Part shown: piece after piece, positions 1 to 64,000 of the stretch
Layout of the letters: each line of letters begins with the position of its first letter
How positions within the stretch are numbered: position 1 is the first letter of the stretch
Origin: Planctomycetota bacterium
GTDB lineage: Bacteria; Planctomycetota; UBA1135; GCA-002686595
Assembly: GCA_031400875.1 (NCBI GenBank)
Contig: JANNQS010000120.1
Span: forward strand, 8,569-72,568
Reading direction: 5' to 3'
DNA length: 64,000 nt
Translations under genes and position numbers: made by a program
The notes under the pieces: generated by a model
Seen by the model: the letters and a program-made list of their open reading frames with translations, nothing else
What the model was told of the DNA's origin: nothing
Database searches by the model: none

Positions 1-69
1 TGATGCCGCGCTGAAGCGGCAGCGTCCAGAGTCGCGCGGTCCGCACGGCCCTGGACGCTTCCGCCGTGC

Positions 70-1974
70 TCAGATGTTCACACTCCGCCAGGCGGTCCAG
101 GCCGAAGCGCCGAACGCGTTCGTGGCGCGGACGCGGTAGCGGAAGCGTCCGCTCCCCGGCGTGTCGGTGTACGTCGTCACGTTCGCGCCGACCGGGCCGA
201 GGTTCGTCGTGTTCGTCCACGTCCCGCCGATGCGCTGCTGGCGCTGGATCTCGAAGTTGGCCTCGTTGTTCGAGTTGTCCGCCCAGACCAGCCGCGCCTG
301 GCCGCCGCCCGGTTCCGTGATGGTCGGCGTTCCCGGCGCCGCGGGCGGAGATCCCGCGCTCTGCACGATCAGCGTGACCGCGGCCGAGCCGCCCAGGCCG
401 CCGGCGTCCGTCACCGCAGCGGTGATCGTGTGCGTCCCGACCGTCATGTCGCTGCGCGAGAACGTCGCGCCCGTGCCGATCTGGCCCATCAGGTTCGAGC
501 TCCATACGAGGCTCGCGCTGAGGATCCCCTGCTGGGCGTCGTTGGCCGACCCCGAGAACGTCACGAGTGTGCCCGCCGTCACCGTCGTGTTGTTCGCGGG
601 CGAGCTGATCGTGACGGTGGGCGCCGTGTTCCCGCCCCCCGTTCCGACCGCCGCAGCTGCGTCGAGGACCGCGCCGGTGACGCACAGCCCCGAGAGCCCG
701 GCGATCGGACGCGCCGTGGTGAACAGGCGGCTGCGGACCTGGCCGTACGTCCAGCTCGGATTCTGCGCGTAGACCAGCGACGCGACACCGGCCACGTGCG
801 GCGTCGCCATCGACGTGCCCGACATGTAGGCGTACCCGTTGTTCAAATACGTCGAGAGGATCGTCGAGCCCGGCGCGCCCAGGTCGACGGACGTCGCGCC
901 GTAGTTCGAGAAGGACGAGCGCGTGTCGTTGTTCGTCGTCGACGCGACGGAGATCAGGTTGTCGAGGTTGTACGAGGCCGGATAGAAGGGGCTCGCGTCG
1001 TTGTTCGTCCCGGCATTGCCGGCTGCCGCGCAGAAGACGTGCCCGACGCTCTTCGCGGCGTTGATGGCGTCGTACATGGCCTGCGAGAAGCCACCGCCGC
1101 CCCACGAGTTGTTCGAGACCTTGACGCCCTTCACGCGGCAGTAGTTGATGGCCAGGATCGCGTCGGACGTGAAGCCGCCTTGCGGGCCGAGAAAGCGCAT
1201 GGGCAAGAGCTTGCAGCGCCAGTTGACGCCCGCGACGCCGATGCCGTTGTTCCCGACCGCGCCGACGGTGCCGGCCGTGTGCGTGCCGTGACCGCCGATG
1301 TCCATCGGATCGTTGTCGACGTTGTAGAAATCCCACCCGCGCACGTCGTCCACGTACCCGTTGCCGTCGTCGTCGACGCCGTTGCTGGCGATCTCGCCCG
1401 GGTTCGTCCAGATGTTCACGGCCAGATCGGGGTGCGTGTACTGCACGCCGGTGTCGATGATCGCGACCGTGAAGTTCGCGTCGCCCGTCGTGGTGTCCCA
1501 GGCCTGCGGCGCGTTGATGTCCGCGCCGGCGACGCCCGGATCGCCGTTGACCGTCTGGCCGGTGTTGTTGAGGCCCCAGCACAGCCCGAAGTTCGGGTCG
1601 TTCGGCGTCGAGTCGGGCCTCACGACCCAATCGCGCTCCGCGTAGCGCACGAGCGGCGCGATGCGCGCGATGGCGACCTCGGGCCGCAGGCTCGTGGTCA
1701 CGCGCTCGATGCCGTTCGCGTCGTCGATCCGGCGAAAGCTTCCGTCGCCGACCAGCGCGCGGACGTTGACCTTGTGGGCCGCGCTGGCGTCGTCGTCGAA
1801 GCGCACGAGGATCGCGGTGGGGTTGTACGCCAGGTTCGGGACGCGCTCCAGGTACTGCGTCGCGCGGTGGTGCGCGAACTCGGACAGCGGGCTGGGCGCC
1901 GTCGACTCGGAGGCGAGCGCGGTGCTCGCGAGGGAGGAGAAGAGCAGGAACGTGGAGAAGAGTCTTCGATTCAT
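70..1974 (-). CDS. Secreted subtilisin-like serine protease (peptidase S8) with C-terminal Ig-like/fibronectin-III-like domains
   Basis: The ORF runs 70..2031. The signal peptide MNRRLFSTFLLFSSLASTALA starts at ATG 1974. S8 catalytic motifs are present: IIDTGV (Asp), HGTHTAGTV (His), GTSMATPHVAG (Ser). The C-terminus (EANFEIQRQ...YRVRATNAFG) looks FN3-like. Confidence 0.9.
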   Translation of the reverse strand: MNRRLFSTFLLFSSLASTALASESTAPSPLSEFAHHRATQYLERVPNLAYNPTAILVRFDDDASAAHKVNVRALVGDGSFRRIDDANGIERVTTSLRPEVAIARIAPLVRYAERDWVVRPDSTPNDPNFGLCWGLNNTGQTVNGDPGVAGADINAPQAWDTTTGDANFTVAIIDTGVQYTHPDLAVNIWTNPGEIASNGVDDDGNGYVDDVRGWDFYNVDNDPMDIGGHGTHTAGTVGAVGNNGIGVAGVNWRCKLLPMRFLGPQGGFTSDAILAINYCRVKGVKVSNNSWGGGGFSQAMYDAINAAKSVGHVFCAAAGNAGTNNDASPFYPASYNLDNLISVASTTNNDTRSSFSNYGATSVDLGAPGSTILSTYLNNGYAYMSGTSMATPHVAGVASLVYAQNPSWTYGQVRSRLFTTARPIAGLSGLCVTGAVLDAAAAVGTGGGNTAPTVTISSPANNTTVTAGTLVTFSGSANDAQQGILSASLVWSSNLMGQIGTGATFSRSDMTVGTHTITAAVTDAGGLGGSAAVTLIVQSAGSPPAAPGTPTITEPGGGQARLVWADNSNNEANFEIQRQQRIGGTWTNTTNLGPVGANVTTYTDTPGSGRFRYRVRATNAFGASAWTAWRSVNI

Positions 1975-2233
1975 GTGGTTTCCGTCGAGCGTCGATGCCG
2001 TCGTCGAAACGCGCCTGCGCGAACTCGTCACCGGTCCCGGAGCGAGCGCGACACGCTCGGGAGGAATGCAGTCTAGCCGCGGATCGCGATCGCGCTCGCC
2101 CAGCCGGCATTCTTCAACGGGAGCCCCGCGTCGTGATCAGCGCACGCGTGAAGCGACGCTCAGCCGCCCTCGTTCCGCGAGAATCTCGCCGGGGTCCGAT
2201 CACGCGCCGACAAGGTTGGCGCTCGACAACACG

Positions 2234-2329
2234 TCGATACGGTGCCAGGGACGACTCCGACAGGTTCGCGTCGGCAACGAGACTCCGCGGGGCGCGAGGG
2301 TGTCGGAGTCGTCCCTGGCACCATATCGA
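2234..2329. repeat. 29-bp inverted repeat (1 mismatch) with a 38-bp spacer
   Basis: Left arm 2234-2262 is tcgatacggtgccagggacgactccgaca. Right arm 2301-2329 is tgtcggagtcgtccctggcaccatatcga, its reverse complement except for one base. It lies in the 397-bp gap between the larC stop and the S8 protease start. Confidence 0.8.
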
Positions 2330-2428
2330 TCACTTCCCCCAGAGACTCGTCAGCGGCGTCCACATGTTCCATCTCCTCCACGAACACGCGTCGCCCCAGG
2401 ATCTCGAATGCGCGGCATCCCGGGGATT

Positions 2429-3640
2429 TCAGCCGCGGCTCAGCTGGCTCAGCGCGGCGGCGATCGCAGCACGCTCGAGTTCGCGAATCGAAAGCCCCGT
2501 CGAGCGCGCCAGCGCCGCCAAGTCCTCGTGCTCGGGCGACAAATCGCGCTCGGACACGGGCGCGCCGGGGCGCTGGCGCACTTTGACGCGCACTTTCGCG
2601 CCGGTCACGACGACCTCGATCGTGCGGCGCTCGCACTCTGTACGCTCGACCTCGCGCCAGCGGATGCCGAGCGTGCTCGTGTGCTCGAGCAGCGCGCGCT
2701 CGAGCGCGTCGCGTGCGTCGCTGCGCACGAGCGCGGACAGCACCACGCCCGGCCGACCCTTCTTCATCACGACTGGCGCAGTCCACACGTCGAGCGCGCC
2801 GGCGGCGAACGCGCGTTCGGCGGCCCAGGCCAGCTCCTCGCCGGTCATGTCGTCCAGGTTCACTTCGGCGAGCCACGCAGTCGCGCGCGCCGCTGCTTGC
2901 GCCGGCACGGAGCCGAGCTGCACGCGCAGCACGTTGGGTGGGCCGTCCTTGGGATCGCGGTGGCCGGCGCCGTAGCCGATCCGCTGCGGTGTGAACGCGT
3001 GCAGCGCGCCGAACTCGGGCGCGAGCTCGGCCAGCAGCGCGGCGCCGGTCGGCGTCAAGCGCTCGCCATGGCCGCCGGAGACCAGCATCGATCGGCCGCG
3101 CAGGATTTCGGCCACCGCGGGCGTCGGCACGGGCATCTCGCCGTGCGCGCAGCGCACCGTGCCCGTGCCCGTCCGCGGGACGGAAGCGTGCACGCGCTCG
3201 ACGCCCAGCCTGTGCAGCGCGAACGCGGCGCCGACGACGTCCACGATCGTGTCGACCGCGCCGACCTCGTGGAAGTGGACCTCGTCGGGCGAGCAGCCGT
3301 GCACCGTGCCCTCGGCCACGGCGATGCGGCGGAACACGGCCAGCGCGCGCTCGACGATCGGCGGCGGCAGGTCGGCGTCGCGCACGATGCGCTCGACGTC
3401 GGCGATGCGGCGGTGCGGCGGGTGCGCGGACTCGGGCGTCGTGACGGTCAGCATCTGGCCCGAGAGGTTGCCGCGCCAGGCGGTCTCGACCGTGAGGCGC
3501 GCCTCGCCCGGCACGAGCCGGCCTGCTAGCGCGCGCAAGTCCTCGATCGTGAAGCGCGGATCCTTCAGATCGAGCAGCGCGGCCAGGAACATGTCCCCCG
3601 CCATGCCGGCGAAGGGCTCGATGTAGAGCGTGGAGGTCAC
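2429..3640 (-). CDS. larC: LarC family nickel insertion protein (DUF111; nickel-pincer cofactor biosynthesis)
   Basis: The N-terminus MTSTLYIEPFAGMAGDMFLAALLDL is typical of LarC/DUF111. The length is 403 aa, and the C-terminal KVRVKV...PEHEDLAALARSTGLSIREL block matches the family. Confidence 0.85.
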   Translation of the reverse strand: MTSTLYIEPFAGMAGDMFLAALLDLKDPRFTIEDLRALAGRLVPGEARLTVETAWRGNLSGQMLTVTTPESAHPPHRRIADVERIVRDADLPPPIVERALAVFRRIAVAEGTVHGCSPDEVHFHEVGAVDTIVDVVGAAFALHRLGVERVHASVPRTGTGTVRCAHGEMPVPTPAVAEILRGRSMLVSGGHGERLTPTGAALLAELAPEFGALHAFTPQRIGYGAGHRDPKDGPPNVLRVQLGSVPAQAAARATAWLAEVNLDDMTGEELAWAAERAFAAGALDVWTAPVVMKKGRPGVVLSALVRSDARDALERALLEHTSTLGIRWREVERTECERRTIEVVVTGAKVRVKVRQRPGAPVSERDLSPEHEDLAALARSTGLSIRELERAAIAAALSQLSRG

Positions 3641-3653
3641 GCGCGTGAACGTA

Positions 3654-4391
3654 TCACGCGCGCGCCACGCACAGGACGCCGACGTGCGCGGCGCCCAGCC
3701 GGCGCAGGATCCGCGCGCACTCCGCGGCGGTCGAGCCCGACGTCACCACGTCGTCGACGAGCCACACTTCCGCGCCCGCGATACGGCCGGTCCGCGACAG
3801 CCACGACCGTGCCGGTGCGAACGCGCCGCGCACGTTGGCGCTTCTCGATACGGTGCCGAGCGCCCCTTGCATCGGGGTCGAGCGGACGCGCCGCAGCGCG
3901 CGCAGTGCCGTCAGCCCCGCCGCCTCGGCCGCATGCCGCGCGAGCTGCCAGGCTTGGTCGTAGCCGCGCTCGAAGCGCCGCGCGGCGTGCAGCGGCACGG
4001 GCACGAGCAAGCGTTGGCGTGAGCTCTCGGCGACGGGCTCGGCGGCGAGTCGCGCGGCGAGCAACGCGCCCAGCGGCGCGGCCAGGTCGGCGCGCCCGCC
4101 GTACTTCAGCGCCAGGAGCCACGTCCCGTTCGCGCCCGAGCGGTACGCGCCCAGCGCCGCGACGCGCGCGAACCCGGGTGCGCGCGCGCGGCAGTCCGGA
4201 CAGCGCGTGCCGTCCGGCAGCACGGGCGCGATCGCGGCCGCGCAGCGTCCACAGCGCGGCCCCGGCAACCCGGTCTCGAAACGATGCTCGGCGCAGCCCA
4301 GGCCGTCGCCTTCGTCCTGCGCGCCGCACAGCGCACAGCGCGGCGGCCAGACCGCGTCGACGAGCGCGGCCCCGAGGTCGGCGTGTCCCAT
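3654..4391 (-). CDS. comF: ComF family protein (phosphoribosyltransferase domain, N-terminal Cys-rich zinc-finger-like region)
   Basis: N-terminal CxxC...CxxC pairs (PRCALCG, GPRCGRC, RCPDCR). C-terminal PRTase motif VWLVDDVVTSGST. Confidence 0.8.
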   Translation of the reverse strand: MGHADLGAALVDAVWPPRCALCGAQDEGDGLGCAEHRFETGLPGPRCGRCAAAIAPVLPDGTRCPDCRARAPGFARVAALGAYRSGANGTWLLALKYGGRADLAAPLGALLAARLAAEPVAESSRQRLLVPVPLHAARRFERGYDQAWQLARHAAEAAGLTALRALRRVRSTPMQGALGTVSRSANVRGAFAPARSWLSRTGRIAGAEVWLVDDVVTSGSTAAECARILRRLGAAHVGVLCVARA

Positions 4392-4422
4392 ATTCCGAGG
4401 ACGAGCGGGACTGCAGCCGGTT

Positions 4423-5733
<1,311 letters not shown>

Positions 5734-5783
5734 GTCAGCGCCTGCGCCGCTCGTGCGACGAAACGGTCTGCGCGCGTCTCACG

Positions 5784-6401
5784 TCAACCATCGCGCGGCC
5801 CCCGGTCCTGGTCGACGCGGCGCGCCGTCGTCGCGAGGGGGCCCGTGCGCGGCAAGGGCGGGAGCCCGGTCGCGCGGCGCACGCGCTCGGCGTAGGACGC
5901 GACGGAGTCCTCGGGGCTGGCCTCGACGCCGAAGAGCTCGCCAACTTCCTTGGTGAGCGCCGGGTCGGCCTCCAGGTCGCCGGGCGACGCGAGCAGGCGC
6001 TCGCGCACGTAGCGCCGAAACGCGCGCGACGACCACAGCCAGCCGACCGCCAGCAGGACGCCGGTCGCCAGCGCGACGGCCGTGACTTCGAAGCCCGGGA
6101 ACGACGGCACGGCGCCCGGCGGCGGCGGTCGCAGGCGGCCGAGCAGCTCGAGCCCGTAGCCGGCCAGCAGGTAGAGGAAGCCGATGCCGACCTGCAGGCG
6201 CTGGAAGATGTGCTCGCGGATCGCGACCAGCGGCGCGCCGCGCGCGCCGAAGCGCTCGGCCACCAGCTCGCGCGGGTGGCGGAAGAGGAGCGCGTTCCCA
6301 AGCAGGAAGGTGCCGCCCAGGAGCAGCACGAGCCCGACCGCGCCCCAGTCCGGCTCGAGGTCGGGCACGGGCAGCACGAGCGCGCACGGGAGGTGGCTCA
6401 C
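5784..6401 (-). CDS. Hypothetical membrane protein (about 3-4 predicted TM segments)
   Basis: This is the C-terminal 205 codons of the long ORF 5784..7493. Only this part has hydrophobic helices and protein-like composition. GTG 6401 lies 8 nt after the stop of the upstream lipoprotein gene. The upstream part of the ORF overlaps gatC/gatA antisense. Confidence 0.6.
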   Translation of the reverse strand: MSHLPCALVLPVPDLEPDWGAVGLVLLLGGTFLLGNALLFRHPRELVAERFGARGAPLVAIREHIFQRLQVGIGFLYLLAGYGLELLGRLRPPPPGAVPSFPGFEVTAVALATGVLLAVGWLWSSRAFRRYVRERLLASPGDLEADPALTKEVGELFGVEASPEDSVASYAERVRRATGLPPLPRTGPLATTARRVDQDRGPRDG

Positions 6402-6409
6402 AACGGGGC

Positions 6410-6793
6410 TCAGGAGAAGATCGCGACCAGGAGGAGCCCCCACAGGATGACGCCGATCACGACGAGGGTGGCTTGCGCGATCTTCGCTCCGCCCATCCCC
6501 GGGTCGTCTTTGACGAAGCCTTGCAAGCTCTCCACACGACCGAGCGGGATCGTGCGCGCCGGGAAGATCTCGGTCGGGCCGCTGCCGCGCCAGGCCAGCA
6601 CCGGGGCGCCCTCGGGCTGGTAGAGCGGCCGCTCGACCTCGTGCGACGACCCGTCGTCCAGGACGACGCGCACGCGCCGCTGGACGTCGATCACGTCGGC
6701 GGTCCAGGGCTGCGGGATCGGGCGCCAGCTCGCGGTCTGAGCGCAGGCGCTCGCGACCAGGAACAGGATCAGTGCCGGAATGAGGCGTTTCAC
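6410..6793 (-). CDS. Hypothetical lipoprotein with C-terminal TM anchor
   Basis: Starting at GTG 6793 gives VKRLIPALILFLVASAC (lipobox VASAC). A C-terminal hydrophobic segment is present (ATLVVIGVILWGLLLVAIFS). GC3 is high. Confidence 0.6.
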   Translation of the reverse strand: MKRLIPALILFLVASACAQTASWRPIPQPWTADVIDVQRRVRVVLDDGSSHEVERPLYQPEGAPVLAWRGSGPTEIFPARTIPLGRVESLQGFVKDDPGMGGAKIAQATLVVIGVILWGLLLVAIFS

Positions 6794-6886
6794 GCCGCGC
6801 GAGGGTAGCGACCGGCAGGCCGGGTTTCGCGGCCCCACCAGAACTGTGGCGGTCTGCTCGACTGCTTCGGCTTCCAGTTCCGGTTC

Positions 6887-6915
6887 TGTCGGGGTCGTTC
6901 CAGGAACCGTACGTT
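6887..6915. repeat. Third, diverged copy of the 2301-2329 repeat arm; contains the palindrome GTTCCAGGAAC
   Basis: tgtcggggtcgttccaggaaccgtacgtt matches tgtcggagtcgtccctggcaccatatcga at about 21 of 29 positions. It lies in the divergent promoter region between the lipoprotein gene and gatC. Confidence 0.55.
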
Positions 6916-6925
6916 GTGCGCGCAC

Positions 6926-7249
6926 ATGTCCCAGTCGCCGCCTGCCCCTGGCCCTCGAACCACCCCCGAGACGGTCCTGCAGGTCGCCGCCCTCGCGCGG
7001 CTCGAGCTCGACGCGGCCGAGGCCGCCGCCCTCGCGCCGCAGCTCGACGCGATCCTGGCGCAGTTCCAGGTGCTGACGCAGCTCGACCTGACCGACGTCG
7101 AGCCCATGGTGACCGCCGCGGCGGGCGAGAACGTGCTGCGCGACGACGTGCCGCAGCCGTCGCTGCCGGCCGACATCGTGCTGGCCAACGCACCGGCGCG
7201 CGTCGGCGATTTCTATCGCGTCCCGAAGACCGTCGGGGGCGAGGAATGA
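6926..7249 (+). CDS. gatC: Asp-tRNA(Asn)/Glu-tRNA(Gln) amidotransferase subunit C
   Basis: The GatC-like sequence VLQVAALARLELD...LDAILAQFQVL...VEP precedes gatA with an ATGA stop/start overlap. The ORF track starts at TTG 6914; ATG 6926 is preferred. Confidence 0.85.
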   Translation: MSQSPPAPGPRTTPETVLQVAALARLELDAAEAAALAPQLDAILAQFQVLTQLDLTDVEPMVTAAAGENVLRDDVPQPSLPADIVLANAPARVGDFYRVPKTVGGEE

Positions 7250-8727
7250 GCTCCGAGGAGCTTCCCGACGCGACAGCGCTGGCCGGCCGCATCGCGCGCG
7301 GCGAGCTCAGCGCGCGGCGCGCGGCCGAGGAGTGCTTCACGCGCATCGAGCGCTTCGACCGGCGCCTGAACGTGTTCCTGAACCTCGACCGCGAGGGCGC
7401 GCTGCGCCGCGCGGACGAGCTCGACGCCGCGCGCGGCCGCGGCGAATCGCCCGGCGTGCTGCACGGTGTGCCGATCGCGCTCAAGGCCAACATGTGCCTC
7501 GAAGGCGTCGAGTCGAACTGCGGCTCGCGCGTCCTGGAGGGCTACCGCGCACCGTACACGGCCACGTTCGTGCAGCGCCTGATCGACGCCGGCGCGAACC
7601 CGGTCGGCATGACGAACATGGACGAGTTCGCCATGGGCAGCTCGTCGGAGAACTCGGCCTTCGGGCCGACGCGCAATCCGTGGGACGAGACGCGCACGCC
7701 GGGCGGCTCGAGCTCGGGCTCGGCGGTCGCGGTCGCGGCCGGGCTCGTGCCGATCGCGCTGGGCTCGGACACCGGCGGCTCGGTGCGGCAGCCTTCCGCG
7801 CTGTGCGGGATCAGCGGCTTCAAGCCGACGTACGGGCGCATCTCGCGCTACGGCCTGGTCGCGTTCGGCAGCTCGCTGGATCAAGTCTCCCCGTTCGCGC
7901 GCAGCGTGCGCGACCTGCAATTGGCCGTGCACGTCATGTCGGGCACCGACCCGCGCGACTCGACCTGCCTCGACGAGCCCGCGCTGAACGTCGAGGAAGG
8001 CGGCGTGAAGGGCCTGCGCATCGGCGTGCCGCGCGAGTACTTCCCCGAGTCGCTGCCGAAGGAAGTGCGCGCGGCCTGCGAAGCGGCGTTGGCGACGCTC
8101 GAGAGGCTCGGCGCCGAGCTCGTGCCCGTGTCGCTGCCCTACTCGGCCCACGCGATCCCGACGTACTACGTGGTCGCGACGGCCGAGGCTTCCAGCAACC
8201 TGGCGCGCTTCGACGGCGTGCGCTACGGCCTGCGCGTCGAGGGACCGGGTTCGCTGCAGGGCATGTTCGCCGCAACGCGCGAGCGGGGTTTCGGCGCGGA
8301 GGTGAAGCGGCGGATCCTGCTCGGGACGTTCGTGCTGTCGGCCGGCTACTACGACGCCTGGTACGGGCGCGCGCTCAAGGTGCGCTCGTTGTTGCGGCGT
8401 GACTTCGACACGGCGTTCGCCGACGTGGACGTGATCGTGGGGCCGACGTCGGGCGAGGTCGCGTTCCCGCTCGGTGCCAAGAGCGACGATCCGGTCGCGA
8501 TGTACCTGTCGGACGTGTTGACCGTGCCCGCCAACCTGGCCGGCGTCCCGGCCGCGAGCATCCCCTGCGGATTCGTCGCGTCAGGCGGCGCGCGCCTGCC
8601 CGTCGGCCTGCAGATCATCGGGCCACAGCGCGGCGACGCGCGGGTGCTGCGCGTCGCGCACGTGTTCGAGGGCGCGACGGCATTCGCGCGCGAGCTGCCG
8701 CCGCTCTACGCCGGGAGACCAGCGTGA
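7246..8727 (+). CDS. gatA: Glutamyl-tRNA(Gln)/aspartyl-tRNA(Asn) amidotransferase subunit A (amidase signature)
   Basis: MSSEELPD... starts at ATG 7246, in frame within ORF 6916..8727. Amidase signature GGSSSGSAVAVAAGLVPIALGSDTGGSVRQPSALCG is present. The length is 493 aa. Confidence 0.95.
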   Translation: MSSEELPDATALAGRIARGELSARRAAEECFTRIERFDRRLNVFLNLDREGALRRADELDAARGRGESPGVLHGVPIALKANMCLEGVESNCGSRVLEGYRAPYTATFVQRLIDAGANPVGMTNMDEFAMGSSSENSAFGPTRNPWDETRTPGGSSSGSAVAVAAGLVPIALGSDTGGSVRQPSALCGISGFKPTYGRISRYGLVAFGSSLDQVSPFARSVRDLQLAVHVMSGTDPRDSTCLDEPALNVEEGGVKGLRIGVPREYFPESLPKEVRAACEAALATLERLGAELVPVSLPYSAHAIPTYYVVATAEASSNLARFDGVRYGLRVEGPGSLQGMFAATRERGFGAEVKRRILLGTFVLSAGYYDAWYGRALKVRSLLRRDFDTAFADVDVIVGPTSGEVAFPLGAKSDDPVAMYLSDVLTVPANLAGVPAASIPCGFVASGGARLPVGLQIIGPQRGDARVLRVAHVFEGATAFARELPPLYAGRPA

Positions 8728-10211
8728 CCCCGACCACCTCCCCCGCCGTCGACATCAGCTACGTGTCGCCCGCGACGGGCCGGCGCTGGATCCCCGTGAT
8801 CGGCCTCGAGTGCCACGTGCAGCTCGGCACGGCGACGAAGCTTTTCTGCGGCTGCGCCTACCTCTTCGCGGCACCGCCCAACTCGCTGACGTGCGCGGTC
8901 TGCACGGCGCAGCCAGGCGTGCTGCCTGTCCTCAACCGCGAGGCGTTGGCTCTGGCCGTGCGCGTCGCGCTGGCGCTCGGCGCCGAGGTGCCGCGGCGCA
9001 GCAAGTTCGACCGCAAGCACTACTTCTACTGCGACCTGCCCAAGGGCTACCAGATCAGCCAGTACGACCAGCCCTTCTGCCACGGCGGCGGGATCACGCT
9101 GGCTTCGGGCAAGCGCGTGCGCTTGACGCGCATCCACCTGGAGGAGGACGCCGGCAAGGCGATCCACGACCGCGGCGACATGACGCTGGTCGACCTGAAC
9201 CGCGCCGGCGTGCCGCTGATCGAGTCGGTGACGGAAGCCGACATGCAGAGCGCCGAGGAGGCGCACGAGTACCTGACGGCGCTCAAGGAGACGCTGCAGT
9301 ACACGGGCGCATCCGATTGCGACATGGAGAAGGGCGAGTTGCGCTGCGACGTGAACATCTCGGTCCACCTGGCCGGCGAGGCCTGGCGCACGAAGGTCGA
9401 GATCAAGAACCTGAATTCGTTCCGCCACGTGGCCTCCGCGATCGAGCACGAGATCCGGCGGCAGGTCGACGTGTACGAATCCGGCGGCGCGATCCCGCAG
9501 GAGACGCGCCTGTGGGATCCCGAGCGCGGCGAGACGCGCACCATGCGCAGCAAGGAATCGGCGCACGACTACCGCTACTTCGCCGAGCCCGACCTGCCCG
9601 CGTTCCACGTCGACGAGGCCTTCCTCCACCGGCAGCGCGGGATGCTCCCGGAGATGCCGCACGCGCGCCGTGAGCGCTACGCGCGCGAGTTCGGCCTGTC
9701 GCCCAAGGACTGCGCCGCGCTCACGCACCGGCGCGTCGTGGCCGACTTCTTCGAAGCGCTCGTGCGGATCACGAGCAAGCCCAGGGAAGCGGCCAACTGG
9801 ATCCTGAACGAGCTGAACCGCATGGTCGGCGACGCCGAGACGGGCTACGCGAGCTTCGACGAGATCCCGCTCAAGCCCAGCGACGTCGCGACCGTGATCG
9901 CGCTGGTCGGCGACGGCACGATCCAGACGGCGGGCGGGCGCACGCTCCTGCGCGCGATGGCGCGCACCGGGAAGAGCGCCAAGGTGCTCGTGCCCGAGTT
10001 GGGCCTGGAGCAGGTGCAGGATTCCGGCGCGATCGAGAGCTGGTGCCGCGACGCGCTGGTCGGCAAGGAGAAGGTGATCGCCGACGTGAAGGCCGGGAAG
10101 CCCAATGCGATGAACGCGCTCCTGGGCGCGGTGATGAAGGCTTCGGGAGGCAAGGCCAACGCGCAGGCCGTGCGGGAGACGCTGCAGCGGCTGATCGACG
10201 CCCGGCCCTGA
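8724..10211 (+). CDS. gatB: Asp-tRNA(Asn)/Glu-tRNA(Gln) amidotransferase subunit B
   Basis: VIGLECHVQL, FDRKHYFYCDLPKGYQISQ and RIHLEEDAGK are typical GatB blocks. The GTG start overlaps the gatA stop (GTGA). Confidence 0.95.
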   Translation: MTPTTSPAVDISYVSPATGRRWIPVIGLECHVQLGTATKLFCGCAYLFAAPPNSLTCAVCTAQPGVLPVLNREALALAVRVALALGAEVPRRSKFDRKHYFYCDLPKGYQISQYDQPFCHGGGITLASGKRVRLTRIHLEEDAGKAIHDRGDMTLVDLNRAGVPLIESVTEADMQSAEEAHEYLTALKETLQYTGASDCDMEKGELRCDVNISVHLAGEAWRTKVEIKNLNSFRHVASAIEHEIRRQVDVYESGGAIPQETRLWDPERGETRTMRSKESAHDYRYFAEPDLPAFHVDEAFLHRQRGMLPEMPHARRERYAREFGLSPKDCAALTHRRVVADFFEALVRITSKPREAANWILNELNRMVGDAETGYASFDEIPLKPSDVATVIALVGDGTIQTAGGRTLLRAMARTGKSAKVLVPELGLEQVQDSGAIESWCRDALVGKEKVIADVKAGKPNAMNALLGAVMKASGGKANAQAVRETLQRLIDARP

Positions 10212-10229
10212 CCGGCCTGGAACACCCGC

Positions 10230-10309
10230 CTTGACGAGGCGGGCCTGGTCTTGACGCGGCGGGCCTGGTCTTGACGCGGCGGGGCCAGTCTTGACGCGGC
10301 GGGGCGGGT
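10230..10309. repeat. Four tandem 20-bp direct repeats, each beginning CTTGACG
   Basis: The copies are cttgacgaggcgggcctggt, cttgacgcggcgggcctggt, cttgacgcggcggggccagt and cttgacgcggcggggcgggt. TTGACG occurs at 10231, 10251, 10271 and 10291. The array lies between the gatB stop and the ECF sigma start. Confidence 0.9.
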
Positions 10310-10378
10310 GGCGCGGGATGGAAAGTCCTTCGCGGCGGTGCGACGGTAACGATCCACCCGCGCCGAGCGGAGACAGGC

Positions 10379-13174
10379 ATGGAACGAGACCGACCAGAAG
10401 CGACCCCCCCCACGCTGGAGGCGCTCTTCCTGCGCTGGCGCGAGGAGGACGACGCCGAGGCGCTGGGCGAGATGCTGGCCCGCACCGAGGCCGAGCTGAT
10501 CGTCGTGGCACGCCGGCAGGCGCGCGACGACGCCGCGGCCTGGGACCTGGTCCAGGAAGCCTGGGTCACCGTGCTGCGCGAGGGGCACAAGTGGGATTCG
10601 AGTCAGCGCCTGATGCCCTGGCTCGTCGGGATCCTGACGATCTGCGCGCGCCGCGCGCGCCGCGTCGACGCGCGCACGCCGGATCCGGAGCGGCTGGCCC
10701 AGCGCGAGGTCGCACTGCCCGACGCGGCAGTGCCGGCCGAAGAGGTGCGCACGCTGATCGAGCGCGGCCTCGGCAACGTCTCGACCTTGTACGGCGACGT
10801 CGTGCGCATGCACCTGTTCGAGGAGATGACGCACGCCGAGATCGCCGAGCGCACGGGGCGCGAGCCGGGCACGGTGCGCGTGCAGGTCTTCCGCGGGCTG
10901 GCGCAGCTGCGCAAGCACCTGCCGTCGAGCCTGTCGCTGGGCGTCGCGATCCTGGCACTCGCGCCGCGCAGCGAGGCCGCGCGCCTCGCGCCGGTGCTCG
11001 ACACGGCGTTCGGCTCGGGCCCGGCAATCGGTGCGGGCACGGCGACGGTCAGTGCGACGACCGGCGCGAGCTGGATCGCGGCCGGCGCACTGCGCTGGTG
11101 GCTCGCGGCCGCAGCGGTCGCGACCGTCGCCGGCGGCGTATGGTGGGCCACGGCCGGCCCGAACCGCCGCGACGTCGAGCACGCATCCGTCCCGGCTGTG
11201 CAGGTCGCGCCGGACGTCCCGGCACCGACGCCGCTCGCGTCCGGGCCGGAGAACGTTTCGCGCAGCGTCGCGAGCGCCGAAGCCGCCCTGGAAACCGCGA
11301 GCGTGCCGCGTCCCGGCGTGTGGCTCGTGGGCACGGTTGCCGACCTCGATCGGCTGCCGCGCGCGACCACGACGATCACGCTGCGCGCGGGCGGCGTGCG
11401 CAGCCCGCCCATGACCGAGCGGCTCGATCTGACGGGGCGTCGCGACGAAACGGCGCGCTTCGAAATCGACCTGACGGCCTGGTACGCCGGGAACGCGGCC
11501 GCCCCGCGCGATTTCATCGCGCTGCTCGACCATCCGTACGCGCTGCCGGCACGGTCACCGCATTGGCTCGCCGACGAACCCTTCGCGGCCGCGCGCGCCG
11601 CGGCGGCGGCGGGCTCGACGCAACGTCTCGAGATCCCGGCCCGTTTCGACCTCGTGCTGCCCGTGGCGCGCGTGCACGGACGCGTCACGACCGCCGTGGA
11701 CCTCGACCCCGCGTTGCGGGCCGCAGACGCCGTCGTCGGCCTCTTCGAGATCGACGCGCGCGGCAACCCCGCGCCCGAGCCGATCGAAGGCTCGCGCGTG
11801 CGCGCCGACGGTACGTTCACGCTGCGCGCAGCGAGAATCGGCCCGCACCGCATCGTCGCGGCCCTGTCGGGAGCCGGCGCACGACCGGCGGACGCGGCGC
11901 TTCATCTCGCACCCGCGCAAGAGCGCGAAACGGGCGAGCTCGTGCTCGAGCCGGGCGCCGAGATCGCCGGCCGCGTCGTGAGCGCGCGGGCCGGCTCCGA
12001 TCGGGTGTCCTGGAGACCCATCGAAAAATCGGAGACGCGCTCGGTGCACGGCGTACCTCTGGCCTGGACCGGCGCACGATTCGAAACGCACGCGGGCGAG
12101 TTCGAGAGCGCGGCGGACGGAACGTTCCGGATCGCCGGTCTCGCCCAGGCCGAGTACGTGCTCAGCGCCCAGCGGAGTTTCCGGGACGGCCCGCCATCGA
12201 TCCCGCTCGACGACTTCGGCTTCGGAGACCAGGCCGGCAATCGCGTGACGAACGAGGCGCGCATCTTCGCGCCGGCGCAGGGGATCCTCTTGCGCACGTC
12301 CGAGTTCGACGTGCCGCTGACCGTGACCGGGTCGGGTGCGCCGCTCGGAAAGGCGCTCGTCGAGCGACTCTTCGAGGGTGGCGGATCGCAAGGGTGCTCG
12401 ACGGACGATCAAGGCCGCGCCAGCCTCCGCACGAGCGGACCGCCCGGAGTCGTGCGCTTGCGCGTGTCCAAGACGGGCTGGATCGCGAGCGTGCTCGAGC
12501 TGTCGCCGGATCGACTCGATGCCCAGGTCGGCGTCCATGTCGATCTCGCGCCCGGCCTGGCGCCGGCGGAGATCGTCCTGGAAGCCGGCTCCATGCCTCT
12601 CGACGGATGCGACCTGTTGATCGCCCCCTGGGACGCGATCGACGCAGCCGGGTGGGAGTCCGTGCGCACCCTCGGCGTCCCTCCGATGGTCGAGGGCTTC
12701 ACGACCCGCAAGGTGCTCGAGGGCGGTCGCCTGAACCAGCCGCTCGACGCCGGGCACTGGTGCGTGGTGCTCCACGTTCCGCAGCAGGGCGCATCCGCGG
12801 CTCTCTCGTACGTGCGTCCGACCCTGATCGAGCTCGACCTCGCGCCCGGCGCGGACATCCGCCGGCACGTCGAGCTCGAGCTGGGCGGGCGACTGCGCTT
12901 CCAGCCGATCCCCGCCGTGGCCGGAGTGGCCAACGTGCAGCTGGCCTTCGAGCGCGCCGCGGGTGAGCGGGTTTCGCTGCCCCTCTCGAGCCTCGAGCAG
13001 CGCGGCGACGGGCGACAGGGCCGTCGGTCGACCACCGACCGCCTCGCGTTCGGCGTCGGGGCGGAGAGCGCGCTGCTCGAGCCCGGCTCCTACACCCTGC
13101 GCACGACGATCGGACCGAACACGTCGACGCGCACGGTCGAGATGCGCGCGGGCGAGACGACCGTCATCGAGTAG
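10379..13174 (+). CDS. ECF (sigma-70 family, regions 2 and 4) sigma factor fused to a TM segment and a large extracytoplasmic beta-sandwich-repeat domain
   Basis: A single uninterrupted 931-codon ORF, with GGAG 6 nt upstream of the ATG. Region 2 (AWDLVQEAWVTVLRE) and region 4 (EMTHAEIAERTGREPGTVRVQVFRGLAQLRKHL) are present. A TM segment lies at about aa 235-260 (WWLAAAAVATVAGGVWWATAG). This is followed by repeats with carboxypeptidase-regulatory-like motifs (DGTFTLRAARIGPHRIVA, DGTFRIAGLAQAEYVLSA, GSYTLRTT). Confidence 0.8.
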   Translation: MERDRPEATPPTLEALFLRWREEDDAEALGEMLARTEAELIVVARRQARDDAAAWDLVQEAWVTVLREGHKWDSSQRLMPWLVGILTICARRARRVDARTPDPERLAQREVALPDAAVPAEEVRTLIERGLGNVSTLYGDVVRMHLFEEMTHAEIAERTGREPGTVRVQVFRGLAQLRKHLPSSLSLGVAILALAPRSEAARLAPVLDTAFGSGPAIGAGTATVSATTGASWIAAGALRWWLAAAAVATVAGGVWWATAGPNRRDVEHASVPAVQVAPDVPAPTPLASGPENVSRSVASAEAALETASVPRPGVWLVGTVADLDRLPRATTTITLRAGGVRSPPMTERLDLTGRRDETARFEIDLTAWYAGNAAAPRDFIALLDHPYALPARSPHWLADEPFAAARAAAAAGSTQRLEIPARFDLVLPVARVHGRVTTAVDLDPALRAADAVVGLFEIDARGNPAPEPIEGSRVRADGTFTLRAARIGPHRIVAALSGAGARPADAALHLAPAQERETGELVLEPGAEIAGRVVSARAGSDRVSWRPIEKSETRSVHGVPLAWTGARFETHAGEFESAADGTFRIAGLAQAEYVLSAQRSFRDGPPSIPLDDFGFGDQAGNRVTNEARIFAPAQGILLRTSEFDVPLTVTGSGAPLGKALVERLFEGGGSQGCSTDDQGRASLRTSGPPGVVRLRVSKTGWIASVLELSPDRLDAQVGVHVDLAPGLAPAEIVLEAGSMPLDGCDLLIAPWDAIDAAGWESVRTLGVPPMVEGFTTRKVLEGGRLNQPLDAGHWCVVLHVPQQGASAALSYVRPTLIELDLAPGADIRRHVELELGGRLRFQPIPAVAGVANVQLAFERAAGERVSLPLSSLEQRGDGRQGRRSTTDRLAFGVGAESALLEPGSYTLRTTIGPNTSTRTVEMRAGETTVIE

Positions 13175-13203
13175 CGGCGCGCAGTCGGCGGTGACGACGG
13201 GAA

Positions 13204-13225
13204 AAGGTGTCTGACACCGCTGTCT
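13204..13225 (-). repeat. Copy A of the oriented palindromic element RGACANNGGTGTCAGACACCTT
   Basis: The minus strand reads agacagcGGTGTCAGACACCtt. It starts 5 nt after the stop codon of the 13230..15653 gene, in its sense orientation. Confidence 0.8.
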
Positions 13226-13229
13226 GCTC

Positions 13230-15653
13230 TCAGTAGCGCAGGCGCACGTCGCGCACCTTGAGCTCGCCGTCCACCAGGACCACGCCGACCTGGCCGCGCA
13301 GCTCGCCCGGCTTGTAGGCGATCTTGGCGACGCTCTTGTCGTTCAGGAAGAACTCGGCCTCGTCGTCGCGGACTTCGACGGCGAGCTTCACCGCGGCGCG
13401 CGCGTCGCCTTTGACGCTGGGCAGCGGCTTGCGCGACTTGAAGCCCTTCTCGAGCTCGGCCACCAGGCACATGCCCTGGCCGTTCACGCCGACGAGCTGC
13501 AGGCTCTCGTCGTTGGCGCCGAAGACGAGCATGCCCATGCCGCCGGGCGATAGGCCCGTCGTGTCGAGCACGGCCTCGTAGCGGTACCGCGCCGGGGGCG
13601 CCTCGCTGACGTAGTTGAAGGCCGTTTCCTCGGTGGTGGCGGCCAGCACGTTGTCCTTCGCGGTCCACTCCTCGGCGCCGGCCCAGGCCTCGAGCTCCGG
13701 ATCGATGCGCACGCGGCGCCAGCGCCGCGGGTCGGCACCGGTGGCCTTGGCGATCTCCTGCGCGGTGGCCGCGAAGGCGTCGGGCAGCCCGAACAGGCGC
13801 TCGGCGTCGTCGAGGAACGCCAGCGCGAAGAGCGGCAGCCCGGCCTCGGCGTAGGCCTTGGCGGCTGCGGGTGCGGCTTCCAGGAGCTTCTTGTCGGCGA
13901 TCACCAGCGCCTCGGCGACGGGCTTGTCGATGCGCGCGATGCGTTGCGCGCACACGTCGGCGAGATCCTTCGCGGTCAGCTCGTCGCCGCCCGGCAGCGC
14001 CACGGAATCATCCGCGACACCGCGCAGGACTTCGAGCGCGCGCCGGTAGCGCGACAGCGCCGGGTCGGCGCGCTTCTGCACCTCGAGCACCTCGCCCAGC
14101 TCGACCAGCGCGACCGGGTCGTCCCGCCGCAGGCGCAGGGCCCACAGGTAGCTCTCCTCGGCCGCCTCGATGCTGCCGTCCTTCTTCTGCTTGCGTGCGC
14201 GCGCGATCAGCTTGTCGGCGTTCTCCGGCGGCCCGAACGAGAGGTCGTGCAGCTCGATGATCCAGGACTTCCAGCGCTTCTCGAAATCCTCGAACGTCCC
14301 GATGCCGGGCTGCTTGGGCTTCGTGACGAAGAACTCGACGAAACGCCCCTTGATGTCGTGCTTGCCCCCGCTCTTGTAGGACGCGAGGAACTCCTTGTAC
14401 GGCTCGAGGTACGGACGCTTCGACTTGTCGTCCTCGTAGTTGTGGAAGAAGTACACGAGGCCCCAGCCGAACGGGTAGTACTCGCCCGGGTACGAGCCGG
14501 GCGTGTTGTACTCGACCGTGTCGGTCAGCGTGGGCTTGCCCATCTCGAGGTAGATCCGCAGCCCCAGCAGCCGCTCCTTCGGGACGAGGTTGAACTCGAC
14601 CGAGCCGTTCGCGAGCAGCCGCGCGCCCTCGAAGTAGGAGGCCGTGCCCTCGTTGAGCCAGGTGGGCCGGTCCGAGCCGCCGCCCGGCAGCGCCAGGTAC
14701 GTGAACTGGTGGCTGGCTTCGTGGAAGAGCGTCTCCCACAAGGACGACAGCGGGTCGCCGTGCGCCGCGCGCGGGTCGTACGTCACCACCTTCGTCTCGG
14801 ACGGCGAGAAGAAGCCGCGCACGTTCTCGCTGATCGGCGTGCCGTCGTTCTCCTTCTCGTACATGTCGAACTCGGGACGCTCGCGGTACACGTGCACGGT
14901 GCAGCGCGCCGTGTCGCCGCCGCGCTCCTTCACACGGAAGAACTTGCGGTAGAAACGGTTCATCTGCTCCATGGCGGTCGACATGGCCTCGGCCATCTCG
15001 ACGCCCATGTTCGTCTTGACCGTGTACTGCTTGCCCTTGATCTCGTGGGCCTTGTCCCAGGTCTCGTGCTTCTTGTCCTCGATCGCGATCTGCTTGGCCG
15101 TGCGCTTCTTCTTGGGCTTGATGGGCACGTCGATGCCCGATTCGAGCAGCGCTTCGATCGACTTCTTGTCGCCGAAGAGCTTCTCCAGGTCGGCTTGCGC
15201 CTTCTCGACCGCCGGCCCGCTGTCGACGCGCGACAGCAGCGCGACCGCCGTGACGACCATCTTCTTCTTGGACAGGGCGCTGCCCGCGGCGGCGAGTGCG
15301 GCCTGGTAGTCGTTCAGCACCGTCGCGCCCTTGCCCTGGAGCGGATCCAGCGCCGGCAGGCGCGCGACCAGCTCGCCCACGGTCTTGGGCGCGTCCTTGG
15401 CGCCGGCGGCCGGCGCGACCTTCAGCGCCAGCGTCGCGTACCACAGCGCCTGGTCGACCTTGCCGGCCGCGTGCGCCGCGCGCGAGGCCTGCTCGAGCAG
15501 CGCGAACGAATCGGGGTCGGACTCGAGCGCCAGCTCGACCTGCGACAGGTCGGGCTCGCCCGGTGCAGCCGCGGAGAGGAACGTCGCCGCGCCGGCTGCG
15601 ACGGCCAGGCACGCCAGGGAGGCGAGGAGCGGAACGAGCAGTCGGGCTTGCAT
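13230..15653 (-). CDS. Secreted TPR-like / HExxH metallopeptidase-like (DUF1570-type) protein with C-terminal beta-sandwich region
   Basis: Signal peptide MQARLLVPLLASLACLAVAAGA. HExxH motif in LWETLFHEASHQFTY. TPR-like helical segments are present. The C-terminal ...VVLVDGELKVRDVRLRY resembles DUF1080/concanavalin-like ends, but that last call is weak. Confidence 0.75.
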   Translation of the reverse strand: MQARLLVPLLASLACLAVAAGAATFLSAAAPGEPDLSQVELALESDPDSFALLEQASRAAHAAGKVDQALWYATLALKVAPAAGAKDAPKTVGELVARLPALDPLQGKGATVLNDYQAALAAAGSALSKKKMVVTAVALLSRVDSGPAVEKAQADLEKLFGDKKSIEALLESGIDVPIKPKKKRTAKQIAIEDKKHETWDKAHEIKGKQYTVKTNMGVEMAEAMSTAMEQMNRFYRKFFRVKERGGDTARCTVHVYRERPEFDMYEKENDGTPISENVRGFFSPSETKVVTYDPRAAHGDPLSSLWETLFHEASHQFTYLALPGGGSDRPTWLNEGTASYFEGARLLANGSVEFNLVPKERLLGLRIYLEMGKPTLTDTVEYNTPGSYPGEYYPFGWGLVYFFHNYEDDKSKRPYLEPYKEFLASYKSGGKHDIKGRFVEFFVTKPKQPGIGTFEDFEKRWKSWIIELHDLSFGPPENADKLIARARKQKKDGSIEAAEESYLWALRLRRDDPVALVELGEVLEVQKRADPALSRYRRALEVLRGVADDSVALPGGDELTAKDLADVCAQRIARIDKPVAEALVIADKKLLEAAPAAAKAYAEAGLPLFALAFLDDAERLFGLPDAFAATAQEIAKATGADPRRWRRVRIDPELEAWAGAEEWTAKDNVLAATTEETAFNYVSEAPPARYRYEAVLDTTGLSPGGMGMLVFGANDESLQLVGVNGQGMCLVAELEKGFKSRKPLPSVKGDARAAVKLAVEVRDDEAEFFLNDKSVAKIAYKPGELRGQVGVVLVDGELKVRDVRLRY

Positions 15654-15754
15654 GAGAGAACCTGGTGAGAAAGGTCAGGCCGCTCGCGGGGCGCGGCCGT
15701 GGGCACAGGCGGCTCGGATGCTCACGAACTGGATCTCGGGCGGACCCGCGCGGG

Positions 15755-16795
15755 CTACTGCGCCTGCTTCATTTCCCAGGTGACGTTCCCGCCCAGCGAG
15801 CCGGCCAGCGAGACCTCGATCTGCTGCCCGTCCTGGTCGGCGTGCACCTGCACGTTCAGGTCGAAACCGACCTTCGACTTCATCTCGTACGAGTGCATCA
15901 CGCCGGCCGCGAGGTCCCACAGGAGCAGGCCTTCGCCCTCGAGCTCCATGGCCGCGCTGGCCGTGAAATCCATCTCCGGCACGCCTTCGCCGCCGACCGA
16001 TTCCGCCAGCTTCTCGAGCATGGGCACGAGGTCGATGTCGGCCTTGCCGTCGTAGACGAAGGCGATCACGCCGACGCGCGCACCGCCTTCGTCGCGCGTG
16101 CCCTTGTAGGTGCACGTGACGCGGAAGTCCTTGAGCGCCTCCTGGATCTGCTGGCCGACGCTCTCGACCATCTCGTCGAGGTCGGGGCCCTCGCCCGAAT
16201 CCTGCTGGCCGGAGATCGCGCCGCCCGGGAAGAACAGCGACTCGAGCGCCGTCGCGTCGATCGTCCACGTGTCGCCCTCCGACACCTTCTTGTCGGGCAG
16301 GAGCGCGCGCACCTCCATGTCGTCGATCAGGCTCTCGAGCTCGCCCTCGTCGCCCTTCGACTCGTGGAAGGCCTTGTCGAACGTCTTCGTCTTCTCGTTC
16401 CAGGTGAAGCGGACGGACTTGCCCTCGAGCTCGCTGGGCGTGTCGGACTGCTGCGTCTCGTCGCCGATCTCGGCGCTCATCTTGATCTTCTCGTACGAGC
16501 GCAAGAGGTCGGTCGGCTTGCCGTCCTTCGTCGCCAGGAACGTCTCGGTCGCGTCGATCGCCAGCGAGAGCAGGATCTCCTGCGCCATGACCTGGTCGAG
16601 CACCTCGCCCGGCATCGGCTCGCCGTTCACGGTGAAGGAGGCTTCCTCCACCTTGAATTCGGCCTCCATGCGCAGCTCCTTCTGCGTCTTGGCGTCCTTC
16701 CCGGGATGGAAGGTCAGTTCGTCCGCCACGGCGGCGAGGCCGACGACGAGCGGGATGGTCAGGCAGGCCAGAGCGTAAACGCGCGTGTTCTTCAT
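15755..16795 (-). CDS. Secreted acidic hypothetical protein
   Basis: ATG 16795 gives MKNTRVYALACLTIPLVVGLAAVA (signal peptide). The 346-aa product is Glu/Asp/Lys-rich and natural-looking. The ORF track extends to 16867. Confidence 0.7.
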   Translation of the reverse strand: MKNTRVYALACLTIPLVVGLAAVADELTFHPGKDAKTQKELRMEAEFKVEEASFTVNGEPMPGEVLDQVMAQEILLSLAIDATETFLATKDGKPTDLLRSYEKIKMSAEIGDETQQSDTPSELEGKSVRFTWNEKTKTFDKAFHESKGDEGELESLIDDMEVRALLPDKKVSEGDTWTIDATALESLFFPGGAISGQQDSGEGPDLDEMVESVGQQIQEALKDFRVTCTYKGTRDEGGARVGVIAFVYDGKADIDLVPMLEKLAESVGGEGVPEMDFTASAAMELEGEGLLLWDLAAGVMHSYEMKSKVGFDLNVQVHADQDGQQIEVSLAGSLGGNVTWEMKQAQ

Positions 16796-16922
16796 CGATG
16801 TGTGGGTCTGGGGGGGGGCGGGTCGCAAGATAGCACGGGGCCCGAAGCGCCCCCGCAGCTTGACCAAAGTCTCACTTCCTGCGGGTCGGGGGGGCGGACC
16901 GGCTGCTTCCCGGCGAGCGCGG

Positions 16923-18491
<1,569 letters not shown>

Positions 18492-18503
18492 GCGCGTCGT
18501 GAC

Positions 18504-22452
<3,949 letters not shown>

Positions 22453-22523
22453 CGCCGCGACGCAGTTCGGTTAGCCTCGTTGCGCCGCGCGGTTCTCGCG
22501 CGCTGGCGACGAGGAACCGATCC

Positions 22524-24443
22524 ATGTCGATCCGGAAGTTCGGAATCATCGCCTGTGCGCTGCTGGGCGCGGGCATCGCTGGCGCGCAGGACCGCAACGC
22601 CGACCTCGACGCCAAGCAGGTCGCGGCGCCGCCGGCGGACATCGCCTCCGGCTTGGTGCGCTTGCCGGAACCGGCCCGGACCGCCGTGCGGTCGCGAGCG
22701 CTCGTCGTGCCGCTCGACTTCGCGTGGGATGGGCAGCGCGGTTGGACGAGCACGTCGAGCGTACCCGTAGACGCTGATGGCGCGCTGACTCTGGCCGTCC
22801 TCGCGCGCGGCGCGGAGCGCTGGACCTGGAACGTTTTCGATCCGGCTGGCAAGCCCGTCGAGCTCGAGAACCGCGCGATTCGAACCGGGGAAGTCGACCT
22901 CGCGGATGCCCCCGGCTGGAGCCTCGACGTCTGGGAAGTGCCCGCAGCCCGCGCAGGCCGTTGGATCGTGCGCATCGTCGCCGCGGGTCGGAGCGTGTCC
23001 TCGCCGCCGCCCGAGGCGTTCCTGGTGACGCGCACGTCCGGCCGCGCGGTGATCGCGGCACACGTCACCACGCTCCAGACCCTGTCCGACGTCGAGATCG
23101 GCCTCGCCGCGCGGTTCGAGCGGGCCGGCGCGGCGCAGTCCGGCGAAGCGGTCGTCGAGCACGCCGGCGGGATCCTGCGCCTGCCGCTCCTCGACGACGG
23201 CCGCCACCAGGACGGCGGCGCGGACGACGGCCTCTTCGGCGCGCTCCTGCCGCGCGGCACCGCCGGACACGTGCGCGCACGCATCGCGCTGAGCGGCACG
23301 ACGGACGGAGGCGCGGTGCTCGAGCGGTCCGTGCAGCTCGCGTTCCCCGTGATCGAGCGCCGCGCGCTGCTCGACGGCACGGTCGAGACGACCGTCATCG
23401 ACGATCGGCGCCTGCGAATCGCGCTGGGCGCCGTCGTGCTGGGTGCACCCGCGAAGCTGCACGTTTCGGCCGAGGTGTGGGGCACGGACGCGAGCGGTGA
23501 GCTGGTCCCGGTGTGCTGGCTCTCGCGGATGCTGTGGCCCGACCGCGACGACGCCGAGTCCTCGCTGTCGTTGTTCCTCGACGCCGCCTGGCTCGACGTC
23601 GCCGACGCGAGCGCGCCGCTCGTGCTGCGGCGCGTGCGCGTGCAGGATCCCGACACACACGTCCCCCACGACCTGAGCGACTGGATGCCCGTGCCGCCGG
23701 GCGATCTGCCGCCCGCCGCGCTCGGTGACGCGCGCGAGATCACGCGCGCGATGCTGACGGGCGCGGGGTTGACGGGCACCCCCAGCGGCCCGCACACGCC
23801 GACCTCTCCGACGCTGCTCACGCCGACGCTGCTGCTCGTGCACGGCTATTGCTCGAGCGGATCGATCTGGCCCGCGGCCGACTTCACGCAGCCGAAGCTC
23901 GAGTTCCTCGACCCCGACGCGAACCGCACGCACGACCAGTTCGCGCTGATGCTGCGGCAGGCGACCTCCGCGCGCACCTCGTTCGGCGTCGTCGCGCACA
24001 GCCAGGGCGGACCCGCTGCGCTGCACCTCTACACCTACTACGCGAGCGGCCTCGACCACGCGACCGGCCCGCGGCTGATCCAGAGCGTCGGCTCGCCCTA
24101 CCAGGGCACGCCGCTGGCGTCGCTGGGCAACTTCGCGTGCGGCGTGAACAACGACATGACGCCGGCGGGCTCGGCGACGTGGCTGGCCGGCATCCCGAGC
24201 TGGGCGCGCGCGCAGGTCTTCTTCCTGACGACGTCGAACGTCGGCGCGGTCTGCAACTTCCTCACGAGCCTGTTCCTCGCGGACCCCGAGGACGGCACGA
24301 CCGAGATGGTGCGCGGCCAGCTCCCGGGCGGGAACAGCCTGGGCCACGTGACCGGCTGGTGCCACACGACGGGCATGAGCAACCCGGCGCAGTACACCGA
24401 CCACGCGCGCAACGCCGAGCGGAACCTGCAAGCCGCGCGGTAG
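22524..24443 (+). CDS. Secreted protein: N-terminal beta-rich region of unknown function + C-terminal alpha/beta-hydrolase (lipase-like) domain
   Basis: ATG 22524 gives MSIRKFGIIACALLGAGIAGAQD (signal peptide). The C-terminal LLLVHGYCSS...FGVVAHSQGG carries a GxSxG nucleophile elbow. A DDGRHQDGGADDGLFGALL motif lies in the N-terminal part. Confidence 0.75.
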   Translation: MSIRKFGIIACALLGAGIAGAQDRNADLDAKQVAAPPADIASGLVRLPEPARTAVRSRALVVPLDFAWDGQRGWTSTSSVPVDADGALTLAVLARGAERWTWNVFDPAGKPVELENRAIRTGEVDLADAPGWSLDVWEVPAARAGRWIVRIVAAGRSVSSPPPEAFLVTRTSGRAVIAAHVTTLQTLSDVEIGLAARFERAGAAQSGEAVVEHAGGILRLPLLDDGRHQDGGADDGLFGALLPRGTAGHVRARIALSGTTDGGAVLERSVQLAFPVIERRALLDGTVETTVIDDRRLRIALGAVVLGAPAKLHVSAEVWGTDASGELVPVCWLSRMLWPDRDDAESSLSLFLDAAWLDVADASAPLVLRRVRVQDPDTHVPHDLSDWMPVPPGDLPPAALGDAREITRAMLTGAGLTGTPSGPHTPTSPTLLTPTLLLVHGYCSSGSIWPAADFTQPKLEFLDPDANRTHDQFALMLRQATSARTSFGVVAHSQGGPAALHLYTYYASGLDHATGPRLIQSVGSPYQGTPLASLGNFACGVNNDMTPAGSATWLAGIPSWARAQVFFLTTSNVGAVCNFLTSLFLADPEDGTTEMVRGQLPGGNSLGHVTGWCHTTGMSNPAQYTDHARNAERNLQAAR

Positions 24444-24463
24444 ACAAAGGTGTCAGACACCTT
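24442..24463 (+). repeat. Copy B of the oriented palindromic element (perfect 17-bp palindrome AAGGTGTCAGACACCTT inside)
   Basis: agacaaaGGTGTCAGACACCtt overlaps the last two bases of the TAG stop of the 22524..24443 gene. It ends 50 bp upstream of the S9 peptidase ATG. Confidence 0.85.
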
Positions 24464-24512
24464 GCACCACCGCGGGAGCGGGATTCGCGCGCAGAGGGCT
24501 AGACTCGGGACC

Positions 24513-27002
24513 ATGCTCCCCATCGCGACGCTGGCACTCTGCGCGTTCCTGCCGATCCTCCCTGCACAGGACAGCGGCTACCGCCTGCCGCCGCCCGAGA
24601 TCGTCGAGGTCCTCGACGCCGCGCCGACGCCCGACGTCGACGTGTCGCCCGACGGCAAGTGGATGCTGCTGATCGAACGCCCGGCGATGCCGTCGATCGC
24701 GGACGTGTCGCGGCCCTGGCTCGGGCTGGCCGGCGCGCGCATCGATCCCGTGCTGGCGATGCCCGAGCAGCCGTCGTTCGCGCATGGGCTCGTGCTCAAG
24801 AGCGTCGAGGACGGCGCCGAGCGGCGCGTGCCGCTGCGCCAGGGCGCGCGCATCGGGATGGTCTCGTGGTCGCCGACGAGCTCGCGCTTCGTGTTCACGC
24901 TGGCCGGCGAGACGGCCACGGAGTTGTGGACGCAGGACATGCGCGAGCTGGCGCCCAAGCGCGTCCTGACCGGGCTGAACGGCGTGCTCGGCTCCAGCAT
25001 CGCGTGGCTCGGCGACGGCGACGCGCTCGTCGCGAAGGTCGTCGACGCCGAGCGCGGCGACAAGCCGGCGCGCCCGCTCGCGCCCAGCGGTCCGGCCGTG
25101 CAGGAGTCGCGCGGCGCGTCGACGGCGCTGCGCACGTACCAGGATCTGCTCTCCGACACGGAGGACGAGCGCGCGTTCCGCTGGAACGCGACGTGCAAGC
25201 TCGTGCTCGTGCGCCTGCTCGCGGACGAGACCGTCACGCCGGGCCAGGTCACGCTGGGCAAGCCCGACATGTACGTGTCGGTCGATCCCTCGATCGACGG
25301 ACAGCACCTGCTCGTCACGCGCTTGAAGGCGCCCTTCTCGTACGTGCTGCCCTGGTCGCTGTTCCCCTCCGTCGTCGAGGTCTGGGACCTGACCGGCCGC
25401 GTCGAGCGCGTCGTGATCGAGAACCCGCTGGGCGACGCCATCCCGATGGAGGGCGTGCGGCTCGGCCCGCGCGACATCCAGTGGGCGGCCAGCGACCCGG
25501 CCACGCTCGTGTGGGTCGAGGCGCTCGACGGCGGCGATCCGGCCAGCCAGGCCGAGCACCGCGACCGCTGGTTCCGCCAGCCGGCGCCGTTCAACGCCGA
25601 GCCCGTGCCGTTCCTGACGCTGGCGCAGCGAGCGCGCTCGATCCGTTTCTTCGGCGATCCCAACCTCGTCATGGCTTCGGAGTACGACCGCGATCGGCGC
25701 TGGGTGCGCACGCAGATCGTCGACATCACGAAGCCCGGCGAGGTGATCGTCGTCGACGACCGCAGCCAGAACGACCGCTACGGCGACCCGGGCGCGTTCG
25801 CCAGCATGCAGGGCCCCTACGGCTCACGCATCGTGCGGCAGGACGGCGAGTTCCTCTACCGCATCGGCGCCGGCGCCGCGAAAGAGGGCTCGCGCCTGTT
25901 CCTCGACCGCTACAGCCTGAGGACGCGCACGAGCGAGCGGCTGTGGCGCTGCGCCGAGAAGACGTACGAGTCCGTCGTGGCGATCGCGAAGAGTTCGGCC
26001 GTCGAAAAGCCGACGCTGATCACGTCGTTCGAAACCCCGGTCGACCCGCCCAACTACCGCCTGCGCGACCTCCAATCCGGCGCGATGCGCGTGCTGACGA
26101 CGTTCGGCGATCCGCAGCCGCGGCTGCGCGGCCTGAAGCAGGAGCTGATCACGTACAAGCGGCAGGACGGCGTCGAGCTGTCCGGGCGCCTGTACCTGCC
26201 GGCCGACCGCAAGGAGGGCGAACGCCTCCCGATCTTCGTGTGGGCCTACCCGAACGAGTTCACCGACGCCGGCACGGCCGGGCAGATCGGCGGATCGCCG
26301 TACCGGTTCGTGCGCGTGCGCGGCGCGTCGCAGATCCTGATGGCGCTGCACGGCTACGCGGTGCTCGACGAGGCCTCGATGCCGGTCGTCGGGTCGCCGG
26401 AGACGGTGAACGACTCCTTCTTGGAGCAGATCGCGTGGAATGCGAAGGCGGCGATCGACGAGCTCACGCGCCGCGGCGTCGGCGACCCCGAGCGCGCAGC
26501 GGTCGGCGGGCACAGCTACGGCGCGTTCATGACGGCCAATCTGCTGGCGCACACGGACCTGTTCCGCGCCGGCGTCGCGCGCAGCGGGGCCTACAACCGC
26601 ACGCTGACCCCGTTCGGATTCCAGTCCGAGCGGCGCACGCTGTGGAAGGCGCCCAAGTCCTACCTCGAGCTGTCGCCGTTCCTGGTCGCGGACAAGATCA
26701 ACGAGCCGCTCTTGATGATCCACGGCGAGAAGGACAACAACACCGGCACGTTCCCGATCCAGTCGGAGCGCCTGTTCGCGGCGATCCAGGGCAACGGCGG
26801 CACGGCGCGGCTCGTCATGCTGCCCGAGGAGTCGCACGGCTACCGCGCGCGCGAGTCCGTGCTGCACACCGTGGCCGAGACGATCGAGTGGCTCGACCGC
26901 TTCGTGCGCGACGCGGCGCCGCGGACGGATCAGGCTCCGCGCGTCGAGCCGGCGCCGGCTCCGGTCGAGGCGGGGTCGCCGGCGCGACCGGGCGGGAACT
27001 GA
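24513..27002 (+). CDS. Prolyl oligopeptidase family (S9) serine peptidase with N-terminal beta-propeller
   Basis: ATG 24513 gives MLPIATLALCAFLPILPAQD (signal peptide). Catalytic Ser GGHSYGAFM, Asp region IHGEKDNNTG and His PEESHGY are present. Confidence 0.9.
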   Translation: MLPIATLALCAFLPILPAQDSGYRLPPPEIVEVLDAAPTPDVDVSPDGKWMLLIERPAMPSIADVSRPWLGLAGARIDPVLAMPEQPSFAHGLVLKSVEDGAERRVPLRQGARIGMVSWSPTSSRFVFTLAGETATELWTQDMRELAPKRVLTGLNGVLGSSIAWLGDGDALVAKVVDAERGDKPARPLAPSGPAVQESRGASTALRTYQDLLSDTEDERAFRWNATCKLVLVRLLADETVTPGQVTLGKPDMYVSVDPSIDGQHLLVTRLKAPFSYVLPWSLFPSVVEVWDLTGRVERVVIENPLGDAIPMEGVRLGPRDIQWAASDPATLVWVEALDGGDPASQAEHRDRWFRQPAPFNAEPVPFLTLAQRARSIRFFGDPNLVMASEYDRDRRWVRTQIVDITKPGEVIVVDDRSQNDRYGDPGAFASMQGPYGSRIVRQDGEFLYRIGAGAAKEGSRLFLDRYSLRTRTSERLWRCAEKTYESVVAIAKSSAVEKPTLITSFETPVDPPNYRLRDLQSGAMRVLTTFGDPQPRLRGLKQELITYKRQDGVELSGRLYLPADRKEGERLPIFVWAYPNEFTDAGTAGQIGGSPYRFVRVRGASQILMALHGYAVLDEASMPVVGSPETVNDSFLEQIAWNAKAAIDELTRRGVGDPERAAVGGHSYGAFMTANLLAHTDLFRAGVARSGAYNRTLTPFGFQSERRTLWKAPKSYLELSPFLVADKINEPLLMIHGEKDNNTGTFPIQSERLFAAIQGNGGTARLVMLPEESHGYRARESVLHTVAETIEWLDRFVRDAAPRTDQAPRVEPAPAPVEAGSPARPGGN

Positions 27003-27061
27003 CCGTTCACGCTCCGTTGCGCCTCACCGTGCGGGTCAGTCGAAGAATCGGTCCGCGCCGA

Positions 27062-27658
27062 TCAAGAGTCCGACGCTGACCGGGGAGCGCCGCCAGTCTC
27101 CATCCACGCTCGCTCGAACAGGTCGCGCGTACCCTGCTGCTCGGCCCATCCGCGGAGGTAGCCCAGATCGAGGTTCCGCGAGCGCGCCTTGAGGATCCCG
27201 CACACGTCCCGCCATTGTCGTTGGGATTCTTCGCCGCCCTTTCGAAACCACATGAGCTTCTGGAGCAGCACGTCCTCGGCCGTGGCGACGAGGACCTCAT
27301 CGCCCGGGCCGTTGCCGATCTGGATCCAGCGGGCTCGATCGAATTCAGCCTTGTGATGCCCCGTGTCGGGAACGACGTGCACGTCGATCTTCAGCAGATC
27401 CATCTTGTGGGTCATGCTGAACATCCGCATGTCACGAGCCGCCTCACGGGCTTCGTCGGCGTCGAGGTGGAAGGCCGAACTCGCGGTACGCACGAATCGA
27501 TCGACTGCCAGCGGAGGCAGGGCCACGGCGAAGTCGGCGTCGAGGGTCAGTCTCATTTCGCCGTAGATCGTGCTTGCGAGCCCGCCGCCGAGAGCGTGGC
27601 GCAAACCACAGCGCGAAAAGACGGTTGCCGCATCGAGCGTCGCCAGTGCGAGGTTCAC
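27062..27658 (-). CDS. Nucleotidyltransferase-fold protein (toxin-antitoxin-like cassette, downstream gene)
   Basis: LGGGLASTIYGEMRLTLDADF fits the pol-beta NTase signature hG[GS]x9-13DhD. GC is visibly lower than in the flanks. The gene begins 9 nt after the stop of the upstream 113-aa gene. Confidence 0.65.
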   Translation of the reverse strand: MNLALATLDAATVFSRCGLRHALGGGLASTIYGEMRLTLDADFAVALPPLAVDRFVRTASSAFHLDADEAREAARDMRMFSMTHKMDLLKIDVHVVPDTGHHKAEFDRARWIQIGNGPGDEVLVATAEDVLLQKLMWFRKGGEESQRQWRDVCGILKARSRNLDLGYLRGWAEQQGTRDLFERAWMETGGAPRSASDS

Positions 27659-27667
27659 CGCCCGCTC

Positions 27668-28009
27668 TCAATCCCGGTCGGCGTCGAATCCGGTCCAACG
27701 CCGGACGTTCTCCGACCCGAGGCGCAAGGCCGCCGCACGCAGGAAGATCTCCCTGGCATCTGCATGCGGGTGGATCTGGCGCAAACCGCGCTCTTGGAGC
27801 AGTGCAGCCTGAGAGAGGAGATCGCACGCCGCACGGGCCTTCGCCGCGTCGTCCATGCTGGCCCAGAAGTCGAACTGGGCGCGCTCGGCCGCGTAGGAAG
27901 AGTCGTCCGATTGCAGCACGTAGCCGTTCGGCGGGATCGTGGAAGACGTCACGGAATGCAGTGTAACCAGGGAGAGGGCTGGATCGAGCGGGGCGTCCTG
28001 GTAGGACAT
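27668..28009 (-). CDS. Small hypothetical protein (upstream partner of the NTase-fold gene)
   Basis: A 113-aa natural-looking ORF with lower GC, tightly linked to 27062..27658. I recognise no motif. Confidence 0.55.
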   Translation of the reverse strand: MSYQDAPLDPALSLVTLHSVTSSTIPPNGYVLQSDDSSYAAERAQFDFWASMDDAAKARAACDLLSQAALLQERGLRQIHPHADAREIFLRAAALRLGSENVRRWTGFDADRD

Positions 28010-28014
28010 CGCCC

Positions 28015-29148
28015 GTGGTCCGTAGCCAGCCGCACCTCCTCCACGTCTTCAGCACGTTCGTGCCAGCCGGTCCCGAGACGCGGGCGGTGCGGCTGATCGA
28101 GGCGGCCGGGCACGAATTCCGGCACTCGATCGTGGCGATGGACGGGCGCACGGACGCGGCGGCGCTGTTCTCCGGCAAGCTCGACGTGAGGCTGCTCGAG
28201 GCGCCGCCGAAGGCCGGATCGCTGGCGACGCTGCGGCGGCTGCGGGGTCTGCTGGTGACCGAGAAGCCGCAGGCGCTGCTCTCGTACAACTGGGGCGCGT
28301 TCGACGCGGTGCTGGCGGCGCGCTCGCTGCGCTACGGCCGCGTGATCCACCACGAGGACGGCTTCAACGCCGACGAAGCGCACGAGTTCAAGGCGCGCCG
28401 CACGTGGGCGCGGCGGCTCGTGCTGCCGGGCGTGCAGCGCGTGATCGTGCCGTCGCGAAGGCTCGAGACGATCGCGCGCGACGTATGGAAGCTCGCGCCC
28501 GAAAAGGTCCTGTGCGTGCCCAACGGCATCGACCTGCCGCGCTTCCAGGCGGCCGACGGGCGGCCTTCGCTGCGGCACAAGCTCGGGATCCCCTCGCGCG
28601 CGCCGCTCGTCGGCTGGGTCGGGCACCTGCGCGCGGAGAAGAACCCGCTGCGCTTCCTGAACGCCGCCGCGCGTGTCGATCCCGAGCTGGGCGTGCACTT
28701 CCTCGTCCTGGGCGACGGCGCCGAGCGCGCGGCGTGCGAGCAGCTCGCGGCGCGCACGCCGACCCTGTACGGCCGCACGCACTTCGCCGGCCACGTGGCC
28801 GATCCGCGCGAGCACTACCGGGCGATGGACCTGTTCTGCATCTCGTCCGACACGGAGCAGATGCCGATCGCGCTGGTCGAGGCGATGGCCAGCGCGCTGC
28901 CGGTCTTGACCACCGACGTGGGCGACGTGCGCGCGATGCTGCCGGCCGAGCAGGCGCCCTGGATCCTGCCGCTCGAGGAGCGCGAGACCGCGTGGCCGCT
29001 GGCCGAGAAATTGACCGCGCTCCTGCGCGAGCCCGGCGAGCGCGCGCGACTCGGCGCCGCGAACCGCGCCAAGGCCCTGGCCGAGTACGGGTTCGAGCGC
29101 ATGCTCGAGGCGCACCGCACGGTGTGGCGCCAGGCCGCCGCTGGGTGA
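28015..29148 (+). CDS. Glycosyltransferase family 4 (GT-B, GT1-type C-terminal domain)
   Basis: LLHVFSTFVPAGPE start, ...GHLRAEKNP..., and FCISSDTEQMPIALVEAMASALPVLTTDVGD (the E-x7-E region typical of GT4). The GTG start lies only 5 bp from the divergent 27668..28009 gene. Confidence 0.8.
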   Translation: MVRSQPHLLHVFSTFVPAGPETRAVRLIEAAGHEFRHSIVAMDGRTDAAALFSGKLDVRLLEAPPKAGSLATLRRLRGLLVTEKPQALLSYNWGAFDAVLAARSLRYGRVIHHEDGFNADEAHEFKARRTWARRLVLPGVQRVIVPSRRLETIARDVWKLAPEKVLCVPNGIDLPRFQAADGRPSLRHKLGIPSRAPLVGWVGHLRAEKNPLRFLNAAARVDPELGVHFLVLGDGAERAACEQLAARTPTLYGRTHFAGHVADPREHYRAMDLFCISSDTEQMPIALVEAMASALPVLTTDVGDVRAMLPAEQAPWILPLEERETAWPLAEKLTALLREPGERARLGAANRAKALAEYGFERMLEAHRTVWRQAAAG

Positions 29149-29271
29149 GCGGAGTCGTTTCGCGGGCGTGGGAGCGACGCGCTCGGGCGGCTATCATGGA
29201 TCATTCAGCCGGACCCGTCCGGACGAGCGGGAGGTGCCTCCCGAGCGCCCGCCACCACTGTCCCTCTGCCC

Positions 29272-32103
29272 ATGACCCTCGACACGCTTGCCCCGCCGTC
29301 CGTGGCCGTCCTCCAGCGCATCGCCGACCGCGCGTTCGCGCAGGTCATGGTGATGATCCACGTCGCGAACCACCGCAAGGACAAGCGGAAGGGTGACCCC
29401 AAGGTCGGCGGACACCCGGCTTCGTGCGCCAGCTCGATGCACATGCTGGCCGCGCTGCACCTGGCGGTGCGCGAGCCGCAGGACTACGTGGCCTGCAAGC
29501 CGCACGCTTCGCCGGTCGACCACACGTTCCACCACCTGATGCAGCTCTTCCGCGATCCGGAGGGGAACTGGCTGCCGGTCGAGGAGGCCAAGAAGGTGAT
29601 GACGCGGCTGCGCGAGTTCCCGCAGCCCGGCAAGGAGATCGTCTTCCAGAGCTACCACGCGCGCTCGGACCCGGATTCGTTCCACTTCCTGCCGTCGGGC
29701 TCGGTCGGCATCCCGCAGGTCGTGTCGATCTACCTGGCGCTGGCGCACCGCTACGCCAAGGACCACGGCTGGAAGGTGCCCGAGAACGCGCACTTCTGGT
29801 CGATGATGGGCGACAGCGAGTTCCGCGAGGGCTCCGTGCTCGAGGCACTGCCCGACGTGGCCGAGCGGCAGCTCACGAACTGCACCTGGATCGTCGACTA
29901 CAACCGGCAGAACCTGGACGGCACGCGCATCCCGAACGAGCGCGGCCTGCAGGGCTCCGACTGCGACCGGATGGAGAAGACGGCGATCGCCAACGGTTGG
30001 AAGGTCATCCAGGTGCGCCACGGGAGGTTTCGCGACGAGCTGTTCGCGCGGCCGGGCGGCGCGGCGCTCAAAAAGCTCTTCGAGGGCGGGCTCTCCGACT
30101 ACGAGTTCCAGATGCTGCTCTTCAAGGGCAACGCGGCCGAGGTCCGGCGGCGCGTCGCCGACCGCGGCCCGGAGCTGACGAAGTTCCTGAAGACCTTGTC
30201 CGACCAGGAGCTCGTGCGCGCGTTCGCCGACCTGGGCGGGCACTGCATGGAGAAGCTCGTCAAGACGCTCCAGCAGGCGCGCCAGGACGATTCGGCGCCG
30301 TACCTGCTGATCGTGCACACGATCAAGGGCTACGGCCTCGAGTGCGCCGCCAACCCGTCGAACCACTCGGCGCTGCCCTCCGAGGAGGAGATCAAGAAGC
30401 TCCTGCAGGACCGCGGGCTGTCGATGGACGACCCGTTCACGCTGTTCCCGCCCGAGAGCGCCGAGGGTCGCTTCCTGAGCGAGCGCCGCGAGCTGTATCG
30501 CAAGAGCATCGTCGCGCTCGAGCAGCAGGCCGCCGAGAACCGCGCCGATGTGCTGCGCCGCATCGAAAAGGACGGCGGATTGCCCGAGAAGCTGGGCATC
30601 GACCTGTCCCTGTTCCCCATGGCGCACACGCAGTGGATGTGGGGCCAGATCGCGTCGAAGCTCGTGCGCATCGGCACGAACGACGAGGGCGGGCCGCAGA
30701 CGGCGGTCAGCGCCAAGGCCCTGTCGCCCGACGAAGCGCGCTGGAAGACCGCGGCCGACATGGTGCTGACGCTCTCGCCCGACGTCGGCACGAGCACGAA
30801 CATCTCGCCCGGGATGGACAAGCGCATCTACGGGCCCGACTACCTGGGCGATCTCGAGGAGGAGCTGTCGATCTCGTACAAGCACCCCGAGCTCGCGCCG
30901 CAGTCCGATCCGTGGACGCGCCACATCCGCTTCGAGATCGCCGAAGCGAACTGCATGAGCGCCGCGGGCGCGTTCGGGAAGATGGGCCACTACGCCGGCA
31001 TCCCGCTGATGCCGATGATGACCATCTACGACTTCTTCATCAAACGCGCGCTCGACCAGCTGTACTACGACCTCTACTGGGGCTCCGAGTTCGTGATCGT
31101 CGGCACGCCCAGCGGCGTGACGCTGTCGTCCGAGGGCGCGCAGCACTCGTGGAAGAGCGACATCCAGATCCCGAACCTCGTCACCTGGGAACCGACGTTC
31201 GCGGTCGAGATGGACTGGATCCTGTCCGACGCGCTGCGGCGGCAGATGACGGGCGAAAACGAGGGCCGCCGCGGCGTGCTCGTGCGCGGCGTCACGCGCG
31301 GCGTGCAGCAGTCGCTGCTCCTGCAGCACGTGCGCATGCAGGCGCGCTCGAAGGCCGAGGGCTCCGTGACGGGCTCCCTCAAGCCCAAGGACGCGGGAGC
31401 GGAATGGGCCGACGCGCTCGACGAGTCCGCGCTGCCCGTGCTGGCCGACGCCGACCTGCTCGAGCGCGTGCGCCAGGACTGCCTGCTGGGCGCGTTCCGC
31501 CTGATCGACTGGCGCGGCTACCTGGGCTACGAGCCGGGCGACAACGTGGTCGAGCTGTTCGCGATGGGCGCGCTCGCGCCGGAAGCGTGCGAGGCGGCCT
31601 GGAAGCTGCTCGAGAAGGGCGTCTTCGCCAACGTCACGCTGGTCAGCTCGCCCGAGCTCCTGCTGGGCGTCCTCGGGCACCAGGGCGACTACCGCCACCT
31701 GCGCGAGGGCCTGGGCGTCAGCGCCGATCTCTTCGCGGTCGAGGGCGCGGGCGACAGCGCAGCCGGCTTGATCTCGCTGGCCGGCCGGCGCGTGCCGATC
31801 GTCGCCGTGTGCGACGGCGAAGCGGGCCTGCTCGACAACATCGGCTCGATCGTGGGCGTCAAGCAGGTCACGCTGGCCGTGCGCAAATTCAGCAAATGCG
31901 GCCGGCCCGACGAGGTCTACGCCTACCAGCACGTCGACGCGCAGAGCGTGGTCGAGGCCTGCGGCCAGGTGCTCTCCGAGACCGCGCTCGAGGACCTGCG
32001 CGTCTCGCCGGCGCTGATCGAGCGCATGGCCGGGCGCGCAGCGAGCCCGAGCCGCGACTGGCGCGCGCTGTGGCCCGAAGCCGGCGGCGCGCAGCACGAC
32101 TGA
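29272..32103 (+). CDS. Pyruvate dehydrogenase E1 (AceE-type homodimeric, ThDP-dependent) family protein
   Basis: Blocks parallel E. coli AceE: VGGHPASCASS (LGGHMASFQSS), MMGDSEFREG...WIVDYNRQNLDG (LGDGEMDEPE...VINCNLQRLDG), GWKVIQV, and LGGH...LIVHTIKGYGL. The length is 943 aa. Confidence 0.8.
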   Translation: MTLDTLAPPSVAVLQRIADRAFAQVMVMIHVANHRKDKRKGDPKVGGHPASCASSMHMLAALHLAVREPQDYVACKPHASPVDHTFHHLMQLFRDPEGNWLPVEEAKKVMTRLREFPQPGKEIVFQSYHARSDPDSFHFLPSGSVGIPQVVSIYLALAHRYAKDHGWKVPENAHFWSMMGDSEFREGSVLEALPDVAERQLTNCTWIVDYNRQNLDGTRIPNERGLQGSDCDRMEKTAIANGWKVIQVRHGRFRDELFARPGGAALKKLFEGGLSDYEFQMLLFKGNAAEVRRRVADRGPELTKFLKTLSDQELVRAFADLGGHCMEKLVKTLQQARQDDSAPYLLIVHTIKGYGLECAANPSNHSALPSEEEIKKLLQDRGLSMDDPFTLFPPESAEGRFLSERRELYRKSIVALEQQAAENRADVLRRIEKDGGLPEKLGIDLSLFPMAHTQWMWGQIASKLVRIGTNDEGGPQTAVSAKALSPDEARWKTAADMVLTLSPDVGTSTNISPGMDKRIYGPDYLGDLEEELSISYKHPELAPQSDPWTRHIRFEIAEANCMSAAGAFGKMGHYAGIPLMPMMTIYDFFIKRALDQLYYDLYWGSEFVIVGTPSGVTLSSEGAQHSWKSDIQIPNLVTWEPTFAVEMDWILSDALRRQMTGENEGRRGVLVRGVTRGVQQSLLLQHVRMQARSKAEGSVTGSLKPKDAGAEWADALDESALPVLADADLLERVRQDCLLGAFRLIDWRGYLGYEPGDNVVELFAMGALAPEACEAAWKLLEKGVFANVTLVSSPELLLGVLGHQGDYRHLREGLGVSADLFAVEGAGDSAAGLISLAGRRVPIVAVCDGEAGLLDNIGSIVGVKQVTLAVRKFSKCGRPDEVYAYQHVDAQSVVEACGQVLSETALEDLRVSPALIERMAGRAASPSRDWRALWPEAGGAQHD

Positions 32104-32110
32104 GCGCGCG

Positions 32111-32677
32111 GTGCACGACGACGTTCCCGCGGGCCCCGCGCCCTTCGCGCCGTTCGAGCGCGTGCGTTCGGACCGCATCTACGACTCGCCCTGGGTCGGC
32201 TTGCGACGCGACGTCGTGCGCCGCGCGGGCGGACCCGAACGCGAGTACCACGTCGTCGAGATCACCGACGCGGTCGCGGTCGTGCCCGTACGCGCTGACG
32301 GATCCGTCGTCCTGATCGGCCAGTACCGCTACCCGCACGGCCGCACGCATTGGGAGATCCCGGCCGGTCGCCTGCACGCGGGCGAATCGGCGCACGCCGG
32401 CGCGGAGCGCGAGCTGCTCGAAGAGACCGGGCACCGAGCCAAACGGTTCGAGCCGCTGCCCGGCTTCTATCCGATGAACGGCATCAGCGCGCACTACGCG
32501 CACCTCTACGTCGCCAGCGATTGCGAGCGCGTGGCCGAGCCCACGCTCGACGAGCTGGAGCAGATCGTCGTGCGCGTCTTCCGGCGCGACGAGGTCGAAG
32601 CGCTGCTCGATGCCGGCCGGCTCGCCGACGGCTTCACGGCGCTGGCGCTCCTGTACTGGCTGCGCGGTCAGCGCTGA
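32111..32677 (+). CDS. NUDIX hydrolase (ADP-ribose pyrophosphatase-like)
   Basis: Nudix box AGRLHAGESAHAGAERELLEETG (Gx5Ex7REUxEExGU). Confidence 0.88.
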   Translation: MHDDVPAGPAPFAPFERVRSDRIYDSPWVGLRRDVVRRAGGPEREYHVVEITDAVAVVPVRADGSVVLIGQYRYPHGRTHWEIPAGRLHAGESAHAGAERELLEETGHRAKRFEPLPGFYPMNGISAHYAHLYVASDCERVAEPTLDELEQIVVRVFRRDEVEALLDAGRLADGFTALALLYWLRGQR

Positions 32678-32916
32678 CCCCGAACGGAACGGCGGGCGGT
32701 CGGGCGCCACACCCGCACCCGCGCGCGACCCGGGGCCGACCGGCCGATCGCGAGGCCCCTAGGGCCGCCCCGGGGCGGGTCCTAGGGAATCTTCACTTTT
32801 CGCTCGCGCCCCCCCGCCGGGCTGCCCATCATCGCGCAGTTCGTTGCTCGCCCGCCCCAATTGGATTGGACCGATTGTGTGGTTGGCGGCGTGTCTGACC
32901 AAGGTTCGAAATTCGA

Positions 32917-33396
<480 letters not shown>

Positions 33397-33429
33397 TCCG
33401 GTCCCACGGCCTGCAAGGCCGACCCTCAT

Positions 33430-33469
33430 GCGCGCCGCGCCGGGCTCCCCGGCGCGGCGCGCTCGTTTT
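33430..33469 (+). terminator. Rho-independent terminator of the RRM gene
   Basis: A 14-bp perfect stem gcgcgccgcgccgg / ccggcgcggcgcgc with loop gctcc, followed by tcgtttt. Confidence 0.75.
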
Positions 33470-33566
33470 CACGCGCGCGCGCGCACGCAAGCGTCGCGCG
33501 CTTGCGCGCGGCGCCACCAGCACGGCTGGGTCTCTCCAGCTGCTGTTGCGTTCCTGCCGTTTCTTC

Positions 33567-35363
33567 TCAGTGCGGCAGCGCGACCAGCTCGAGCAACGGC
33601 CCCGGCCGGTTCACGCTCCACAAGCCCGTGAGCGGGAAGTCCATCTCGGTCGGCAGGAACACCTCGCTCGCGGGCCGGGTCGCGCTCGACGACGGGTCCA
33701 CCTTCCAAGCCAACGGACCGAACGCCGCGCGCTCCGCCAGTAGGCTCGGCCGACCGTCGGATGGCCGCCGGTCGACGAGCAGCACGTGCGTCGTGCCCAG
33801 CGTGCGCAGGAGCACGAGCGGCGCATCACCGGACTCCGTCGCCAGGCACGGGCGCACGTGCAGAGCGCCATCGCGTTCCTCGAGGAGGTCCTCCACGCGC
33901 AACGCGTCGACTCCGCCCTTCTCGCGGCCCGCGTCGAGCGCCAGCTTCCGGTGCTGCTCGCGCGGGCGCAGCGTGTCCTGGCAGGTCGCGCGCACGCGCT
34001 CGAGCAGCACGAGCGCATCGCGATCGAGCTCGACGAACGGCCCATAGCGGTCGATGGCGACGCGCTGGTCAGGCGCGAGCGACGCCAGCCGCTCCTCGGC
34101 CAGCGCGCGCGTGTCGGCCCGCACGAGCAGCCAGTCGAAGCGCAGCGCCTGCACGAGCGGCACAGCCAGGAGGGCGGGCACCGCGATGCGCCCCCAGCGC
34201 GCGGCCAGCCAGCGTTCGGCCACGAGACCGGCCGGCAAGGCCAGGAGCACGGCGACCGGCAGCAGGTAGCGCGCGTGATCGCTCGGGTAGAGAAGGAAGA
34301 AGATCCCCCACACGACTGTGAAGACGGCGACCGCTCGCAAGCGCGGATCGCGCAACGCGAACCACAGGCCGGCGAGCCCCATCACGAGCAGGACGGGGTC
34401 GTAGCCGACGAAGACGCTCGACAGGCGCGGCAGCGATTCCCAGCGCAAGCCGAAGTTCGCGCTCATGCCGCCCACGCTCACGTCGGCGGCGCCGGCCCCC
34501 ACGACCGCGACCTCTGGCGTGCGACCGTGCACGAGCAGATACGGATGTCCCAGGAGAACGCCTGCGGCGCTGAACCCCGCGACGGCCAGCACGCCGCCGA
34601 CGAGACGGTTGCGCAGGCTCGCGCCCGTCCACGACGCCGGTACAAGGAGCCAGGCCAGGAACGGGATCGCGATCGCGCCCAGCCCCGACTGGTGGCAGGC
34701 GAACGCGAGCCCCGCGCAGATGCCCGACAGCGCGAGGTGCAGCTTGCGCCCGCTTTGCGTGTACACGATCGCGGCCCAGGCCGAGAGCGTCACGAAAAAG
34801 ACCAGCGGCACCCACGGTCGCTCGTGCGTCGAGAACTGCACGTGCAGGAGCCCGGTGGCGACGAGCCAGCTCGCGACCCACGCGCCGGCGCGCATCCCCG
34901 CCGCCCGCGCGGCGTGGTACACGGCCCACACGGTCAGGGCGCCGAACACCGCGACGAGGAAACGCGCGACCCACGCGGCGCGCTGCGGATGCTCGAGCAG
35001 GTGCGCGCCGTACTCCTGCGAATTCCCCCACTCACCGCGCCATTTGCCCGTCACGTACTGGACGCCGTACAGCGGCACGAGCAGGTACGGGACCAGGTTC
35101 GGGTACGTCGAGTACTTGCCGACCGGCGGCACGAGGTCCTTGTCGCGCGCCATGCCCAGCGCCTGGCGCACCATGTGCGCGTCGGGGACGTAACCGCGCT
35201 CGCCGCCGTGCTTCAGCGGCAGGAGCCGCAGCGTGAGCGGCAGGACGAACAGCAGCAGGAGCGCGGCGAACCGCAGGCTGCGCGAGGGCGCGCCGCGCGC
35301 GGCTCCGCGCGGCGCCAACAGGGTTGGAGAGGCCGCAAGATCGGTTTCTTCTCGGCCTCTCAT
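33567..35363 (-). CDS. Multi-pass membrane protein, GT-C-type glycosyltransferase-like (ArnT/PMT, GT39/GT83-like)
   Basis: ATG 35363 lies 15 nt after the rho stop. The N-terminal half has more than 10 hydrophobic segments, plus an early-loop HGGERGYVPDAHMV. A soluble C-terminal domain follows. The family call is tentative. ORF 33567..35909 upstream of 35363 overlaps rho. Confidence 0.65.
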   Translation of the reverse strand: MRGREETDLAASPTLLAPRGAARGAPSRSLRFAALLLLFVLPLTLRLLPLKHGGERGYVPDAHMVRQALGMARDKDLVPPVGKYSTYPNLVPYLLVPLYGVQYVTGKWRGEWGNSQEYGAHLLEHPQRAAWVARFLVAVFGALTVWAVYHAARAAGMRAGAWVASWLVATGLLHVQFSTHERPWVPLVFFVTLSAWAAIVYTQSGRKLHLALSGICAGLAFACHQSGLGAIAIPFLAWLLVPASWTGASLRNRLVGGVLAVAGFSAAGVLLGHPYLLVHGRTPEVAVVGAGAADVSVGGMSANFGLRWESLPRLSSVFVGYDPVLLVMGLAGLWFALRDPRLRAVAVFTVVWGIFFLLYPSDHARYLLPVAVLLALPAGLVAERWLAARWGRIAVPALLAVPLVQALRFDWLLVRADTRALAEERLASLAPDQRVAIDRYGPFVELDRDALVLLERVRATCQDTLRPREQHRKLALDAGREKGGVDALRVEDLLEERDGALHVRPCLATESGDAPLVLLRTLGTTHVLLVDRRPSDGRPSLLAERAAFGPLAWKVDPSSSATRPASEVFLPTEMDFPLTGLWSVNRPGPLLELVALPH

Positions 35364-35377
35364 GCGGCTGCGGTCGC

Positions 35378-37198
35378 TCACGCCTCCGGGTCGATCTCGA
35401 AGCGCTTCAGGAACTCGTCCGTCGCGCTGACCTCGTCGAGCTTCGTGATCAGGAGCTCCATCGATTCGTAGGGGTTCATGCGCGCCAGCACGCGCCGCAG
35501 GATGTGCACGCTCTTGAGCTTCTTCGACGAGAGGATCTTCTCCTCCTTGCGCGTGCCCGACTTCTCGATGTCGATCGCCGGGAAGATGCGCCGGTCGGAG
35601 AGGCGCCGGCTGAGCACGAGCTCCATGTTCCCGGTGCCCTTGAACTCCTCGAAGATCAGCTGGTCCATCCGGCTGCCCGTGTCGATCAGCGCAGTGCCCA
35701 GGATCGTCAGCGACCCGGCGTTCTCCGTGTTGCGCGCGCTGCCGAAGATCTGACGCGGGCGTTCCATCGCACGGCTGTCGAGTCCGCCCGACATCGTGCG
35801 ACCGCTCCCGCCCGCCAGGTTGTTGTAGGCACGCGACAGGCGCGTGATCGAATCCAACAACAGCACGACGTCCTGGCCCAGCTCGACCAGGCGCATGCAG
35901 CGCGTCCAAACGGCCTCAGCCAGGGCAACGTGCGTCTTGGGCGATTCGTCGGCCGTGCTGGCGAACACCTTGCCGCCCGTCGAGCGCTTCCAGTCGGTCG
36001 CCTCCTCGGGCCGCTCGTCGACGAGCAGCACGAACAGGTGCACGTCGGGGTAGCCCTGCTCGATCCCCTTCGCGAACTGCTTGAGCAGCGTCGTCTTGCC
36101 CGTGCGCGGCGGCGCGACGATCAGACCACGCTGGCCGCGCCCGATCGGACACAGGAGGTCGACGATGCGCATCGAGACCTCGTCGGTCACGTCGCCCGTC
36201 TGGTAGTGGAAGTCGGGGTCGATCGTCGTCAGCGTCTTGAACGCCGGCAGGTTGCGGACCTCGTTCGGGTTCTTGCCGTCGACGGTCGTGACGTCGACCA
36301 GCGCGTACTTGTGCTTCTGGCCGCGCGTCACGCGGCCGGCGACGAGCGAGCCCTCGCGCAGCTTGTGCTGCTGGATCAGGCGCATCGGCACGAAGACGTC
36401 GGTGCGCGCCGGCAGCCAGTTCGTGTCGGCCTGGCGCAGCGTGCCGAAGCCGCCGTGCTCGAGCAGCAGGACGCCCGAGACCTCGGCCGGCATCGGCTCG
36501 CGCGGCTCGGGAGCCGGACGGTCGGGCCGGTCCTCGCGCCACGGACGATCGCCGCGGCCGCGCCGGCCCCGCGCTTCGCCCTGGGGTTGCTGGCTCGGCG
36601 CACCGGGACCGCCCGGCCCGCGGCGCGGATGCCGATCCTGTCTCTGCGCGGGACGCAGGTCGGCGCGCGGCTCGCCGGCCGCCTCCTCCATCTCGCCCTC
36701 GAGACCGTCGTCGAACTCGACCTCGACGGCGCCGCCGTCGGGCTCGAATTCGAACGTGGCCTGCCCCGGTGATTCGGCCACGAAGCCTTCGGCGCCGGGA
36801 GGCGCGTCGGCGACCGCGGCAGCCGCGGCGGCCGGATCCGCGACGACCTCGCCTGGCTGCAGCTCGCGCTTACCGCGCCGGCGCCGACCGCCGCGCCGAC
36901 CCTGACCACGACGTCGATCGGGTCGGCGCCAGTCGACGCCACCCTCGCCCGCGGGGCCTGACTGTTCACGCGGCGGACCACCCGACGGTGCGGGCTCGCC
37001 GGCGCCGGGGCGCGGGGCGCGGGTCTCGCGCGCAGGCGCACCGGCCTCGCGCTGCGGCGCAGTGGCCTCGCGCTGCGGCGCAGTGGCCTCACGCGGCGGG
37101 GAGCCGGACTGCTTGGAACGGGACGGGCGAACCGGAGTGTCTTCAGGAGCCAAAAGAAACCTCATCACTGTGCGGATCCGCGGGTCGGGCCTCGGCAC
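35378..37198 (-). CDS. rho: Transcription termination factor Rho with ~250-aa Arg/Gly/Pro/Glu-rich N-terminal extension
   Basis: RNA-binding CSD-like GFGTLRQ...VFVPMRLIQQHKLREGSLVAG. Walker A CPIGRGQRGLIVAPPRTGKTTLL. C-terminal KGTGNMELVLSRRLSDRRIFPAIDI. The start is uncertain (GTG 37198 or ATG 37165). Confidence 0.95.
   Translation of the reverse strand: MPRPDPRIRTVMRFLLAPEDTPVRPSRSKQSGSPPREATAPQREATAPQREAGAPARETRAPRPGAGEPAPSGGPPREQSGPAGEGGVDWRRPDRRRGQGRRGGRRRRGKRELQPGEVVADPAAAAAAVADAPPGAEGFVAESPGQATFEFEPDGGAVEVEFDDGLEGEMEEAAGEPRADLRPAQRQDRHPRRGPGGPGAPSQQPQGEARGRRGRGDRPWREDRPDRPAPEPREPMPAEVSGVLLLEHGGFGTLRQADTNWLPARTDVFVPMRLIQQHKLREGSLVAGRVTRGQKHKYALVDVTTVDGKNPNEVRNLPAFKTLTTIDPDFHYQTGDVTDEVSMRIVDLLCPIGRGQRGLIVAPPRTGKTTLLKQFAKGIEQGYPDVHLFVLLVDERPEEATDWKRSTGGKVFASTADESPKTHVALAEAVWTRCMRLVELGQDVVLLLDSITRLSRAYNNLAGGSGRTMSGGLDSRAMERPRQIFGSARNTENAGSLTILGTALIDTGSRMDQLIFEEFKGTGNMELVLSRRLSDRRIFPAIDIEKSGTRKEEKILSSKKLKSVHILRRVLARMNPYESMELLITKLDEVSATDEFLKRFEIDPEA
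37044..37095. repeat. 21-bp tandem repeat (about 2.5 copies) inside the rho 5' region
   Basis: gcctcgcgctgcggcgcagtg occurs twice, followed by a partial copy. It encodes REATAPQ-REATAPQ-REAGAP. Confidence 0.85.
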
Positions 37199-37813
37199 CG
37201 CCGAGACCGCGCCGCGACGACCCCGCTGCGGCGCCGAGCGAACGCCAGGTCAAGGTGCCCGTCCGCCGGCTGCGAGCAGCCGCCGCGCGCGCGGTTCCAG
37301 GGGAGCGGAGAACCGCGCCCCGGGCCTCGTGCCCGCGGGCTCCGTCCGAGCCGCGGATCCCCCTCGAGGGAGGTCAGCGGTCGTGCGGAGCGTCGGTCGA
37401 ACGGGGTCCTTCAGACCCCTTTCCAGCTCCTCGCGGGAGCCGGGGCGCCGCGGTGGGGAGTGCGATCGCCCGAGGGTATCGGGCTCCACGGGCTCCTCCG
37501 TGACCTGGCGGCTCGGGCGCGCCGTGCGGTCACCCAGGCCTGAGGGGCCGGGACCGTCGGGCATCCACCCGCGGGCGGCCTCGCCGCCCGCAACACCTTC
37601 TAGAATGACGCCCCCTGGCGAGGGAAGCGACAGGAAATCCGATTTCTGCGGGCCTCCCGGTCGGGGGGGCCGGCCGCCCGCTCGCCCGGCGGCCTCCACC
37701 AGGATCGGTTCCGGCGCGCCGCAGGTTGAGGTCCGCCTGAGCGAAACGGGGCCGTCACGGACGCCGTCCCCCGGGCGCAGCCGAGCCCGGCGTGCCCCTT
37801 TCCCGGATGCGCG

Positions 37814-38332
37814 CTACCGACCCCACATCCCTTGCGCCGCGAACGCTTGCAAGCGCTCGACCTGCGCTGCGGTGAGGAACGACCGGCTCTTCACCAGCGT
37901 GCGTTCGGCGATGCCGGCAAACAGCGCTCCCTGGTCGGCCGGCAGCCCGCGCCCCTCGGCGTGGATGCGCTCGAACGCAGACGCGACCTCGCCCTCGATC
38001 ACGGCGATCAGGCGCGCGGTCTGCTGGGCGTCCAGGCCGATCGCCTGCGCGGCCTCGTTGCCGTGGCGCTGGGCCAGCACGCGCGCCTCGGCGTGCGACA
38101 GCGCGACGGTCTCGCCCGAACGCATCCACGGCTCGCCGCGCCGGTAGCTGGCCACCGCCGCGAGCTCTTCATCGGGCTCGAGGCGACGCACGTCGCCATC
38201 CAGCACGACGCGCGCTTGCGGCAGGATCGCGTCGGCGCGCGCGTGGGACTCGAGCTCGAGCAGGAAGCGCCGGCCGGTCCAGTCGACGCGGCTGTCCGCG
38301 ACCCCCGGCACGTCGTCGAGCAGCGCCAGCAC
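37814..38332 (-). CDS. Hypothetical protein; possibly the C-terminal part of a UGA-interrupted lipoprotein (see findings)
   Basis: A 172-codon ORF with high GC3. The GTG start has no SD-like sequence upstream. It begins mid-way through an HMA-like pattern (LALLDDVPGVADSRVDWTGRRFLLELES). The C-terminal helical region has LTAAQVERL-type motifs. Confidence 0.65.
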   Translation of the reverse strand: MLALLDDVPGVADSRVDWTGRRFLLELESHARADAILPQARVVLDGDVRRLEPDEELAAVASYRRGEPWMRSGETVALSHAEARVLAQRHGNEAAQAIGLDAQQTARLIAVIEGEVASAFERIHAEGRGLPADQGALFAGIAERTLVKSRSFLTAAQVERLQAFAAQGMWGR

Positions 38333-38377
38333 GGGCGCCAGGCGCGAGCCTCAACCGAGGCCGCGCGCCGCGCCTCA
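38321..38377 (-). promoter_or_regulatory. Two candidate bacterial SECIS hairpins following in-frame UGA codons at 38377..38375 and 38353..38351
   Basis: The mRNA reads UGAGGCGCGGCGCGCGGCCUCGGUUGAGGCUCGCGCCUGGCGCCCGUGCUGGCGCUG. Hairpin 1 is GGCCUC-GGUU-GAGGCU, with the loop at +22..+25 from the U of UGA. Hairpin 2 is GGCGCC-CGUGCU-GGCGCU, with the loop at +21..+26. Confidence 0.35.
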
Positions 38378-38530
38378 AGTGAACTTCTGCGATTCGAGGA
38401 CGAGGAAGTCGGTGCTCGAACTCGGCGCGCTCGTGCAGGCGCTCAGCACGAGGAGCACGAAAGCCGCCACGCCGCGCACGAGTCGCGGCGCGCGCGGCAT
38501 CGGGCTCCGGATCGATGGGACGGATCGCAT
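38375..38530 (-). CDS. Short ORF encoding a lipoprotein signal peptide, ending at UGA 20 residues after the lipobox Cys
   Basis: It is not in the ORF track (51 codons). The product is MRSVPSIRSPMPRAPRLVRGVAAFVLLVLSACTSAPSSSTDFLVLESQKFT*. The lipobox is LSAC. GC3 is about 43/50. AGGA lies 8 nt upstream of ATG 38530. Confidence 0.5.
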   Translation of the reverse strand: MRSVPSIRSPMPRAPRLVRGVAAFVLLVLSACTSAPSSSTDFLVLESQKFT

Positions 38531-38755
38531 CGCGATCATCCTACGCGCTGGAGCGTTCGCACGGGGCCCTCAGCACTCGCGACGCGTGAACCGGTCGTCT
38601 CGTCGACGACGCAGCCGGACTCCCAGGCGACCCCGACCGCGACGGCACGGGGTAGCACGTCCGCCGGCGAAAGAGGGCCGACGGAGGCAAGCTTGACGTG
38701 CACCTCGCCGCGCGATCCCATCTGCGCTCCCGAGGGGAGTGATCGAGGAACAACG

Positions 38756-39202
38756 ATGACACATCGCACAGAGGATCGCTTCGCCGTCGAGTTCTCCCTG
38801 CTCGTCGTGCGCGTGATCGTCGGGAGCATCTTCTTCTACCACGGGGCGGGGAAGATGTTCGGGATGTTCGGAGGCCAGGGGCTCACGGCCACGGTCGAGA
38901 TGATGGGCCCGATCGGCTACCTCGTCGCGATCGGCGAGTGCTTCGGCGGACTGGGCCTGATCGTCGGCTTCCTGTCGCGGTTCTCGGCCGCGTCGCTGAT
39001 CGTGATCATGATCGGCGCGATCGTGCAGGTTCACGGCGCGAACGGCTTCGCGCTGGCCAACAAGGGCTACGAGTACAACCTGGCGCTGATCGGCCTGCTC
39101 GTGCCGATCCTGCTCGCGGGGCCGGGCGCCTTCGCGATCGGACGCTTCCTGCCGCTGCCGAAATCGGGCGGGAGCAGCCGGCCGAAGGCGATCCTGGAGT
39201 AG
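38756..39202 (+). CDS. DoxX family membrane protein
   Basis: ATG 38756 follows GAGGAA. LLVVRVIVGSIFFYHGAGKMFG is typical of the DoxX N-terminus. There are 4 hydrophobic segments in 148 aa. Confidence 0.85.
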   Translation: MTHRTEDRFAVEFSLLVVRVIVGSIFFYHGAGKMFGMFGGQGLTATVEMMGPIGYLVAIGECFGGLGLIVGFLSRFSAASLIVIMIGAIVQVHGANGFALANKGYEYNLALIGLLVPILLAGPGAFAIGRFLPLPKSGGSSRPKAILE

Positions 39203-39317
39203 CCGCGATCCTCCGGTCGGCCTGCTACGGCGCGTAGAGTCGAGCCCGGGCCGGAGAAGCAGCTGGATCCCACATGGTATTCTCGACTTCGGCCCACCAG
39301 GCCGAGGCGCAAGTCAC

Positions 39318-39527
39318 ATGAAGCTCCCCATCCTTCTCGAGACCGATGAGACCGGCATGATCGTGGCCGAGTGCCCGGCCATTCCCGGTTGCATCAGCCA
39401 GGGACGCACCGAAGCCGAGGCGTTGGCCAACATCCGCGAGGCTGTGATCGGCTGCCTCGAGGTACGCGCCAAGCAGGGCTTGCCGCTGACCGTCCGGACG
39501 ACCGAAATCGACATCCAGGTTGCCTGA
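39318..39527 (+). CDS. hicB: Type II toxin-antitoxin system HicB family antitoxin (UPF0150-only, no DNA-binding domain)
   Basis: LETDETGMIVAECPAIPGCISQGRTEAEALANIREAV is typical of the HicB/UPF0150 fold. The length is 69 aa. Confidence 0.85.
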   Translation: MKLPILLETDETGMIVAECPAIPGCISQGRTEAEALANIREAVIGCLEVRAKQGLPLTVRTTEIDIQVA

Positions 39528-39744
39528 ACTCCCCGTCATCTCCGGTCGAGAGGCACGGAGGGCTTTCGAGCGCTGCGGGTGGGTCTTCCAAAGGCAGGCG
39601 GGCAGCCACATGATCCTGACCAAGCCCGGCAGCCTGGTCTCGCTCTCGATTCCGGACCATCGCGAGCTTGCTCCTGGAACGCTGCGCAAGCTGATCCGGT
39701 CGAGCGGAATGTCCGTGGCGGAGTTCGTCGAAGCGCTCCGTTGA
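39520..39744 (+). CDS. hicA: Type II toxin-antitoxin system HicA family mRNA interferase toxin
   Basis: LPVISGREARRAFERCGWVFQRQAGSHMIL...PGTLRKLIRSSGMSVAEF is the HicA/YcfA pattern with the catalytic His. The TTG start overlaps hicB by 8 nt. Confidence 0.85.
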   Translation: MPELPVISGREARRAFERCGWVFQRQAGSHMILTKPGSLVSLSIPDHRELAPGTLRKLIRSSGMSVAEFVEALR

Positions 39745-39762
39745 GCCCGCTCGGGCCGCGGC

Positions 39763-40857
39763 TCACACCACCGCGGCCTTCACGACGTGGATCGGCGGCA
39801 GCGAGTCGAACAGGCACTCCCACTCCTCGCCGCCGTCGCGCCCCATCCACAGTTGGCCCGTCGTGGTCCCGAAGTAGAGCGCGGGCGACTTGAGCTCGTC
39901 GATGTCCATCGCGTCGCGCTGCACCGTGAAGAAGCTCTCCTTCTTGGGCAGCCCGCTGGCGAGCTTGGTCCACGCGCCGCCGCCGTTCTCGCTGCGCCAG
40001 ACCGCCGGCGCGCCGCCCGGGCACGTGCGCGTCATGCCTTCGTGCGGCATGACGTAGACCGTGTCGGCGTCGTGCGGGTGCACGACGATCGGGAAGCCGA
40101 AGTCGGACGGCAGGCCCTTGGCGATCGAGCGCCACGAGTGGCCGTGGTCGTCGCTGCGCAGCACGCCGATGCCCGGGCGATCCTCCCAGCCGCCGTGGTT
40201 CTGCATGTAGAACCGTCCGGGCGCGTCCTTGTGGCCGGCGATCTTGTGCACGCACTGGCCGAACTCGGGGTACGGATCGGGCACGAAGCCGGCGCCGACG
40301 CCGGCGTTCGACGCCTTGAAGCTCTTGCCGCCGTCCTCGCTCAAGTAGTGGCCGCCGGTCGAGATGCCGACGTGCAGGCGCCTGCCGTCCGGCACGATCG
40401 TGTGCATGCACAGCCCGCCGTTCCCGGGGTGCCACTTGCGCGCGTGCGGGTGGTTGCTGATGCCCGGGACCATCTCCCAGGAGTCGCCGCCGTCGTGGCT
40501 CTTGAAGAGCGATGCCGGCTCGACGCCGCACCACAGGTCCTTCTTGTCGCTGCCGGGCACGAGCGACCAGATGTTGGCGAGCGCGCGCCCGTCGTCCTTG
40601 GGGAAAGCGGGGGCCGACTTCGTCTCCTTGAACGACTTGCCCAAGTCGGTCGAGCGCAACACTTTCATGCCGAAGAAAGCGTTGCAGCTCGAGGCGTAGA
40701 TCTTCGGCGTGCTGCCACGCTGGTCGACCAGGGTCGAGTAGACGGCCACGCCCGATCCGAACGGGCCGCGCAGCGCGAACTTCTTGCGCGTGCGCGGCGC
40801 CTCGGCGACGAACAGGCCCTTCTTGGTGCCGATGCTGAGAATGACGCGTTCGGGCAT
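39763..40857 (-). CDS. BNR/Asp-box repeat beta-propeller protein (sialidase/sortilin-like fold; no signal peptide seen)
   Basis: ATG 40857. Asp-box motifs SHDGGDSW, SEDGGKSF, SDDHGHSW, SENGGGAW and GRDGGEEW are present. Confidence 0.8.
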   Translation of the reverse strand: MPERVILSIGTKKGLFVAEAPRTRKKFALRGPFGSGVAVYSTLVDQRGSTPKIYASSCNAFFGMKVLRSTDLGKSFKETKSAPAFPKDDGRALANIWSLVPGSDKKDLWCGVEPASLFKSHDGGDSWEMVPGISNHPHARKWHPGNGGLCMHTIVPDGRRLHVGISTGGHYLSEDGGKSFKASNAGVGAGFVPDPYPEFGQCVHKIAGHKDAPGRFYMQNHGGWEDRPGIGVLRSDDHGHSWRSIAKGLPSDFGFPIVVHPHDADTVYVMPHEGMTRTCPGGAPAVWRSENGGGAWTKLASGLPKKESFFTVQRDAMDIDELKSPALYFGTTTGQLWMGRDGGEEWECLFDSLPPIHVVKAAVV

Positions 40858-40859
40858 GT

Positions 40860-41144
40860 TCAACCTCCTGAGACTGAGGGCAGGATCGTGACGACGTCCC
40901 CGGGCACCAGCTCCGTGTCGAGCCCGTCCTGGTCGCGCATGCGAGCCGCGTTGACGAACAGGTTCACGTGGCGACGCACGGCTCCGGTCTCGTCGCAGAT
41001 GCTCTTGTGCAACGCCGGGTGGCGCCGCTCGAGCTCCGCGAGGACGCCGTGCAGGTCCGCCGCGGGAAGCGTGAGCTCCAGGCCCCCGCACGTGTCGCGC
41101 AGGGACGGTGAGACGCGGATCGTGATGGTCGTGGGCCGGGCCAT
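40860..41144 (-). CDS. MoaD/ThiS family ubiquitin-like protein with C-terminal Gly-Gly
   Basis: The 94-aa product ends LVPGDVVTILPSVSGG*. Its stop lies 2 nt from the ATG of the downstream BNR gene. Confidence 0.8.
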   Translation of the reverse strand: MARPTTITIRVSPSLRDTCGGLELTLPAADLHGVLAELERRHPALHKSICDETGAVRRHVNLFVNAARMRDQDGLDTELVPGDVVTILPSVSGG

Positions 41145-41207
41145 GAGGACCGAGGGGGGAAGGTCGCGCAGCCTAGCCGCGCGCACGGGTTCCGTGCCAG
41201 GGAGCGA

Positions 41208-42455
41208 TCATTCGTGGCCGCCGTGCTCCTCGAGAAGCGCGAGGACGGACCTGCTCACCCAGTCTCGATCGTGAAAACGCCGGCCCCAGGCCACGGGCGT
41301 GACGTCCCGGTACTCGTGCAGCGTCTCGTCCGCGACGAACCGCAGCTGCTTGCGCAGCGAGGCGCGCACGTTCGGATCCGCGCCGTGGTCCAGCAGCAGC
41401 CGCGCGAAGGCGTCGTCGCCGCGCAGGCCGACGCGGAAGGGCTGCGACACCACGCAGCCGAAGATCGCCGTGTGCCCGCCGAAGCCATCGGCGTCGACCG
41501 CGGCGCGCGCGTTCACGTCGGCGCCGCGCTCGATCAGCCAGCGCGCGATCTCGATCTCGTCGCCGTCGACGCACAGGTGCAGCAGCGTCGTGCCCGCCAG
41601 AGGCGTGCCGTGCAGCGCCAGGGATTCGTCCGCATGGCAATTGAGCTCGGGCGGGTAAATCTCCCCGTGCGCGAACGTCCGCGCGAGGAGACCGGGATCA
41701 CGCCGCAGATGATCCTCGAGCAGATCGATGCGGCCGCGGTGCACGGCCATGACCGGCGTGTCCGGCAGCGCGATGCCGTGCGCGGCGAAGAGCTCGAGGC
41801 AGCGGTGCTTGCCCGGCGGATTGCGGCTGTAGGTCTCGAGCACCATCGCCACCGGCGCGAGCCGGTCGCCGTGCTCGTCGCTGATCTCCGCCCCCATTTC
41901 GAGCAGGAGCTCCAGGCCCGAGCCGCTCTGCGTCTCGCACGGCCCCATCACCGCATTGCGATCGGGCCGCGCGCCCATCGCGTGCAGGCGCCGCGCGGTC
42001 TCGAGCCGACCCTGCAGGCAGGCCCGCTCGAACGCGTGCTGCACATCCACCGCTCCGCGCTCGCGCAGCATGTCGATGATCCGGTCGCGGCCCAGGTTCG
42101 CGGCGTAGGACATCGGTGGGCCCCAGTTGCCGACGACGCCGCGCGCGTCCTCGTGCACGAGCTCGGGGTGCGCCGACACGAGCTCGCGCACGACGTCGAG
42201 GTCGTCGCACCAGATCGCGTCGGTCAGTCGACAGGCGATGACGAGGCGCGGCCAGCTCGACAGACCGTAGCTGCGGGCCAGCGCGAGCTGCGCATCGGCC
42301 AGCTTCGCGACCGAGGGCTCGGGGCTCTTCGGATGGTGCTTCTGCAACTCCGCGACCGAGGCGGGATCGCCGCGACGGATCCCGCGCAGCAGATCCTTCG
42401 CCTGGTTCCGGAGCTGCTCGAGGTTCGGACGGACGGGGAAATGACGGTCGGCCAC
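41208..42455 (-). CDS. Ankyrin repeat protein
   Basis: The GTG start is preceded by AGGAGG. Repeated ...G.TPLH.A...G....V..LL..GADVNA-like units occur (e.g. GTTLLHLCVDGDEIEIARWLIERGADVNA). Confidence 0.85.
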   Translation of the reverse strand: MADRHFPVRPNLEQLRNQAKDLLRGIRRGDPASVAELQKHHPKSPEPSVAKLADAQLALARSYGLSSWPRLVIACRLTDAIWCDDLDVVRELVSAHPELVHEDARGVVGNWGPPMSYAANLGRDRIIDMLRERGAVDVQHAFERACLQGRLETARRLHAMGARPDRNAVMGPCETQSGSGLELLLEMGAEISDEHGDRLAPVAMVLETYSRNPPGKHRCLELFAAHGIALPDTPVMAVHRGRIDLLEDHLRRDPGLLARTFAHGEIYPPELNCHADESLALHGTPLAGTTLLHLCVDGDEIEIARWLIERGADVNARAAVDADGFGGHTAIFGCVVSQPFRVGLRGDDAFARLLLDHGADPNVRASLRKQLRFVADETLHEYRDVTPVAWGRRFHDRDWVSRSVLALLEEHGGHE

Positions 42456-42609
42456 GACGGACCTCCTGCGTGTTCGGCCCGCTGTCCGCTGCGCCGGGCG
42501 AGGAGGTTCGTGGGAACCGTACGTCGGAACGTCGGGCAGGTGGACTCGGTCCTCTCCGCGGACGGGTGGCGTCCTGCACGCCGCGGTTCAGCGTACCGTG
42601 ACCCGCGGA

Positions 42610-45519
42610 TCAGCGCAGCTCGAGCCGAACGGTGTTCGCCGCACCGCGCCGGACTTCGACGGTCTGCTCGGGAGCCGAGGTTGCTCCCGGCGCGGCGCCG
42701 TCCGCTTCCACCCGAAGGCGCCACGTTCCCGGCTGCAATCCCCGGAAGCGCGCCGAGCCGTGGGCATCGGTCGTCGCCTCTTGGCTGGTTCCGGCTCCGG
42801 CGGGCACGGCGAGCACTCTGCGGGCCGATCCAGCTCGGCCGTCGGCGTAGGCGACGAGGACGTCCAGGGTGGCGCCCGCGACGAGCTTCAGGACCACGCC
42901 CGACCGGCTCTGGCCTGCAACGAGCCGCACGACCTCGGACTGCGCGGGCTGATGCTCCGCGCTCTCCGCGCGGACGATCACGTCGACGTCGCTCTGCACG
43001 CCGTGCAGCACGAAGGTGCCATCGGCGCCGCTGAAGACGCGCGCGTCGCCGGGAGTCTCGGCCAGGACGTCGCCACCCACGCCGACGCGCTCGGCTCGGA
43101 CGCGCAGGCCAGCGAGGGGCCGGCCATCCTCGTCGACCAGCCGTCCTTCGATCGCCCTGATCGGCAGGTCGACGTCGAACGTGCCCTGTGCTGCGGTGAC
43201 AGGCACTTCGCATTCGAAGGCCATCGCTCGCGCGGGATGAACGATGCTCGCGTCGTACGAGCCCAGCTCGAGGCTGTAGAACGTGTACTCCCCCCGGCCG
43301 TTCGTGCGTGCGACGCGCGGTTCATGGTCCGCTTCGCGCAGAGCGAGGTGGAGCGTGGCGCCCGACAGCGGCTGGCCGCCCTGGGTGACGCGGCCTGCCA
43401 ATCGCCCGCGCGCAACCGTCAGCGCCAGAACGTGCTCGGTGCCTTCGTTCACGTCGATCTCGCCCGCATGGCTGGTGGATTCTGCGAGAAACGTGTGCTT
43501 CCCCGCCTCCAAGTGGCGGAACGTGAACTGGCCGCGCTCATCGGTTCTGCATTCGCCTTGCGTTCGGAACGTCCCGGGTGCGACGACGTGCCGGATCGAC
43601 ACGCCCTGCACTGGATCACCGAGCAGCGTGCGGACATCCACGACGACCGTGCCTCCCGGGCGCAACCTCACCGTTTCTTCGTAGTCCGCGGCCTCGGGCA
43701 GCATGATCGTCCCGCTCCTGGATGGAGCGAACTCGGCGTGACGAACGCTCAGCGTCGCCGGCCATCCGCGCCAGCCCCGCAAGCGCGCCCTGCCTTCGGC
43801 GTTCGTGCGTGCGACCTCCTCGTGCCAATCACGCGGCCGCGCGGAAAAGTCGCTGACCCTTAAGCCGCTGGTCGCGGCCGCGACCAGCGAGACGTCGGCG
43901 TCGGACACCGGTGCGCCGCTCGCGTCGTCCACCACGCGCACGTCGAGCATCGGCGCGCGCTCCAGACGCAAGGTACCCAGATCGAGATCCTGACCTCGGA
44001 TCGGCTGCAGACCGCCAAGATGCAAGCTCTCGAATCCGTGGGCCTCGATCACGAGTTCGACCGGAAGGCTTCCAGGGCCTTCGTGACCGGTGCCCAGAAG
44101 GAGTCGAACGCCTCCGCCCTCGCGGTGGAGCGGCGCGATCGGGCGCCCGCCCAGGCTCACCTCGAGCTCCGTCACGGGTTCGGATGTCGCGGCATCGACA
44201 GCCCGGAACACGATCGTGGTCGGCGGCTCGTACACGAGCTCGACGCCGCTTGCGCCCGCGCGCACGTCGGCCCACGTCGTGCGCGCGCTGCCCAGGAGAT
44301 CGTGCTCGCCGTCGCGTCCCGACACCCGGTACATCGCGTCACGCGTCAACCCGCGTACGGCGAAGCTGCCGTCCTCCGCGCAGCGCGCGCTGCGCGGCAC
44401 GACGAGCAGCGCCGTCTCGTCGATGAGCGCGCCGGCGTAGACCGGGTCGGTGCCGCCCTGGCGCTGCGGAACGGCCCGCACCCACAGGTCGCGCAGCACC
44501 TCGGGCGGAGCGCGCACGACGCGGCCGCGGATCTCGGCGCCGTCCGCGAGCACGAACTCCAGGCCGTCCACGACCTGCCCGGGCCGCGACGTCTCGCCGC
44601 GCTCGATCTTGTCGGGGTGCCCGTCGGCCCGGATCAGCAGCATCCAGCGGCCGCTGCCGAGCTCGTCGATACGGAACGCGCCGGCCTCGTCCGTGGTCGC
44701 GACCACGTCCCCCATCGAAGCGCCCAGGATCACGGCCGATCGGGCCTCGGGATCGAGCCGGCGCACGAGCGCGCCCGCGACCGGGCGACGCGCCGTGTCG
44801 AGCACGCGACCGCCCAGCACGACGCTGTCCTCGAGCGCGACGTCGCCCAGCTCGTGCAGCGCGTCGAGGTTCGAGATCGAACGGTCGTGCGGCGCGAAAC
44901 CGCGCGCTCGCACGGCCAGCTTCAGGCTGCCGGCGGAAACGAGCGCGATGCGGAAGCGACCCTCCGCGTCCGACTTCGCGTCGGAACGGCGCGCCCACGC
45001 GAGCTGCGTGGGATCCAGATTCTCGACGGGCACCCCTCCCGATCGGTCGGCCGAGGCGACGTAGACGGTCGCGTTCGCGACGGGGTCGCCGCGCGGGTCG
45101 ACGACGCGTCCGGCGAACGAGCGCTCGAGCGCGTTGGACGAGTCCGCGCCCGCCGGTTCCGGATCGACTCGTGCGGGCGAGGCTGCTTCGCGCGGGAGAC
45201 CGGGGTCCATGTCGCTCATGCCGGACGCCGCGTCCGCACGCGTCGCCTCGACCGGAGGCGAGACCACGCCTTGCGCGTCGTCGTCGTAGAGCAGCAGGCA
45301 CGCCACGACGACCACCGCAGCCAGCGCGCCGATGGCGAGCAGAGGCTTCAGGGAACGCACGGTCCGGCCTTCGGGGAGGCGGGTCCAGCGGGCAGGCGAC
45401 GTGCCCCTGCGCGGCCGCCGGCCGCGGGACGCGCCGGCTCGAAAGCGGCCCCAATCCCGCCGGTCTCGGATAGGCTGGGCTCGACGGAGCTCTCCCTCTC
45501 GAGGGTCCCGTTCTCGCAT
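42610..45519 (-). CDS. Signal-anchored large surface protein with about 9 carboxypeptidase-regulatory-like (Ig-like beta-sandwich) repeats
   Basis: An Arg-rich N-terminal tail is followed by the TM segment LKPLLAIGALAAVVVVACLLLY. Repeats of the type GRVVDPRGDPVANATVYV...DAEGRFRI...G.Y.L follow. ATG 45519 was chosen. The rest of ORF 42610..47076 is antisense to the 45559..47097 gene. Confidence 0.75.
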   Translation of the reverse strand: MRERDPREGELRRAQPIRDRRDWGRFRAGASRGRRPRRGTSPARWTRLPEGRTVRSLKPLLAIGALAAVVVVACLLLYDDDAQGVVSPPVEATRADAASGMSDMDPGLPREAASPARVDPEPAGADSSNALERSFAGRVVDPRGDPVANATVYVASADRSGGVPVENLDPTQLAWARRSDAKSDAEGRFRIALVSAGSLKLAVRARGFAPHDRSISNLDALHELGDVALEDSVVLGGRVLDTARRPVAGALVRRLDPEARSAVILGASMGDVVATTDEAGAFRIDELGSGRWMLLIRADGHPDKIERGETSRPGQVVDGLEFVLADGAEIRGRVVRAPPEVLRDLWVRAVPQRQGGTDPVYAGALIDETALLVVPRSARCAEDGSFAVRGLTRDAMYRVSGRDGEHDLLGSARTTWADVRAGASGVELVYEPPTTIVFRAVDAATSEPVTELEVSLGGRPIAPLHREGGGVRLLLGTGHEGPGSLPVELVIEAHGFESLHLGGLQPIRGQDLDLGTLRLERAPMLDVRVVDDASGAPVSDADVSLVAAATSGLRVSDFSARPRDWHEEVARTNAEGRARLRGWRGWPATLSVRHAEFAPSRSGTIMLPEAADYEETVRLRPGGTVVVDVRTLLGDPVQGVSIRHVVAPGTFRTQGECRTDERGQFTFRHLEAGKHTFLAESTSHAGEIDVNEGTEHVLALTVARGRLAGRVTQGGQPLSGATLHLALREADHEPRVARTNGRGEYTFYSLELGSYDASIVHPARAMAFECEVPVTAAQGTFDVDLPIRAIEGRLVDEDGRPLAGLRVRAERVGVGGDVLAETPGDARVFSGADGTFVLHGVQSDVDVIVRAESAEHQPAQSEVVRLVAGQSRSGVVLKLVAGATLDVLVAYADGRAGSARRVLAVPAGAGTSQEATTDAHGSARFRGLQPGTWRLRVEADGAAPGATSAPEQTVEVRRGAANTVRLELR

Positions 45520-45558
45520 TCCCCCTGCATGTGATCCCGAGAGCGGATCCCGATTTCC

Positions 45559-47097
45559 ATGGACGCATCGATCACTCGATTGGATCAGCCCCTCCTCGTC
45601 CAGACTACCAGGAACGGCCGGAACGACAGGCGAGCACGCCGCGCGTTCTCCCGCGTGCTGCCCGTGCTCGCGCTCGTCGTCGCCGCGTCGTGCAGCGACT
45701 CCGGTGGCGGCGGTGGTGACGGTGGCGCAGCCGCGGCGGCCGCCGCCGACCTGGCCGCGGTCCGCACGTGGAACCGCATCGCGCTGGACGCGACCGGGCT
45801 CGACCACATGCCGTCGAACCAGGGTCCGCCGCACGTCTTCGGACAGCAGGTCGGCCCGTGCCGCGCCGCGCGCGCCGAGGCCATCGTGCACATCGCGATC
45901 TTCGAGGTCGTGAACGCGATCAAGGGCGGTCACGAGAGCTACGTCGGGATGGGTCCCGCGCCGGCCGGCACGTCGCTGCGCGCGGGCGTCGCACAAGCGG
46001 CGCACGACACGCTCACGGCGCTGTACCCGTCGCAGTCGGCGATCTTCGACGCGGCGCTGACCGACGAGCTGGACCAGGTTCCGGCCGGCACCGCCAAGAC
46101 TCAGGGCATCGCGCTGGGCCAGAACGCCGCGACGGCGATCCTGTTCCTGCGCGCGAACGACGGCTCGGCGCACCCCGAGCCGCTGGTCGGCGTCGACTAC
46201 TTCCCGGGCACCGCACCGGGCGAGTGGCGGCCGGACCCCGTCGCGCAACAGGCTGTCGCGCTGGGCGCCAACTGGTCCCAGGTGCTGCCGTTCGTGATGA
46301 CGTCGGCCGAGCAGTTCCGCATCCCGCCCCCGCCGGCGATCGACAGCCCCGAGTACGCGGTCGCGTTCAACGAGGTGCAGACGCTGGGTGGCGACGGCAC
46401 CGTCACGCCGACGACGCGCACGGCCGACGAGACGCACGCCGGGATCTACTGGGCCTACGACGGCGTGCCGAGCTTGTGCGCACCGCCGCGCCTCTACAAC
46501 CAGATCGCGGTGCAGATCGCCACGGAGCGCGGCACGAACGCGGCCGGGTTGGCGCGGCTGCTCGCGATCCTGAACGTAGCGATGGCCGACGCGGGCCTCG
46601 GCAGCTGGGAATCGAAGTACTTCTACAAGTACTGGCGTCCGGTCTGCGGGATCCGCGAGGCCGACGTCGGCACGGGGCCCAGCGGTCTGGGTGACAACAA
46701 CCCGGCAACCACCGGCGACGCGAACTACCTGCCGCTGTGCGCGCCCGCGAGCAACCTGACCGGGACGAACTTCACGCCGCCCTTCCCGGCCTATCCATCC
46801 GGGCACGCGACGTTCGGCGGCGCGATCTTCCAGGTCCTGCGGCGCTTCTACGGCACGAACAACATCGCGTTCACGTTCGTTTCGGACGAGTACAACGGCA
46901 TCACGACAGACAACACCGGCGCCGTGCGCCCGCTGCTGCCGCGCTCGTTCTCGAACCTGTCGGAACCGGAAGAGGAGAACGGCCAGAGCCGCATCTACCT
47001 CGGCATCCACTGGAGCTTCGACAAGACTCAGGGCATCCAGATGGGCAACATCATCGGCAATTACGTGTACGACCACGCGTTCCAGCCGGTGCCCTGA
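45559..47097 (+). CDS. PAP2-superfamily / vanadium-dependent haloperoxidase-like lipoprotein
   Basis: Lipobox LVVAASC. Motifs KYWRPVCGIR (KxxxxxxRP), PSGHATFGGA (PSGH) and SRIYLGIHWSFD (SRxxxxxHxxxD) are the acid phosphatase/haloperoxidase signature. Confidence 0.85.
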   Translation: MDASITRLDQPLLVQTTRNGRNDRRARRAFSRVLPVLALVVAASCSDSGGGGGDGGAAAAAAADLAAVRTWNRIALDATGLDHMPSNQGPPHVFGQQVGPCRAARAEAIVHIAIFEVVNAIKGGHESYVGMGPAPAGTSLRAGVAQAAHDTLTALYPSQSAIFDAALTDELDQVPAGTAKTQGIALGQNAATAILFLRANDGSAHPEPLVGVDYFPGTAPGEWRPDPVAQQAVALGANWSQVLPFVMTSAEQFRIPPPPAIDSPEYAVAFNEVQTLGGDGTVTPTTRTADETHAGIYWAYDGVPSLCAPPRLYNQIAVQIATERGTNAAGLARLLAILNVAMADAGLGSWESKYFYKYWRPVCGIREADVGTGPSGLGDNNPATTGDANYLPLCAPASNLTGTNFTPPFPAYPSGHATFGGAIFQVLRRFYGTNNIAFTFVSDEYNGITTDNTGAVRPLLPRSFSNLSEPEEENGQSRIYLGIHWSFDKTQGIQMGNIIGNYVYDHAFQPVP

Positions 47098-47106
47098 GGT
47101 ACGAAC

Positions 47107-47132
47107 GGCGCCACGCCCCGGGGCGCGGCGCC
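47107..47132. terminator. GC-rich hairpin between convergent genes (possible bidirectional terminator)
   Basis: ggcgccacgcccc / ggggcgcggcgcc with one mismatch. No clear U-tract. Confidence 0.35.
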
Positions 47133-47166
47133 TGTCACATCAGCTCGCGGACGTTCTACCCCGCGA

Positions 47167-48855
47167 TTACGGCATCCAGTTGATCGACAGCGAGTTCGTC
47201 AGGTTGAACGTCGCTGCCGTGCAGAACGCGGCGGCGTTGCGGTACCAGACCTGGTACGTGCGGATCGCCGGAACCGTGATGTTCCCCTGGACCGAGATCG
47301 GCGGGTCGGATCCCGCCGGGTACTGGGACGAATTGCAGATGTTGCTCGTCGTGCCGAGCCGGATCGTCGCTCCGGCCACACAGCGCTTGCCGTCGCCGAA
47401 GAGCACGTTGTTGAACCCGGCACCCTGGAAGTACAGGCACGACGAGTTCGGCATGCCTAGGCCTTGCAGGACCACGGTGTCGTTCGCGAGCGACGCCGTG
47501 CCGAAGCCGACGAGCATCGCGCCGCGCGGCTCGACTGAGTTCGGGCAGCCGCGACCGGGCCCGCCCGCGGGGACGCCCGGGAAGCACGGGCAGGGACTGC
47601 CCGGATCGTCGCCGTAGCAGGCCGTGGCACCGACCGTGCTGATGCACGTGGGCTCGAGGTTCATGCGCACGAAGACGCCGTCGACACCGATCACCTTCGT
47701 CACGGGACCGCCGTTGGCCGAGTTCGACGTCAGATAGCCGAACTCGAGAGGTCCCCCGCTGCTCGAGAAGTCCGGTCGCAGCGGCGGGCCCGAGCTGAAC
47801 AGGTTCGTGAAGTCCTCGGAGGTGAGCTCCTGCTGGTAGCTGATCCACGACGGGATGAACACGTTGATCGTCGGACTGCCGAACCAGTCCGAGCCTTGGC
47901 GCACCACGAGCTGCAACCCGACCGCGCCGCCCACAGTCGGGAAAGTCAAGTGGTTGGCGGAGGCCAGGAACGTGACGGAGTAGACCGGCTCCGGGGCCGG
48001 ATCGTGCACCATCACCGTGGCGAGGTGGCTGACGACGATCGCGCCGTTGCTCCACGTGTGCGTCGTCTCCCGGTACGGACCGTTGTTGGTGCCGCCGGCG
48101 GGCTGCGTGACAGTCGACGTCGTGGCCGAGGCGCCCGGCGTCGTGTCGATCAGCTTCTGCGAGGTCCAGCTGCCCGGCAGGAAGTCGTCGTCGTACCAGG
48201 CCACGCGCGAGAGGTGGAGCGTCATCGTCCAGTTGTCGATGCCGCTGACCTTCGTCACCGGCCCGCCCGTCGCCGAGTTCCCCGTGATGAAGCCGAACTG
48301 GGTCCAGGGTCGCGTGCACGAGAAGTCGGGACGCGACGGCCCGCTGCCCGCGAAGAGCGTGAAGTCGGCGGCGGTCAGGCCTGTCTGGACGTACGAGGCC
48401 CACAGCGGATCGAACACGTTGATCGACGGTCCGCCGTAGTACGCCCCGTTCTGGACGATGCACAGGCGGTAGGAGACGGCTCCGCCCACCGTTGCCCCGG
48501 TCTGGTGGATCAGGTCGGCCGCGAAGTCGATCGAGCAGAACGGGACGTTGTTGTTCGAGTAGTAGTGCTGCGTATCGACGTGCGCGACCAGGATCGTCCC
48601 GTCGGCGTACGTGTGGCTCGTCTCGCGCCAGTCGCCCGAGGGCCCGCCGAACGACTGCGTCGTGCTCGTGAACGTCGCGCTCGCGCCCGGCGTCGTGTCG
48701 ACGATCTTCTGGCTCACCAGCCCGGGGCCGAATGTGCCATCGAGCATCACTTGCGTGTCGCTCGCGCGCGCGCTTCCCGTGAGCGCGATTGCAGCTGCGA
48801 GAGCAGGAACGAGGGCGGCGGGACGCAGACGACGGACACGGTCAAGGATCGACAT
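47167..48855 (-). CDS. Secreted protein: tandem duplication of an unrecognised ~170-aa domain + conserved Cys-rich C-terminal module (CTD copy 1)
   Basis: ATG 48855 follows GAGGAA. Signal peptide ...ALAAAIALTGSARA. Internal repeats carry SQK(I/L)(V/I)DTTPGASAT...RET.HT...TVGGAV...INVF.P.W.SY...DFT...SGP.RPDFS...NSA.GGPVTKV. The C-terminus reads ...FGDGKRC...YQVWYRN...FNLTN...WMP*. Confidence 0.8.
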   Translation of the reverse strand: MSILDRVRRLRPAALVPALAAAIALTGSARASDTQVMLDGTFGPGLVSQKIVDTTPGASATFTSTTQSFGGPSGDWRETSHTYADGTILVAHVDTQHYYSNNNVPFCSIDFAADLIHQTGATVGGAVSYRLCIVQNGAYYGGPSINVFDPLWASYVQTGLTAADFTLFAGSGPSRPDFSCTRPWTQFGFITGNSATGGPVTKVSGIDNWTMTLHLSRVAWYDDDFLPGSWTSQKLIDTTPGASATTSTVTQPAGGTNNGPYRETTHTWSNGAIVVSHLATVMVHDPAPEPVYSVTFLASANHLTFPTVGGAVGLQLVVRQGSDWFGSPTINVFIPSWISYQQELTSEDFTNLFSSGPPLRPDFSSSGGPLEFGYLTSNSANGGPVTKVIGVDGVFVRMNLEPTCISTVGATACYGDDPGSPCPCFPGVPAGGPGRGCPNSVEPRGAMLVGFGTASLANDTVVLQGLGMPNSSCLYFQGAGFNNVLFGDGKRCVAGATIRLGTTSNICNSSQYPAGSDPPISVQGNITVPAIRTYQVWYRNAAAFCTAATFNLTNSLSINWMP

Positions 48856-49015
48856 GGGGGTTCCTCGAGGATGCGGAGCGGCTCTCCCGGGATGTGCAGC
48901 GGCGGACCGCTCGTGGTAACGCGAACTCGAGGATTCTCGCATGGAACGGCTCGGTGGCGCGATTCCGTGTGCCGGCACCGGCTCGCCCCTCATCCGGCCG
49001 GCCAGTCGCGCTCGA

Positions 49016-51670
49016 TCAGGGACGCCAGTCGATGCTCAGCCCGTTCGTCAGGTTGAAGGTGCCCGCGGTGCAGAAGGCGTCCGGGTTGCGGTACCAGACC
49101 TGGTAGAGGCGCCGGCCCGGCGACGTTATGCCGCCGGCCGTGCTCACGTGTGGGTCGCCAGGGCCCGGGTAGCTCGATCCGCCGCCCACGTTGAGCACGG
49201 TCCTCATACGCACGACCGATCCGTTCACGCACCGCAACCCGTCGCCGAACACGACGCCCGCGCCACCGTTCACGGGCGTGGTGCCCTGGTAGTAGAGCGC
49301 TGCCGCATTGGTCATCTGCGTGCCGACGAGGACGAGCTCGTCGTGCGCTAGGCTCGCCCATCCGGTCGCGCGCAGCCGGCCCGCGAGCCCGAGCGAGTTC
49401 GTGCAGCCGTCACCGCTGCCGGCCGGGCTCGCATTGCCGCACGGACAGGCCGTTGCGCTGCCGTCGCCGGCGCAGAACGAGAGGCCGCTCGTGCTGCAGT
49501 TGCGCAGCACGGAGATGCTGTTGCTCGCGTAGTTCGCCGTCACCCAGTCGGGATCGCCGTCGCCGTCCACGTCACCGGCCGAGGCGAAGATCGGGCTCGC
49601 GCCCGTGTCGTACGAGGCCGGTGCGGCCAGCGTTCCGCCGCCCAGGTTCTCGAGCACGACAACGGCCGCATTCGCCACGCAGGCGACGTCGAGGTCGCCG
49701 TCCCCGTCCACGTCGGCGAGCGCGACGGACATGCTCGCTGCGCCCACGTCGTGGGAAACCGCGGCACCGAACACCCCGCTGCCGTTGTTCGGCAGCACCG
49801 CCACGGAGTTCCCTATCGTCGTCGCGACGGCCGCGTCGAGGTCTCCGTCGCCGTCCAGGTCCCCCAGCGCTACGGAGCCCGGGTTTCCGCCCACGGAATA
49901 CGAGGTTGGCGCCGCGAACGCGCCAATGCCGTTGTTCAGCGACACGAGCACGCGGCCCAGGCTGCTGTGCGTCGCGACGATGTCACGGTCGCCGTCACCG
50001 TCCACGTCGCCGATCGCCACGGAGAGCGAGCCGTAACCCGGTGCAGGGATCGCCGCCCCGCCCCCGAACGATCCGTTCCCTTGGTTGAGCGACACCGCGA
50101 TCGTGCCGACGGGACCGGTCGGAGCGTTGCCGGTCACGATGTCGAGCGCGCCGTCGCCGTTCAGGTCACCCAGCGCGATGGAGTTCGGCTGGAAGGAAGC
50201 GGCGTAGTTGACCTGTGCCGCGAACGTGCCGTTGCCGTTGCCCAGCAGCACCGAGACGTTTTCGCTGCCATGGTTGGCCGTGACGGCGTCCAGGTCGCCG
50301 TCGCCGTCCAGGTCGCCGCTGGCGATCGCGATCGGGCTCGTGCCTGTCCCGTACTGAGTCGAGGCTCCGAACGACCCGTCGCCCAGGCCCCGCAGCACGG
50401 ATACGTTTGCACCGCCGTGGTTGGCGGTGACGGCGTCGAGGTCACCGTCGCCGTCGAGGTCGCCGAGCGTCACGCCGTAGGGATTCATCCCGGCGGAATA
50501 CTGCGGCGCGGTCCAGAACGTGCCGTTCCCGGAGTTGATCAGCTGGAGGACGTGACCGGCGTCGCCGAGGACGTCGAGATCGCCGTCGCCATCGCGGTCC
50601 ACGACCACGGCGCAGAACGTGAGGCCGCCGCTGGGGAAGTTCACGGGCGCGGCGAACGTTCCGTTGCCCTGGTTGGAGAGCACGGACACTCCCCGGCCGT
50701 TGTACAACGCGACGGCAAGGTCGAGGTCGCCGTCGGTGTCGAGGTCGCCCAGCGCGACAGACCACGGATTCTGGCCCGCGGCGTAGGACGCCTGCGCCGC
50801 GAACGAGCCGTTGCCCAGGTTCATCAGCACGGACACGCTCGACGAACCGGTCGACGCCACGATGTCGGCGTGCCCATCGCCGTTCAGATCTCCGACCGCG
50901 ACCGACGACACGCTCGAGGAAGTGCCGTACAGGCTCGTCGAAGGGAAGGTGCCGTTGCCCGCATTGATCAGCACCGCCACGTTGGCACCGCTGTAATCAC
51001 CCACGACGATGTCGAGCCGGCCGTCACTGTTGAGGTCTCCGAGCGCCACGGACTGCGGGCCGGTACCCGTGGGATAGGACGTCGGCGCACCGAACGTGCC
51101 GTTGCCCGCATTGACCAGCACGGAGACGTTGTTGCCCTGCTGGTTGGCGACCACGATCTCGGCGCGACCGTCGCCGTTCAGGTCTCCGATCGCGACGGCG
51201 GCCGGATGGTTGCCGGCGGCGTACGTCACCTGGGTCGCGAACGTGCCGTTGCCGTTGTTGTGCAGCACGGAGACGTTCCACCCGGCGTAGTTGGGCGTCA
51301 CGATCTCGGGCCGTCCGTCCCCGTCCAGGTCTCCCACCGCGAGAGCGTTCGGTTGATCGCCCACGAAGTAGGCCACCGGGTTCGCGAACGCCGTGCCCGC
51401 GCCCTGCAGCAAGACCTCGACGGCGTCGTCGTAGAGGTTCGCCGAGACGAGGTCCGCATCACCGTCGCCGTCGAGGTCGCTGGCCGCCATCCAGACGGAT
51501 TGGGAGAGCGGGATCGAGCGCACACCCTCGAAGCACGGTCCTTGCGCTCGAGCCGACGCCGCGAGGGTGATCGCGACCACGCACACCAGCGCTCGCGCTG
51601 TCGCGGAAGATCTGGCGGTCGCGAGTCGTTCGCAGGACGCATCGCTGTGGGATCGGAAAACGTCATTCAT
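49016..51670 (-). CDS. Secreted FG-GAP/VCBS-repeat protein (about 14 repeats) + conserved Cys-rich C-terminal module (CTD copy 2)
   Basis: Repeats of the type GDLNGDG..DIV..N.....VSVL.N.GNGTF occur. ATG 51670 was chosen (an alternative is 51706). The C-terminus reads ...FGDGLRC...YQVWYRN...FNLTN...WRP*. Confidence 0.85.
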   Translation of the reverse strand: MNDVFRSHSDASCERLATARSSATARALVCVVAITLAASARAQGPCFEGVRSIPLSQSVWMAASDLDGDGDADLVSANLYDDAVEVLLQGAGTAFANPVAYFVGDQPNALAVGDLDGDGRPEIVTPNYAGWNVSVLHNNGNGTFATQVTYAAGNHPAAVAIGDLNGDGRAEIVVANQQGNNVSVLVNAGNGTFGAPTSYPTGTGPQSVALGDLNSDGRLDIVVGDYSGANVAVLINAGNGTFPSTSLYGTSSSVSSVAVGDLNGDGHADIVASTGSSSVSVLMNLGNGSFAAQASYAAGQNPWSVALGDLDTDGDLDLAVALYNGRGVSVLSNQGNGTFAAPVNFPSGGLTFCAVVVDRDGDGDLDVLGDAGHVLQLINSGNGTFWTAPQYSAGMNPYGVTLGDLDGDGDLDAVTANHGGANVSVLRGLGDGSFGASTQYGTGTSPIAIASGDLDGDGDLDAVTANHGSENVSVLLGNGNGTFAAQVNYAASFQPNSIALGDLNGDGALDIVTGNAPTGPVGTIAVSLNQGNGSFGGGAAIPAPGYGSLSVAIGDVDGDGDRDIVATHSSLGRVLVSLNNGIGAFAAPTSYSVGGNPGSVALGDLDGDGDLDAAVATTIGNSVAVLPNNGSGVFGAAVSHDVGAASMSVALADVDGDGDLDVACVANAAVVVLENLGGGTLAAPASYDTGASPIFASAGDVDGDGDPDWVTANYASNSISVLRNCSTSGLSFCAGDGSATACPCGNASPAGSGDGCTNSLGLAGRLRATGWASLAHDELVLVGTQMTNAAALYYQGTTPVNGGAGVVFGDGLRCVNGSVVRMRTVLNVGGGSSYPGPGDPHVSTAGGITSPGRRLYQVWYRNPDAFCTAGTFNLTNGLSIDWRP

Positions 51671-51837
51671 GTGCGCTCCGAATTGTTCGCTGGACCCCTC
51701 CAGCATACGGGTGCGCTCTCGGCGTGGGCGGCTGCGGCCCCCCCCCTCGCACCCGGAGCCCACGGCCCGGCGAGAGGTCGGGGCCAGAGGACCTGGGCCT
51801 TGGGCGCTTGCGCCTTCGATCGCGCGGCATGCACCGC

Positions 51838-51948
51838 TCAGCCGCTGAGATGCCGCTCGCGATGGACACCGCGCCACAGCAACACCGCGGCGAACAGGGG
51901 CGCGGCACAGCCGCAGACCACGATCACGGCGTCGAGCACGCCGCTCAT
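51838..51948 (-). CDS. Candidate 36-aa hydrophobic mini-protein
   Basis: MSGVLDAVIVVCGCAAPLFAAVLLWRGVHRERHLSG*. GC3 is about 31/35. It lies inside ORF 51838..52098, whose upstream part overlaps the tRNA gene. There is no strong SD. Confidence 0.25.
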   Translation of the reverse strand: MSGVLDAVIVVCGCAAPLFAAVLLWRGVHRERHLSG

Positions 51949-52036
51949 GCTGGGCACGTTCCAGGTCGCGGCCTGCGGGGCGACTCCCCGGCGAACGGGG
52001 AAGCTCCGTAGTCCCCAGAGGCCAGCCGAGGAGGAA

Positions 52037-52114
52037 TGGTCGGGGCGAGAGGATTCGAACCTCCGGCCTTTGCGTCCCGAACGCAACGCTCTAGCCAAGC
52101 TGAGCTACGCCCCG
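52037..52114 (-). tRNA. tRNA-Pro (anticodon CGG), CCA encoded
   Basis: The minus strand reads CGGGGCG-TA-GCTC-AGCTTGGCTA-GAGC-G-TTGCG-TTCGGGA-CGCAA-AGGCC-GGAGG-TTCGAAT-CCTCT-CGCCCCG-A-CCA. The cloverleaf folds correctly, and the anticodon loop is TT-CGG-GA. Confidence 0.93.
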
Positions 52115-52224
52115 ACCCTAGGGCGAAGAAGGATAGGAGCCGTCCCGAGTGCCGTCAATCGGCCAGAGGGCGCGGAACCGCCCGCTGTGCCCGGGAAGCG
52201 GGGCCGCCTGGCGCCCGCCCCGAC

Positions 52225-53787
52225 CTACTTGCCGAGATCGACGAAGACCCCGCCGTTCTCCTCGGCCATCCTGCGCATGAAGTCCTTCTGGAACTCCCCG
52301 ATCGCGATCGTGTGGATGATGATCTTGCGCAGCTCGTTGGCGGCCTTGATCTCGCGCAGGATGTCGTCCGGATCGACGAACTCCCCCACGGTCGGGCGGC
52401 CGTCCGACAGGAAGAAGATCGTGTCGATCTCGGTCTTGTAGTCCTTGTCGCCGGTCGTCGGGCCCTTCGTGGGATCGATCCCCATCGCGGTCATCATCGC
52501 GCCGTACGTGTTCGTCTTGCCCATGTCGAGGTTCGCCATGCCGGTGAGCCCGACGGAAGCCATATCCTCCTTCGACGAGCCGCCGATCGCGATCAGCCCC
52601 TTGACCCAGTCCTTCGCGGCCGACTTGTTCAGCACGTTGGCCGCCACGAGCTTGCCCTTCTTCCACGGGTCGACCTTCGTGGCGAACGACACGACGTTGA
52701 AGTTCACGAAGGGCTGCAAGCGCTCGATCGTGCGCATCAGCTCGGTCTTCACGATGTCGATGCGCTGGAAGCTCGGGTAGTTGCCGTCGCTGAAGCGTTC
52801 CTTCTCGACGACCTCGGCCTCCATGGATCCCGACACGTCGATCACGAACAGGACCGAGCGGCTGGGCGTCTGGATGCCGTGGTAGTCGCCGACGCCGGAC
52901 TTCGTGATGTCCCATCCGGGCGCGCCGGTCTTCGCCACGCGCTTCGTGCGCAGGTAGGCGATGGCTTCGGCGGTGGGCAGCACGAACGTGGCCTTGTTCG
53001 CCTCCCACCAGTTCTTCCAGGCCAGGGCCTCGACCATCTCGAGCCCGGTCAGGTTCGAGAGCGCCTCGACGATCTCGGGCGTGAGACGCCCCTCCTCGAC
53101 CTGCAGCCGCGCGACGAGCGGCGCGACCGCGTCCGCGTGGCGGATCTTCGTCAGCGCCTTGATCGCGCTCGTGCGCACCTGCCACAACGGATCGTTGAGG
53201 AGCTGCGTGGCCTTGGGCACGACCAACGGCGAGCTCAGCGTCGTCAACGTCTCGAGCGCCTGCCCGCGCACGGCCGGCTCGGGATCCTCGAGCAGCGGCG
53301 CGCAGGCCGCGTCCGCTCCCGGTTCCTTCGAGACGGCCAGCACCTGCAACGCGTGCCGGCGCACTTCCCACGACTTGTCGGCCAGCGCGCTCTGCGCCAG
53401 CGCCAGCGCGCCGTCGTACTTCCCGTCGCCGATGGCGCGCAGCATCCCGACGCGCACGAGGTCGTTCTTCTCGCCCTTGTACGCCGTGAACAGCGCTTCG
53501 ATCGTGCCGGGCGACGGCAGCTTCGCGAGCACCTTCACGGCCGCGCGCACGACCTCGCCCTCGGGATCCTTCAGGATCGGCACGAGCACGGCGACGACCT
53601 GGTTGTCGTCGACGCCTTCGAGCGAGAGCACCGCCTCGACGCGCGAAGGCGTGTCCTGGTACGTCTTGAAGTACTTCTTGAAGTTGACGATCGTGTCGTC
53701 GGCCGAGGCCAGGACCGGCAGGGCGACGAAGACGAGCAGGAGGAGCGCGCGGACGAGTTGGGGCATGCCTGGGAGGGGTCGCGCCAC
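52225..53787 (-). CDS. Secreted HEAT-repeat + von Willebrand factor A (VWA) domain protein
   Basis: Signal peptide LLLLVFVALPVLASA. HEAT-like units (DPEGEVVRAAVKVLAKL, DKSWEVRRHALQVLA, DPEPAVRGQALETL, DPLWQVRTSAIKAL). VWA MIDAS motif VLFVIDVSGSM. An alternative start is ATG 53766. Confidence 0.85.
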   Translation of the reverse strand: MARPLPGMPQLVRALLLLVFVALPVLASADDTIVNFKKYFKTYQDTPSRVEAVLSLEGVDDNQVVAVLVPILKDPEGEVVRAAVKVLAKLPSPGTIEALFTAYKGEKNDLVRVGMLRAIGDGKYDGALALAQSALADKSWEVRRHALQVLAVSKEPGADAACAPLLEDPEPAVRGQALETLTTLSSPLVVPKATQLLNDPLWQVRTSAIKALTKIRHADAVAPLVARLQVEEGRLTPEIVEALSNLTGLEMVEALAWKNWWEANKATFVLPTAEAIAYLRTKRVAKTGAPGWDITKSGVGDYHGIQTPSRSVLFVIDVSGSMEAEVVEKERFSDGNYPSFQRIDIVKTELMRTIERLQPFVNFNVVSFATKVDPWKKGKLVAANVLNKSAAKDWVKGLIAIGGSSKEDMASVGLTGMANLDMGKTNTYGAMMTAMGIDPTKGPTTGDKDYKTEIDTIFFLSDGRPTVGEFVDPDDILREIKAANELRKIIIHTIAIGEFQKDFMRRMAEENGGVFVDLGK

Positions 53788-53897
53788 AGGGGCGAGGAAC
53801 CATCCTAGCCCTCGGGGACGCGACGGTTATCGGCGCAGTCGCCGCCCGTGTCGCCCGACCCTGACCCTGTCGCTGGCCTGTCCCTGTCGCTGGGCCC

Positions 53898-55991
53898 TCA
53901 GGGCCGCGCCGGGCGCGCCGCGGCGGGCTCGGCCGCCGAGATCTCGTCGGCGTCCACGGTCAGCCGCGCGCCGGCGTCGGTCACGAGCGTCACAGTGCGC
54001 CCTTCGCGGGACACGACCGTGCCGTAGAACACGCCGCCGGCCGTGCGCACGCGCTGGCGGGCCGTGGCCGGGGCGGGCGTCTCGCCGACCTCGGCGATCT
54101 GTTCCAGGCCGCGCATCCGCGCACTTTCGACCTGGATCGGGCCGGCGTCGGTCGTGAGCCACACGCGGCCCTGGCCGATCGCGGTCAGGCGACCCTCTTC
54201 GCGCTGCGCACCGTCGAGGCGCACGCGCACGCGCCCCACCGCGGGCGTCTCGAGGCGCAGCGTGCCGTCGAGCGCCTCGATCGGAACGGTCGTGCCCTCC
54301 CAGATCCCGGTCATGCCCGAGCTGGGCGTCGCGTGTCCCGCGGCGGCCGGAACGGCGGCACCCGCGACGGTCGCGGCGGCGGGCACGGCACGCTCACCGG
54401 CGTGCGCCGGAGTCACGGCGCGGAACGCACCCAGGTCGGCCAGCGGCGACGACGCGCGGCTCTGTTGCGCGAGCCAGCGCTCGACGCGCTCGCGCACCGC
54501 GTCGTCCGCCGGACCGCTCGAGCCGCCGGGCGCCGTCGCCGGGACGGGCGCGTCGAGCACCGGCGCCACCGGTGCAGGCGGCAGCGCGTAGACGACGAGC
54601 GCGGGTGTTTCGGGCTCCGGCGCAGTTTCGAGCAGCGCGCCCTGCGGCGACGCGTCCGGTTTCTGCGCCGCATTCGCACCACGGCGCTTCACGTTCACGG
54701 GCGCGGACTGCGTGCGCGGCAACCGGTCCGCCTCGGCCGGCGTGAGCAGCTCGACGGGCGCCGCCGAACGCGCGCGCTCGGTCGGCTGAACGGGAGCCGC
54801 AGGCGTCACGGGCGGCTTCGATCCGCCCAGGAGCAGCGTTTTCGTGATCACGGCGCACAGGAACAGCCCGGCCAGGATCGCGAGGCCGCGCACGAACCAC
54901 GGCGCGACGTGCGCGGCCGGGACCGAACCGTCATGGAAGGACGCGTTCGACGGCGCGGCGCGCGGCACGAACGAAGGGTGCGCCGGCGGAGCCGCGCCGT
55001 CCGCGAGCTCGAGCAGCCAGCTCGGGCGATCCGCGGGCTCGATTGCGACGGGTCCGTTCGCAGGAGGTGCGCTGACGCGCCAGTTGTTCGGACGCACGTC
55101 GGGCCAGCTCGGCGCGAGCGCGTGGTTCTGCGGCAGGAGTTCCTGCGGCGGCATCGCGATCGGCGCCGCCGGACGGACAGGCTGCGCGACTGGCGCGCGC
55201 GGCGGCGCTGGGATCGGTCGGGGCGCAGGCGGGGGCGCCGGCTCGGCGGGTCCGAGCGCGTGCATCTGGGCGTGGAAGTCCGTCGGGCTCAGCGCCGGTC
55301 GAGCGAGCCAGCTCGGCGGGAAGGGCTGCTGCGGCTGCGGGATCGGACGCGGAGCGGGCAGCGGCGCGTGGAAACCCGACTGCGCTAGCGACGATTGACC
55401 CTTCGAGCTCGGCGGCAACGCCTGCGGCCGCGCCTGCGGCGGCGGCAGCGGACGCGGGGCAGGCGACGGCGCGTGAAAACCCGTCTGGCCGAGCGGAGGC
55501 TGAGCCCGCGGCGCTGCCGGGGGCATCGGCGGCGAAGGCAGAGGCGCCTGGAAGCCGGTTTGTTCGAGCGGCGGTTGCGACTGCCAGCCGGAGGTCGCTT
55601 GCGAAGGCAACGGCGGAGGCACCGGCGGCCGCTGCGAGGCTCCTGGCGCGAAGTACCCCGTCTGGGTCAGCGGCGCGGGGCGACCAACGGGTGCGGCGAA
55701 AAGACCCGGCTGGGGCTGGATCCCCGCCGGCGGCGGATACCCAGGCTGCGGAGGGTTGGGTTGCGGATGAGCGGGATGCGGATAACCAGGCTGAGGAAAG
55801 AACCCGGTCTGGACCTGCTGCCCGACCGACGGTCCCTGAGCAGCGGGACGCGCCGGACCGGGCCGCGGCTGCAATCCGGGCGGCGCGTTCAGGCCGAGCT
55901 CAGCCCCCAGGCCCAGGAAGTCCTCGGAGCCCCCCGGCGGAAGCGGATCGGGTTGGAACGGATTTCCCGGCGGTCGTTTGGAGACGGACAT
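53898..55991 (-). CDS. Proline-rich repeat protein with single TM segment and C-terminal SH3/Tudor-like duplicated module
   Basis: The N-terminal ~330 aa are Pro/Gln-rich, with six L-x-Q-(T/S)-G-(F/Y)-x-A-P repeats. The TM segment is LAILAGLFLCAVITKTLLLGG. The C-terminus carries RVRVRLDG...GRLTAIGQGRVWLTTDAG and GVFYGTVVSREGRTVTLVTDAG. Confidence 0.75.
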   Translation of the reverse strand: MSVSKRPPGNPFQPDPLPPGGSEDFLGLGAELGLNAPPGLQPRPGPARPAAQGPSVGQQVQTGFFPQPGYPHPAHPQPNPPQPGYPPPAGIQPQPGLFAAPVGRPAPLTQTGYFAPGASQRPPVPPPLPSQATSGWQSQPPLEQTGFQAPLPSPPMPPAAPRAQPPLGQTGFHAPSPAPRPLPPPQARPQALPPSSKGQSSLAQSGFHAPLPAPRPIPQPQQPFPPSWLARPALSPTDFHAQMHALGPAEPAPPPAPRPIPAPPRAPVAQPVRPAAPIAMPPQELLPQNHALAPSWPDVRPNNWRVSAPPANGPVAIEPADRPSWLLELADGAAPPAHPSFVPRAAPSNASFHDGSVPAAHVAPWFVRGLAILAGLFLCAVITKTLLLGGSKPPVTPAAPVQPTERARSAAPVELLTPAEADRLPRTQSAPVNVKRRGANAAQKPDASPQGALLETAPEPETPALVVYALPPAPVAPVLDAPVPATAPGGSSGPADDAVRERVERWLAQQSRASSPLADLGAFRAVTPAHAGERAVPAAATVAGAAVPAAAGHATPSSGMTGIWEGTTVPIEALDGTLRLETPAVGRVRVRLDGAQREEGRLTAIGQGRVWLTTDAGPIQVESARMRGLEQIAEVGETPAPATARQRVRTAGGVFYGTVVSREGRTVTLVTDAGARLTVDADEISAAEPAAARPARP

Positions 55992-56072
55992 GCTGCGCGA
56001 GGTCGATCGGAAGGCTCATCGGCAGGCCCCTGCTCACGGTTGAGCACCGACCGCAGGAAACGAATTCCTTTC

Positions 56073-56097
56073 GGGCGCGCTCTTGAACAGCGCGCCC
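56073..56097 (-). terminator. Stem-loop downstream of selB (possible terminator, no U-tract)
   Basis: gggcgcgct-cttgaac-agcgcgccc is a 9-bp perfect stem, about 90 nt after the selB stop. Confidence 0.3.
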
Positions 56098-56187
56098 ACT
56101 CTGTTGGGCGCGCGGGGCGCGCGCCGAGCGCGCGCTCCGCGCGCGCGGGGGGGCATGGGGCGCGGTTTGGGCGCGCGCCCTTCCTCC

Positions 56188-58110
56188 TCACCTGCGACGG
56201 AGGATGCGGGTCGCGCCTTGGCGGATCGTCACGCCGGTCGTGTCGAAGTGCTCGAGCAGGGGGATCAGGAATTTGCGGGTGGTCTGCAGCTCGTCGCGCA
56301 GGGAGGGGATGTCGAGCGACTTGTGGGCTTCGCAGTTGCGGACGATCGCGGCACGCGCGGCTTCGTAGGTGGTGTTCGCGAGGTAGATCTCGCCGGGCTG
56401 GATCGCGCGGGCCTCGCCGCGGTCGATCAGGAGCTCGATCGCGCGCTGGATCGATTTCGCGGGCACCTTGAGCTGCTCGCTCAGCTCGGTGGGAGAGGGC
56501 GGTTGGTAGCGAGCGGCCTCGAGCGCGGCGCGCACGCGGCCGAGCAGGTCCTCCAGAGCGGGATCGAGAGCGGGCTTCTCGCTCGTGCGGCGCACGAGGC
56601 CGCCGGGCTCGACCTTGGCCTGCCCGCACTTCTCCAGCTCCTGCAGCACGGCTTGCAGGAAGTCGGGCGCGAAGCCGGTCGCGCGGCGCAGCTCGCGCAC
56701 GTCCATGACCTCGCGGTGCGCGTGCTCGCCTTCGAACCAGGTCTTGAGGGCAGTTTCCGTGCGCGTGATCGCGGCGGCGAGGCGCTCGGGATGGATCCAG
56801 CGCGGCGGATTGCCCAGGCGCAAGGCCTTCTTCTGCGAGCCCAGGTCGTTCAAGAGCCGCTCGGTCTCGTCGCGCGAGCGCTTGATCTCGACCGAGAGGT
56901 CTTCGGGCGTGTGCAGGCCGGCGCGCGCGCGCAGGAGCACGACCTCGAGCAACTCGCGCGGCGAGGACAGCCCTTGCGACGCGCGCGTGAGCTCCTCGAG
57001 CACGAACTTCTTGTAGCGCTTGAGGCGGTGCTTGCTCTCCTCGAGCACGACGCCGCCGCCCAGCACGTAGGCCGGCGACGCGAGCCGCAGGACGAAGCGG
57101 TCGCCGGGCGCGACCACGACGGCTTCCGAGAGCCGCAGTTGCGCCAGCGCGGTGCCGCCCGGCGCGAGCGCGTCGCAGTCGAGCAGCACGAGCTCGCCCA
57201 GCACTTCGGCCGTGCCGGCGTGGAAGCGCACCTCGGTGCGGTCCTCGATCGGACGGTCGAGGTTCGCGAGCGCAGTCACCTGCGCGCCCAGCATCGTCGC
57301 GCCGCGGAAGAACCCGGGCGTGGCCGCGACCATGCCGCGCGCGACGTCGTGGTGGTCGACGTCCGTGACGTTGATCGCGCTGGAATGGCCGGCGCGGATC
57401 GTGTCGACGGACTCCTGGTAGGCCTGCAGCGCACGCACTTTCGTCGTCAATCCGGGCGGCAGGATCTCGAGCACGTCGCCGACCTTGGCCGTCCCCGACA
57501 TGGGGATGCCCGTGATGACCGTGCCGTGGCCGTGCGAGCTGAACACGCGCTGGATCGGCAGGCGGAAGACGCCATCGGAGCTGCGCGGCTTCGTCTCCGC
57601 GGCCATGCGGAAGAGGACCTTCTTGAATTCCTCCAGACCCTGCCCGGTGAGGCTCGAGAGCGGCAGGATCGGCGCGTTCTCGAGGAACGTGCCCTGCACG
57701 GCCTGCCGCACGTCCTCGGCCGCCAGCTCGACCATCGCGGCGTCGACCGCATCGATCTTCGTCAGCGCGACGAGCCCGCGCTGCAATCCGAGCAGCGTCA
57801 TGATCGCCAGGTGCTCGCGCGTCTGCGGCATGACGCCGTCGTCGGCCGCGACCACGAGAATCACGACGTCGATGCCCGTCGCGCCGGCGACCATGTTCTT
57901 GACGAACTTCTCGTGCCCGGGCACGTCGACGATGCCGACCGTGCGCCCGTCCGGCAGCTGGAAGCGCGCGAAGCCGATGTCGATCGTCATCCCCCGCTCC
58001 TGCTCCTCGCGCAGGCGGTCGGGGTCGATGCCCGTCAGCGTCTTGACCAACGTCGACTTGCCGTGGTCGATGTGGCCGGCCGTGCCGACGACGATGGGCT
58101 GGATCTGCAT
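56188..58110 (-). CDS. selB: Selenocysteine-specific translation elongation factor SelB
   Basis: ATG 58110 gives [21 protein letters not shown] (G1). DVPGHEKF (G3) and TKID (G4) follow. The length is 640 aa with a long C-terminal winged-helix-type extension, typical of SelB rather than EF-Tu. Confidence 0.9.
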
Positions 58111-58130
58111 CGAGCGACGCAGTTTAGGGT

Positions 58131-58152
58131 GGACAACGGTGTCAGACACCTT
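58131..58152 (+). repeat. Copy C of the oriented palindromic element
   Basis: ggacaacGGTGTCAGACACCtt lies 21 bp from the selB ATG, in the divergent region, and ends 115 bp upstream of the FG-GAP gene ATG. Confidence 0.8.
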
Positions 58153-58266
58153 GTCCCACGTTGGAGCGCAGCGGAGGGCCTTCGCCGCGCGTTCTCGGTC
58201 GCGGACCGGAATCGCCTGCAACGGCCCGTGCGATTGGGGACAAGAGCGGTCTCCCGGAGGTCCCCC

Positions 58267-60012
58267 ATGACGCGCACGCTGCTGCTCGCCCCCTGTCTCG
58301 CCCTGTTGGCCCCGTCCGCGGCGGCACTGTCCCCAGCGGCACAGGGCCCGCTGCTCCACCGTTTCCTGGGGGACGGTGTGGACAGCCAATTGGGTTTCGC
58401 GGTCGCCGGGATCGGCGACGTCGACGGGGACGGGCACGCAGACCTGATCGCGGGCGCGCCGACGGACGGCACGGCAGCGCTGCCGGCCACCGGCGCCGTG
58501 CGCGTCTTCTCGGGGGCGACGGGCGCGGTCCTCTGGACGGCCTACGGCGAGGGCAGCACGGACCGTCTGGGCTGGGTCGTCAACGACGTCGGCGACACGA
58601 ACGGGGACCAGATCCCGGACGTGATCGCGGGCGCGTACCAGAACGACGCCCACGGGACGGACGCCGGCATGATCCGGATCTACTCGGGATTGGACGGGAC
58701 GGTGCTGCGCACGATCCGCGGCGGGGACTCAGAGGATCTCTACGGGTACACCGTGACCGGAGCGGGCGACGTCGACCTCGACGGTGCGGCGGACTTCGCC
58801 GTCGGGGCGTGGCAGGACGAGACGAACGGCTTCGCCTCCGGCGCGGTGTACCTGTACTCGGGCGCGACCGGCGTCCGCTTGCGCACGTGGCTCGGCACGG
58901 GCGTGAACCACCGCTTCGGCTACAGCGTGCGCAACGCCGGCGACCTCGACGGCGACAACCGGCCGGAGCTCCTGATCGGCGTGCCCGGCGCGCGGCGCGT
59001 CGAGATTCGCAGCGGCGCGGACGGCTCGCTCTTCCGCACGCACCAGAGCACCGTGCTCGCGTTCGGCTTCGTCGTGCAGACGGCGCAGGACGTCGACGGC
59101 GACGCCGTTCCCGATCAGATGGTCACGGCTTTGAAGCACGACCAGAACCGCGGCCTGGTCGAGATCTTCTCGGGCGGGTCCGGTGCGCTGCTCCACCACC
59201 TGGAGGGCAACGCGCAAGAGGACTGGTTCGGCGTCGGCATCTGCGGCCTGGGCGACGTCGACGGCGACGGACGCGGCGAGTTCTCGATCACGGCCTTCAA
59301 GAACGACACGAACGGGCACGAGTCCGGGATCATGCGCATCTACTCGGGCGCGAGCGGGGCCGTGTACACGACCTACTTCGGCGATTCGGGCGACGACTGG
59401 TTCGGCTACGCGCTGAACTACGCTGGGGACGTCGACGGCGACGGCGTCGCGGACCTCATCGTGGGCACGAACCAGGACAACGTGAACGGCTTCCACTCCG
59501 GCAGCGTCAGCGTCTACTCGGGCGCGGCGATCGGCACGGCGACGACGTTCTGCTACGGCGACGACTCGGGTGCTGTCTGCCCGTGCGGCAACGCCGGACC
59601 TGCCGGCATCGCACGCGGCTGCCAGAACTCGACCGGGGTCGGCGCGGCGCTGCAGGGCTTCGGGTTCGCGAGCGTCGCCAACGACTCGTTCGCGCTGTGC
59701 GTCTCGGGCCTGCCGTCGACGACGGCGGTGCTGCTGTTCCAGGGCTCGACCAAGGTCGGCAACGGAGCGGGCGCGCCGTTCGGCGACGGCCTGCGTTGCG
59801 TGACGGGCTCCGTGCGGCGATTGTCGACCACGTTCAGCTCGTACGGCGTCGCGCAGTGGCCGTGGTTCAACACGACGCCGCTGGCGCAGCTCGGACAGAT
59901 CCCGGCCGCGGGCGCGACGGTGCACTACCAAGCCTGGTATCGGAACCCGGCCGGTCCGTGCGGCGGCGCGTTCAACCTGACGAACGCAGCGACGGCGACC
60001 TGGTCGCCCTGA
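58267..60012 (+). CDS. Secreted integrin-alpha-like FG-GAP repeat protein + conserved Cys-rich C-terminal module (CTD copy 3)
   Basis: Signal peptide [20 protein letters not shown]. Repeats are of the type FG.AV.G.GDVDGDG.ADLI.GA. The C-terminus reads ...FGDGLRC...YQAWYRN...FNLTN...WSP*. Confidence 0.88.
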
Positions 60013-60094
60013 TCGCGCGGAACCAGACCGAAGCACCGGCGGTGCTCACGCGTCGGTCCGTGGAGAGTGAATCCCGCCCGGACCCGCCGGCGCG

Positions 60095-60538
60095 TCAGTC
60101 GAGGTCGAAGAGCTTGTCGGGGTTCTTCTCGATGAGCGGCCAGAGTTCTTCGGCCGCACGAGCTGCCAATCGAGCAATGCCATCAGCAGGATCCCTGTGC
60201 TGAAAGCTCGACTTGAGAGCCGCGTGGATCTCGCAGTCGCCACGCAGCAGGCGCGCTGCCTCCCCGAGCGACCTGACATTGCGACCGTTTACCACCTCGT
60301 CGGTCGTCTGCCTGCGGTCCCGGTGGGTGAACACCGTCATGTAGGGAAAGAACCAATGCCTGCGATCGACCTGGATTTCGAGCCCGAGTCGCGGTGCGAA
60401 GTAGGACATGGTGAACTCCATGTTGAATTCCCTCGCCACGGGCCCGTGCAAACCAAGACGCTTGGCGAGCGGGTCGAAGTGCCGGTGAACGAGTTCCGTG
60501 TACTCGTCCTCCGAGAGATGATCCGGGAAACCATTCAT
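60095..60538 (-). CDS. Hypothetical protein (147 aa) in a lower-GC islet
   Basis: ATG 60538 gives MNGFPDHLSEDEYTELVHRHFDPLAKRLG... The composition is natural and I recognise no motif. ORF 60095..60832 upstream of 60538 is R/A-rich and overlaps the radical SAM gene start. Confidence 0.6.
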   Translation of the reverse strand: MNGFPDHLSEDEYTELVHRHFDPLAKRLGLHGPVAREFNMEFTMSYFAPRLGLEIQVDRRHWFFPYMTVFTHRDRRQTTDEVVNGRNVRSLGEAARLLRGDCEIHAALKSSFQHRDPADGIARLAARAAEELWPLIEKNPDKLFDLD

Positions 60539-60714
60539 CGTTGTTGTCGGTGGCGCGGGCTGGCGTCCGCGGTAGCGAACTTCCACTTGATGAGACCCGT
60601 CCGAGCCAGCCTGTTGCAGTTGGTGTGAGCGTAGCGCGCGGGCCTGCCCGCGCACGAAGAGGGTCGACAACAGACCGAATTCGTCGGCGACCGTACGGCC
60701 GATATGATCAGCGC

Positions 60715-61650
60715 GTGACGCTCCCCTTTCGCACGCTTCAGCCCTGGCTCCTCGGTCGATTCGGGCGGCCCGTACATCGGATCGCGCTCGACGCGGGCTC
60801 CACCTGCCCGAACCGCGACGGGACCAAGGCATTCGGGGGCTGCACGTACTGCGATGTCGAGGGGTCGGGCACGGGCGCGTTCAAGACCGGCGCCGATCTG
60901 GCGGCGCAGCTGACGGCCGGGCTCGAGCGCGTGCGGCGCCGCGACGCGAACGCGGGCGCGATCGCGTACTTCCAGTCGTACTCGAACACCTACGTCGAGA
61001 TCGACCGGTTGCGCGAGGTCTTGCGCGTCGTCGAGCCGTATGTCGGACGTCCGGACGCGCCGGTCGTTGCGGTCAGCATCGCGACGCGGCCCGACACGTT
61101 GCCGGAGGCGGCACTCGACGTGCTGGCGGAGCTCTCGCAGCGCGTCGAAGTGTGGGTCGAGCTCGGCCTCGAGACCGCCGACGACGCGGTTCAGGTCGCG
61201 ATCCGGCGCTTCCATACTCTGGCCGACTTCGAGGACGCGGTGCGGCGCGTGCGCGCGCGTGGCTTGCTGTGCGTCGGTCACGCGATCCTGGGACTGCCCG
61301 GAGACGGCCGCGACGGCGCGCGTGCGACGGCCGACGCGCTCGCGGCCAGCGGCGTCGAGGGCGTCAAGGTCCACCACCTGATGGTCCTGCGGCGCACGCA
61401 GCTCGAGAAGGCCTGGCGCCAGGGTCAGGTCGCGACGCTCGACGTCCACGAGTACGTGCTCTGGCTGGCGGACTTCGTCGAGCGGCTCGGGTCCGAGCAG
61501 GTGCTGCATCGCATCACGGGTGACGCCGGACCGGCGGAATTGCTCGCGCCTCTGTGGCCGGTCGAGAAGAACGTCGTGCGCGAGCGTCTCGCAGCGGAGC
61601 TCGTGCGGCGCGGGACGGTGCAGGGCGCGCGCGTCGGCGTGTCGGGCTAG
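60715..61650 (+). CDS. Radical SAM protein, TIGR01212 (YhcC/YtqA-like) family
   Basis: GTG 60715 gives VTLPFRTLQPWLLGRFG.PVHRIALDAGSTCPNRDG....GGCTYC. IAYFQSYSNTY and WVELGLET blocks are typical of the family. Confidence 0.8.
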   Translation: MTLPFRTLQPWLLGRFGRPVHRIALDAGSTCPNRDGTKAFGGCTYCDVEGSGTGAFKTGADLAAQLTAGLERVRRRDANAGAIAYFQSYSNTYVEIDRLREVLRVVEPYVGRPDAPVVAVSIATRPDTLPEAALDVLAELSQRVEVWVELGLETADDAVQVAIRRFHTLADFEDAVRRVRARGLLCVGHAILGLPGDGRDGARATADALAASGVEGVKVHHLMVLRRTQLEKAWRQGQVATLDVHEYVLWLADFVERLGSEQVLHRITGDAGPAELLAPLWPVEKNVVRERLAAELVRRGTVQGARVGVSG

Positions 61651-61667
61651 TCAGGCCCGGTCCGTGC

Positions 61668-62378
61668 TCACTGGAGCGTGTAGAGGATCCGATCGCAGCT
61701 CGGACAGCGCACGAGCTCGGCACCGCGCGCGACGCGCACGGTCATGTTCGTGGGCATGTCCATGAAGCAGGCCTGGCACTGCCGGCCATCGAGCTGCGCC
61801 AGCGCGACGCCGCCGCGCGAGCGAAGCAGGCGCTCGTAGTCGGCCAGCACCTCGGGCGTCAGGTCGCCCTTCATGCGCTTGGCGCGCTCGGCCGCTAGGT
61901 GCGCGCGCTTCTTCTCGGCCGCCTCGATCTCGCGGTCGACGTTCGACGCGAACAGGTCGAACAACTTCTGCTCGGCCTCGAGCTTGGCCTGGATGTCGGC
62001 CGCGTCGCGATCGTGGATCTCGACCTGCTCCAAGAGGCGCAGGCCCTCGTCCTCGGCCGCGGAGACCTCGCGCTTCAGCGTTTTGATCTGGTGCTCGTAG
62101 AACGCGAACATCTGCGCGTCGGCACGCGATTGCCCCATCTCGTTCTCGACCTTGCGCTGGCGCTGGCGCGCCATCGTGGCGGTGTCCTCGTACTCCTTGA
62201 CCCGCACGCGCACGGTCTTGCCGTTGTTGCGGATCTCGGAGAGCGCCGTGGTCAGGCGATCCAGCTCGGCCTGGCGTGCGGCGCGCTCGGCGGGGAGACG
62301 TTTCAGCTCCTCCTGGACGCGGTGGAGGTCGCGGTCGACCTCCTGCAGATCGAGCAGGGAGCGGAGAGCGTCGCGCAT
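61668..62378 (-). CDS. Coiled-coil C4 zinc-ribbon protein (DUF164/COG1579-like)
   Basis: ATG 62378 gives MRDALRSLLDLQEVDRDL. A long coiled coil follows. The C-terminal CQACFMDMP...RCPSCDRIL forms the zinc ribbon. Confidence 0.8.
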   Translation of the reverse strand: MRDALRSLLDLQEVDRDLHRVQEELKRLPAERAARQAELDRLTTALSEIRNNGKTVRVRVKEYEDTATMARQRQRKVENEMGQSRADAQMFAFYEHQIKTLKREVSAAEDEGLRLLEQVEIHDRDAADIQAKLEAEQKLFDLFASNVDREIEAAEKKRAHLAAERAKRMKGDLTPEVLADYERLLRSRGGVALAQLDGRQCQACFMDMPTNMTVRVARGAELVRCPSCDRILYTLQ

Positions 62379-62504
62379 GTGGGCCGAGCAGGATACAGGC
62401 TGCGCGAACTTTTTCCACGCCCACAACGGACGCGGGGCGGCTGGGAGGCCGCCCCGCACAGACCGAACCGAACCCCAGACGCCAAGCCGTACTGGTGTCG
62501 AGCC

Positions 62505-64000
62505 TTACGGCTCGAGCGCGTCGAAGGCCAGATCCGCCCCATCGACGTCGTCCGGCACCGTCGCCCCGTCCAGGAAGCTCGCCAGCTGGCGCGCCCGGAC
62601 CGGATGGCGCAGCTTGCGGACCGCCTTGGCCTCGATCTGCCGCACGCGCTCGCGCGTCACGCGGAAGATCCGCCCGACCTCCTCGAGCGTGTACGTGTAG
62701 CCGTCGCCGATGCCGTAGCGCAGCTTGATGATCTCGCGCTCGCGGAAGGTCAGCGTGCTGAGCACGTCCTCGAGGCGCTCCTTGAGCATCTCGTGCCCGG
62801 CCGCCTGCAGCGGGCTCTCGGCCGATTCGTCCTCGATGAAGTCCCCGAAGTAGCTGTCGTCCGACTCGCCGATCGGGCGGTCGAGGCTGATCGGGTGCTT
62901 GCTGATCTTCATCACGCGCTTGGCTTCGTCGACCGAGATGCCGGTCGCCTCGGCCACTTCCTCGACGCTGGGCTCGCGGCCCTTCTGCTGCACGAGCTTC
63001 TTCGTGACGTTGCGCAGCTTGCTCATCGTCTCGATCATGTGGACCGGGATGCGGATCGTCCGCGCCTGGTCGGCGATCGAGCGCGTGATCGCCTGCCGGA
63101 TCCACCACGTCGCGTACGTCGAGAACTTGTAGCCGCGCCGGTACTCGTACTTCTCGACCGCCTTCATCAGGCCGGTGTTGCCCTCCTGGATCAGGTCCAG
63201 GAACGACAAGCCGCGGTTCCTGTACTTCTTGGCGATCGACACGACGAGGCGCAGGTTGCCCGAGCTGAGCTTGCGCTTGGCCTCCTCGTACTCGGCGTAG
63301 TGCAGCTTGACCTGGTCCAGGCGCCGCTTCAGCCGGTTCGAGGGCTCGAGGCACTCGAACTCGAACTCGCGCAGCTCGTCCTGCATCGGCTTGATCTGCG
63401 CCACGGCCTTCTTGTTGCCTTTGAGCGCCGAGACCTTGCGCTCGGTCGCGCGCATCTCCTTGAAGCGCTCGTCCATCTTGTCGATCGAGGGCTTCACCTT
63501 CTTGACCTGCAGGTGGCACTCCTCGATCAGGATCACGAGCTTGCGCTTCAGCGCCTGCACGGACTCGAGCTGCTCCGAGCGCTTCTTGCGCGTCAGGTTG
63601 GGATCGAGCAGCGGGCGGTATTCCTCGCGCACGCGCTCGTAGAGACGCTTGATCGTGGACAGGTTCACCGGCAGGCGCTTCTGGAGGAAGTTCTTGCCGA
63701 GCGTCTCGACGATCTTGGGATCGTCGTCGATCTTCGGGTTCGGGTTGACCTTGAGCGTGCGGTCGAAAGCCAGCTCGCCGCGCTCGACCGCCTCGAGGAC
63801 CTTGATCGATTCGCGCATCGCGACGCCCGAGCCCATCGTCTTCTTGCGGAAGCGCTTGCGCGTGATCTCGATCGTCTTGGCCAGGAAGATCTCCTGGTCG
63901 CGCGTCAGGAGCGGGATCTCACCCATCTGGGTGAGGTACATGCGCACCGGGTCGTCGATCTTCTCCGGCACCGAGCTCTTGGGGAACAGCGCCTCGGGCA
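62505..64000 (-). CDS. rpoD: RNA polymerase primary sigma factor RpoD (5' end runs off the window)
   Basis: Region 1.2 [16 protein letters not shown], region 2 [38 protein letters not shown], region 3 [11 protein letters not shown], and region 4.2 [30 protein letters not shown]. The frame stays open upstream of GTG 63971 to the window edge. Confidence 0.93.

Follow-up and report, generated by a model that had tools for sequence, protein, structure and literature searches.

A six-cysteine C-terminal module as a probable cell-surface sorting or anchoring domain of uncultured Planctomycetota

Three carrier genes in one stretch of planctomycete DNA

The window, by which we mean the whole 64,000-nucleotide stretch of Planctomycetota DNA that was analysed, contains three genes (W1, W2 and W3) whose products end in the same module (Table 1). 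W1 and W2 are adjacent, as had been noted in a preliminary description of this DNA: they lie on the same strand, with the W2 stop codon beginning at 49016 and the W1 start at 48855. W1 is 100% identical to the database protein P0259 (562 aa), and the full protein belongs to no Pfam or NCBIfam family. W2 is 884 aa long from the methionine at 51670 or 896 aa long from the methionine at 51706; upstream extension is limited because a tRNA-Pro lies at 52037–52114. For W3, an identical 581-aa gene call is present in a public assembly. A Sec-like signal peptide can be read from the sequence of each of the three proteins; in W1, read without a predictor, it comprises a basic n-region, a hydrophobic core and an A-x-A site. 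GC3 is 0.85–0.88 in the stop-to-stop reading frames that contain W1 and W2. The window as a whole has a GC content of 70.8% and is crowded with long spurious ORFs, for example a 1,309-aa ORF at 56083..60012, the 5′ two-thirds of which run antisense to selB.

Table 1. Positions of the three carrier genes and their parts in the window
Feature	Position	Strand	Basis
W1 gene, 562 aa: signal peptide, two jelly-roll (CBM-like) domains, C-terminal module	47167..48855	-	translation
W1 Sec-type signal peptide (MSILDRVRRLRPAALVPALAAAIALTGSARA, followed by SD)	48763..48855	-	predicted, by reading the sequence
W1 cargo: ~185-aa jelly-roll domain in two tandem copies, ‘choice-of-anchor’-type behaviour	47641..48762	-	
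W1 C-terminal module, 156 aa, 8 Cys	47170..47637	-	alignment, profile
W2 gene: signal peptide, 13 FG-GAP stretches, C-terminal module	49016..51670 or 49016..51706	-	
W2 C-terminal module, 159 aa; sequence used for the AF2 model	49019..49495	-	
W3 gene, 581 aa: signal peptide, FG-GAP repeats, C-terminal module	58267..60012	+	
W3 C-terminal module, 160 aa, least similar to the other two	59530..60009	+	

Sequence of the module

The preliminary description had placed the modules at 47167..47622 (-), 49016..49477 (-) and 59548..60012 (+), and had reported that they align along their whole length, with cysteines at conserved positions and a series of shared motifs; all of this is borne out. The three modules align over 157–160 aa, share 50 invariant columns and are 44–52% identical, the least similar pair (44% identity) being matched by BLASTP at an E value of 3e-31. 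A profile built from the three copies and run against the six-frame translation of the window retrieved exactly these modules (E values of 1e-79 to 3e-86; 260–283 bits) and no fourth copy. Every listed motif was found in each of them: C-x-G-D, C-P-C, G-C-x-N-S, F-G-D-G-x-R-C, Y-Q-x-W-Y-R-N, F-N-L-T-N and W-x-P-stop.

The same pattern holds in the wider family. The six cysteines, invariant in the three copies, are present in 377–379 of 380 unique members, whose signature reads C-x-G-D-G ... C-P-C-G-N ... G-C-x-N-S ... F-G-D-G-L-R-C ... Y-Q-x-W-Y-R-N ... F-C ... F-N-L-T-N ... W-x-P-COOH. Members are ~150–160 aa long, with the stop codon at their end, and 28 columns are invariant across 93 cluster representatives. 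At the very terminus, tryptophan occupies position −3 in 325 of 346 unique modules and proline position −1 in 212. The tail (...YQVWYRNAAAFCTxxTFNLTNGxxVxWxP) contains neither a hydrophobic stretch nor an Arg/Lys cluster. The extra cysteine pair of the W1 module is typical of the W1 subfamily, and the two residues co-occur in 31 of 32 cases. Among W1 orthologues, mean identity is 63% in the module versus 55% in the cargo.

Predicted fold

The AF2 model of the W2 module (159 aa; pLDDT 88.8, pTM 0.88) is all-β, with about 11 strands, a Cys-rich N-terminal loop and only two short helical turns, so that the module is predicted to belong to the compact all-β sandwich class. Disulfides probably join its conserved cysteines. 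The comparison with lectin and jelly-roll folds that the preliminary description had proposed was negative for the module: a Foldseek search of the PDB gave nothing significant (best E value of 0.024; TM of 0.28–0.40), the best match in BFVD had an E value of 0.011, and no PDB entry was matched by sequence. The same comparison was positive for the W1 cargo, which served as a control and matched CBM11 at 6e-6, and a standard CBM or lectin fold was rejected for the module.

Family size, position and secretion

An exhaustive HMM search returned 9,282 clusters (50% identity) at E ≤ 1e-3, of which 2,539 reached E ≤ 1e-30. A scan of species-representative genomes confirmed at least 528 module copies, of which the best 80 all lie in 14 metagenome-assembled genomes (MAGs) of uncultured Planctomycetota. 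One MAG encodes at least 22 distinct copies in the fetched loci alone, and two or three carrier genes stand together in 33 of 78 loci.

The extreme C-terminal position described for the three copies extends to the family, being found in all 120 word-index matches, in all 114 complete copies at the 78 genome loci and in 135 of 136 cluster representatives. Position was inspected in the best-scoring members (~370 proteins); in these carriers the module ends 0–3 residues before the stop codon, is always single-copy and is never arranged in tandem. The sole positional exception, P0164, looks like the product of a frameshift, its tail being Arg-rich in the way that frameshifted ends typically are. 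The carriers also appear to be secreted, as had been proposed: a crude pattern called a Sec-like signal peptide in ~103 of 118, and none looks cytoplasmic.

Cargo and exchange with PEP-CTERM-type tails

The cargo of W1 consists, as previously described, of a duplicated domain of unknown kind: two ~180-aa copies that match nothing in Pfam and are 47% identical to each other (E value of 2e-47). Its AF2 model (pLDDT 89.5) is matched by Foldseek to the FlaA1 sheath protein (4e-6) and to CBM11 (6e-6 to 1e-5), and matches of the domain to CBM11, CBM4 and CBM22 range from 6e-6 to 1e-3. The FG-GAP repeats reported in the other two proteins were recovered by Pfam, with 13 stretches in W2 (about 14 had been counted) and five in W3. 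The view that the three N-terminal parts are unrelated stands for W1 versus W2 (E ≥ 10). It needs qualifying for W2 and W3: both are FG-GAP proteins, so that their cargoes differ in architecture but draw on one class of repeat and are not wholly unrelated.

In the family at large the cargo is as diverse as had been suggested, with at least 81 BLAST clusters in 279 carriers. A census with Pfam and NCBIfam identified propellers, C-type lectin, cupredoxin, endonuclease I, esterase and M23 peptidase domains, together with cytochrome-c-like domains, GBD_T9SS_assoc, SBBP and delta-60 repeats. Propellers and unknown domains dominate; glycoside hydrolases do not. Several cargoes belong to the NCBIfam ‘choice-of-anchor’ families TIGR05002 and TIGR04362, the HAF repeat is also matched, and the W1 cargo behaves like a ‘choice-of-anchor’ domain. 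What the ‘choice-of-anchor’ families model is the cargo rather than the anchor, and the module is absent from the anchors that NCBIfam currently models.

In two cargo families, homologues from other bacterial lineages have PEP-CTERM-type tails where carriers have the module. For the W1 cargo, the distant homologues with such tails are P0298 (...TPEPGSATLLITLCLGTAGFARRRRRR), P0296 (...VPLPATAWLL...FRR), P0305 and P0299. The cargo of P0127, unrelated to that of W1, has a single homologue that we found, P0307 from a Phycisphaerales MAG, which is 52% identical and ends in ...PTPGSALASMAVLYAATRRRRR. The tails were recognised by their architecture, their scores lying below the curated HMM cut-offs (14.9 versus 16 bits for TIGR02595, 17.4 versus 20.7 for PF07589 and 16.5 versus 25.35 for TIGR03370). 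As judged from these sequences, homologous cargo can carry the module or a PEP-CTERM-type tail at the same position, which makes the two interchangeable.

Comparison with known sorting systems

The preliminary description could match the module to no sorting signal, and neither could we: six isolated modules gave no hit at E ≤ 10 in Pfam-A or NCBIfam, libraries that include models of PEP-CTERM, type A and type B T9SS CTDs, dockerin and GlyGly-CTERM. The closest parallels are nevertheless instructive. Like the T9SS CTDs of Bacteroidota, the module is a folded (here, predicted) C-terminal β-sandwich on diverse Sec-exported cargo, occurs in dozens per genome within one lineage, and shares some cargo families with them (SBBP, delta-60 and galactose-binding-like domains). 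The T9SS CTD, however, is a seven-stranded Ig-like β-sandwich of about 70–100 aa (PMC4804311), whereas the module is ~155 aa, has six invariant cysteines and an N-terminal Cys-rich loop, and is much more highly conserved. Its hosts are Planctomycetota rather than Bacteroidota, and no Por machinery is known, nor was any seen around the carrier genes. The T9SS CTD models TIGR04183, PF18962 and TIGR04131 matched neither the isolated modules (E ≤ 10) nor the full proteins (E ≤ 1), and no T9SS CTD structure was among the top 50 Foldseek matches in the PDB.

The PEP-CTERM/exosortase system resembles the module in its C-terminal position, many carriers per genome, signal peptides and diverse, poorly annotated cargo, and in the environmental diderm bacteria that host it (PMC1569441). 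In the PEP-CTERM signal (TIGR02595, PF07589), a motif of ~25 aa precedes a transmembrane helix and a cluster of Arg residues (Haft et al. 2006, PMC1569441); by contrast, the module is a soluble, folded domain of 155 aa that lacks both the PEP motif and any membrane-spanning segment. No HMM for a signal with a transmembrane tail (PEP-, VPLPA-, GlyGly-, MYXO- or IPTL-CTERM, or LPXTG) matched it, and the PEP-CTERM pattern was found nowhere in the ~800 kb of the window and loci. Type I dockerins (PF00404) of cellulosomal proteins likewise occur once per protein, usually at the C-terminus, and on secreted cargo of many kinds, and their paralogues within an organism are highly conserved because all bind one partner; the module also has G-D-G loops that could bind Ca2+. 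A dockerin, though, is a ~70-aa helical domain built from a duplicated EF-hand-like repeat, whereas the module is predicted to be all-β, twice as large and disulfide-rich. Pfam gave no PF00404 match to the module at E ≤ 10, and its all-β model contains no duplicated ~22-aa Ca2+-binding helix-loop-helix.

Proposed role and alternatives

Taken together, the strictly terminal position, the secreted and diverse cargo and the exchange with PEP-CTERM-type tails support the sorting or anchoring role put forward in the preliminary description. We conclude that the module probably represents a new, unmodelled family of C-terminal cell-surface sorting or anchoring domains of an uncultured, high-GC Planctomycetota lineage, with the cell surface as its likely destination and a presumed common partner. 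The Sec signal peptide of each carrier would direct export through the cytoplasmic membrane, and the ~155-aa module would fold as a compact β-sandwich in the oxidising periplasm. Three disulfides would staple the N-terminal Cys-rich loop (C-x8-C-x-C-x11-C) to the sandwich, taking in also the cysteines of F-G-D-G-L-R-C and of A-F-C. One common partner, perhaps an outer-membrane export or attachment machine, perhaps an envelope receptor or polymer, would recognise the module in its folded state, its C-terminus (W-x-P-COOH) being free, so that propellers, lectin-like domains, cupredoxins, esterases and nucleases are delivered to the cell surface and held there. In this lineage the module would do what PEP-CTERM/exosortase, the T9SS CTD or LPXTG does elsewhere. 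Its size, its stabilisation by cysteines and its high conservation lead us to favour its being kept after translocation rather than cleaved. A more specific version, in which it is the secretion and attachment signal of an undescribed Planctomycetota sorting system with its own outer-membrane translocon and/or transpeptidase, in parallel to T9SS/PorU and PEP-CTERM/exosortase, is put forward tentatively. A disulfide-rich and highly conserved module of 155 aa, unlike short processed signals, could equally be a ligand-binding domain. Across the 78 loci, no non-carrier gene family recurs beside the carrier genes, nor did these loci reveal a partner, translocon, peptidase or receptor.

A sub-case of the sorting reading, set apart by its differing prediction, is a removable, T9SS-like signal: the folded module would serve solely for outer-membrane export, a dedicated translocon would recognise it and a sortase-like peptidase would cleave it, passing the cargo to a lipid or glycan anchor or releasing it. 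The carriers do have the profile of T9SS cargo, with a Sec signal and a terminal β-sandwich on dozens of diverse proteins per genome in one lineage (PMC4804311, PMC12618676); their cargo overlaps with that of T9SS (GBD_T9SS_assoc, SBBP and delta-60 repeats); and PEP-CTERM, with which the module appears interchangeable, is itself a processed signal. We nonetheless consider removal rather doubtful. No similarity to T9SS CTDs was detected by profile (E ≤ 10) or among the top 50 structural matches, no machinery genes were seen at the loci examined, and the size of the module (about twice that of a T9SS CTD), its far greater conservation and its six invariant cysteines would be unusually costly features for a segment destined to be thrown away.

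It is unlikely that the module instead binds a common external ligand (a polysaccharide, a mineral or a prey surface), in the manner of a CBM or lectin, rather than the producer cell. CBMs occur N-terminally, internally and in tandem, whereas the module is single-copy and terminal in ~370 of ~370 carriers, and its cargo is not mainly carbohydrate-active enzymes, with cupredoxins, cytochrome-c-like domains and propellers among it. The predicted all-β sandwich is compatible with such binding, as are the top Foldseek matches to chitin-binding domains, LPMOs and Ig/FnIII-like binders, which are weak (E values of 0.02–0.1; TM of 0.3–0.4), and two conserved G-D-G loops that might bind Ca2+. Against this, no CBM or lectin gave a significant structural match, the W1 cargo itself already supplies two CBM-like domains, and on homologous cargo the module takes the place of membrane-anchoring PEP-CTERM tails. 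The existence of cargo homologues with PEP-CTERM-type tails, together with the ‘choice-of-anchor’ cargo, favours sorting or anchoring over a common substrate.

Self-association is a quite improbable alternative, in which modules would bind one another (for example, by strand swapping) or a dockerin–cohesin-like scaffold, giving an extracellular coat or complex. High conservation among paralogues within and between genomes recalls dockerins within a species, most of which are likewise single-copy and C-terminal; carrier genes are often clustered; and T9SS CTDs can dimerise through a C-terminal strand swap (PMC4804311). The module has no similarity to dockerins, however, and 730 kb of flanking DNA contains no scaffold with repeated, cohesin-like receptor domains. 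Finally, chance similarity or an artefact of shadow ORFs and low complexity, conceivable in such GC-rich, ORF-filled DNA, has a negligible probability and is refuted by pairwise E values of 3e-31 or better, thousands of homologues with invariant cysteines, the confident AF2 model, the GC3 of the W1 and W2 frames and independent public gene calls that agree.

Implications and hosts

In the cases of LPXTG, PEP-CTERM and the T9SS CTD, the terminal domain pointed the way to a sorting or secretion machine dedicated to it, and known C-terminal sorting domains allow the surface proteome of whole phyla to be predicted. The present module marks thousands of proteins now labelled ‘hypothetical’ (9,282 clusters, with dozens of copies per genome). 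A curated HMM would at once label the surface proteome of the carrier lineage and would provide a presence/absence pattern across genomes from which the partner machinery or receptor could be sought; were the tentative sorting-system reading true, its components should be findable as gene families that co-occur with the module. Because its predicted fold has no significant structural relative, the module is also a worthwhile target for structure determination. Planctomycetota of this kind are environmentally widespread, and how their cell surface is built and populated is poorly understood; the hosts found here are uncultured members from lakes, glacier-fed streams, groundwater and bioreactors.

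A conserved C-terminal module in three window genes

Three genes of the window (70.8% G+C), W1, W2 and W3, encode proteins that start with a Sec-type signal peptide, as read from the sequence, and end in a common six-cysteine module of ~155 residues. Translation of the correct strand upheld the preliminary description, which had placed one homologous module at the end of all three: the copies share 44–52% identity and 50 invariant columns, including the six cysteines, in a MAFFT alignment that contains every motif quoted in that description, and the least similar pair matches with a BLASTP E value of 3e-31. A profile built from the three modules matches just those three in a six-frame translation of the window. 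The cargo, that is, the remainder of each module-bearing protein (carrier), is unrelated between W1 and W2, as had been claimed, with 13 FG-GAP stretches in W2 and five in W3.

The tRNA-Pro gene that bounds W2 upstream is the sole RNA gene that ARAGORN and Rfam detect in the window. W3 lies in a 1,309-aa plus-strand ORF (56083–60012) that is mostly a shadow of the minus-strand selB. Taken at its longest, the selB ORF would run into the 5′ end of W3, so selB probably starts further downstream. A selB gene implies that the organism uses selenocysteine.

Features of the window and of genome locus L080 (JBGAOR010000054.1)
Feature	Coordinates	Strand	Details
W1 module	47167..47622	-	translation of correct strand
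W2 module	49016..49477	-	translation of correct strand
W3 module	59548..60012	+	translation of correct strand
Gene W1	47167..48855	-	562 aa; identical to public NCBI-derived protein P0259
W1 cargo	47641-48762	-	tandem ~185-aa jelly-roll pair (AF2, Foldseek)
Gene W2	49016..51670 or ..51706	-	upstream bound, tRNA-Pro(CGG)
Gene W3	58267..60012	+	581 aa; identical gene call in public assembly
tRNA-Pro (anticodon CGG)	52037..52114	-	just upstream of W2
selB	56188-58653	-	GTP_EFTU, SelB beta-barrel and winged-helix domains
CarboxypepD_reg (prealbumin-like) repeat protein	42610-47076	-	1,488 aa; directly downstream of W1
CarboxypepD_reg protein	L080 6625-9174		follows module-bearing gene

A large family without a curated model

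The module family is real and very large, and we found neither a curated model nor a published description of it. Six isolated modules retrieved zero families from Pfam-A and NCBIfam (release 20, June 2026) at E ≤ 10, in agreement with the earlier reading that the module matches no known sorting signal. A sequence search of the PDB returned nothing better than E = 0.4, the copies held at NCBI are unnamed or called 'hypothetical protein', and our literature search found no account of this domain. By contrast with this absence of models, a word-index search gave 977 matches, and 1.84 billion cluster representatives, scanned exhaustively with an HMM, yielded 9,282 matching proteins (E ≤ 1e-3), with 6,340 at ≤ 1e-10 and 2,539 at ≤ 1e-30.

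With each GTDB species represented by a single genome, a further scan yielded at least 528 copies that were confirmed by tblastn. The best 80 of these are confined to 14 MAGs of uncultured Planctomycetota, which come from lakes, glacier-fed streams, groundwater and a membrane bioreactor. Within the fetched loci alone, the five richest MAGs hold at least 22, 14, 14, 10 and 10 distinct copies, and two or three carrier genes occur together in 33 of the 78 loci. A divergent subfamily is represented by P0294 (393 aa, JGI metagenome), in which the module follows a single W1-type cargo domain and has G-G-G-L-R-C for F-G-D-G-L-R-C and Y-Q-L-L-Y-R-D for Y-Q-V-W-Y-R-N; the family thus reaches beyond the consensus given here. 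One fetched locus, L045 (JAPLOF010000045.1, Lac Pavin Planctomycetota MAG_71_14), is syntenic with window positions 19279–24439 at 75–87% nucleotide identity, and a module-bearing gene with no counterpart in the window adjoins the syntenic block. This match assigns the window to the same uncultured Planctomycetota lineage.

Position and predicted fold of the module

The module is present in single copy and ends 0–3 residues before the stop codon in 120 of 120 word-index hits, 114 of 114 complete copies in the 78 loci and 135 of 136 cluster representatives, which bears out the claim that it is always C-terminal. The lone exception, P0164, was rejected as an internal copy: its Arg-rich nonsense tail is typical of frameshift read-through in GC-rich DNA. 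Apparent 'module-only' proteins without a signal peptide were likewise rejected as truncated gene calls. For example, P0023 (158 aa; L080, 5551–6480) has an in-frame HAF-like repeat upstream that is broken by a stop codon, probably because the gene has decayed to a pseudogene or was misassembled.

Cargo and module meet at the consensus P/T-G-T-P/A-F/Y-C, and the terminus has W at −3 in 325 and P at −1 in 212 of 346 unique modules. The six cysteines are kept in 377–379 of 380 unique modules and, because they are invariant, give no covariation signal for disulfide pairing. In the W1 subfamily, a seventh and an eighth cysteine occur together in 31 of 32 cases, as would be expected of an extra disulfide.

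An AF2 model built from a 65-sequence alignment is all-beta (pLDDT 88.8, pTM 0.88) and is least confident in the Cys-rich N-terminal 30 residues. The comparison with lectin or jelly-roll folds proposed in the preliminary description was negative: Foldseek searches of the PDB and BFVD gave nothing at E ≤ 0.001 (best E values, 0.024 and 0.011, respectively). The best PDB matches were LPMO, chitin-binding and FnIII-like sandwiches with TM scores of 0.28–0.40; these weak matches were put down to generic beta-sandwich similarity and rejected. In a control, Foldseek readily recognised the W1 cargo domain as a CBM-type jelly-roll, whereas the module had no significant match. The fold of the module is thus neither that of a standard lectin nor that of a standard CBM. 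An outer-membrane beta-barrel anchor was rejected on the basis of the short strands, the sandwich model and the six cysteines.

Diverse cargo and exchange with other C-terminal anchors

A crude pattern detected Sec-like signal peptides in ~103 of 118 carriers from the genome loci. The cargo of 279 carriers falls into at least 81 BLAST clusters, including propellers (FG-GAP, Kelch, SBBP, delta-60 and Rax2), enzymes (endonuclease I, esterases and M23 peptidase), C-type lectin, cupredoxin, cytochrome-c-like, DUF4394 and GBD_T9SS_assoc domains, and many domains without any model. The 'choice-of-anchor' families of NCBIfam are defined by their occurrence with alternative C-terminal anchors; two of them, TIGR05002 and TIGR04362, and the HAF repeat match several cargoes. 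Among W1 orthologues, mean identity is 63% in the module versus 55% in the cargo, and module identity plateaus at ~50–58% where that of the cargo drops to 42%.

The two halves of the W1 cargo are 47% identical (E = 2e-47) and have no match in Pfam or NCBIfam. The AF2 model of the domain (pLDDT 89.5) matches the FlaA1 flagellar sheath protein best (Foldseek E = 4e-6), with CBM11 next (6e-6 to 1e-5). Of the 48 detectable homologues of the W1 cargo, the close ones (552–572 aa) bear the module, whereas some distant ones have a PEP-CTERM-type tail instead: P0298 ends in ...TPEPGSATLLITLCLGTAGFARRRRRR, P0296 in ...VPLPATAWLLATACAAVAFRRGLK and P0305 in ...PVPIPSAALLLVTGVMALPWWRRQRR, and the tail of P0299 contains ...LPEPSTAAGVAVGSMLLVMLSRKRSR.... 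The HMM scores of these tails are just under the curated cut-offs, so the label is assigned by architecture. Single W1-type domains with such tails are found in other bacteria, so the domain itself behaves as an unmodelled 'choice-of-anchor'-type domain. Similarly, a single homologue could be detected for the DUF642-like cargo of P0127, which is unrelated to that of W1: P0307, encoded in a Phycisphaerales MAG, is 52% identical over the full length and ends in ...PTPGSALASMAVLYAATRRRRR. These tail swaps, together with the choice-of-anchor cargoes, indicate that the module sits in the slot occupied elsewhere by processed sorting or anchoring signals; the same logic established PEP-CTERM (PMC1569441). 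The module differs from PEP-CTERM and related TM-tail signals in having neither a TM helix nor a basic tail.

A putative sorting or anchoring domain

We infer that the module works like a C-terminal sorting or anchoring domain outside all known families. In the most likely order of events, the carrier would cross the cytoplasmic membrane by Sec export, a three-disulfide beta-sandwich would fold oxidatively in the periplasm, and one common partner would recognise the module once folded, its free W-x-P terminus included, and bring the cargo to, or hold it at, the cell surface. For the surface and secreted proteome of this uncultured lineage of Planctomycetota, the module is at present the best marker, and it offers a practical way into a possibly new sorting system.

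A serious rival, although the less likely reading, is a T9SS-like export signal that is cleaved from the cargo. The overall profile of the module matches that of T9SS cargo, which combines a Sec signal with a folded beta-sandwich at the extreme C terminus, on many diverse carriers and within one lineage (PMC4804311, PMC12618676). However, the module has no HMM match to the T9SS CTD and differs from it in size, Cys content and host phylum. Moreover, its size, its Cys stabilisation and a degree of conservation unusual in a discarded part lead us to favour its retention as an anchor. A CBM-like role in substrate binding is unlikely, given the strictly terminal, single-copy position, the non-CAZyme cargo and the exchange with membrane anchors. 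A dockerin-like role in assembly would be about as unlikely; the module is all-beta and has no match to dockerins.

Gene neighbourhoods of the carriers

No partner gene recurs beside the carrier genes in the 78 loci. PEP-CTERM and T9SS cargo genes usually also have no recurrent partner gene alongside. The largest neighbour 'families' were rejected as processing-enzyme candidates, being antisense shadow ORFs of the module or cargo, and ubiquitous Ser/Thr kinases. In ~800 kb of sequence from these MAGs, a search with a crude pattern turned up no PEP-CTERM tail, which is weak evidence. A CarboxypepD_reg protein lies downstream of carriers in the window and in L080 and in no other loci, and was rejected as a constant neighbour. 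The window also encodes two peptidase-family proteins without the module, a subtilase with Peptidase_S8 and Big_7 domains (70–2136, minus strand) and a prolyl-oligopeptidase-family S9 protein (24444–27002, plus strand). Finally, a 959-aa protein (10295–13174, plus strand) is an unusual sigma-factor fusion, in which N-terminal ECF-type sigma-70 regions 2 and 4 precede a long extension with a CarboxypepD_reg-like domain.
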